Notes under the pieces: model-generated
The model's database searches: none
Seen by the model: only the letters and a program-made list of their open reading frames with translations
What the model was told of the DNA's origin: nothing
Source: Stylophora pistillata
Lineage: Eukaryota
Assembly: GCF_002571385.2 (NCBI RefSeq)
Contig: NW_019217784.1
Span: forward strand, 304,529 to 368,528
DNA: 64,000 nucleotides
Reading direction: 5' to 3'
Program-made: the position numbers and the translations under genes
Shown: positions 1 to 64,000 of the stretch, piece after piece
Layout: each line of letters begins with the position of its first letter
Numbering within the stretch: the stretch's first letter is position 1

Positions 1-241
1 TCAAAGGTATGTCCAGTGCTCTCATGTTCCTTGAATGGCGTCCCTCTACTGTGGGTTAGTCTTGACAATCAAAATGAATGGAAACCTCTTATGTACCGAG
101 TTTGCGCTTACCACTTTGAAGAATCTTGATAGCATTTCCCGGTACTCCTCGATCGAGTTTAATTTGCTCTTATTTCCAAAGTTTCTGGAGCACGTCGTCG
201 TAGCAATTGTTGTTATTCGACCAATTTGTATACGGATGCAG

Positions 242-2426
242 TCAGTCGACGATAAATGTGCCAACCTCTAAACACCGGCAGCCACACCCAGTCGGGCAGA
301 CGTCCATTGTTTCGAACCACGTCATAAGATGGTATGTATGCCCGCCATGACCGCACGCCACACAGAAATTACTGGCGCCTTCAGAAACAAAAGAGAAAAC
401 AACATATCACAATCAAGGATTCCTGATCGCATGGATAAAATTCTATTTGTAGACAATCTATTTATCAGTGTTTTTTTTTTTTTTGGGACTGTCCTTGATA
501 TTCTTTTCTCCCCCAAAAAGAAAGTCGAGCTGACAGTCCTTAAAGACTCTAAAAAGGAGAATCGTGACCACTACTCGTATCTTTAAGGGGTTGAATTGTT
601 GATTTAATTTGAAATATAATTCCTCTTAGAATTTCTTTCGTATTTACCATGGCTGCGCTGCACATGGAAGACACGACTCACGCGCACGAAGGAAAGGCTA
701 TTGCACAAGGAGAGAGACGTACGAGGGCGGAGAAACGCGTGCCGTTTGACTCCAGGAAACTTAGAACAGGGATTTTGAGACGACTGGTACAAGAGTGAGA
801 CTACTTCTGGCCCATTTTAACATCAAACAATAATATGGAGAGCCCTTGTTCAGTATTTGACAAAAAAAACGCACAAACAAAGCGCCAGGAAAAAGAAACA
901 CCAAAATAAGGCACAAAGTCCTCGAGATGAAAAGCGGAAACAGTACGAAAGATTGTCGGTGAGTTTAGCGATTTCTTCTTTCATTTTCATGATAAAAACA
1001 AATTATCTTGCAATAATATGGAGAGCCCTTGTTCAGTATTTGACAAAAAAACGCACAAACAAAGCGCCAGGAAAAAGAAACACCAAAATAAGGCCCTTGT
1101 TAAAAAGTCTATGTTTTAGCTACCTCCTGTACATCCTAATATTTCAGTAATGCTACACTTGAACAAGGCATCACATCAGGAAACCGATGAAAAGGACTTG
1201 GTATCCGTCAAGGTCACGTTAGTCACGCACACGTCTTACACACATTACACAATCATCATCGCGGTATTTAACCGACTGTCAGTAAAATCCCCTTTACCTT
1301 ACCTCTAACAGCCACATGACATATAACGCACTGAAAACCCAGCGCTTTGCAAGTGCCACACTGAGCTCCACGAAACATCTGAGGACAGTTGTAACAGCGG
1401 GTACTGAATTCTACGACCGAAAAGACAAAAAATATCATCAAAATGATATTTAATGATTTAACTATATCGTTTTCATGCAATTCCGCTTGCGAAGCGCGTT
1501 AGCAAAGCCTCATGTCTAAGAAAAATGGCATCTCGCCGAGTCAAGAAGAAACGTAAGTTAGCAAATATGCTACCAGCGGGGAATAAAATAAAGAGCCGTA
1601 AAATGAGCTCACTACAACTCCGCTTCCACTAAAACAGGGTTGCCACTCATAAGAACCCAAAAAATTCCCTGACTTTTCACTGACCTCAAAACATTTTTCA
1701 CTGACCTTGAATTAAATTAATTATCAAACAGGCCAAATCCACTTTTACATTTCTCCATCGCTTTTAAGCTTTCTATCCGATTTCCTACACTCGATCGCCT
1801 ACTTCACAAACCTTTGTGGAACCCTCAAAACAAAATTCCCTGACTTTTCACTGACGTTTTGCAAAATTCCTTGACTTTTCCATGACCTTGAAAAATTTTT
1901 GTTTTTCCCTGACTCTTCCCTGACCGTGGCAACCCTGTAAAAGGCTTGGCTAAATCTTTACGCTACCGAGACCAAAAAATACCCCTGGTCACTCACCTAC
2001 TCCGCTGTGTGGTTTTTGAGGTTCACTTAGGAATTTGATGACTTCAGCTCTCTTGCCCAACAGATTCCAGCGGTACAAAACATCAGCATATTGGTTCATG
2101 TAATGATCGTGTAATTGAAGCTCTGAACTATCGACAAATCTGGAAAAGATTCCCAGTATTAGGCTATGTCAAGTAATTAGTTAGTTTCAAGTGACATCGC
2201 TGCTTGAAAAAGGAAATAATTACAATAGTCGAATGTGATGAGAAAATCATGGTCTGTAGAAAGCGGTTATGTCTTTGTCCATACCTGAGGTCTGGAATTT
2301 TGGTGAATAATTGTTTTATTAAAAACGTTAAATTAAATTATTAAATTTTATTAAATTTTTAGCTCTCTTTTGATTTTAAGCTGACACGTACGCTTACCAT
2401 ATTTGTAGATTATGGTATATTGGCTG

Positions 2427-2481
<55 letters not shown>

Positions 2482-5400
2482 TAGTTTTTAATAATATAAA
2501 TTATAATAGATGGAAATATTAGGCACGACACCAAACGTCCACGGTGCCTCTCTCCAGCCAGGAGTAGGAATTGGTCCCAGCGAAGGAAAGAAAAAGTGGA
2601 AATATACTGAGAGGTTATTTGCGATGGACAAGCTCCCCATTCAAAAGGCGTAGCAACCTTTCTAGTCATTTCGTGCACAGTAAGTAGAATAAGCTCCAGA
2701 TGAATAAAAGTGTTAAGTTTCTAATGAAACTGTGGTGCTGGGGAATTGCAAGATAATTTGTTTTTATCATGAAAGTGAAAGAAGAAATCGCTAAACTCAC
2801 CGACAATCTTTCTCGTACTGTTTCCGCTGTTCATCTCGAGGACTTTGTGCTCGAATGAACACAGGCGGCGACCAGCCACCACTATAAGGAAATGAAATCT
2901 CGCTCCACTGCTCCTCCGCTGGTGACATATCAGCTGGCTGTTCTGTTATGACACCCCCGACAGATTTTGGCCTCTTGTTGGACTTTAAGACAAGATACGC
3001 AACAAGAGTAACAAATTCAACTTCACAGGTAATTGTTTAAGAAAATTTCTGAGGTTTTTCCGAATTCAAGTTTATCTATGAGGGTATCTTTGTCGTGTAT
3101 TATCAACAGCTTAGATACTATTCGTCAATTACAACGTTTGTGGTCAAATTCTTCAGCAGGGAACGAAAGAACCCACTACTATCTTACATATTCCTTCGTA
3201 ATTCAATTGGTAATGGCGCTCTACCGGTATCTGAGAGGAATGGGTTATAGCACCTCAATAAGCTAAATTTTTTTAACCGCTTGTTGTTCGGTAAATCATT
3301 TTTACTGTAGGAATCGTGTTACTTTGAAAATCCACGAGAGCCAGTTCGGGATGTCCGACTTCCGACTTTCGATTCTGGCATTTGCTTTCCTACTTTCGTT
3401 GAATCCTTCTAATATAGTTGTTATAATTAAATCATCTCAATTGTAACCAGTGCGTCTTCGTCATGCAAAATCGTAAAACGCCTCAGCAATATCATCCTCA
3501 ATTCCGTCTTCAACTCTGTGTCACTCTGTTCGTGGCAAAAGACATGCAAAATTCTGACTTCTGCCCTTACTTATAGTTGCAATTCAAACAATATTTATTC
3601 AAAATTTAACCACCCCTCTCATCGCCGTCCCCCCCCCCCAAAAAAAAAATTAAACCTTCCAGGCCCCCTCCTTCACACCTAATAACAGTGGCCACTTACT
3701 TGATAAGGAGTATCAGCGACTTGTGATGAGGACGAGCCATAAGTGAACAACTTGCTCGATGCAACGACTTCCGGCTTAAAGTCAACTTTAGGAGGTTTGA
3801 AGGGTTCTGGGAGGGAGGGGTGGGCCAGAACACATGCCAGCATTCCTAACATCTGAATGTCCCGGATGCCCAAGTAATAATCCATTCTGTTGATAGGAAA
3901 GTGGTAGATGAGCTGCTATCTTTGAGCTCCGTGTTTTGTTTGAGGAAAGTCGGAGCATGAATATCTCGGTGAGTCTGTGCTTGCCATCTTCGTTGCCAGA
4001 TGAAACAGGCTCTGGTTTTCGATTGGCATGTTTTCGTAAATGGTAGATATCCTCGTGATGTCTTAGTATTTAGAGGAAGTCATTTTGTGTTAGTTGTTAA
4101 TTGAGGATCGCTTAGCAAGAATGAATTGTTTACTCACAGGGATTTGATCATTTTCCGTCCAAATGGATGTAGTGCCCAGGGCGTCTCATCCATCGAATCA
4201 GTGGGCGCGAGCTTCTTATCGAGGACTGAACTCAAAAGCGACCACGTCTGTACCAGGTCTTTGCGGCCAGTTGTCATAGCAGCTGCCAGATTCTTTTTAC
4301 ATATTTCAGTGATTTTCTTTCCTTCCAGCCTTGAAAACAACATGGTAAAATTTCTTAACTTCAAAACTTTTAGTATACTTATGTGCATCTTACCAGATCA
4401 GATCTGTTTCCGAGAATTTTAACGCATTTGTTACAATGGATTTGAAATACTATCGTTTACATTCAAAGCATCTCTGCTTCTCTCGCAACGATGGTAGCAA
4501 GGCTAAGCAATTCTGACTGTTCATGAATTGTTGATCTAAGGTGTTTTGTGTACCTTCTCACTACTTTTTTTCTGCACAATACGGAAATTAATCGGTCGAA
4601 CTTACGTGTAGGCTTGTCCCAATGACTGGTGGATGGGCATCAAAGCACTGACGTCACGAATCACAACGGGGCCAACATCGCTACTCCTTGAGGTCACTCC
4701 ACCGTACTTCTGTGCATCATGTAAATCACCTTGCTGCTTGAAACAACACAATAAGTCAACGGTGATGAATTTGTAACTTCTTTTCACCTTTAAAGGGCAA
4801 ATTTAAGAGACCGGGAATGATAATAAATTGAAAATAATACATGGACATGCGTAGATATGGTTTTTCTCTTCGAGGGTTCTGTTGGATTTCTCAAAAATGA
4901 ATGCAGCAAACGAGTGAGATATCGAGTTGAACGCGAGAAGAGAAATTCCACATCTAAAAGCAACCATTATATTATTTTGATTATTATGTAAACACCACAG
5001 GCCTTTACTGACAAGAAGCATCTACTTTATTAATGAATGAGTGGCACAAAAGGCGAGTGATGTATCAGCAGCTGATTGGCAATATCAAACACACGTAGAA
5101 TTTATCGTAATTTTACACGTGCGCAGTTGCGGCTTTTCTCGGAGCTGGATATCCTTTTAAAACAGCGTAATTTGTATTATATTATATTTGGATGAAGGCG
5201 AGTCAATTTAAAACTTAATAACGTAAGAAATTCAATAGAGAATTATGGGTTAGTAAGATCACGATAGTAACAGGCGCACTTTCCCGGCATTTTGCCATCC
5301 CTGCTACCCTACAATCCACAAAACAGAAGGCGCATTTCTGCTCACCTGGTTTAACGATCTGAACATCATGTTCCTTGCAGACGATTGTTGTCCGAATGCA

Positions 5401-8400
5401 CCGAATGTAGGTCTGTACTTCTGAAGCGAGCTGTTTGTGAGAGGAGGGAGAGCTGGGCCGCCACTGGGGCGAGAGCTGTACGCAGAAAAGGCCGACAGGG
5501 ACCTGTACAAGGAAAATAAGAACGCAAATGAAAAGTTAGAAATAGCCCGGATGTAAAACCCATCTCGTGTATTTTTTTTTTGAGGAGTGATACCTTGGCC
5601 CATTCAAAGGTTCCTTTGAGATGATTTTAATTTAGATCAATGGTTTAAGGAGAGAAATTATAAAAGTCAGACATATCAAAAATTCAATGGTTGCTTTCCA
5701 CTGTGAGTCGAGGCTGGTAGCAATCAAAGAGGTTAAATAAACATTTCTAGGAGAGAACGAGGGGAGAGGAAAGTAGGAGGGAAGAACAGGGGGAGGAGAG
5801 AACGGGAGAGGAGGAAAGTAGGAGGAGAGAACAGGGAGAGGAGAAAACGGGGTGGGGGAAAACGGGGGAAGGGGGAAATGGGAAATGGGAGGGACGAGAT
5901 AGGCTGCATAGCGATGAGGACGCGTTATTTTGAAGAAGTTTCCCGAGATATTGGTTCAAAATTCTAGATTGGATCGAACCACACGCAGGTGTGCACACTA
6001 CAACGTGGTTAGTAGAAACTAGACGCAAATCCGAGAACAGATAGGCTAGGGCTGATAAACGGGTGTTAAACTTACTCTAAAAGAGAGAGTCGAATGGTGC
6101 GCATTTCAGATAAACACAGTATTCCTTCTCCCGATTTCGAAATATCATCCTGAAACAAACACATTCACTGAAAACTACCAGTTATGTCAGGCGTCCATTA
6201 CTCCTGGGGATAAGTAGTACCTGGGAGTTGGCTCTCCACCAGACCCCACACGGCCACTATATCTTCCCGGTAAATTGAAGCACACAAGTAACCCTGAAAT
6301 AAAAATGATGATAATGGTAGAAGTAGTGTCTACTTACTCACAACATAAAAATTTACATAGCTAACGTCCCAAAGTGAAACATTAGGGACCTTACGCAACC
6401 ACGACGGCGACGGCAAAGTGGACGTGGAAAAACAAGAGATCTAATTGGCAGAACAACAGCTCAGCACGTGTGTTTTGAAACTTTGTACATTTCTTAGCCG
6501 TCCTATGCAAAACAACAACGTTAAATTGCCAAAATTTGCGTCTTCTGCGAACCGAAACCACGACGGCACATTATTTTAATTTCCATTTGAAACTCAACGG
6601 ATGATTTATACGTCATGCTGAAGTTGAGCTGTGGCGCCATTTTTGAAATTCTTAATTTTTGAAATTCCTGCAACCATTTTTGAAATTCTAACTAAGAGTA
6701 GAAATTCATTTTTTAATCGAAGTCTTCCTTGGCGTTGCCGTCCTGATTGCGTAAGGTCCCTATTTTAAAGTAGCAAAGACTTAAAAAAATAGTAAAAACA
6801 TGTAAAAAAACAAAATTAAACTTACTACGCTGCCTTGTATTTGAAAATTGGGCGATTTAAAAAAGAATTTTTAAAATGGCCTGTATCAACTTTGGAGCAA
6901 TAACATAATTCGTTTCTAAAATTATATTTTGTCTCCTTTTTCTTGGGGATTAAATTTCTAAGGGGATGAAAATCCAACTTTGCCAAGTTTTTGCACTGTT
7001 TTCCCAGCAGATTATGTCCGTTGATGGCCCTAGATATATATTTAGGCTTACGACACCTCTACTACCAATGATAATAATGATAATAACACTAATAATAATA
7101 ATAATGATAATAATGATGATGATAATGATAATTGGATAAACAAATTTTCTCGTGACAAGGACAAAGGAACAAACAAACAGGGCTCTGATCAAATTGTACA
7201 ACCTGTGCAAGAGCAAACGATCCACTGAATACAAAGCAAAACACGTCTTTTTTTGTGATTGACTCCTGACCGATTCAAGAGAAACCTACGAGATTTCAAC
7301 AGCGTCTCAAAACGAAGAAACTTTGAAGCAAAAACTGTCTGGATGTGCGGATTTTAAACAAAAAAAAGAAAAATTCGGCTTCTCAGTGATGTTGTGATAA
7401 AACATGCCATAAAAAGCACGTGATGTACCCCTTTACTTACCACATGCACAAAATTTTGCACCAGAGGTGCGAGGGAAAGGAATGGCTGCGTCCGAATAGC
7501 TTCCATACGAGACTGGGTCTAGTCTCCCATGGATCGGCGACGCAGGCCGGAATGGGTCCATGGGTAAATCTTCTTGAAGCTAAATTGACGAGATTAAAAA
7601 AAAATTATTAAGTCATGGATTGCTCATCTCAATACAATTTCAAAAGACTATTCTCAGACGTAAAGATTGTAAAAATTTAGTTTTAAGATGTTGAGCATAA
7701 TTAGTAACATGACACTCCATGACAGTTGACGCACCTATTTTGACTAAAGGTAGTTAAAGCCATTTTCTGATTAAAACTTTAGTCTCGTGCCTCTTTGCCC
7801 TTTAACTCCCGGAAGTGATTCACAGGTAACTTCTATCCTTAATATCCATACATCAACCAGCAAACAGGTAATGAGAATACTCAAACTTATCAGGTAAGAC
7901 TTGTTATCTATCTAATTTGGATATATCAACAAAGTTGAAATGGTAAATTGGCCACCATAACGATTACAAAAGCTGACGTTTCGAGCGTTAGCCCTTCGTC
8001 GGAGCGAGTAGAGGAATTGTGGGTTGTGTGTGCTTTTAAAGGCAGAAAATGGAGCTACGTTATTGGTGGGAACATGGCAACGAGAAAAACACAAATAAAT
8101 TAGTGGAATGAAAAGCGTTCGTTGATCCCTGTGGGATTTAGACTGCCGGTTTGAAAGATGAGCTTTTGTTCAAGAGTTTTACGGCTTTCACANNNNNNNN
8201 NNNNNNNNNNNNNNNNNNNNNNNNNNNNNNNNNNNNNNNNNNNNNNNNNNNNNNNNNNNNNNNNNNNNNNNNNNNNNNNNNNNNNNNNNNNNNNNNNNNN
8301 NNNNNNNNNNNNNNNNNNNNNNNNNNNNNNNNNNNNNNNNNNNNNNNNNNNNNNNNNNNNNNNNNNNNNNNNNNNNNNNNNNNNNNNNNNNNNNNNNNNN

Positions 8401-11400
8401 NNNNNNNNNNNNNNAGTTAGAGACACTTCAAGTATATCTGCGATCTATCTCCTTCAAAACAAAGCTTTCTCACGTGTTATGATACAGAATATGCAACAGT
8501 CATAACAGAGAATTTCTTCCTTGATATCCCAGCTTACCTTCATTAGCTTGGTTTTAGTACTGAGGTCAATGGAGGAGTCAGGCGTAAACTCAAATGATGG
8601 TATGGCATTATTGGGATAGTGAGCTGGGAAGTTTATTAATAACGATACAACATTACGGCCATTGGTAACGTTCACCGTACAGCTCCTGTGTCCAGCGTCC
8701 ATCTGAAAACAAAGAACAATCACCTTGACTGAACAGCCTCGTTCACAAGACAGGAAACGCGATGGTCAGGAGGTGAGCTTTCTATATCGAGAGGTTTTAG
8801 TTCGAGCCCTGGTCAGTTTGTTAAGTTGCGTCCTTAGGAAAGACACTTTAATCTCATTGTCTCTCTTTAAAAAAAAAAAAAAATCAAATGAACCCTTAAA
8901 CTCCCATATGCTAACAAGTAACTTTCCCTCGCAACCTCTTTCTACATCCTTATGAGTAAGGCAAGAGTATTTGGAAAGATATGGATGTGTATTGATATAG
9001 TCAGGAGAAAATTACATGTTTAGGGCAGGTTTCAATAAGTATCGAAAGTAATCTTGGTTTTGCTTTACTTCGCTTTATGATTGGTCCTGAAAACTCGCGC
9101 CACTCTTTTAATCAATCAGGTGCAAACCAAGCAAACCTAAAACCAATCACGACTAATCACGACTTGGTCGCCTGCGCTTTGCTGCGTTTTCCCGCGCTTT
9201 GGGCAGTTTGGTCGATTTACTCTGAGTTCTCAATGGCTCATAAAGGAAGTTTCCTTTCCTCTGATTGGCCGAGGCGATCACTTTGGTTTCACAACTCTTA
9301 TCGGAAATAGCTCTATCAGTTTTAACGTTCAAGAGCTGGTGGGATTTACACTCACCTGTTCAACAATTACATTTGGATAGTTAACGTTAATAAGCGCAAA
9401 CTCCTGCTGTAAAGTGTGTGGTTGTGCAGCCATGACAGGGATCACGTCAGCCGAACCAATAATAACAGACTCTGATATGGCGGATTCAATCAAGTCGTCG
9501 CACATGGTGGGACTTGTTGTGCCCGTGGTTTCAGAAGGAAAATTGGCTGTAACATCTCCACTACAGGCCTATTAGTGAGTGAAGTGGAACAACTCTTGAT
9601 TGGATATCGAAAAATTCATGATATCTCAACTAAGCTACATATTTTTTTTTAATCTTACCATGATCCATTTAGACTCCATTGCCCACATTCGCAAGGTTTG
9701 GTCTTTGGCCCAGGTGATGAGTTGAAACTGTTCCTCATCTGGGGTAGAAATCACTCATGTCATGCATTGGCATTTAGGGGATAGAAACAATTTATAGAGA
9801 ATGGCAGCAATACTAGTCTAAATACCACTTTGGACTACAAACAAAGTTATTTCTAACACATTAAAAGAAAAGAATGACATGTGAGTCCTGTCCAGAAGGT
9901 ATTTTGTGTATTCCTCCCTCCCTATCACAGCTCTTCCCATAATAGTTTCACCTTCCATTATTTGAGATCTCCACTGGAATTCCAAAACAACATCACTGTG
10001 ACCAACAAATGTATTCACTGGGGATGGCACGGGTGAGCTGATGTTCAGTATATTCCACAAAGATAAGCTATTTTCTCCTCGCCTCAGTGGAGGGACAGTG
10101 ACAGTTACAAGGCCTTCACCAAATGGCTGGAAAGAAATTGAAAAAACTTTAATTGACAGACAAAGCAATATTTTCTATATTAATTTCCAGTGATTTTGAC
10201 ATGCAAATTAAGTTGGCTCCCCCTTCTAGCTCACAGGGTTTAAAGAGTACATCTAAAAAGATCAGCAGACTTTTCTGACTTTTGTACAGGATTATAGTAA
10301 TTGTGATTAAAATGCATCCCCTCTGACTCTAATGTTGCTTTAGGTGGATATCTGTAAATTGTATCATTCCAACAATCATTGAAAAGGGGACTGTCTCAAA
10401 AAGACAATAGAGTACTAATTGGTGGAAAGATTGTTTCTCTTTTCTTGATGACAAGTGCATTCGAGATGTAGTGACCCTTCAGTGACAGATTGACTATTTA
10501 TCACACGGAGTATTTTTTCTGTAGTTCACTCTGGCAGTAATGCTGGAATGTGTAGCCATATACTGTATTTACCCTAATATTTTCATAAAAAAAAGTTTTC
10601 ACAGAAAAAAACATGTCAATGCTTCCTACAATATTTATTGAGATAACCATACCTATATTACAAAAACTTTGAAATTACTTGTATACTCCTGATAGCCAAC
10701 TTATTACAAAAAGTTGAAAATGATAACAAACAGCCTTGGAAAAAAAAGAGTTTCTACATGAAAAAACCTTTGAATTCATACTCTGAAAAAGTTGGTCGAA
10801 ATCAAGTTCACGATTATTTATATTGTCCTCTGTCAAATTGTAAGCCATATCATCTTTGGAACCCTGATTTTCATGGTTATTTTTATAGAAATAAACTGTG
10901 TATTATACACACAGGTAAACACAGTACTGTGTTGTTCCAAGAATCTATATGACATTTATTTCATGACAACAAGATTTTTCCACAAAAAAATTTGAAAAAT
11001 TGACTGCAGCCCTTACTGTGAATCTGGCCCGCCAGACAGGGGAATTTGCCTTCAGCTGGTATTCTGGTTGCCGAGGGTTTTCTGTATTCCACAACTGAGA
11101 AGAAGAAAAAACTTCAGATGTGAACAACTGTCTCAAAGGTTTAATGGAGCTACGCCAAAGCATTTTATAACATAACCAAAGTAAAGCGCACGCTCTGATT
11201 GGTCAATTTAGCATCCCCCATTTGCCCATGGGTGTACGCTGCTGACGTGAGCAAATGCAAAGACTATGTTTCCGCGCGCGCTTGTTTTTTCTGGTCACGT
11301 AAGATTTATTAAATAAAAGGGAACTCTTTAGCTACAATGTATCAATGTTATGTTATAAAACAAATGGTAAACCCCACAGCGTACACTATTCAGTTATGGA

Positions 11401-14400
11401 TGCACTTGGGAGGTTTGCTAAGCACTCAAGAAGCTAGAGTAGCTCTCGGCTATTGCCTCGAGCGACTCTTAAGCTTCTTTAGTGCTTAGCAACCTCCCGT
11501 GTGCATCCATAACTCAATAGTGTACGCTGTGGTGTTTACCATTTGTTAATCGAGTATGTTTAAAATACCACAAGGAATTCCTTTTACAGATGAAAAAACT
11601 TTGAACACCAAAAAGGTATAAATAAAAATATACAACAAATCAAAAACAAAACAGGACAGTTAACTCTTTACACCATACCATCAGTATGCGCATTCTCGAT
11701 ATTGTTCTTCATATGTTTCCCATGGTATGGTGAAGGACATTTTATTTAAAAATCAAGAGCTGCTCTTGATGTTTGATTATGAAGTGATACTATAGGCTGG
11801 GGCAAAATTAGACCCTTGTCACCAGAGGGTTGAGGACTGACCAAAGTGAAGATTTACATGGATTGCAAAAAATTTAGGCTTAAGTTTTCTGGTGGGACCA
11901 ACTCCACTTATAAATGTGACAATGCTCTTTAATTCAAACAATTGACATTTGAGCACATGATTGTTCATGGAAAGGGACCTATTGCAAAATTAACACAACT
12001 TTAAGACTGACCTTGACAAAAGTGTCATTGCTGCAGGTTGCGAGTGTTGTTCCACTGGAGCGAGACCAATCTAATCCATGAATCTTAGAAAGGTGGGCTG
12101 TGACATACACCACAGGGGTGTTACCTTTCTATAAAAATGATGCAACTGATAATTAGTCTGCTTCCAAAGACCACTTAGTTGTTAAATATCATCAACAATA
12201 ATTACACAGTATGTAAATGCTATTACTTTAGTTTATTTTTTGTGGTGAAATTGAAGTTACAACTCAGTTTAATTTAGCAGAGTGTCATATGGAACAGTTA
12301 TTTACCAGCAGTTGGGGGTACACTGTTTATTTTACCACAATGAATGAACACACCCTCTTTAATGTTATGGAAGTCATTGTCCCCATTAGAACAGTTCTTC
12401 TCATGACTGTTCGCATGTTGTGATAAAAAAACATTTGCAGGCCAACCAACATCATATCAATGGGGATTTATCCTCTGAAAATTGGGTGAGGGAAAGACAC
12501 ATTATCGTCAATGAAATATCAGTACCCTAAGATCCCAGATTCTCACATCTCCCTCATGGCTGGTGGCAAGCACATGTCGATTTACTCTGTTCCATTTGAC
12601 TTGAGAAGCTCCAACTGACATGAAATGACATTAATAAATCTCTGATGAAAATTAATCCAGTTAAAGTTAACAAATTCTTCAAGGTAAATAACTCTTCTCT
12701 ACGATCTAATCATTCTATAATAATAATAATCAAAGTACTGTCAATTATAACTGAAATATTTTCAAGATGACATAATTATCTAGTCTACACATACCAATGG
12801 CCTGAAGTGAGCTGGCTGGCTTTTTTGCGTCCCTGTAAACAGTACAGAAGGGCAAATACATGCAACAACTTGCCTTAAAACAGTGAAAGGGCTACATAAA
12901 TGGGATAACAGCTCTACAACGTCTCATACATTTTTTACCCCTAAAATCTCATTAGTAACTCTCCTTACTGTCTGTTATACAATTCTTCTGATGTTTGTTT
13001 GGAGAATTTGGTATTAGATCAACTAACAATCCCCTAATTGATATTTTTCTTCACTCTCATCAACTATCTGCTTGACACTGTATTGATATTGTAAGGAAAA
13101 ATTCTTTCTTGATCACTCATGGGAGTTAAAAGGTCAAGTCACTAAGAGAGCAGACTAACTTATCTTTAAGGTGATTATCTAATATTCTCACATGTAGTTC
13201 CATAATCACAAACACTGCCGTACCTCAAGTCCCAAATATAAATAAACTGGTCCATTGAGCAAGTGGCAAGAAGCTGAGGGTCAAACCATGACCAGTTCAA
13301 GTCACTAGAATCAAACAAATCAATTAGTTCTTCAGTGCTCTCCATTTCAAGTGGTAACTGGTAAAATTTACTGCAGGTAGGTCCTCTTAATACACCTAAT
13401 AATTGCGTAGAATTTTCAAAATTTCAACAGCTTAAAGCATTCCTCTAAGACTTAACAGGTGAGTCAAAATTTTGATTCAGAAAGCAGTGAAACTTGTTTT
13501 TTACTCTGTAGCCAAGATAAATTCTGGAATGTTACAAGGCAAGTAAATATCAAATACTTCAAATTGTGTAGTAACATGGAAGAAGGAGGTCGCAGGCCAA
13601 CCCACAGACCCTCCCTCTAGGTCCAACACCATCACTCTAGGTCCAAAACTGCTTTAACTCAAAACAGTGCAGTTAAAATGAATTTTTTTGCCATTTACTT
13701 TCATTTTAATTGTCTTAGATCTTTTCTTACAAAGATAAATATTGATATTGTTAATAAGTCTGGAACAAAGAGTGAATTCAAAGAAACAAAAGGCAGGTAC
13801 CTTATTGATCTTGTGTGACCCCTTAGAATGTGTTGTTGTGCATTATTGCCATCTCTCCACGACCAAATCTCTGTTTTTTGGTTGGACTGCAGGTACAACA
13901 ATAAATTTCAGAAAGCAGAGGGTAACTTAATCTTTTAACTAAAAAATGAAATAAATCATTGCATAAATACAATATAAAAAAAACTCAATAGTATTCATAT
14001 AATATTCAGAATCTTTTATCATTAGTTATAATAATAATAATACCAGTAATAATAATAATAATATAATGTATAAATACAGATATAATAATGGTCAAAATTA
14101 CTGTATACAAAAAAGAGAACACTCACTGCATAGGCAAATATGTGAGCATGTGTTAAATGAGGATTCCATTCCACAGCACCACATTCCCATTTGCTGTTCC
14201 TCGAAACCTTTTTAGTGATCGTGTGAGGAGCATTAAGGTCAATGAATGCTAAACCTTTACGTCTGTGCGAAAACACATAAAAGACACTTTTGAAATCTAT
14301 GGAAAAATTAGATCTCTTCTCTCTTTTTTCCTCTTTTTGATTTTTACTTTTTTATCCAGACTGACTATGTATTTTGTAACTTGATGATTAAATTTAAGGC

Positions 14401-26875: not shown

Positions 26876-27005
26876 TCTATAACCACAGTTCAAAATATAT
26901 GAACTTCATATATTCATATTATTAATGTCAATTAATCTATTCCCTATTACAATGTCACTGATGGATGATTTTCTGGAGTTTGTGTGGCCATGTTAATTCC
27001 CAACA

Positions 27006-28487
27006 TCATCTGGTTATTGGAACATTTTTAAACACAATTGGCTTTGGTCTGGTCTTGAAGATAATTTTCTTCTTTACTAAAGCACACACATCATAGTGTG
27101 TTTCACCTTCCTTATTGTTTTCATCCTCATTGCTTGTTTTCTTTTGTAGCACAGCATATGGTTTGTCTAATTCAACAACCTTACCAGTGAGAAGTTGGTG
27201 ACCAATGATAAGCATGGGTGTTCCCTATGAAAAGTCAATAAGAGGTTTCCATGAATCCTTCACTTATCATATCTCCTCAAATAGGCACCCCCTTATAATA
27301 AGTGCTTCCCTCCTGTAGCCAACCCAGTCATAATTTATTTTTTTATCTCCTTAACTCTCAAAATCTGAATTTTGGGGAATAGCAGCTAGTGCAGTGGTGA
27401 GAGCACTCACCTCCCACCATTGTGGCCTAAGTTCAATTCCTGGACCTAGCATCATATGTGGGTTGAGTTTGTTGTTGGTTCTAATCCTTGCTCAGAGGAT
27501 TTTTCTCTGAGTCCTCCAGTTTTCCTCCCTCCACAACAAACAACATTCCAATTTCCAATTATTTATTGTTAATTCTCCCATTTAGCTGCCACGCATTCCC
27601 TTGTATATTAGTTACAAGAATTTGGTGTTAGATCTTGATAACTTCTATGTGATACCTCTGATTGTTCTCATTACCTGTTAACTGGATAGTGTATGGACAT
27701 TATAGGGAGAAGTTACTGGTGAATCACCTCTGGAAGTTAAAGGGTTACTGGTAAATGTGACAGCTTTCCCAGAATGTAAGTTTTTATATACCCGTTATCA
27801 TTGGTTTTAAAAACAGTGACAATTATATTCATTGAAGCTAATATTCTACAGTGAGTATAGTTCAATCGAAAAGTTTGCAGAATTTCATGAGGTCCCTCAT
27901 TTATAGGTGCAAAAAAAGTATAACGTTCTCCCCACCCCTCCCTCCCCGTATAATAAATGACCGTCCCCTAAGCTGTAAGGGGGAAATCAGTGTAATGATT
28001 TTATTACGCTTTCACTCTCATAATGTCTCACTTACCCTTCCAAAAATAACAGCGCTTACTCTGAAATTCTTAGCAACATTTTTGGGGAAAAAAGGAAAGC
28101 TAAGAGTAGGATTGTAGTGCCAATACATTAAGACAAAGCCGCTAAGATAAACAAACTAATGCATGAACGAACGAACGTCATATCACGTTGCACCAACCTT
28201 TCCATCGAAATGCAAGTCACCGATAGCTTTCCCTTCTAAACTAACTTCTTCTTTTGCCTCTAAAGTTCCTTGAAGTTCGATTATTGTCCAGTTATCCACA
28301 CCAGGGGACCTGTATGAAACACTTCCCGTTAGTTAATGTTCAATGCAGTTAAAAAGAACGGTCAATCAACCACTGTTTACAACATGAACTCTGATCATCG
28401 CTGCAAATACAAATTTGTTAAACGGAAAACCCTTCGATCGAAGAAAGGAATACACTAAACTTACATAGATATCAGTATTTGGACCAT
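27006..28487 (-). CDS. CHTF8: Chromosome transmission fidelity protein 8 (CTF18-RFC clamp loader subunit)
   Basis: Three exons: 28487-28465 (MVQILISM), 28309-28198 (WTIIELQGTLE...IGDLHFDGK), 27224-27006 (GTPMLIIGHQLLTGKVVELDKPYAVL...KIIFKTRPKPIV). Diagnostic Ctf8 motifs; GT-AG introns. Confidence 0.95.
27373..27560 (+). mobile_element. tRNA-derived SINE fragment inserted into a MITE
   Basis: agtgcagtggtgagagcactcacctcccacc...agttcaattcctgg (A/B boxes) followed by atgtgggttgagtttgttgttggttct. The flanks ttaactctcaaaatctga / ttgttaattctccc...gttaaagggtta are the two halves of the ~200 bp MITE. Confidence 0.78.
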
Positions 28488-29159
28488 CCTTTGTGTATTT
28501 TGCGGCACAATCTCTCAAAAACGTTTCAATCTTACGGCAAGATAAATTTCCCGCGAAAAGTTAACAACGTATCCTTATTTGAGTTACCGCTGATTAAGTC
28601 CTTAGTCCTGCGGTAGCAAATTGACTTCCCCTATCTTTGAAAGTTTTCTTGTCAAGAAAAAGAGGAATTCAATCCTTTTTTTCTCGTAAAAATAAATCCA
28701 TCACATAATAGAGCTCTTTTCAATTTTTTCACGGATTATATCAATTAGTCTTTAAGTACCATTTAAACACCTTTAAGTTTAGTAGGGCAAGCCAACTGTA
28801 GCAATATTCAATACTAAAATTCAATGAAATTCAATGAAATTCAATTTCAATTCAATTGCCATAGGGCAGCACTGAAACTTAAAGATGAAAAATATTTTTC
28901 TCGTCATCTCAATATATTTGCGGTCATTTTAAAGGCAATTGAAACCAAAATTTTTCGGGGGAGTACGCTTGGGACTTCGCCCAATCACCCCACACCCCCT
29001 TTTGTTGGCTTCACCCTCACGAATTCTTTTCAATCCCCCCCCCCCTTTACCTCTCCACTTGAAAACTTGCAATCAGGGATCTGTTGTAAGGGTTATCTTT
29101 TTCCATTTGATGGGGAGAAAATTCCTGGGCAGACTTTCTGAATTAAAGGCGAGATACAT

Positions 29160-29460
29160 CACACATACATACATACATATCCTTTATTTAATCTCGAATT
29201 TGGAGTAGCTTAAGGATAAGATAGTATCTTCGAGTTACAAGTATAATTCTAAATACTACTAAAATGTAAAATGCAAAATTTTAACATTCTAAAATTTAAC
29301 TATGAGAAAGAGTCATACTGTAGAATCTTGCGCTTGAAATCAGAAAAGTCAGACGTTCTAAAAGACTCCGGAAGAGAGTTCCATAGTTTTGAAGCCATAT
29401 ATGAAAACGAGTGAAGACCATAAGTAGTAGTTTTTGTAGACGGTAGAGATGAAATATAAT
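29160..29460 (-). mobile_element. 5'-truncated LINE (CR1/L2-like) 3' end
   Basis: Minus strand encodes SLPSTKTTTYGLHSFSYMASKLWNSLPESFRTSDFSDFKRKI, a typical RT-ORF C-terminus, followed by a 3'UTR, aataaa and a (TGTA)n tail. Confidence 0.8.
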
Positions 29461-30838
29461 GAAAGTCCAAAATAGCTGAATTTCTTCAGTCAACTCTTTG
29501 CCGGCTGGAAATTTCAACACTTAAATATCTGGAGTGTTATCAGATGTTCTTAGTAAATTAACCAAGATACGGAGAACTCTCTTTTTCCAATTATTACAGC
29601 AGTTTTTGCATGTTGAGGCACGGAGAATTTTTCGATTGGTGCTTTGATTGTACAGAGCAGCCACTTCCGCGGCCTATGCCAATATATATGCGTAGCATTG
29701 AAGAACAGGATTTAAACAGATTGAAAATAAGCGAGGCAGGAGAACGAGTTTATTCAAGTATTCAGAAAACATCGAAACAAATTTTTATTTTCGATTTTGC
29801 CCGACTAAAAATATCCTCATTGTTCTTAATAATGATGAGGTGAGCGATTGCCCAAATCATTTATCGCCTGGCCGTAAACAGTCGAGATGAACCTATCGCC
29901 CATCTAGTGTCACTTTGATTCCTTGCAGATAAAAACATTTCAGATCTATTGTGATAACACTAAGTGCAGTTACAATATTAACCTAGTTCTTACGTCAAAC
30001 GGTGCTAAAATCCATCTTAAAAGAGTTAAGGTTCTTGAAGTTTGAAAAACAAAACTCAATATTGTTATTAAAGGCAACGCAATGAATTCTAGATGTTTTT
30101 GAAAAGTGTGCGTTTTTTATTTATCAGTTAGCAGGTTGAAACCTAACTATGACCTTGCAGTTCTTAGAAGTAATACAAAGCGCATGTTAACCTAACTGTC
30201 AATGTGTTCTTACTTTTCGTAGCACCTGGCCAAGCATTGTTAAAACAGTAAAAAACTGTTGTTATTTAAATCGCTAAGTTTGTAATCTGAAAATTTCTTA
30301 ATTCGTTGAAAAACGCACTGTCACAGCGTGTGGTTGACAAGTACTTAATGCTACAAGCTTTGTTTGGAATTCAATTAAACAAACTTCGGTTGTTTACTTG
30401 AAATTCGTGTTGTTTGCCGAAGTAATGCCGAAAAAAGAAAGCTATCGAGACCACATCGAAGTGTGTGAAGACCAGCTAAGAATCTAAAGAGGAATCTCGT
30501 AGGTTACAGAGGATTAAACTACAGATATGACATTGTCAAGGTTGGAAAAATCGAAACAGCTGTCCGTGAAGAAATAGCGCTTTCCCATTGGTTTTCAAGT
30601 AGCTTCAAAATTAATTGACACTCGTTCAAAAACCAATCAAGCCCAACAATAATCTCGGCGCTTTTCCCTGCGTCGACGACAAATAGATAATTTCGTATGT
30701 AAACTTTCACAAGACGCTTTGACTAGAATATTCACTGTTTACAACAGCTGAAATAATCGGCAGGTAAGATACCTGAGAAGAAACAAGGGGACCCGCGCGT
30801 GCACGCAGCGATTAACAGCAGTCTCCATCTTATCGGCG

Positions 30839-30874
30839 CAATCTACTCCTTTATACACATAAAGGAGTAGATTG
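30839..30874. promoter_or_regulatory. Perfect 16 bp inverted repeat ~245 bp upstream of the cadherin ATG (function unknown)
   Basis: caatctactcctttat-acac-ataaaggagtagattg. Confidence 0.45.
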
Positions 30875-31117
30875 AAAGTGTTTAAAACGACGCGTCAGAT
30901 CAGGTACATAAATCGGAGATGTTTCATTCGCTAAAATGCGCGTGATTCAATTGGAAGACTTGGAAATCATACACAAGTTTAAAGTCAACGCGCAATCCTC
31001 GCGGCAACAGTGTGCGAACTGATATTAAGATTTCATGAAGAAAACTTTTTTTGTCGAGCTTGCGGCTGGACTAATATTTTTCGTTCACGCGGTAAATCCC
31101 CGTTGTCTGAGGAGACT

Positions 31118-34100
31118 ATGAGACGAAAAAGGATATCACCATGTGTACGCTTCCCGACAATTACTCATCTATTGGTAGGTTTTATTTGTATTACCTTCTT
31201 CGTCCGGAATTCAACATCGCTTGAAACTGTTGAAGTGTACGAAGGTTTGCCGCCTGGCAGTGCAGTTTTAAAATTGAAACGCAAACCGGGCATCGTTTAC
31301 TCTCTTCATCGAGATTCCTCCACCGCTGACGGTTTAGGGTTGTTTTACATAGACTCAAAGGGAGTGCTTACTTCTAAAGTAACATTGGATTATGAAGACG
31401 AGCGCGGAAATGAATTCGATTTACTGGTAATTTCGCGGGAAATCTCAAAAACAGAAGTTGGATTTGGAAGTATCGTACGCGTTCGAATACTCGATCGTAA
31501 CGATAACCCACCCAAGTTTCCAAACGAGTTGTACTCTTGTTCCCTGTTGGAAAATAGTCGAACTGGAACTTATGTACAGGGTCTTGAAAGTGTTTTTGCC
31601 AGTGACTTGGATAGTGGTAAAAACTCTGTTCGAAAGTATAGCATCGTGGGTGGAAATGAGGCGGGAAAGTTTGATGTTGACGTCGAGGAGCTAAATGGTG
31701 TGAAGTTTTTGCGTCTCAAAACGAAAGCGCTTATTGATAGAGAAGAAACCCCGTTCTTCGTGTTAACCGTCAAGGTGGAAGACGGAGGAATTCCTTCACT
31801 CTCAAGTACCACTCAGATACGAGTCAACATTCTTGACGAAAATGATCAGATACCGACATTTAAGCCACCGATTTATTCTGTTGCTGTCAGCGAGAACGTA
31901 CCTATTGGCACTTCCGTAGTACAGGTGAAAGCTTTTGATGGCGACGTAGGAACAAACGCTGAAATTTATTATTACTTCAAACCCGAACACGAGTTTTTTA
32001 CCGTGGATGCTCATACGGGAGTTGTGGAGACAGCTTGCGAACTAAATTTCCAGAAAGGAAATTCATTCGATCTCAGAGTGCATGCGGTAGATCGAGGAAA
32101 AACTCCTCGACAAACAGAAACTATTGTACGAATTCGCCTTGTCGATATAGAAAGCTACCCCCCTTTGCTTGGAGCTAATTCTGCTGAATCGGCACCACCT
32201 GTCTTTCGAAAACACACATATTTCGTGAGAATAAGAGAGGATTTTCCGGTTGGTGGTGCAGTAGTCCGCGTGAATGCCCATCAGGGAGGCCATCCACTGC
32301 ACTATGAGAGAGCGTGGCGGTATATTATTGTTAACAATCCTGCTATAATTTTCCACATTAATCCTCGAAGCGGGGTCATTACTCTTCGTGAACCTTTAGA
32401 GTTTGAAAATCACACTTCATTTTCGCTTGTAGTTAAAGCACAAGATGAACAGTCTAAAGATTTGTACGAATCAGACGCCCGAGTTGAGATAGTAATTCAA
32501 GATGTTCATGAGAATTATTTCGCGCCAATTTTCTCTCGTTCGATTGAGGTGGTATCAATCTCGGAGAATTCAGGAAAAAGTACCGTCGTTTCAACGTTTT
32601 CAGCTTCTGACGCTGATTATGGTAGCAATGGAGCAATTGCCTATAGTGTATTCGGAGGTTCAGGACTGGGTAAATTTAAAATTGATGAAAACTCTGGACA
32701 AGTACGATCGATCGTTCGTTTTAACAATGAAATGGAGTCACAGTTTGACTTGCACGTGCGGGCAAGCGACCGCTCAAAACAACCGCTTTATTCCAATGCC
32801 TACTTATTAATCAGACTGCAGAATGGAGGAAAGAAAAGGCCATTTTTCCACAGTCCACGACAGCTTGTCAGTGTTCGCGAAAACAGCGCAAAGGGGACTT
32901 TTGTTGCTCTCGTCAGAGCCAAAATGCGAACGCAGAGATCGAACGATAAGAGACTTTTGGAGTATTTCGTTTCTAACGGGAACGAGGGCGGCAGGTTTTC
33001 GTTGAATTCCACTTCAGGTAGGAGTGTATTTATGTTTTAATTAAACGTCGCTGTGAATGTACAAACAAACAAAGTCTGGAGAAAGTTTGAAGTCTTGATT
33101 CGCATGTGTGGTTTAATACACTTTGCAACCGAGCTACGATAGTTTCCAAAGTCGCCATTAGCTAATTAGGCGTTTGATGGATGAAATATGCATGTATTTT
33201 ACAACGAATTTTCCTTTTAAACCGTAAATGGTATTTTTATACATTATTTACACTCTAGAAATCACAATTTGCGACTTTTCATCACTTGCACCTAAGAACT
33301 TAAAAGAAAATTAATTATCGAAAGGAGACGTGTCAACGCTAAATGCCGCCGGGCAGAAAACAAAATGTTCATGGTATATTTCTGTAAAAATTACAGTCCA
33401 GTTCCGATTACGTTCTCAGCGATCAATCATTCTTCCCCCTGCATGAAAACACCGTAACCGCGAAGGGAAAATAACACTTTCTTTGAATTGTAGAACAATA
33501 GCGTGCTTGTGCGGCAAGATGTTGAATCTTAAGATAAACATTTTATTTAAAAATGGCAAATTGACAGGTGGAGCTGCAGGTTGAAAAACATTTTAGTTCG
33601 AAAACATTTTTTCACTGATTTATTATTTAAAATTCGGCTTGTTATCCCAAAGCAAATTGAGAGCAAAGCCTTATTAAAGAGCTGGAAAATGCAAATTTGC
33701 ATTGGAAGATCTAGAATATCAGGTTCGAATCTGAAAGCTATTAATCAACTATCGTCTTAAACTGGGCTGTTGCTGATAAAGTTGGTTTGAACCTGTGGGC
33801 AATGAATAATATCAGAATGAATTTTTTAACGAATTGATCATCTTTGTGTGGAATATTGTTAGTCAGAGAACATTACAAGAATTCATCATTGCTGTCAATT
33901 TTAGATGGTTGTCTAAAGGTTTGATTAATAAAAGAAACACCCCTTTTTCATTTCCTTTCATTATGGTCTTTATGCCATTATTAAATTATGGAGATGAGTG
34001 AGATAAGTGAAGTTCACTTTGTTCTATTGGCTGACTTATCAGTCTGGCACGTTTTTGTATTCAATTTGATCTTGACAAAAACATTTACTAAGCAACATTT

Positions 34101-37100
34101 AATAACTGCATCATCTATGCAGTAGAAAATGCTCAGGAATGGACATAAACTGGCCAAAAACTACATGTACATATACGAGAAGGAAAGCAAATGTTACAAT
34201 TTGAGAGCAATTTTTTTTCAATTATATTCTAGAAGTGCAGCCATCCATACATAAATGATATTTCCAAAGGAAGGAAAAATGCTCATAAAACATTTATATG
34301 AAAACTAATTATTTCAGAATTAAAAATTGCCATATTGCTGTGACCATATCTAAAAGGAATTCTTTTAATCTAAAATGTGATTGCCGGAAAAGGGTATAGT
34401 CAGTTGTAATGGTCATACTGACGTTGTTGTACTAATTTCAAGCAATAAATGCAAGAAAATATTATTACTGATAATAAACTCTGGCAGATAAATTCTGAAT
34501 TGGTAATCTTAGATATGATCTAGTCTGTTCTTTTAAATAAAACAAAATTGGAAAAATAATTTTCATAAGCTGCAGTACTTTGACTTTATTTTTTAGAATT
34601 TATATTTTCTGTGTCAAGATGTAATTGATCATTTTTGGTTAGATGGTCAATAACTGTATATTTTTGTGGAATGCTATTCCTAGTTATTATCTTTTCATCA
34701 ACAGCAAATGTTTATATAAATAATATGGAGAACTATTCAATGTTGAGCAGGTCATGTCCATCAAATTTCATATCTTTTTCCTTTTTTCCCTGTTGTCTTA
34801 CTCAAGGGGAATTATTGATATTTCAATTACTCAAACTGCAACATATTTTGTACATACTTGATGTAATTTCTTGAGAGGGTCATTGAACACCCTGACCATG
34901 CTAAACAATCTACTTAGTCTTCCTAGGGGGGGCTAATTGATCTCCATGACTTCCAAACAGAATAATGATGGGGGGGGAAGTGCATTATATGGTAAACAAT
35001 ATAATGAGTCTCTGAAGGGGCTTTATGATTTCCAGGACTTCTAAGAAGTGACAGGGTGGGGGTGGGGGAAAGAGTGTTTCCTGTAGTAAACATTCTACTG
35101 AGTCTTCCAGGCTTCATATTGATTTCCAGGACTTTTCATCAGTGATGAGATTGTTGTTGGGGGGGGGGGGGGGGGAGAGGGGATTTATCATGGTAAACAC
35201 CCCATCTTCGGGGTTTGCAAAGAGATTTTCAGGATTTCTAAATGGTGTGGGGTGAGGAGAGTATTTTAGAATCTCTGCTAGGAAATTAACTCATTTTCAT
35301 TTCTTGCTTAATGTTTCAGAGCTTAAATGTGAGGTGCTTTTGGCCAAGCTATTTGTACTCTTAAATTATAATATTTTGATAGTTGCTCTGAATGTTCTAA
35401 TTTGGAGTGGTTGTTTAGAATTGCAGAATCTATATTTCAGTGATTTTTGCCAGTTAATATAAATGTCTACCTCAACACTACTTCTCATATCTTTTTTTAA
35501 AATTGTTTATTTTTAGGAATAATTTCAACTGCTGGCCAGCTTGATCGTGAAAGTAAAGATCTGTATATTCTTGATATTTATGCACATATTAAGGGTGCTC
35601 CATTATCAATGAGCTCCCCTGTTCAAGTTGTCGTCACAGTTTCTGATGAGAATGATAACAGTCCATCATTTGAAAAAAACAACTACCAGGTAAGAGCTTA
35701 AAACTCTTTATCTCGGTTGAGTGACCAAGGCAGAATTTCTCCTTACATAATCAATACAATATCAAACAGACAAGTGATAGAATAAATAATAATGTCATTA
35801 AGGGTATTATTAGTTGATCCAATATCAAATTCTCTAAACTAACATAAGAAATGAATGGCAGATTGTGTGGAGAATTACTTAGATCTGGGAGTGAAATAAA
35901 GAAATAATAATCCAATACTGATACCCCTTATTTCTGCCTAAAATCACTGGGGATTCTTGAAATATTAACAGGTAATGGGAATTACTCTACTGGTTTGAAA
36001 CATCCAGCTTTTACCTTTCATACTCAAAATAAGGGGAAAAATTAGATGAGACAGTAATATTGTTACACACTCAAATCAAACCAGAAAACATTTTACTAAA
36101 GCACAAGCTCCATACTTTTAGAATACTCCTCAAGCACATGGTTTTCTCTCATTTAATTCCCAACATACATTGTGGTTCTTGGGCTTGCAGTCACACACTC
36201 AACATGACATGTCAAGCACCCTACAAAATTGTAGTAAAACCACGCTAGAGTAAATGAGATGCTGGAAGACATGTGACATAGTTACCTGACATGTTTTTGA
36301 TGCGTTTCTCTACCTGGTGAATTTTTCTCAGAGATTTGGACTTATTGACCACAAACTAGAAATGTCTGGATATTCTTTTACAAAAACAAATATTCATTTT
36401 CTTGTTATAGGTTTTTGTCACAGAAAACATTGGTAATATATCAAATTTGCTATGTCTAGCAGCCTATGATCCTGATGCTGGTAAGAATGGACACCTCACA
36501 TACTCTATAATCTCTGGTAAGGGACCATTTGCCATCGACCCTGTCCTGGGGGTTTTATCAGCCAAAAGATCTCTAGATTATGAGAAACAGTCACAGCATA
36601 GACTAGTTATACAAGCAGCAGACAATGGCATGCCATCGCGGAAGACAACTGTGGAAGTTAACATTGTTGTGGAAGATGCTAATGACGCACCTATATTCTC
36701 TCAGGATCATTATGAAGGTACATTGCATGAACTCATGTTGTTAGAGGTGGATTAATTAGGCGTGCTTTGATTATTTTTTATGTGGTAGCCCCCCTCACCA
36801 CCCCCCCTTTCAAGAAAAAAACACATATATTTATAACCTGTAGGCACCTTAGTACAAAAGAAAAGATTTTTTATGCCTTCCTCCGCTAATGGAGATATTC
36901 ATGCCATTCCCACTCAGTTTTCCTCAGATTAATATTCATGTTCTTACATGTGAAGATCAAGCCCACTGTAGGTACAATTATCATTAACTCTCATTGACTA
37001 AGGGATCAATTATTCATGGTCTTCAAGTAATGTATCTGTACATCCATAGTTGCCACAGGTTAGGAAAAAGTCGCGGAAATAAAACTTTTCAAGATCAGGG

Positions 37101-40100
37101 AAAAGTCAGGGAAAATTCAGGGAATTTCACTTTGAATTTGGGAATGTTTACATCTTTGAAATATTAGTCAGAGAAAAGAGAAAATTCATGTAAGTGTAGA
37201 GTTGTTTATCTTGTCTTGGTCCTCATCATGATGTTACTCAATGATATACATTGTTAAGAGCAGTTTAGAGGGAAAAAATTGTTATTTCAGTCGATCAGGG
37301 AAATTTTATGTTTATCAGGGTAAAGTCAGGGAACTGACATCTGCAAGAAGATATTAATATTTTATAATACACTTAGTGCATGAATCCATGATCAGACAAT
37401 GTAACCCAAGCACTGTATGACTGATTATCATATTCTATTTCATTATGAAATACTTTAAGAGTGATATTAGGATCTCAAGGTGATTTCAGATCTTCAAGTC
37501 ACTTTCAGCAAGATCTGCTTCCATCTTAATTCTTCTTCCTTTTTCCCTTTCACTTTCTTTGTTCAAACTTAAGTCAGGAGAAAGGTTTGATGTTCAACCT
37601 CTGTGATCTTTATATTCCTTATCTTCGATGGAATATGGTTGGCATTTTCTTCCCTTCTCTCTCCTCTTTGTTTCTGGAAGAAAAGAGGAGAAAAGAAAAC
37701 AGTTGACTTTTGATAAGTGTTGACCTATTTGCTATCCCTTATTACTAACATTTTTACCAGCAACGAAAATTTTGAAGGTATTTCAAGCTACAATGTCCAT
37801 GCATGCTGTTTAACACAGAAATACATTAATTTGTTTTCTTTGTTGGTAAACTGTGAAGAATTCTTTATGTGGATTAACATTTCTTGTTGATATTGTGGTC
37901 CAATTTCTAATTCATATAATAAGCTCCGTTTTCTGAAATTGTTTTAATTAATCTACCGGTAATTACATGTGCATTAACGTTTTTCACGTGTGCTTAATTT
38001 TTTCACCCATAAAAACAGAGTGATCTAATTAAGCTAATATCAGTGATGTTACTTTATCCTACATTTAACTTTTTGCATTTGTCTTAAAACACATTTGCTG
38101 GTAAAGTAACTCATGATTGCTCCTCTATAATACAGTAACAGTCTTGGAATCTGCCAAAATTGGAACAGATCTTCTGGCTGTGTTTCTTGTATCTGATGAA
38201 GACGCCGCTGTGAAGGGTAACATTAGCCCACTGTTTTGATTTTCTCTTGGAACTTTATTTTCTGTCTAGACCATTTTCTTCTGCTAAAACGCATTGACTT
38301 AAACAGAACCACATGTTTGAACTGACGTGGAGATACTGCGCTCGTAACATTTACCTTACTGAGCTCTATTGGTACATCTTTGACTAATCAGTTAGTTTTT
38401 GTTGACCTTGACCAGTTATAAAGAAAAACTTTGAGACAACAAATGTTCGCAAAAAAAAAGGAACTCGGGTCGATGGTAAGTGGTTGGTTATGGACGGGAC
38501 TGAGGTACTAATCAGTTCCCAGAACATAATAATCTTGATTGGATCCTTTGCTGGAGAAAAAAAAGGAATATCGTTAAAAGTTAGGTATACCAGAGTGTCT
38601 TGAAATGGAAGGTTCCTTTTCAAAGCATCTTGTAAGCTCAGTGGTTTAGTTTTTGTGAGGTCCGACAATTGTTCCTTTGGTTGCAGCTAGGACTGGAATT
38701 CAGGTAGAAACGGTGGAAGAGATAAGCACAAGCGCACTGGGTGCGAGTCATTTGACTTTCTTCTCTTGTAGAGAGAGACTACGACCATTTTTGCGTAGAG
38801 TCGTATTAAAATGCTACTTTGGAATATGATATGTGGGCATTTGATGGCTTAACGACTGTTGCAGTTGTTTAGTGAGCTCTTGTTCTCCTCTGGGAGGTTG
38901 GTGACTCCGTTTGTGTTGTGGAATTTTCAAAGTTGCTGGATTCGTTTTTGCTGCGGAACTCTTCAGTTGCTTTAGAAACTTGCCCTCGAGAAGTAACCAA
39001 TCATATGCTCCCAATAAAGAACAGCTACATGTCCCATGGTTCCAGTTGTTGGAATGCGCGTTATTTTCCCGCGCTTTTGACTTGTGTGTCCTAATCTTCC
39101 CATGAAGCCGAATCCCTGACGTAAACTGAAAACTTTCACGTCTGAAAACTACGGACATGTGTTGTCTTAGTTGAACAAGGTTTTAATGACCGTACGGTAC
39201 TCGAATGGTTTTCACAACAACTGCAGTGACAATTTATTAAACATTGAAAATGTGCGAGAGTGCATGGAGTGCACGACAGGAATAAGCAGGAAACGGTACG
39301 ATACTGGAGTTACAACTGTTGAAATTTTATTATTTGAACGGTACGGTGTGTATTGTGTTGGTGGAGAATTGAAACTTGCATATCTATAAATATCTAAATT
39401 CAGGCTTGTCAAACCTCTTTGCATGCCCTGTTTAGCTTTAATTTCGTGAGGTAAACTATGGAAGTTATGCATTTAAATATCAAATTTCAATGAACGTGAT
39501 TGCTAAATTTTGTGGTGCCAGTGATTTTAAGATTTATCAGTTTACCAATAGTTGTTGTCTGTGCTGTTAGTTTTCAATGAACGAAGCAAAATTATGACGG
39601 TTCAGATGAACAATAAATGGACTGAAATTTGTATTAAGAAAAAAAGTAAAACCAGTTTGGAGAGTTTTGCCAGCCACTTTTTTAGAAAGTCGGTGCTAAA
39701 AGTTAAAACTATCAACCAACCCTTTACGAAGTTGTATTTGCGAAGTACTTTCAGTTATCCTCCAACACCTGTAACTTTGTTTTTAAAGTTACTTTTATAC
39801 TCATAGCAATATATTGTCACTTTCTCTCGCAGTGACTATATTAGAAAACACAGATGTGGAAGATACTGTAGCTGTGCTAACCACTTCTGATCAGGACCGG
39901 GACAAGAATGGAAAATTCACTTGTAGTATGGAAAACATGGACCTGGAGACCATGGACACGTTTCAAGTTAGAAGAACGCCCGAAGGCTGTGCTCTGGTTC
40001 TCACTGGCTACTTGGACTGGTACCGTGCAAACCAGTATTCCTTCTCGGTCCGCGCCACTGACAGTGCCGAGAGCGTGCAAAGGAAGTCTGTCACTGCTAA

Positions 40101-43100
40101 TGTCACCATTCACGTGCAAGACACGAATAACCACGACCCAGAGTTTTTGCAGGCATCTTATTGGGTTGCTTTACCTAATGATGCCAATATGGGTGCAACT
40201 GTACTCACTGTCAAAGCGCGCGACTTGGACGAAGGTAAAAACGCTGATATACGATACAGACTTACCAGTGACGTCTTTACTATTCATCCTACCAAAGGTA
40301 TCATCACGCTTAAGCAAGGGTTGGGATCTGTCACCAGCAAGAAATATGAATTCTCAGTCCGAGCAACCGACCAGGGAACGCCTAACAGACAAACTGCCGT
40401 GAGTGTTTCTGTGACTGTTCACCCCCTGTCTTACATCTCTCCAAGGTTTTTGAGGCCTGTTTATCGAAAAGTAATCTCTGAAATTTTCAAAACAGGCGCC
40501 GCGCTGCTGACGGTGCGCGCGCCGAAAAGTGTTGATTTTGGTCGTTCTGTCGAGTACTTCATTGTGGGGGGTGATCCACTGAATCAGTTCAGTGTGGGAA
40601 CTAGAAGTGGCATGCTCACCCTCAAAAAACAGTTGGATTACGAAAGAATTAATCACTACGTGTTGGTTGTGCGTGCTGTGCAGAATGGAGTATCATCTTC
40701 ATTGCCAACCGAGGTACGTATGGACAATATAAATGCTTCCTTGTGAACTGACGAAGAGACTGGAGTCCTACGGCCAAAACAGTCCAATACATTTTTGACG
40801 AACTATGCCCACAACATTTGACTGACCAATAATTCCTCACCAGACTCTGATGATGCCTGATGCTCAGGTTGTTGAAACATCACCCACTCCTATCGAAAAA
40901 AAGTCCTTTTAAGGATACTCGCACCAGACAACCGGGAAAATATCGCCGTCGGAAAGGAGGCGTTTGATTAATCTTCGTCGACTTCAAATTGGTTATCAAC
41001 TTGAGTATTAAAGATTACCCCCGACATTATATACCCGTTCCTTTTTTCCACATTTATATCTGCTGCGCGCAGTCGTGTGCGAAATTAAGTTTCTCTATTA
41101 TTCGCTTAACAGGTCAAAGTCTTCGTGGATGTCACAGACGTGAATGACAGGACCCCACGGTTTGCTCTCCCGGTGGATCCATTTGTGATAACTGTGGATG
41201 AATTTCAACCCCCAGGAACTCTCATTGCCGTTTTGAAAGCATATGACAGAGACACAGGCAACCATTCTCTTATCACGTATAGACTGGAAGATGCTAACTT
41301 TAAAATTCACTCATACCTCGGAACCATAACGACCAAGCTTGAATTATATCATTCTCAAGGAGCCTCGCGATCTTTCGTTGTCACGGCAACCGACTCAACA
41401 CCCCCATACCGAAGTGCTAGAGCCAATGTGGTGGTCATGATAAACAAGGCCACCCCTCCCCCAAGGTTTCCCGATTCGGCGTTGGCCGAATACGTGCTAG
41501 AAGACACACACGTTGGAAAGTCCCCGTTACAGTTACGTTCCCTTGCAGAAAGTCGTCTAACCTTAAAGTACTGGATAACAGACGGTAACCAAGACAACCA
41601 ATGGTGCATAGACACGACTGGTCATGTACGAGTTAATAAACCGCTGGACCACGAACAGAAAAAATCCTTTCACCTTAAAATCAAGGTGGATGATGGCATA
41701 ACAACTCATATCGCACCGTCCGTCTTGTTCACGGTGGAAGATGTGAACGACGACGTTCCTACGTTTAGCGCAAACGTATATAAGTTCTACGTGTCAGAGA
41801 ATTTACCTGCGTACAACACGGTGGCTAAAATGTAAGCCAAAGATCGTGATGAAGGCTCCAACAGCGAGATAAAGTATTCAATTGTTGGAGTAGAGGATGC
41901 TCGCTCCAGAGGAAAATTTGAAATCCATCCAACTTCCGGTCAACTGACAACAACTGAGGTGCTAGACAGGGAGTTTATGGAGCAGCATGTGATCATGGTG
42001 GAAGCAGAAGACGCCGGGAAACCTTTGCTGAGTAGCCTGGTACGCTTGACTGTGATTGTCACTGATGTGAACGATAACACTCCAGTGTTTGCTACAGAGT
42101 TGTTTAGGGCTGGAGTACCAGTTGATGCCAAGGTTGGATCTAGGATTTTTTCAGTGGTGGCATCAGACATGGACTGGGGAGAGAATGGCCTTCTGAGGTG
42201 AGCTTAAAGAAATGCACCCTCTTCATTGGTTATACTTAGATAGCTCAGATTTGCTTCCGCAAGAACTCCTGGCATTAGTAGTTTTTACGTTTATTCCTTC
42301 CTTCCTCATGTCATTTTTTCTTTTTCTTTCCATCTTCTCTCTTTTTGCCTCTCTACTGTTTTGCCTTTCTACAAACCTCTCTGTTTTCCTCCCCAGATAT
42401 TCTCTTTAATTTTTTTTTTCACTCTCTCTCATCTCAGTGGTGGCTCTCATACCAGTGTTATTTCGTTTACAATCCACTCTTTAGACTTCCTTTAAGATTG
42501 TATCAATACCAATCAAGAAAACTGTGCCTAGTTTGATGAAATAGATTTCAAGCAATCTCTAATTCTTTTTGCTTACAGTTACTCAGTCATTGCCGGTAAC
42601 TCTGATCAGTTCATCGCTGTTGACCCAACTGATGGAACTGTCACTGTTGCCCGTCCCATGACGTCACTTAAGTCAATTAATTTTACAGTCATGGCACGTG
42701 ATCAGGGTCAGCCCACCAGAAACGCTACTGCCGAAGTAATTGTCTCTATTTACGCCGTTGAGGGCCCTCCAAGATTTCTTGCTTCTTCTTACAACCTGCG
42801 TGTAGCAGAAAACAAGAAAGCGGGAACTGAGGTTATTCGCGTGCAGGCGGCAAGTGTCGATCCTGTTATTTCCTATAAGATATTGAATGGAAATTCTAGA
42901 AAACATTTTCATTTGAATGAAGAGACGGGATTGCTAACTACAACGAGATCCCTTGATTACGAAAAATTTGCGCGTTACCAGCTTGTTGTCATGGCGATAG
43001 ACAGTAGTAATCGAATGAATTACGTCAAAGTTGTCGTACATGTGATAAACGTCAATGATAATGAACCTTACTTTGTGGACATTCACAGCGGTGCTTTTGA

Positions 43101-46100
43101 AGGACAGGTGTTAGCTGACGCCGTCGCCGACAGTCACGTGATGTGGCTTAAGGCACATGACCGAGATGGTAGTGACGTCATAAGCTACAAGATAGATAAC
43201 GAGAAAGCGGCTTCGTATTTTACTGTAAACTCTGAAGGTAGTTTAAGGACAAAGAGAACATTGAGAGGACTTCAGTCTCCGTTCGTTTTCAGAATTGAAG
43301 CTTTAGATAATGGGATTCCTTCCAGGAGTACTTTTACGTCGGTGAGGCTTGTTTTCTTGAAGTATGATACTCAACAGAGAGAACTGCAGGTGACTGTCCC
43401 TGAAGACGTTAAGCAAGACGTCGTGCTCATTAAAATAATAGATTCAGCTAGAATTAAAAATCCTAGCTTCTCGATCATTTACCCTGTCGGTGCACCTTTT
43501 CGTATAGACAGTGAAACTGGGGAGATGCGAACCTCTCGTCCACTTGATTATGAATCTACACAGAATTACAGCTTAATACTGCAAGTACAAAACTCCAAAA
43601 ACAGCGAAGAATACACCAATATCGACTTAGTAGTTGATATTGAAGACGTAAATGATAACTCCCCTACCTTTACTATGGAGAAAGAGGACGGGACGTATAT
43701 CGCTAAGGTCAATAGAAATCCCGTCCAGGGTACGGTGGTGTACACGCTGACGGCATCAGATCGAGACTCTAGAGGCCATCTGCGTTACTCTCTGGTCAGC
43801 AGTAGCGACGAAAACGCTGTATTTGAGGTGGAGGGCGAGAGCGGGAGAGTGAAGACAGTCACTCAACAAGTGTTAATGGCAGACTTTTACAACATCACTG
43901 TGAGCGTGAGTGATAGTGACACGCCTTCACGCCACACACGAGCCATACTGCACGTGCAAGTTAGAGAATACCCGCCCACCTTCAGTCGGGAGGAGTATGT
44001 GTTTAGAATCGAGGAAAACACGCGGAAAGGATTCACCATCGGCCATATTAAGGCGCACAGCTACTCTGGAGCGTCACTTTCATACACTGTTGTACACGGT
44101 GAGAATAACGAATCTTTGATTCCAAATACTGATAGTTAAGTAAAGTGTTGTAGTAGTTTTGTGTCACTGTGATGCAAATAGGTGATGAGAATAAAGAAAA
44201 TGTCATTTAAGAGCGACTTTTCTCGAGTAAATTTTCTGGAATGGCTGACAGGAAAATGTAAGTTTCTCATTCTGGAGGATAAGCCTTTGCATCCTGGAGA
44301 TGAAAACTCAGAGTGTAAAAATGAGACCAAATTAAATGTGATAATGTCATCTGCCTTCGCGCGCAAAATGCTTTAGATCCAATACTACAAACAGTAACCT
44401 AGGATGCACGCACTTTACAAAGCAAACCAATCAGAAGTCATCTGCAAAAAAAGTACGCATACCCTAAGGTAAGAACAGTGTTGTTGTTGTTGATGATGTT
44501 AACAAATCAGTGCGTATTTGAAATGCGCAGTGCTGGGTATGATTTGGGATTGTATTTTGTGTTCTTTCTCTAGGAAACGTTCAGAAAAAATTTATCCTGG
44601 ACAGCAACACAGGGCGTCTAGCTCTCCCCGATCCTCTGGACTATGAGCGTGACTCCAATGTTTACTACATCAGGATAAAAGCGTTCGAGGTTGGCGTTAC
44701 TCAGCGCCAGTCTTCCGAAGTCAACGTTCAAGTCTTCCTCAAAGATATGAATGACAATGCACCAGAATTCTCTCAACAACGTTACAGGTACATTTTACCA
44801 GAAAGTGCTCCTGTGGGAACAATGGTGATGGTTGTTTCAGCGCATGACAGTGATTCAGGAGTAAACGGACAGTTCAGATATTACATGGATAATAATTACT
44901 TTTCTGTAAATCCTTACACTGGGGAAATCACCACAACGAAACCGTTGGATTACGAGACCGCGCGCTCGCACACCTTTGCTGTAGTGGCGCAAGATGGCGG
45001 GAAACAAGTGCTTAGCGGAACGGCGAGAGTCGAAGTGACGCTTCAAAATGTAAACGACAATCCACCGCGATTCTCACAGACAGTTTATAATTCACATGTG
45101 AATGAGGATGCTGGCCCCGGTGAACTGGTGACGACTGGTAAGTTGCTTAGTAAAACGTTTGATAACGGTTGATATAGTTGTCAAAATGTAGTTAGATGCA
45201 GAGTTTTGGATTTTTGTAAAAGTAACTTTGAGTGTCCACCCTGTTATTACGAATAATAAACAGCTCTGATGTTTACTGTTTGAGTTTAAGGATGACCTTA
45301 TGATGTGTTACGTCATTTTTCGTTTCCCAAATAGGGAATGGGTAAGTTAATCCCGGAGGACCAGCGTAGTTTAGTGATAAGACAATTCCACTCTCACTCA
45401 CTTTCCTTTTTAGTTCAAGCAGGTGACCTTGATCTAGACCCAGTCTCCTACAGCATCATCTCAGGTGATAATAACAGTAATTTTGTGATTAACAACCGGA
45501 CGGGTGTCGTCCGATTGGTGGCACACAGGGCGCCAAGCCTTGTAGGTCCGTACTACGAGCTCAACATTAGTGCCTCAGATGGCCTTCACACAAGCCAGGC
45601 CGTGTTAATAGTGGCTATTCAGGATATAAACAATCACAAACCAATGTTCAAAGACTGCGACAAGTACCAACCGGTTATCGCAGAAAACCTTCCTCCGGGA
45701 TCCCCAGTTATTCAGGTTTGTTGGGTTAGCTCGTTATTAGCAACCCTGTCTCCTAGAACATTGTTCTCCGACGAAGGGCTAACGCTCGAAACGTCAGCTT
45801 TTGTAATCGTTACGGTGGCCAATTTACCACTTCAACTTTGTTGATATATCCAAATTATTTCGTTACTCCCACCGACGCAGCGCCAAACAGTTTCTTTCGA
45901 AACTATCAGCCTTTCTCCATATTACTTTACTGTACTAACAGTTATCTGATCAACTAAATAAGAATGGTAAAGCAGCATTGGTCGTTACTCAACTAATGGT
46001 AAATTAAATGACAAGCAAGGTTAACGTTTCTCGCAAAGTGCTTTGCAAAGAGAGTTGATGGCGAAAGCATCCATGTGTTATGGAAGATAAGAATCCCTAA

Positions 46101-49100
46101 CAACGCCGATTTTTCCTTTCGGTGGATATCCCAAAGGACATGAATTAGATGCAAAACACCAGGATAGGATGATAGGAAAATCTGTTAGGTTTACAACTAT
46201 TTTAGTATGTTTTTTTTTTTTAGCCTTTTTACTCCCATGATATCTTTAGTACTTCTCCTTACTGTTCTCGTACATAGCTTATCATTTTAGTTTGGAGAAT
46301 TCAGCATGGACCAATTGATAATACCCTTACTGATGTTTTTCGTTAGTCTCATCACTTGTCTGCATAATGTTGTACCGTTGATATTGTAAGGAGAAATTCT
46401 GCCCTGGTCACTCGTGGGAGCTAAAGGGCTTATGGTATTTTCATCATGGTTTGTTGGTTTCTAATGAAAGTTAGGTCAGTGCAGAAGATAGAGACGTGGG
46501 TCTGAACGGAAAAGTCAGTTACCAAATTGAGCGGCCATCTATCGGGATACCTTACTTTCAAATAAACAGTAATTCCGGTCTGGTAACCACTGCCGTGACC
46601 TTTGACCGTGAATAGAAGCGATCCTACCAGATAAGGATCACGGGAAAGGACGGAGGACCTTACCAAGAAGAAGCAGAGAGGCTGATGGGATTCTGTCAAC
46701 TGGAAATAAAGATCGAGGACGTCAATGACAACGATCCTGTTTTTAGTAACACTCCATTCAAAACCAATATAAAGGAGGACCTAGAAAAAGGGGATATAGC
46801 ACTTCATGTAAGCGCCACCGATGAGGACGCCGGTAGTAATTCGCTCATAACGTACTCTCTTGAAACACCAAACAAGCAATTTATGATATCCAACAGCACG
46901 GGAATTATAACCACCAAAGGTCCACTGTCCTCGACAAAGTACCAGTTCAGAGTGATTGCGCAAGATAATGGAAAACCGCCGCGGTCCTCTAAAGCAGTTG
47001 TAGACATCAGTGTTTACAAAGCCGGAAAGGACCCGCCAAAGTTCACGGAAGACGTGTATATCGCACGTGTTCGCGAGGATGTGCGCCAAGGGAATAGGGT
47101 CACGCGCGTGTTGGCAACAAGCCCGGATCCCCAGAATCTGATTTTTTATAGTATTGTGAATTTTCCACAGCCTGTTTACATTGATCCGGTTCAAGGAGTT
47201 ATAGTGACTCAGCGTACCCTTGATTACGAATTAGCATCAAATTACACAATACACATCCTTGCTCAAGATAGTCAAGATCCACCGCTTATGTCGTTCGCTC
47301 GGCTTGAAATTCTCGTGGAGGACGTCAATGATTCACCGCCTCAGTTTCCGGTGTCAAAATACGAAGGACAAGTTGCCGAGAATTCACCGGTCGGCAGCTC
47401 TGTCATCGAAGTGAAAGCCGATGACCCAGATAAGGGTGAAAATGGAAGAGTTTCTTACGCCTTCATCAGAAAAGAAAGCAATGAATCATTTGAGCTAAAC
47501 TCGAAGACTGGGCTTATCACCACCAAAGAGGTATTTGACCGTGAGGAGACTGGACGTTACACCTTGATTGTGGAAGCACGTGACCATGGAGATCCTCGCA
47601 AAGCGTCAAGTTGTCTTGTGGATATCATAATCAGTGATCAGAACGATAACCGTCCTGTGTTTGATCAGACTGTGTACAATGCAACTGTTCACGAAGATGC
47701 TTCTAGAGGAACACACATTCTCGAAGTATCTGCAGTGGATGACGATATTGGAAACAATGCTGTGGTGAACTATTTCATCACGGCGGGAAATACCCGAGCG
47801 GCTTTTGCCATTAACAAGGATCTTGGACAAATTGTCGTGGCGAGTTCTTTAGATCGCGAAACACAAGATAATTACAAGCTCATGATACGGGCAGTTGACG
47901 GGAAAAACTCTGGTACGGCTGTGGTCATTATACACGTCAAAGATGTCAATGATAACAACCCTGTGTTCGCTAACACAACGTATGTAGCCAAAGTATACGA
48001 AAACCAGCCAGCCGGAAGTTACGTCACGACATTGTCAGCATCTGATAAGGATCTCGGACTGGGTGGAGAGTTCTCGTTTTCGATCAGTGGTCAGGGAAAA
48101 GACGCTTTTGATATCGACCCAATTACCGGTGTCGTAACGACTATCAAACCTCTAGACCGAGAAGCTAAGGGGCGTTACGACTTCCTTGCGTTTGCCACTG
48201 ACAATCCTAATGCAGAACCGGGCTCTCGGAGGACCGGTTCTTGCGATGTGGTGGTTTGGATCCGGGACATCAATGACAAAAGTCCGCAGTTCCCGGATGA
48301 TGTATACGAGGGAACTGTGAAAGAGAACCAGCTTCCAGGCGCTCGTGTCATGGTCTTGACGGCAGTCGACGAAGATGACCCTAATGAAAACGGAAACGCT
48401 GTCATGTCTTACAAACTAATTGATAATGCAGGTGGACTCTTTGAAATCGATCGCGACTCAGGATTAATTTCAACGCGCAAAAGACTAGACCGAGAAACTG
48501 TCGACGAATACCGACTGGTTGCCAACGCTACAGACCGAGGTCGACCGGCGCTCTGGGGTCAAGTGGAGGTCATGATCAGGGTGGCGGATGACAACGATCA
48601 TCCGCCGCGGTTTACTGAGCAGACTTTTGTCGCCAGCATTTTCGAGAACGCATCCATTGACTCGTCCGTGATGACACTCAAGGCCACCGACGAAGACATC
48701 GGTAGTAATGCCAGGTTACGCTACAGTATTATAGAAGGGGGCGCTGATGCGGAGGAGGATGGCAGTAGAATGTTCCGTGTTGTGGAAGATACTGGAGTCA
48801 TTCAGGTAGCTAGAAGCTTAGATTACGAGACACAGAAGCAATACACTCTAAAAGTCATGGTAAGTGAGATTGAGGACTCGCATATTTTGGCGAAAGAGCA
48901 TATTTTAACGGTTTGTCGTGTGGGCCTTATTCCAAAGATAATCCCTTTCAAGTTATGTTTATACTCCAGGCCTGGTCTCTTCGGGCGTATTTCTCGACTA
49001 ATAAACAAATAAATTCCATGTTGCCGAGTGTCTTTGTAGGAATAGATCACAGATATTGGAGGATAAAAAAAAAAAATGGCCCACGAGATACAGCCAAGTG

Positions 49101-52100
49101 TGTCAATGTTCTTACCACGGTTAGACATCCTCTGTGATTTATTACTGATCAGAAGCACGGCAACATGGATTCTATTTGATTTACATCATAGAGAAGCAAG
49201 TTGCTGTTAATGGTGAGTCCAAGCAAGGAAATGATCTTCGCCGGGTGGACTGCGAAGTAACTAGTATCTAGGGGGCCTGAATTCGAATCCTGTCGAATCC
49301 TGAGTTGTTAAAGAATCTCCTGCAATTGTTTAACAGTCCCTCCCCCTGGCAGGATCTCTCTTTTTTTTCGCTTAATTTTCATCTGCATGTCTGTGAAGTT
49401 TATCTCATTAAGAATTGTAATTTCAACTTCATCTATGCGTCTGTGAGATTCCGTCCACACTCATGCGTTTTCGTTTGAAAACAGATATTTTTCGATGTGT
49501 TTTGGCCTTCTGTCCACACTTAAATGCTTGAAAGCGGAGCCTTTTGAAGACGATGACGAAAACGCATTTGTGCGCACGGCGTTTAAAGCTTGTGAGGTAA
49601 TTATTTTTACATCATAGTTTCGACCTCTGTCACTTTCCTTCTCCCTCTTTTCGTTTAGGTGCGGGACTCTAGTCCTCCTTTCTTTAGCGACAAAGCGGAA
49701 GTAATGATCACCGTTCAAGATTACAATGACAATCCCCCAGTATTTAATCCCGTATCGTACGCGGAAATAGTCAATGAGGATGTTACCCCTGAGTATTTTA
49801 TCATGAAAGTTACCGCCACGGACACGGACTCAGGCAGCAACCGAGACTTCAAGTTTTCCATTTTTGAGGGTGATCCCGAGGGACAATTTCGTATTGACCC
49901 CGATCGGGGAAACCTTTATGTACACCGCAATCTGGATAGGGAGAAACGAGCGGTTTATCTGCTCACTGTTAGAGCTACGAATACTGGTGAGTGAAAAACA
50001 AATGTTGGACAACTTTAGTTTGACAATTCAGGAATATCGCTTAAAAAATGTCGCCGGACATTCTCCAATTTTGATCAGGAATATTTGGTCACGTGACGAG
50101 TCTAAACTATCACGCGCGAGGAGGAATAGAGTAGCATCAAGCCATGTCTGAATATCAGATGTATTGTAAACTGCGATATTTACTGTCGCTGTTTTAATTT
50201 TCAGCAACTCCTCCCCTGTATGGTCACGCTTCAGTTAAAATCACCTTGAATGATGTGAATGACAATGGTCCAACTTTCCACCCGTCAGAAATCCGCTTCA
50301 GTGTCAAAGAAAACTCTAAACCTCCTCAGTACCTAGGAAAAATTAGCGTTGATGATCCAGATCTTGATCCTCCTAATGGAGCTCCGTTCTTTTTTGAGAT
50401 TGTCACCGGCAACGATCAAGGCCTCTTTGAGCTGAATAACAGAACGGGAGAGATGTCTACACGAGCAGTGTTTGACCGTGAAGAACGCGAATCTTACAGG
50501 CTCGTGGTAGCAGCGTGGGACAGTGGCAACCCAAGGAAAAATACAAAGACTTCACTCTTTGTGCACATTTTAGATGAGAATGACCATCAACACTCGGTAG
50601 GAACGTTAAATCTCGAGCTGAATTCGTATCAAGGCAAGTTTCCAGGGGGGAAGATTGGAAAAGTGTACGTGGTGGACGAAGACATCAATGATGACAGACA
50701 TTACAAATTGATATCCAATAGCTCCCGTTATTTCACCATTCAGCCGACGACAGGAATGATAATAAGCCAGCCGAATCCTCCTGAAGGAAATCACTACTTG
50801 TCTGCCATAGTTTCTGATACTAACAGCATCTTCACATCGGTGATCTGTTCCGTGTTCATCAAAGTCAAGCAGGTATCAGCTGAAGCTGTCCACAACAGTA
50901 TGGCGATAAGACTCGGTGGTGTTACGCGTAAAGAGTTTATCGTTTCAGTTCTAGCGAGATTCAAGGAGTCAGTGGGAAGCATTCTTGGAACTGACGAAGA
51001 CAACGTGGATTTATTTAGCGTTCAGGACGCACCAAGGGTACCGCGAGCTATCGACGTTAGGTTCGCGGCTCATGGAAGTCCTTACTATGCCCCTGAGAAA
51101 ATGATCGCTATCTTGAAGAACAACCGACCCAGTTTGAACAAATCATTGGCTGTGTTTAACGCGAAAGTTTTGGCCGTCGGTGTAGATGAATGCCTGCATG
51201 AGCCGTGTGAGTCTGGTGGCTGTACAAATGTGTTGATTGCTAATGGAGAGGTGGAGGTGATTTCTGAGAGAGGAACGTGTTTTGCGTCCATAGTTGCGAT
51301 CCTTGAACCACGCTGTGATGATTGTAAGGGGAACCAAAAAGATATGACGAGGTGTAAATCAAAGCCGTGTTTGAATGGAGGCACGTGTATGGACACTCCT
51401 CAAGGTTAGTTTTCCATGCTAGAAATTCACCCTTTGAGGGAGGAAACATGAAATATTTTTATGATCATTTGGGAAATTTCTATTGTAGCAGTAGCAGATG
51501 ATAAGGAACGCTTGTCTCCTTTCGCCCGGTAAACGCAGAAAATATGCTTGGTTTGGAAGCCATTTTTCAGTAATAGGATTGTTCAGTTTTCAGAAATGAA
51601 TCCGGTAATATATACCAGTTGCTCTCCAACGAAGACGTTATCTTTCACCGTTTGCATTGCCTAACCAACGAGTACTTACATATGATGCACGATCTTCGCA
51701 GTAGATAGCGCTATTTAAGCAATAGCGAAAATCAACGAATACTTGCTAAAATGAATGCTGCTTTCGTTTTTCGAATTTTGTTCTTTTATTAGGACACAAG
51801 TGTCGATGTATTAAGGATCACGATGGTCCCAACTGTGAATTTACAACGCGAAGCTTTGTGCCTGGCGAGTGGCTGTGGCTTCCAGCACTGGAACAGTGCA
51901 GTCTAGGTTCCCTGTCACTCGAGTTTGCCACCAGAGAACCAAACGGGCTTCTGTTGTATGGAGGTCCAACTTCCCCCGTGCGGGAGGGAGACGTGCATGA
52001 TTTTATAACGCTTGAACTGGCAGACGGTAAGATTCGTGTGAACATGTCTCTTGGGGACCGCAATGATGTGGTGCGCGCCGGAGTTCCTGGTGGGATGGCC

Positions 52101-55100
52101 CTGAATGACGGTGAATGGCATCATATTGAGGTCTACCGGGACGGATCAGTAAGTGACCTTATTTAAATCGGTGAAATAGTGGTAACCATTATGTTGTGTT
52201 CTTGCAAAACAAACAAACAAACAAACAAAAAACAATTCTAAAACTATCACAGTTCTTCCCTTAGCCAAGGAATATAAATAGACCAGTAAACTATAGGGAG
52301 TTATCTGCAATGGACCTAATATCCGTCCAGAACTTGGTGCCATGAAAAACTCCGGCAGCTGTGGGCCATCTCGCTGGGAAGGCTTAACCTCCTGTGGGAA
52401 AATGAAGTTAATTGACGGGTTTTCCTGTCTCCTACGCCTACGAGTGCGTGAAACAAGGCTTTAACCAATCATGGCAAAGAAAAGCCTGTGGTCAACCAGG
52501 GTTTGCAAACTTGGTTTAAATAAGGGTTTACGTTTTATCGTGAACAAAATTAACTTAAAAACAGGAGGATCTATGAGAAAGATCTAGCCATGATAAGAAC
52601 GACCACCAAACGGGTAACCAAAGAGAACGAGAATGGTCCTCATTGTTGAAGGCCTATCAGGCCGCAATGCTGTAAATGACTCAAAATAGATGTGTAGTCT
52701 AGAGCATGATAGAATGGAGATGTCTGCTTTAAAACGCATGCCAAAGTGATATAGTCACAAGCTCAATAACCCATTGAATGGTTTGGATGCTGACAATGCT
52801 TAATTCGAGAAACTAAGTGTGAATGGCGAAATTATGAGTAATACAATTGTCCAGCTTCTCAACTTGAGGTAGAGCAGATGAAACTAAAAATTCAGAATAT
52901 AAGACATGAGAAGAGAAGAAGAAAGACGACTTGTCTTCCATGACTGGTTTCTTTCTGTTTCCATTTCTACAACAATAGTATACGGGAGCATTATGGTACT
53001 CAACCATTGAGATCGCCATCTTAAAGGCCAATCCGGAACCATGATTGGTTCGTTTCTACCACGTGGTACAAAATACTCTTCTCTGATTAGCTGTGTACCC
53101 ATACTGCCTCCGTATGCTACTCACAACAGATATAGACCACCTTGTAAACCTATAATAATGAGTAGAAGATTTTTAAAGCTTCTCATCTTTGCTGATGTTT
53201 TTTTTTTTTTTTTTATAAATCTTAGTTTGTACGTGTTACGGTGGATAAGTGCAAAGGAGCACGGGTGGAGGCGGGACGCGTGTCTAGAGCTGTCGAAGAC
53301 ATGTCTCACTGTTCTTCCACAGCAACATTGAGAAAAAAGAACAAGTAAGGCTGCACTGTCATTTAATTTCAAGCCTTAATTTGATGTGGAACTTTAACGA
53401 CGTACAATTTTTTTCTGTTTTATGTCTACTATTACGCTATTTTATTACATTAGGGCAACAGGCCGTGCAAAACATACGATGGTAGTACTGTAGTAATAAA
53501 AAGACGGAAATCAGAGTAATAAGTAGAGCGCACGAAAATTTCCAATCTTCAAATTATTTACGTCCTTCAGGCTGGACTTTTTAAGCGACTAAATTTCAAG
53601 GGAAATTGATTTTACATTTTTTTATTATGGAAACTTCCGTAATTTCGTTTGTGATGTTTTGTTTTGTCTCCTGACGCGCCTTATGCAATTAATGTGATTC
53701 TCAGATATTGCCGTAGGGACTATAATTCGTATAAAATACTTGCGGAATGATAAATTCCCAATTGCATGGTTTGACATATGCGAGCAGACATTTTGCCCAT
53801 TACCCTTACTACACTCCCAACTTGCAAGATATCGGCGCGTGTTACCAATGCTTAATTATCGAACAAGATGTTATGTACAACCACTCAGATATCAATGGCA
53901 GTCTGAAATGTAAGGGAATCATCTCTTGTGTGTTGGGGAATGGTGTTAAAATCTGAGCTCTTACTTTTCAGGTTTTTGAATTTAAACGGGCCCTTGCAGC
54001 TGGGTGGAGTATCAACCACTAATCTTCTTTACCCCAAACTGACTGTTGCCAATTACGAAGGCTGTATACGGAATGTGATAAATCAGGGCAGATACTACGA
54101 TCTGAAGACACCCATCCACAGAAATGGCACCAAAGAAGGATGTCCTATGGTGGATCAACATTGCAGGAAACACCAGTGTGACGCCCGGTCCAAATGTGTT
54201 CCTTCCTGGACTGGGTACTCATGTCATTGCCAATTTGGTTTTACCGGTTCCACTTGTGGCAGAAGTAAGTTTAGAATTGGAAGTTTTGTACACGCAACTC
54301 TCACCGTGAACAGCTGTGAGAGAGACTGTCTTATTAGAGTGAGTGAATTTTCCTTGCGACCAGATCGATGTAGCTTTCCATTCCCATTTCCCAAGGTTTT
54401 TTTTCTTTGAGCAATTTTCAATCGAATGTCGAAAGTGCGTTGGTTTTACCTGACTTTACTCTGTGATTGGTCCAGAAAACTTGTGCTATCCTCTCGACCA
54501 ATCAGGTGCAAAACTGAAACAATTAACGTTTTCCCGCGCTTCAAGCAGTTTGCTCGTTTTCACTTTGAGTTCTCATTGGTTAATGAAGTGCCCCTGTTGT
54601 TCAGTTAGTCATGCGAAACGCAAAAGTCAAAAGCGCTTTATTTACAGAGGAGTGAAAAAAACGAGAGAGGTTTGGGTCGGGTCGCGTACTGAACCGACCT
54701 TTGTTCTGATCGGTCGCTGAGATTATTTTGGTGGTCACTTTAAAACTGCTCCACAACCAACCGTGTTAGGCTCTTCTAATGTGCTCTTGTAAAGCTTAAC
54801 CCTTTCTTTTATTTATTTTTTACAGGGACACGTGCCTTATCCTACACGGAGGGAAGTTATACCGAGTTCCTTTTTCACCTGCACAAGTTCGACTATGAAC
54901 CGCGGGAGACTAAGATCAAAATGCAGATCCGAACGCGTGATCCGGATGGAGGTTTGCTGATGCACAATAACGGAAGTGAAGAAGGCCGCTTTAGTTTACT
55001 TGAGGTGAGATCGTAAGCTCGTTTTTTATCGTTTGCGTTTGAAATTTCTCTCAATTTTTCTATAGTACTGATGTACTGTAAGAATCAGAGTTCATGTCTT

Positions 55101-58100
55101 TCGTTTGGCTTTGCGAGAACACTCATACTTAAAATCACTGTCGCTAAGATTTGTTACGTCCTATCCGTTGACTATCAAAGTAGCTTTTTATAGATTGTTA
55201 CAAACCGCCCACAGCGATTTTCAAAATGGAAAAGGTTACTTTCTGTTTTAGACAATAAGCTATCAAAAGGAAAACAAAATTCTGCAAAGGAGAGATGTGA
55301 GAATGGATCCTTTGTGATGCAAAAATTTCTTTGTACTTCCAATTGTAATGAATTTTCGGTATTTATGTACTGTTCGGTTGGCTCAGAGAGAGGAACTAAT
55401 TTACATCTGTCTCCTTCCTGGTCAGGTTGTGCCCTACGATATTGACGGGGAAGGGGAGAGTGAACTGATTGTCACATATACACTGGGTTACAAGGACCAA
55501 TCCTCTCCAGTTTTGCAACTGACCGGTGTCAACGTGGGCAATGGTCAGTGGCATAATATAAGCGTGGTACGGGAGAGAACACACGTCACGCTATCCGTGG
55601 ACAGTGATGGTGATGGATATTCTGTAACAGGTATGGTTGTCACGTATCCTTTACGCCTCTAGCAGGTTAGGGACTGAACTTTCTCCGGGCTTGACGCCAA
55701 ACGCGTCAAAAAATAGAAATGTGAGGCAGGGTTACCTTGTTCTTCTCCCCACTTTCAAGTTTCCTCAGGGAGATGTTGACTTTTCCACTGTTACGTTTCC
55801 ATAATGTCTCCTACTCACTGCTTTGCGTGACTATCCCAATTAGTTGCATGTTGAAAAGAAATGTCAGCCGTAGAAAGCTAGTGTAAGTTTTACTGTTGTG
55901 AGGGACTATGCGGACCACCCCTTAAGTTTCGTCGTAGTAATTTTGGTATTTTGTGTTTCAGAGCACCTTGGCGCAGAGCACTCTTTGTTTATTATTGATC
56001 CCACGCGGACCTACATTGGGGGCGCCCCACCATCTAGCACATCGCGGTATCGCCGAGCTAACATTGGAAAAGATTTTGTTGGTTGTATAAATGATGTGAG
56101 ATTTAACGGGCATTTACTCTATTATTACAATGGAACAAACGCTTTAGGAAACGCTCGGTCTGTAGGTATGGAGAACGTTCCTCTGTGTTTGTTAGTAATT
56201 AAATAGCAATGACTTCCTAATCCGTTTTCCCTTACTTACATCTAAGTGAGAGTAAGGAAGAGCAGTCTTCCCGGCTTCTGCAAGTAGAAGGATACACGTA
56301 TTATTGACAAAACACCACGCCTGGACGGATCTTCTTCTTTATTTTAAGGACTCAATTTGCGTATCCTAACCTCATCTTCTTTTCCTCCTTAAATCCTTTC
56401 GATTTTCTTTCCTTTGTTCTTTGGCTGGCGAAGCAGACCGTTTATGGAAACACTTTGAACTTGTAATCAAAATGTATCAAAGTGCCACGTATGCGTTGAG
56501 GACCCATCGCTTTTTGGGTGGGGCACTGGGCTCGAGTACAGACTTAAATTGGACGTTTTTCTTACAGGGGTCAGTGAAGGTTGCTTGGCAGAACCCATGT
56601 GTGAACCTAACCCATGCAACATCTCTGAATGGTGCCGAGACGTGTGGCGGAAGTTTGTCTGCCTTCCTCGCTTGTGTACTACCCAGCCGTGTAAGAATGG
56701 CGGAACATGTTTCGAAGGGGCTGATTCCAGGGGAAACAACAAGTTCTTCTGTAAATGCCCGTTGGGTTTCGAAGGCGCTCTTTGTGATGTGCGTGGCCGG
56801 TCCGTGGTTGTTCCTGAAGTAACTGGTGCTAGAGTAGAAGACGGCTTAATTATCGGTATTTGTGATTGCTCTTAATGTATTGTGTTGTACAGTGAAACCT
56901 AATTATAGAGGCATTATGTATTGACGGACACTGGTGCAACGTCCAATTTTGTTCCTCCCAGCTTTACTGGTAGCGCAAACTCGCACAATGAGCCTCCGTA
57001 AATATGCAAATAGTTACGTTACACAATGGGCGAAATATAAGGATTTGAATGGGAATAAATGGTCGCACCCTCGACCTTAAGATCTGAACACTTTTTCAAT
57101 TAAAAAATGTACTTCGATAGCACCTTTAAAATGTTCGCGGTTCCGTTTATAACAGTGATGATACTAATTGTAATATGATAAGGATAACAATAAAGATAGC
57201 AACAGTAAAGGTAATTACACAAATGATAACAGTAGTAACGATTATGGTGACGGTAATGAAGATGTTTAATATCATTATTGTCATTATTATTGTTACTAAA
57301 GGATTCTTCTACATGTGATACTTGTCAAAGTCTGTCACCGGAACAGGCCTTACCCTTTCCATGTTTTATCTTACACCTGCAGGGTTAGCAATCCTGGTGG
57401 TGACGCTGATCTTATCAGCTTGCATTACATTCGTTTACCTCCGCCGCTCTCGACCGAAGAAGCATGATGTTTTTGATGAAGAAGATCAGTTTAAGCGGGA
57501 CAATGTTGCCAATTACCGCATTGAGGGAGGTGGGGAAATGGACCTGGAAGAAGAAGATCAAGTAAGGGACATATTGAGATCCTTTGAAACAAACGATTTC
57601 AGTCCGTGTCTAAATAAAACGTTTAAAATATCGGGAAGCAACGGTGACGTCAGCGGACCATATGTCGTGCTCACTGCACTTAAAAGGGATGTCGATGGAA
57701 GACAACCCAGCGGAGTGCCTGGCTCAAACCCTCTTCAAAGGCCTGTTAAACTGGATAAACAAGCTGTACAGCGCTCATATTCCCAGGAGGGCTCTGATCA
57801 GGAGCCCCCGGACTCTTCTTCTTCACCGTCAGCGGTATCCACCCCTGAACGGCGCAGGCGCGTTCGTACCTCGTCCAAAGGAGAGGAAAGACATAGTCCG
57901 GAAGGGGGTGAGGAAGGGGTTGAGGGAAGTCCTACTCGGAAACTGACGGAAGTGTTCGGATTGAGCGAAGAAGAGCAAGAGAGAATGAGATCACCGCCGG
58001 AAGGATTTTCGTCGCCGGAAAAGTACCAGAGCTTGAGTAAAAGAGAGCGAGGAAATGGTGCTTCACTGCAGAGACCTAACAAAATGGAGGAAGAATCAAG

Positions 58101-58527
58101 AAAACCTCCACAGTGTGTGGAAGAACTACCTCTGTCTCACAATGGCGTGGAATCCTTCGCAATGGAGAATCCTCTGTCGCGTCCTAGTAGTGACTTACAC
58201 AGCTCGGCTATAGAAGATGGATTCTCTCCCGTTTATCGGAACTCTATCCCCCCACGAAAACCCCCACGAGCCTGCTTTCCGAGGGGGATGCCACCCCCAC
58301 CGGGTAACTTCATACCGGAGGATTTAATGCAGAGGTTTTGTTATGAGGGGGCTGGTTCCCCCACCATTTCGCTAAGCACTCTGGGAGACACGGAAGGCGA
58401 GTCGGAAGCTGGTGATAATTTTGAGTGTGTGAATCAGATGGGGGAGAAGTTCAAGAAACTGGCGCGTATTTACGGACAGACTCACTCGGTAACCTTCAGT
58501 CCACACGACGAGGTCATCGGAGAATAA
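31118..58527 (+). CDS. Giant type-III classical cadherin (DN-cadherin/cnidarian Cdh-like): signal peptide, ~30 cadherin repeats, NC domain, EGF-LamG-EGF-LamG-EGF, TM, p120- and beta-catenin-binding tail. Interrupted by two in-frame stops (possible pseudogene or null allele)
   Basis: 19 exons: 31118-33017, 35517-35689, 36411-36717, 39833-40713, 41113-42197, 42579-44098, 44574-45137, 45414-45715, 46475-48859, 49659-49986, 50205-51404, 51793-52148, 53226-53344, 53972-54264, 54826-55004, 55426-55630, 55962-56165, 56568-56855, 57383-58527. Total 13,434 nt (4,478 codons), all phases compatible. Repeated LDRE/LDYE, AxDxD and DxNDNxPxF motifs; EGF CKSKPCLNGGTC; LamG LNDGEWHHI and LNLNGPLQLGG; TM LAILVVTLILSACITFVYL; tail RDNVANYRIEGGGEMD and YEGAGS...EKFKKLARIYG. 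Confidence 0.93.
38136..38216 (+). other. Orphan partial cadherin-repeat exon in cadherin intron 3
   Basis: tacag|TA ACA GTC TTG GAA TCT GCC AAA ATT GGA ... TCT GAT GAA GAC GCC GCT GTG AAG G|gtaac encodes (V)TVLESAKIGTDLLAVFLVSDEDAAVKG, the first quarter of an EC repeat. It is in the right phase to follow exon 3. Confidence 0.75.
41833..41835 (+). other. In-frame premature TAA in cadherin exon 5 (about codon 1328)
   Basis: GTG GCT AAA ATG TAA GCC AAA GAT CGT GAT GAA GGC: VAKM*AKDRDEGSNSEIKYSIVG. The cadherin-repeat consensus continues in the same frame. Confidence 0.93.
45765..45910 (+). mobile_element. Penelope-like retroelement terminal fragment with hammerhead-like motif
   Basis: ctccgacgaagggctaacgctcgaaacgtcagc...actcccaccgacgcagcgccaaacagtttctttcgaaacta; second copy of the 7915-8005 sequence. 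Confidence 0.65.
46613..46615 (+). other. In-frame premature TAG in cadherin exon 9 (about codon 2291)
   Basis: ACC TTT GAC CGT GAA TAG AAG CGA TCC TAC CAG ATA: TFDRE*KRSYQIRITGKDGG. Same frame as the 46685-49012 ORF. Confidence 0.93.
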
Positions 58528-60415
58528 AGCTGTTTAGGTTACAAGAACTGAACGAGATGCACTGCACTACCACCGATAATATGTTGATGAAGATCTTGAG
58601 ATGAAAATCGATATTAAGACACTTAACTTCCCCACCCTATAAATGACATTAAATTAGCCAAGCTAAGAATGATAAAACTCTTTACGTTATAAAGAGGGAG
58701 GGGTGCTACCGACACAAAGATAAGACTTTTGGTGGCCAAAGTCGAGGTCTCAGAATGTTAATGCTAAGAAGTGTAGCTTAAAAATCCAAACTACTTAAAT
58801 CCTTAGCTTTAGGCACGTAACGGTTTCTGCGCTCAAAGTGAATCTTAAGCCTCTCGTTTCTTTCAGAGATCTGTTGCTTATCACATATATAGTAATTTAA
58901 GGCGCTGGAGTTATGTTGAAATTAAAGGACAACAAATTTGTTTTCCAGCAATGTTACGTTTGGTTCATGTTGAATATATTTTTTTTATCATTATCAGGAA
59001 ATTAACAGATGATGCGATTTCATTTTATTAGCTTACTTAAAAGGAATATCGTTTCTGGAGAGTACTTCTCTCCAGTACTATGTGAAAATATTTGATATTT
59101 TCTAGAGTTATGATATTATATTTTGATATTTGAAATAATGTAAAGTAGTTTTATTCAAGCGGTTAAAAGTTTTCGAACATGCGCTAGTTTTCAAGGTGCT
59201 GTAAAACGCATCTGTCTTTTCCTTGGACTATAACTGTTGCCTTGATTTTGGCAGTGGTCAAAGCATACTTTGCTTTAGGTCTGACCTTGAATTATCAATA
59301 ATCACTGATTCACTATGGGGAACCATATGTTGAGTGTGCTAAGCCTTGCTGACACCAAGTTCTCCGTTTAATTAGTTAGGAGTTTAGTTCAAATGAGTCG
59401 TAACAGGAAGTTTCAGGTTTTTCTTTTTTTAAATTGGGTCTGTCATGTCCAGATTGAGTTAAGACTCATTTGAAAACCGCTCGTATGAGGAGTGTAAATA
59501 TGATAAAAAGAAATGAGTGAAAGGAAACTTCACTCGTTAAGTGAGGTGGAGCGCCCACTTTTCTTGACCAAAACACATGAATGATTTTGTATGGCTGTAA
59601 AAAATGTGTTCACTCTTTGAGAGATTGCCTGATTACGATTCAGTAAAGAGAAATAGTTAACAGAGAGTATCGTGATATCTTGTCTGTTTATATCAATAAA
59701 ATCCATATTAAACTGCGTAACCTTCACGAGCCGAAAAATTCGACGGTATTCCAACCCTGAAAAAGGTGCAATGGAAGGTTTTTTTTTTTCAATTTCAAAT
59801 ACAGTGGCGAAGACAATCAAGTTATTAACTCCTTAACTTGTTTGTTCTTTGCACAGCTTGAATGGGAACACAATATTCCTTTCAGGGCCTGGGTTCCTTG
59901 GGTGCTTGTGATTTCCCTCCTCTTTCTGTTTTTTTTCGCCATTTTTTCGGTCCATATCCTGCAAACCCTGTGATTCCGGTTTGCAAAAATCCGTGGATCC
60001 GAAAGATCTACCGAGCGAAACTGGTTTAATTTCTAAACTCGATAGTCGCCATGAATAGTGAGCAATTTTTTTAAGCTTGTCCATCCCCGACGTAACTTTG
60101 ATAAACGTTTTCCGCACGAGAGTGGTCTGTCTGAGAAGCAGTCGAAGTAGCTCTTTGGATTTTGTAATTGCACGTTTAATAAGTTGACCTGGATTCAGGG
60201 TGACACTACCGCCAATAGCTTTGGATAAAGAGAGAATCTTTCGCAATCATAATTTTCCTTGTCCGGTTCACACCCATGACTATAATCTGATGTTTTGATT
60301 TGATGAGATCTTTTTTCCGCCCGTTCGTACACGGAGCGTAGAGTCTGATGGAGGATGAGTCTGGAGAAGGCCTGGGAGCTAATAGAAATGCAACCAAGCC
60401 TTTGCTGCTTTCAAG

Positions 60416-63400
60416 ATGGCCGCAATCTTTAGCAGTTTAATAGTTTTCTTTCTTTTCTGCCCTATTTCTCTCGCAGTGAGAGATGTTTTCCACGAAGAAC
60501 TACTACTGAGACCGTTGAAAACTGGCCACATTTATGCACACTTTCAGTTCACCATAGTTTGGGATGTGGATGTCAGGGACACAAAATCCTGTAATTGTCA
60601 ACTTTCAGTCGGCTGAACTAAATTAGTTAAAAAATTATTCTATTCGGCAGAAAGTTGGAATGGTTTGTTTTATCGCGGTATTGAAAAGAAAAACAATCGT
60701 TTTCTTTTTGACCTATGGTTTTCTCGTCTAGATTAAAGAGAAGCCATTTGATCATTGGTCAAAATTTCACTTGGAGTGTGTTTGGGTGCTCAGACCAATA
60801 AGGATGTTTCATATCCCACTGTCCGTGTTTTCATAAGTCTGTTTAAGATTAGCGGTAATTGGTTTTGAATTTTTATGCTTAAGCCAATTATCACAATTGA
60901 TCCCACTTTGGTGTTGGACAGCAACTAGAGCCAAGCCAAATAGATGTGAAAAACAATTTTGTTAGTAGGTGTTCGTTGTGTATTAATTTAGTAGAGACAC
61001 ACACTCTTCAGTTGCTTATTGTATTCTATCTTTATTCATTGATCAATTATCTTATAAGCTGGTACAATAGTCTTTCTTGATAACAATACTTTCACATCAT
61101 TCAGTAATCTTACAGTAACATCAATACCATTAGTACAAGTACTTTTACTAGTTCTCAATACACTACAGTGTTATCTGTGATGATTAGTCTTGATATCACA
61201 TGTCTGTTTTATTATTATTGTTGTTTTTTTTTGTGTTTATAGTCTCCCACTACAGACTGTTTCCAAAATCCTTTGGGCAGATTGTTAATCAGTACTCAGT
61301 ACAAGAACTTCATCTGAGTCTCACCCAAGGACAGTGGCAGCACGAACAGTGGGGGTACCCTGTCACTTCAGCCCCCCCTGGAGCAGAGTTATGGGTGTGG
61401 TTCCAGGATAGAGTGAAGGGCAGGTAAAATTTATGTAAAATTTAAAGGTAAAAAGGTACAATTTAGGTAATTTACAGGTAAAATACAGGTAAAAGTTAGG
61501 AGCTTTTTAAGAACAGTGTGCTTTGAAACAGAAAAATGGCTGATCAGGAGAAAATTAGAACAGAAAATAAATACATGGAAATTTATTTTACTGTTGGAAA
61601 ATTTAAGGGAACTAAGTTGAGAATACTTTTACACATTGTAGGTTTACTTCTGATTAATTGATTGCTAGCAGACTAAAAGCTAAATCAATGTTATTTGTTT
61701 TTGCTTGGAAGGTTGAGTGGAAAATTATTGAATCAGTTACATTGCCCTAAAATTACTTTTTGTTAGAGTTTTATTTTACTTTATTTGAGTGTACCTCAAA
61801 ATTCTCTGACTTTTTGTTGAGCCAGAAATTTGAGAAAATTATTTTTCTTGTGATGTTAATTGGAAATGTGTGGCTTCAACTTTAAAAAATACCTCAGTCT
61901 GCTACCTCAGTCTACATTTTCTTCTGTTCAATATGTTTAAAATCCCTAAGAGAGATTTAAGATCATGAAGCTTATTTTGAATTAAACTTTCATTGTGTAC
62001 AGTGTACTTGTGTATCTTTTGATAATATTTATGCAGGAAAAACATTGTCATGATTATTAAGAGTGATCAATATTGAGAAAACCTTGATTTTCTCTGCTCT
62101 TGTTTGCAGCGTGGATGAGAACTGGTCAGGACTCACCCAGGCATTGTCAGGCCAATTTTGCGCTTCCCTGAATTTCATAGACAGTAAGACAACCACAAGC
62201 CCCAAACTTTCCTTTAGAAGGGAAGGTGTTACCTCCACTTCTGGTACAAACTCTTCATTATTGAGACAAGCAGCTTTGCCCAGAGAGTTAGTTTGTACTG
62301 AGAACCTCACACCATGGAAAAAACTGTTACCATGTGACTCAAAGGTATTACAGTGTGACGTGATTTATGTTCTCATAAATTTGTTTTATGCTTTGTATAT
62401 GCTGTTATGTTTCTGAAAGTCTTCTCGGGAACAGAAAATATTGCCCAAGACACAAAAGTTAAAATGTCATGGTTGAAAGAGTCATGATTTGTTATTATTT
62501 GAAAAAAAAAAAAAAACTCCCCCCTTGAGAAAATTTTTGAAATAGCTACTCTTTCAACTTTTTGAGTTTGTATACATCCACCAAAAGTGAGGGTGGCAAC
62601 TCTTTTGTGCTAATAAAACATGCTCCTCACTCCAGTGTTTTGTGCTGGTCATGCAAAATGATCATTTGTCCCCAATTTCTTATCTTGGTTTTACCCTTCC
62701 ATTTCTGTGCACTGTCTGAGAAAAAAAGGAAACATAATTGATGACAGTACTTCTGTTTTTTTTTTTAGGCTGGTCTAACTACGCTATTTTACACCTTGCT
62801 GCTGTATAGTGTTAATTATCATTCCCTAGCAGTTCATTTGAGACCAATATGCCAGGTAAATTGAACTTTCATTGACAAATCTGTTAACCACTAATTTATG
62901 GAAGTCAATTTTAAGGCATGTTTTAGGTAACTTGTGACTTTGGAGGTTGTGCAGCTGTATTGAAAACTGCAGAGAAAGTTATTTGGGGAACATTTGCATC
63001 CAATGGAAGCTAGATTTAATTCCTTCAGTTTCATAATTGTAGTAACTTTTGAATTACTGGTATAAAATATAACACTTGTCCACTTGTTAGAGTGGACCAA
63101 TTTTTACAACCAATATCAAGGCGATGTTTTCTTTTAATGTGGCATACTGGCAGGATGCAAGTAAAATTGTAGATCCCAAACTGAAGGTGAATGATTAGCA
63201 AGCTGTTGATTTGTTCTCTTAATACCCATTGAAGAATGCTCAGCTTAGTCTGTTGCTTTTTACATAAAAACTGTTTGTCAAGTGTGACATAAAATTAGTG
63301 GAGTGCAAAAAGACGCACGCTGTTAGCCTGTACAAACTGTGTTTGGTTGATTAAGGATGGAATGATTCATTTATCGCTATTTTCAGGATACAAGCTGTTC

Positions 63401-63474
63401 ACAATACTCTGTGGAATTAGTGCAATCAGTTTCCATGGTGCTAGACCCACTCCTTAGAGGGGGATCCAAATATG
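60416..63474 (+). CDS. PIGT: GPI transamidase component PIG-T, first five exons (gene continues beyond window)
   Basis: Exons 60416-60590 (signal peptide, [21 protein letters not shown]), 61243-61423 ([10 protein letters not shown]...[35 protein letters not shown]), 62110-62344 ([13 protein letters not shown]...[20 protein letters not shown]), 62769-62855 ([12 protein letters not shown]), 63387-63474. Classic Gpi16/PIG-T motifs. Confidence 0.96.
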
Positions 63475-63719
63475 GTTAGTTATACAAACTCCTGTACAGT
63501 CACAAACACAAAATGAGAAAGGATTACACATTATGCATTTTATTCCTAGAAAGAGTTTTAAATGAATGGGAAGGTTAGCATTCAAGGTGAGCTAGCGCCA
63601 AAAACCAGTTCCTCCAAAAAGTCCTATGAATAGTTCATACAGAGGAAAAGCCAACAAGCATTAAGACCAAATTTTGGGTTTTTCAGATAAAAGTTTAATC
63701 ACTTGATACTGGTTGCAGT

Positions 63720-63948
63720 AGCCCATTTCTTAAAGGTCCCAGTAACTTAATGGGCCCATAAAGCTGTTCTTTTTTCATTCAAGATAGGGATTTCAAAAGT
63801 TTTGAAAATGATACAATAAAACTTTCAGTTAAAGAAACAAAAAGGACTGCTTTGGGTGCCAGAACCTGCGTTCCTATCCTTTTAAATTTTGATATTAAAA
63901 CATGGCTTCTGGCCCGTTAAGTTACCAAGACTTTCAAGAAACAGGCCT
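63720..63948. mobile_element. Degenerate MITE (GGCC(C/T)GTTTCT-type termini, Harbinger-like)
   Basis: gcccatttcttaaaggtcccagtaacttaatgggccc ... ggcccgttaagttaccaagactttcaagaaacaggcc. Confidence 0.6.
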
Positions 63949-64000
63949 CAGGGCTCTCAGACAGGAACTAGATACCAGTCACTCTCAAGAGTACTATTAA

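What the first reader, a model, noticed from the sequence alone, without database searches (positions are those of the whole stretch)
41833..46615. Giant classical cadherin with two in-frame stop codons but otherwise intact architecture
Seen: across 4,478 codons and 18 introns there is no frameshift and every junction is GT-AG, and the TM and catenin-binding tail are recognisable. Yet TAA (41833) and TAG (46613) interrupt cadherin repeats. Each is one C>T change from Gln (CAA, CAG), though Glu/Lys codons are also one change away. Inference, four options: (a) a very young pseudogene or null haplotype of one classical cadherin paralog; (b) consensus errors; (c) recoding (readthrough or editing) or splice bypass; (d) conversion to a secreted ~1,327 aa ectodomain-only cadherin, since a signal peptide and ~12 repeats precede stop 1. 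A secreted form would be notable if the organism is a coral, because cadherin-like proteins are reported in skeletal organic matrix.
Basis: partly seen in the sequence, partly recalled or inferred. Interest (0 to 1): 0.8.

Follow-up and report, generated by a model that had tools for sequence, protein, structure and literature searches.

The report
Two false stops in coral cadherin
The two stop codons in this giant coral cell-adhesion gene are in the reference assembly only, because four other DNA and RNA data sets of the same coral read ordinary amino-acid codons there; the gene is intact and expressed, and the finding is an assembly error.

Summary
The window does read TAA at 41833-41835 and TAG at 46613-46615, in frame, inside cadherin repeats of a giant cnidarian-type classical cadherin gene (about 31118-58527, + strand).

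Contigs of four public runs from four studies (2 DNA, 2 RNA) were laid on 41300-47200, and none holds either stop.
- Stop 1 reads TAC or TAT (Tyr).
- Stop 2 reads GAG or AAG (Glu or Lys).

Eight places in this 5.9 kb carry a letter that no run has. At six of them, both stops included, the runs carry two other letters. The reference letter is therefore a third letter at a polymorphic site. This is a sign of heterozygous sites wrongly resolved in the assembly, not of mutation.

Other corals have E/K/Q/D at stop 2 and F/K at stop 1. The RNA contigs are spliced in frame across four GT-AG introns. At the observed rate of such letters, about one false stop is expected in a coding sequence of this length.

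Verdict: an assembly artefact in an ordinary, expressed gene. There is no pseudogene, recoding or secreted form. The scan has found reference-only stops in other windows of this genome before; five notes on four other genes say so. The problem is probably genome-wide.

The parts
31118..58527 (+). Giant classical cadherin gene. The candidate start ATG is at 31118, followed by a signal-peptide-like hydrophobic stretch. The terminal TAA is at 58525-58527. The exon list was not rebuilt in full.
   Evidence: Open frames and translations. Pfam finds Cadherin, Ig_Shg, EGF, Laminin_G and the cadherin cytoplasmic domain on the exon pieces.
41833..41835 (+). Stop 1: TAA in the window. The third letter, 41835 A, is in the reference only. 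Runs read C (X1, X2) or T (X9), giving TAC or TAT, both Tyr.
   Evidence: Orthologous exons of two other corals have F and K at this place.
46613..46615 (+). Stop 2: TAG in the window. The first letter, 46613 T, is in the reference only. Runs read G (X1, X9, X10; GAG, Glu) or A (X2; AAG, Lys).
   Evidence: Twenty related proteins, seventeen of them close coral orthologues, have E, K, Q, D, A or T at this place.
41300..42197 (+). The 3' part of the exon that holds stop 1. The open frame begins at 41110; the exon start was not determined. The exon ends before a GT donor at 42198.
   Evidence: RNA contig X9 record 22 covers 41300-42195 without a joint.
42579..44098 (+). Cadherin-repeat exon. It holds the reference-only letters 43096 (T; runs A) and 43169 (G; runs C or T).
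44574..45137 (+). Cadherin-repeat exon.
   Evidence: RNA contigs X9 and X10, junctions, Pfam.
45414..45715 (+). Cadherin-repeat exon.
   Evidence: RNA contigs X9 record 23 and X10 record 12, junctions, weak Cadherin match.
46475..49009 (+). Large cadherin-repeat exon that holds stop 2. It starts in phase 0 at 46475; its 3' end was not determined, and 49009 is the end of the open frame. It also holds the reference-only letters 46525 (A; runs C or T) and 47093 (A; runs C or T).
46073..46073 (+). Reference-only letter in an intron: A in the window, G in X1, T in X2.
46469..46469 (+). Reference-only letter in an intron: A in the window, T in X1 and X2.
50885..51298 (+). DE-cadherin-type Ig-like domain (Ig_Shg), the membrane-proximal module of non-chordate classical cadherins.
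   Evidence: Pfam PF24811, E 1.9e-20.
51924..52148 (+). First part of a laminin G domain. Further LamG and EGF pieces lie in exons between 53907 and 56872.
57379..57438 (+). Transmembrane segment, 20 hydrophobic residues (AGLAILVVTLILSACITFVY) followed by RRSRPKK.
   Evidence: Read directly from the translation. No transmembrane predictor was run.
58312..58476 (+). Catenin-binding cytoplasmic domain of classical cadherins.
   Evidence: PF01049, E 1.2e-10. The same place was found in the whole-genome family search.
45766..45920 (.). High-copy repeat of about 150 bp in the intron between the exons that end at 45715 and start at 46475. It is not part of the finding. It explains the enormous contig depth and the many joints and loose ends reported there.
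   Evidence: depth and loose ends. One search gives at least 48 copies at 95-99% identity elsewhere in the genome.

Best explanation
The gene is an intact, transcribed and correctly spliced classical cadherin of a stony coral. It has many cadherin repeats, a DE-cadherin-type Ig-like domain, EGF and laminin G domains, one transmembrane segment and a catenin-binding tail.

The two in-frame stops are errors of the reference assembly. At places where the colony or population carries two letters, the assembly holds a third letter that no read-derived contig has.

Shown:
- The stops are absent from all four independent runs.
- The reference-only letters sit on polymorphic sites.
- Orthologues agree with the runs.

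Inferred, not shown: how the wrong letter arose. The likely route is that a single-base ambiguity left by the assembler at a heterozygous site was later filled with a wrong base.
For: 1. Reads. At 41835 the window has A; X1 and X2 (DNA) have C and X9 (poly(A) RNA) has T, giving TAC or TAT, both Tyr. At 46613 the window has T; X1, X9 and X10 have G and X2 has A, giving Glu or Lys. These are four studies and four samples, and none holds a stop.

2. Reference-only letters. Outside the intron repeat there are 8 places where no covering run agrees with the window: 41835, 43096, 43169, 46073, 46469, 46525, 46613 and 47093. At 6 of them the runs carry two other letters. If these were independent private mutations, 6 of 8 falling on the 0.3% of sites that vary among the runs has a chance of about 2e-14.

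3. Likely source colony. X2 is 2016 DNA, one sample filed as four runs. It differs from the window only at these 8 places, so it is probably the source colony or a near clone, and it lacks both stops.

4. Word shares. No run among 20 holders has more than 0.94 of the sampled words, as expected if every sample lacks the words that span these letters.

5. Orthologues. There is E, K, Q or D at stop 2 in 16 of 17 coral orthologues and F or K at stop 1. At the four other coding reference-only letters, the residues of the runs (I, A/V, H, H/Y) are those most orthologues have. The window's residue is absent at two of these places and present in only one of 20 relatives at each of the other two.

6. 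Expression. RNA contigs join the exons in frame across four GT-AG introns. The X9 contig passes through the place of stop 1, and the X9 and X10 contigs pass through the place of stop 2.

7. Copy number. The locus is single-copy in the assembly, so the contigs are not from a paralogue.

8. Expected count. There are about 1.5 reference-only letters per coding kb. The chance that one makes a stop is 0.04 to 0.055. This predicts about 1.1 false stops in 13.4 kb of coding sequence, and P(2 or more) is 0.31.

9. Other windows. The scan's notes list 112 in-frame-stop notes for this genome. Five follow-up notes, on four other genes, found the flagged stop in the reference only. These are leads and were not tested here.

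10. Assembly method. A coral genome paper of matching size describes ALLPATHS-LG followed by three rounds of SSPACE and GapFiller. ALLPATHS-LG scaffolds carry ambiguity marks. One isolated single N remains in the window at 23410.
Against: All four runs are assembled contigs, not raw reads. Contigs drop minor alleles, so a stop allele carried in heterozygous state, or by few cells, could be hidden.

It is inferred, not recorded, that X2 is the source colony.

X10 has no contig over 41835.

The mechanism of the error is not shown. A purely random fill would also have produced some letters that match an allele, and I saw 8 of 8 that match none. By my own arithmetic from the counts that is about 4% likely under random fill ((2/3)^8), so the process may be biased in a way I cannot explain. 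The wrong letters are mostly A: five A, two T and one G.
Confidence: 0.9

Rival explanations
1. The stops are real private nonsense variants of the reference colony: a null haplotype or a very young pseudogene. The assembly happened to pick that haplotype.
For: The letters are in the assembly. Contigs can hide the second allele of a heterozygote (a caveat stated). Earlier follow-up notes on other genes of this genome left 'private nonsense variant' open.
Against: Both stop sites would have to be tri-allelic. So would four more of the eight reference-only places within 5.9 kb, which is about 2e-14 likely by chance. X2 is otherwise identical to the window and lacks both stops. The reference-only letters also replace residues that orthologues keep. 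The count of stops is what a random wrong letter predicts.
Confidence: 0.06
2. Programmed recoding: stop-codon readthrough, RNA editing, or removal of stop 1 by an in-frame 78-nt exitron (41832-41909).
For: The window letters GTAAGC at 41832-41837 look like a splice donor (note s1-783896).
Against: The DNA runs themselves have sense codons, so there is nothing to recode. The differences cannot be editing of an encoded stop, because they are in DNA. The RNA contig X9 record 22 runs unbroken through 41300-42195, and no joint is reported at 41832-41909. With the real letter the donor-like motif reads GTACGC or GTATGC, so the artefact letter itself creates the consensus.
Confidence: 0.01
3. Conversion to a secreted, ectodomain-only cadherin of about 1,327 residues that could enter the coral skeletal organic matrix.
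For: Only the position of stop 1 downstream of a signal-peptide-like start.
Against: Stop 1 is absent from all three runs that cover it. In X9 (poly(A) RNA) one spliced contig covers the place of stop 1 and a second covers that of stop 2, both with sense codons; a 43-base hole at 44962-45004 separates the two. The downstream exons keep open frames, domains and the catenin-binding tail.
Confidence: 0.01

Closest known systems
Nematostella vectensis classical cadherins Cdh1 and Cdh3 (Pukhlyakova et al., bioRxiv 10.1101/488270; Clarke et al. 2016, PMC4948710)
   Same: A very large cnidarian classical cadherin. It has tens of extracellular cadherin repeats, then EGF-like and laminin G domains, one transmembrane segment and a cytoplasmic tail with catenin-binding sites. 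The paper reports 31 repeats, three EGF and two LamG domains, and a size of about 480 kDa. All of these domain kinds are found here.
   Different: One-to-one orthology with Cdh1 or Cdh3 was not tested. The number of repeats was not counted on a joined model. This genome has three loci with the catenin-binding tail.
Drosophila DE-cadherin (Shotgun) and other non-chordate (type III) classical cadherins
   Same: A membrane-proximal Ig-like domain of the Shg type (PF24811, E 1.9e-20) with EGF and LamG modules and the PF01049 tail.
   Different: There are far more cadherin repeats, and the lineage is different. Function was not tested.
Reference-only in-frame stops reported by this scan in other genes of the same genome (notes s1-775569/s1-775550, s1-780652, s1-773132, s1-771610)
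   Same: A single-letter stop in an otherwise intact gene, absent from other samples of the species and from related corals.
   Different: Those notes left the choice between a private nonsense variant and a base error open. Here the third-letter-at-a-polymorphic-site pattern argues for an assembly error. I did not re-test the other loci.

Membership tests
Classical cadherin (non-chordate / cnidarian type) | Tandem extracellular cadherin repeats | tested here: met
   PF00028 was found on every large exon piece, with E values down to 4e-141. There are at least 17 canonical DxNDxxP linkers.
Classical cadherin (non-chordate / cnidarian type) | Membrane-proximal Ig_Shg, EGF and laminin G modules | tested here: met
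   PF24811 at E 1.9e-20, PF02210 and PF00054, and PF00008.
Classical cadherin (non-chordate / cnidarian type) | Single transmembrane segment | tested here: met
   A 20-residue hydrophobic segment followed by basic residues, read from the translation. No predictor was run.
Classical cadherin (non-chordate / cnidarian type) | Cytoplasmic catenin-binding domain | tested here: met
   PF01049, E 1.2e-10, above the curated cut-off.
Classical cadherin (non-chordate / cnidarian type) | Binds beta-catenin and p120 and forms adherens junctions | not testable with these tools
   This needs biochemistry or imaging.
Pseudogene or null allele | The disabling change is present in independent reads of the organism | tested here: not met
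   Neither stop is in any of 4 runs from 4 studies.
Programmed stop-codon recoding or RNA editing | A stop codon encoded in genomic DNA across individuals, with sense reading only at the RNA or protein level | tested here: not met
   DNA runs X1 and X2 have sense codons at both places.
Assembly error at heterozygous sites | The reference letter is absent from all read-derived sequences of the same locus | tested here: met
   There are 8 such places in 5.9 kb, both stops among them. The locus is single-copy.
Assembly error at heterozygous sites | The wrong letters coincide with sites that are polymorphic in the species | tested here: met
   At 6 of 8 places the runs carry two other letters. The chance of this is about 2e-14.
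Assembly error at heterozygous sites | The source colony's raw reads show two alleles at these sites and none shows the reference letter | not testable with these tools
   Only contigs were available. Contig breaks of X10 at 41712-41900 and 43077-43099 hint at heterozygosity.

The most novel reading that the evidence does not exclude
The reference colony really carries a cadherin haplotype with two nonsense changes, for example a somatic or germline null lineage. The contigs of the other runs, and of its own short-read runs, collapsed this haplotype away.
Probability: 0.04. Interest if true: 0.3.

Novelty: not a real feature. Interest (0 to 1): 0.08.

Why it matters
The finding has no biological weight, because the cadherin is ordinary and intact.

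It matters for the scan and for users of this assembly. In the stretch tested, the assembly carries about 1.4 letters per kb that no read-derived sequence supports, and these sit at polymorphic sites. About one in twenty of those in coding sequence makes a false stop.

This can explain many of the 112 in-frame-stop notes on this genome. Candidates for recoding, selenocysteine or young pseudogenes in it should first be checked against reads.

Tried and rejected
- Second copy or haplotig. A whole-genome DNA search found only the locus itself plus copies of an intron repeat, so the run contigs are not from a paralogue.
- Exitron or splice bypass of stop 1 (note s1-783896). No joint was seen at 41832-41909, and the X9 RNA contig is continuous there. 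The donor-like motif depends on the artefact letter.
- Editing. Rejected because the DNA runs already differ from the window.
- Secreted truncated form. Rejected because the stop is absent and the X9 mRNA contigs cover both places with sense codons.
Rejected: the real codons are TAC/TAT and GAG/AAG.
- Same-species proteins. The hits were used as orthologues only.

Left out on purpose:
- Joining the exons into a full-length model and searching with it. Exons were searched apart, by reference, so full-length relatives of about 4,400 residues were outside the length range of the word search.
- The large representative-protein search, because the family scans left nothing open.

Not resolved: which program step wrote the wrong letters. 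The ALLPATHS-LG ambiguity plus GapFiller route is an inference. It does not explain why all 8 letters match neither allele.

Full report
**What is in the window**

The + strand between about 31 kb and 58.5 kb holds a long series of open exon frames. Pfam finds these on the exon pieces, each searched by reference:
- cadherin repeats, PF00028, with E values down to 4e-141;
- a DE-cadherin-type Ig-like domain, PF24811, E 1.9e-20;
- EGF and laminin G domains;
- the cytoplasmic catenin-binding domain of classical cadherins, PF01049, E 1.2e-10.

The first ATG of the first large frame (31118) is followed by a hydrophobic, signal-peptide-like stretch. The last exon holds a 20-residue hydrophobic segment followed by RRSRPKK, and it ends with TAA at 58525. 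This is the architecture described for the giant classical cadherins Cdh1 and Cdh3 of the sea anemone Nematostella: 31 repeats, three EGF domains, two LamG domains and about 480 kDa (bioRxiv 10.1101/488270).

TAA is at 41833-41835 in VAKM*AKDRDEGSN. TAG is at 46613-46615 in TFDRE*KRSYQ. Both are in frame inside cadherin repeats.

One search found 20 public runs that hold the stretch or a part of it, from 9 studies, all of one organism or of coral metagenomes. I laid the contigs of four runs from four studies on window 41300-47200, which covers both stops. X1 and X2 behave as DNA, because they cover the introns. X9 is poly(A) RNA-seq. X10 is RNA by its exon-only coverage.

| Place | Window | X1 | X2 | X9 | X10 | Codon in the runs |
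|---|---|---|---|---|---|---|
| 41835 | A | C | C | T | no contig | TAC or TAT, both Tyr |
| 46613 | T | G | A | G | G | GAG (Glu) or AAG (Lys) |

No run holds either stop. The locus is single-copy in the 397.6-Mb assembly. The DNA contigs match the window at about 99.9%, introns included. They are therefore the same locus and not a paralogue.

**Why this is an assembly error and not a private allele**

Outside a high-copy intron repeat, eight places carry a window letter that no covering run has: 41835, 43096, 43169, 46073, 46469, 46525, 46613 and 47093. At six of them the runs disagree among themselves with two other letters: C/T, C/T, G/T, C/T, G/A and C/T. The reference therefore holds a third letter exactly where the species is polymorphic.

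Only about 17 of some 5,750 non-repeat sites vary among the four runs. If the eight reference-only letters were independent mutations, six of them landing on such sites has a chance of about 2e-14.

X2 is a 2016 sample filed as four DNA runs. It differs from the window at these eight places and nowhere else outside the repeat. It is probably the colony the assembly came from, or a near clone, and it lacks both stops.

The word shares agree with this. No run among the 20 holders reaches more than 0.94 of the sampled words, as expected if every sample lacks the words that span these letters.

**Independent support from other corals**

A word search with the 798-residue exon piece after stop 2 returned coral orthologues at 64-87% identity. 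Seventeen of them align across the stop. They carry E (9), K (3), Q (3), D (1) and A (1) in the otherwise invariant FDRE-x-KRSYQIRI.

I fetched the orthologous loci of three coral genome assemblies. Two cover the exon of stop 1 and have F and K there.

At the four other coding reference-only letters, the window gives F, G, Q and N. The runs give I, A/V, H and H/Y. The orthologues side with the runs:
- at 43096, I in two of three;
- at 43169, V, T and I, never G;
- at 46525, H in 15 of 20;
- at 47093, H or Y in 8 of 20, and N in one.

**Expression and splicing**

The RNA contigs join the exons at 42197|42579, 44098|44574, 45137|45414 and 45715|46475. All four introns are GT-AG and keep the frame. 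In X9 one contig runs unbroken over the place of stop 1 and a second over that of stop 2. No joint is reported at 41832-41909, where a companion note (s1-783896) proposed an exitron. The donor-like GTAAGC there depends on the wrong letter; with the real letter it reads GTACGC or GTATGC. The gene is therefore transcribed and spliced as a full-length message with sense codons at both places.

**Is two stops surprising?**

There are six reference-only letters in about 4.0 kb of coding sequence laid, or 1.5 per kb. A random single-base change in this coding sequence makes a stop with probability 0.040. With the observed bias of the wrong letters (five A, two T, one G) the probability is 0.055. Two false stops in a gene of this size is what the error rate predicts.

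**Likely origin of the error (inferred)**

The size of the assembly (397.6 Mb, 5,513 pieces) is close to that of the published Stylophora pistillata genome, 400.1 Mb before contaminant removal. The dates of the runs and an earlier follow-up note (s1-775569) point the same way. That genome was assembled with ALLPATHS-LG (HAPLOIDIFY), followed by three rounds of SSPACE and GapFiller (PMC5730576). ALLPATHS-LG scaffolds carry marks for single-base ambiguities (PMC6434015). From my own knowledge, the plain FASTA shows them as N.

One isolated single N survives in the window at 23410. A later gap-filling step that replaced such one-base gaps with a wrong base would give the pattern seen. I could not show this. 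It also does not explain why all eight letters match neither allele, which by my own arithmetic from the counts is about 4% likely under a purely random fill ((2/3)^8).

**Wider pattern**

The scan's notes list 112 entries on in-frame stops in this genome. Five follow-up notes, on four other genes, found the flagged stop in the reference only: the giant lipoprotein gene (two notes), MOCS1A, an STXBP4-like gene and a giant coiled-coil gene. I did not re-test them. The mechanism found here would account for them.

**What I left out**

The totals of 4,478 codons and 18 introns, and one-to-one orthology with Nematostella Cdh1 or Cdh3, are therefore unchecked. The large representative-protein search was not used. 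All runs were available as contigs only, so allele fractions in the source colony could not be counted. That is the one remaining test.

**Verdict**

The letters are in the window but not in the organism. The feature is an assembly artefact in an ordinary, expressed classical cadherin gene. Interest is low.

Noticed in passing
window 45766-45920 (intron); also G000 C33:562222-562514 and C504:5446-5736: A repeat of about 150 bp with at least 48 copies at 95-99% identity across the genome (3,149 first-look candidates) and contig depths in the millions. Some copies sit as adjacent inverted pairs, which suggests a MITE- or SINE-like element. Weaker repeats lie at 46225-46421 and 44058-44254.
   Followed up: partly
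window 23410: An isolated single N in otherwise clean sequence (GCATGGNGACAAA). It may be a leftover single-base ambiguity of the assembler at a heterozygous site. The only other Ns are the 222-base gap at 8193-8414.
   Followed up: no
G000 C1:408619-408783 (- strand, about 40 kb beyond the window's end) and C301:133860-134045: Two more loci carry the classical-cadherin catenin-binding tail (PF01049). One lies tail-to-tail about 45 kb downstream of this gene on the same scaffold. The coral therefore has three classical cadherin loci, two of them neighbours.
   Followed up: no
window 41300-47200, whole stretch: Letters that no read-derived contig supports occur at about 1.4 per kb, and they change residues as well as making stops: F for I at 43096, G for A/V at 43169, Q for H at 46525 and N for H/Y at 47093. 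Protein models from this assembly will carry spurious substitutions.
   Followed up: yes
window 46613 and 47093: Real non-synonymous polymorphisms of the cadherin are seen among samples: Glu/Lys at the place of stop 2, His/Tyr at 47093 and Ala/Val at 43169. There are also synonymous ones: TAC/TAT at 41835 and CAC/CAT at 46525.
   Followed up: partly
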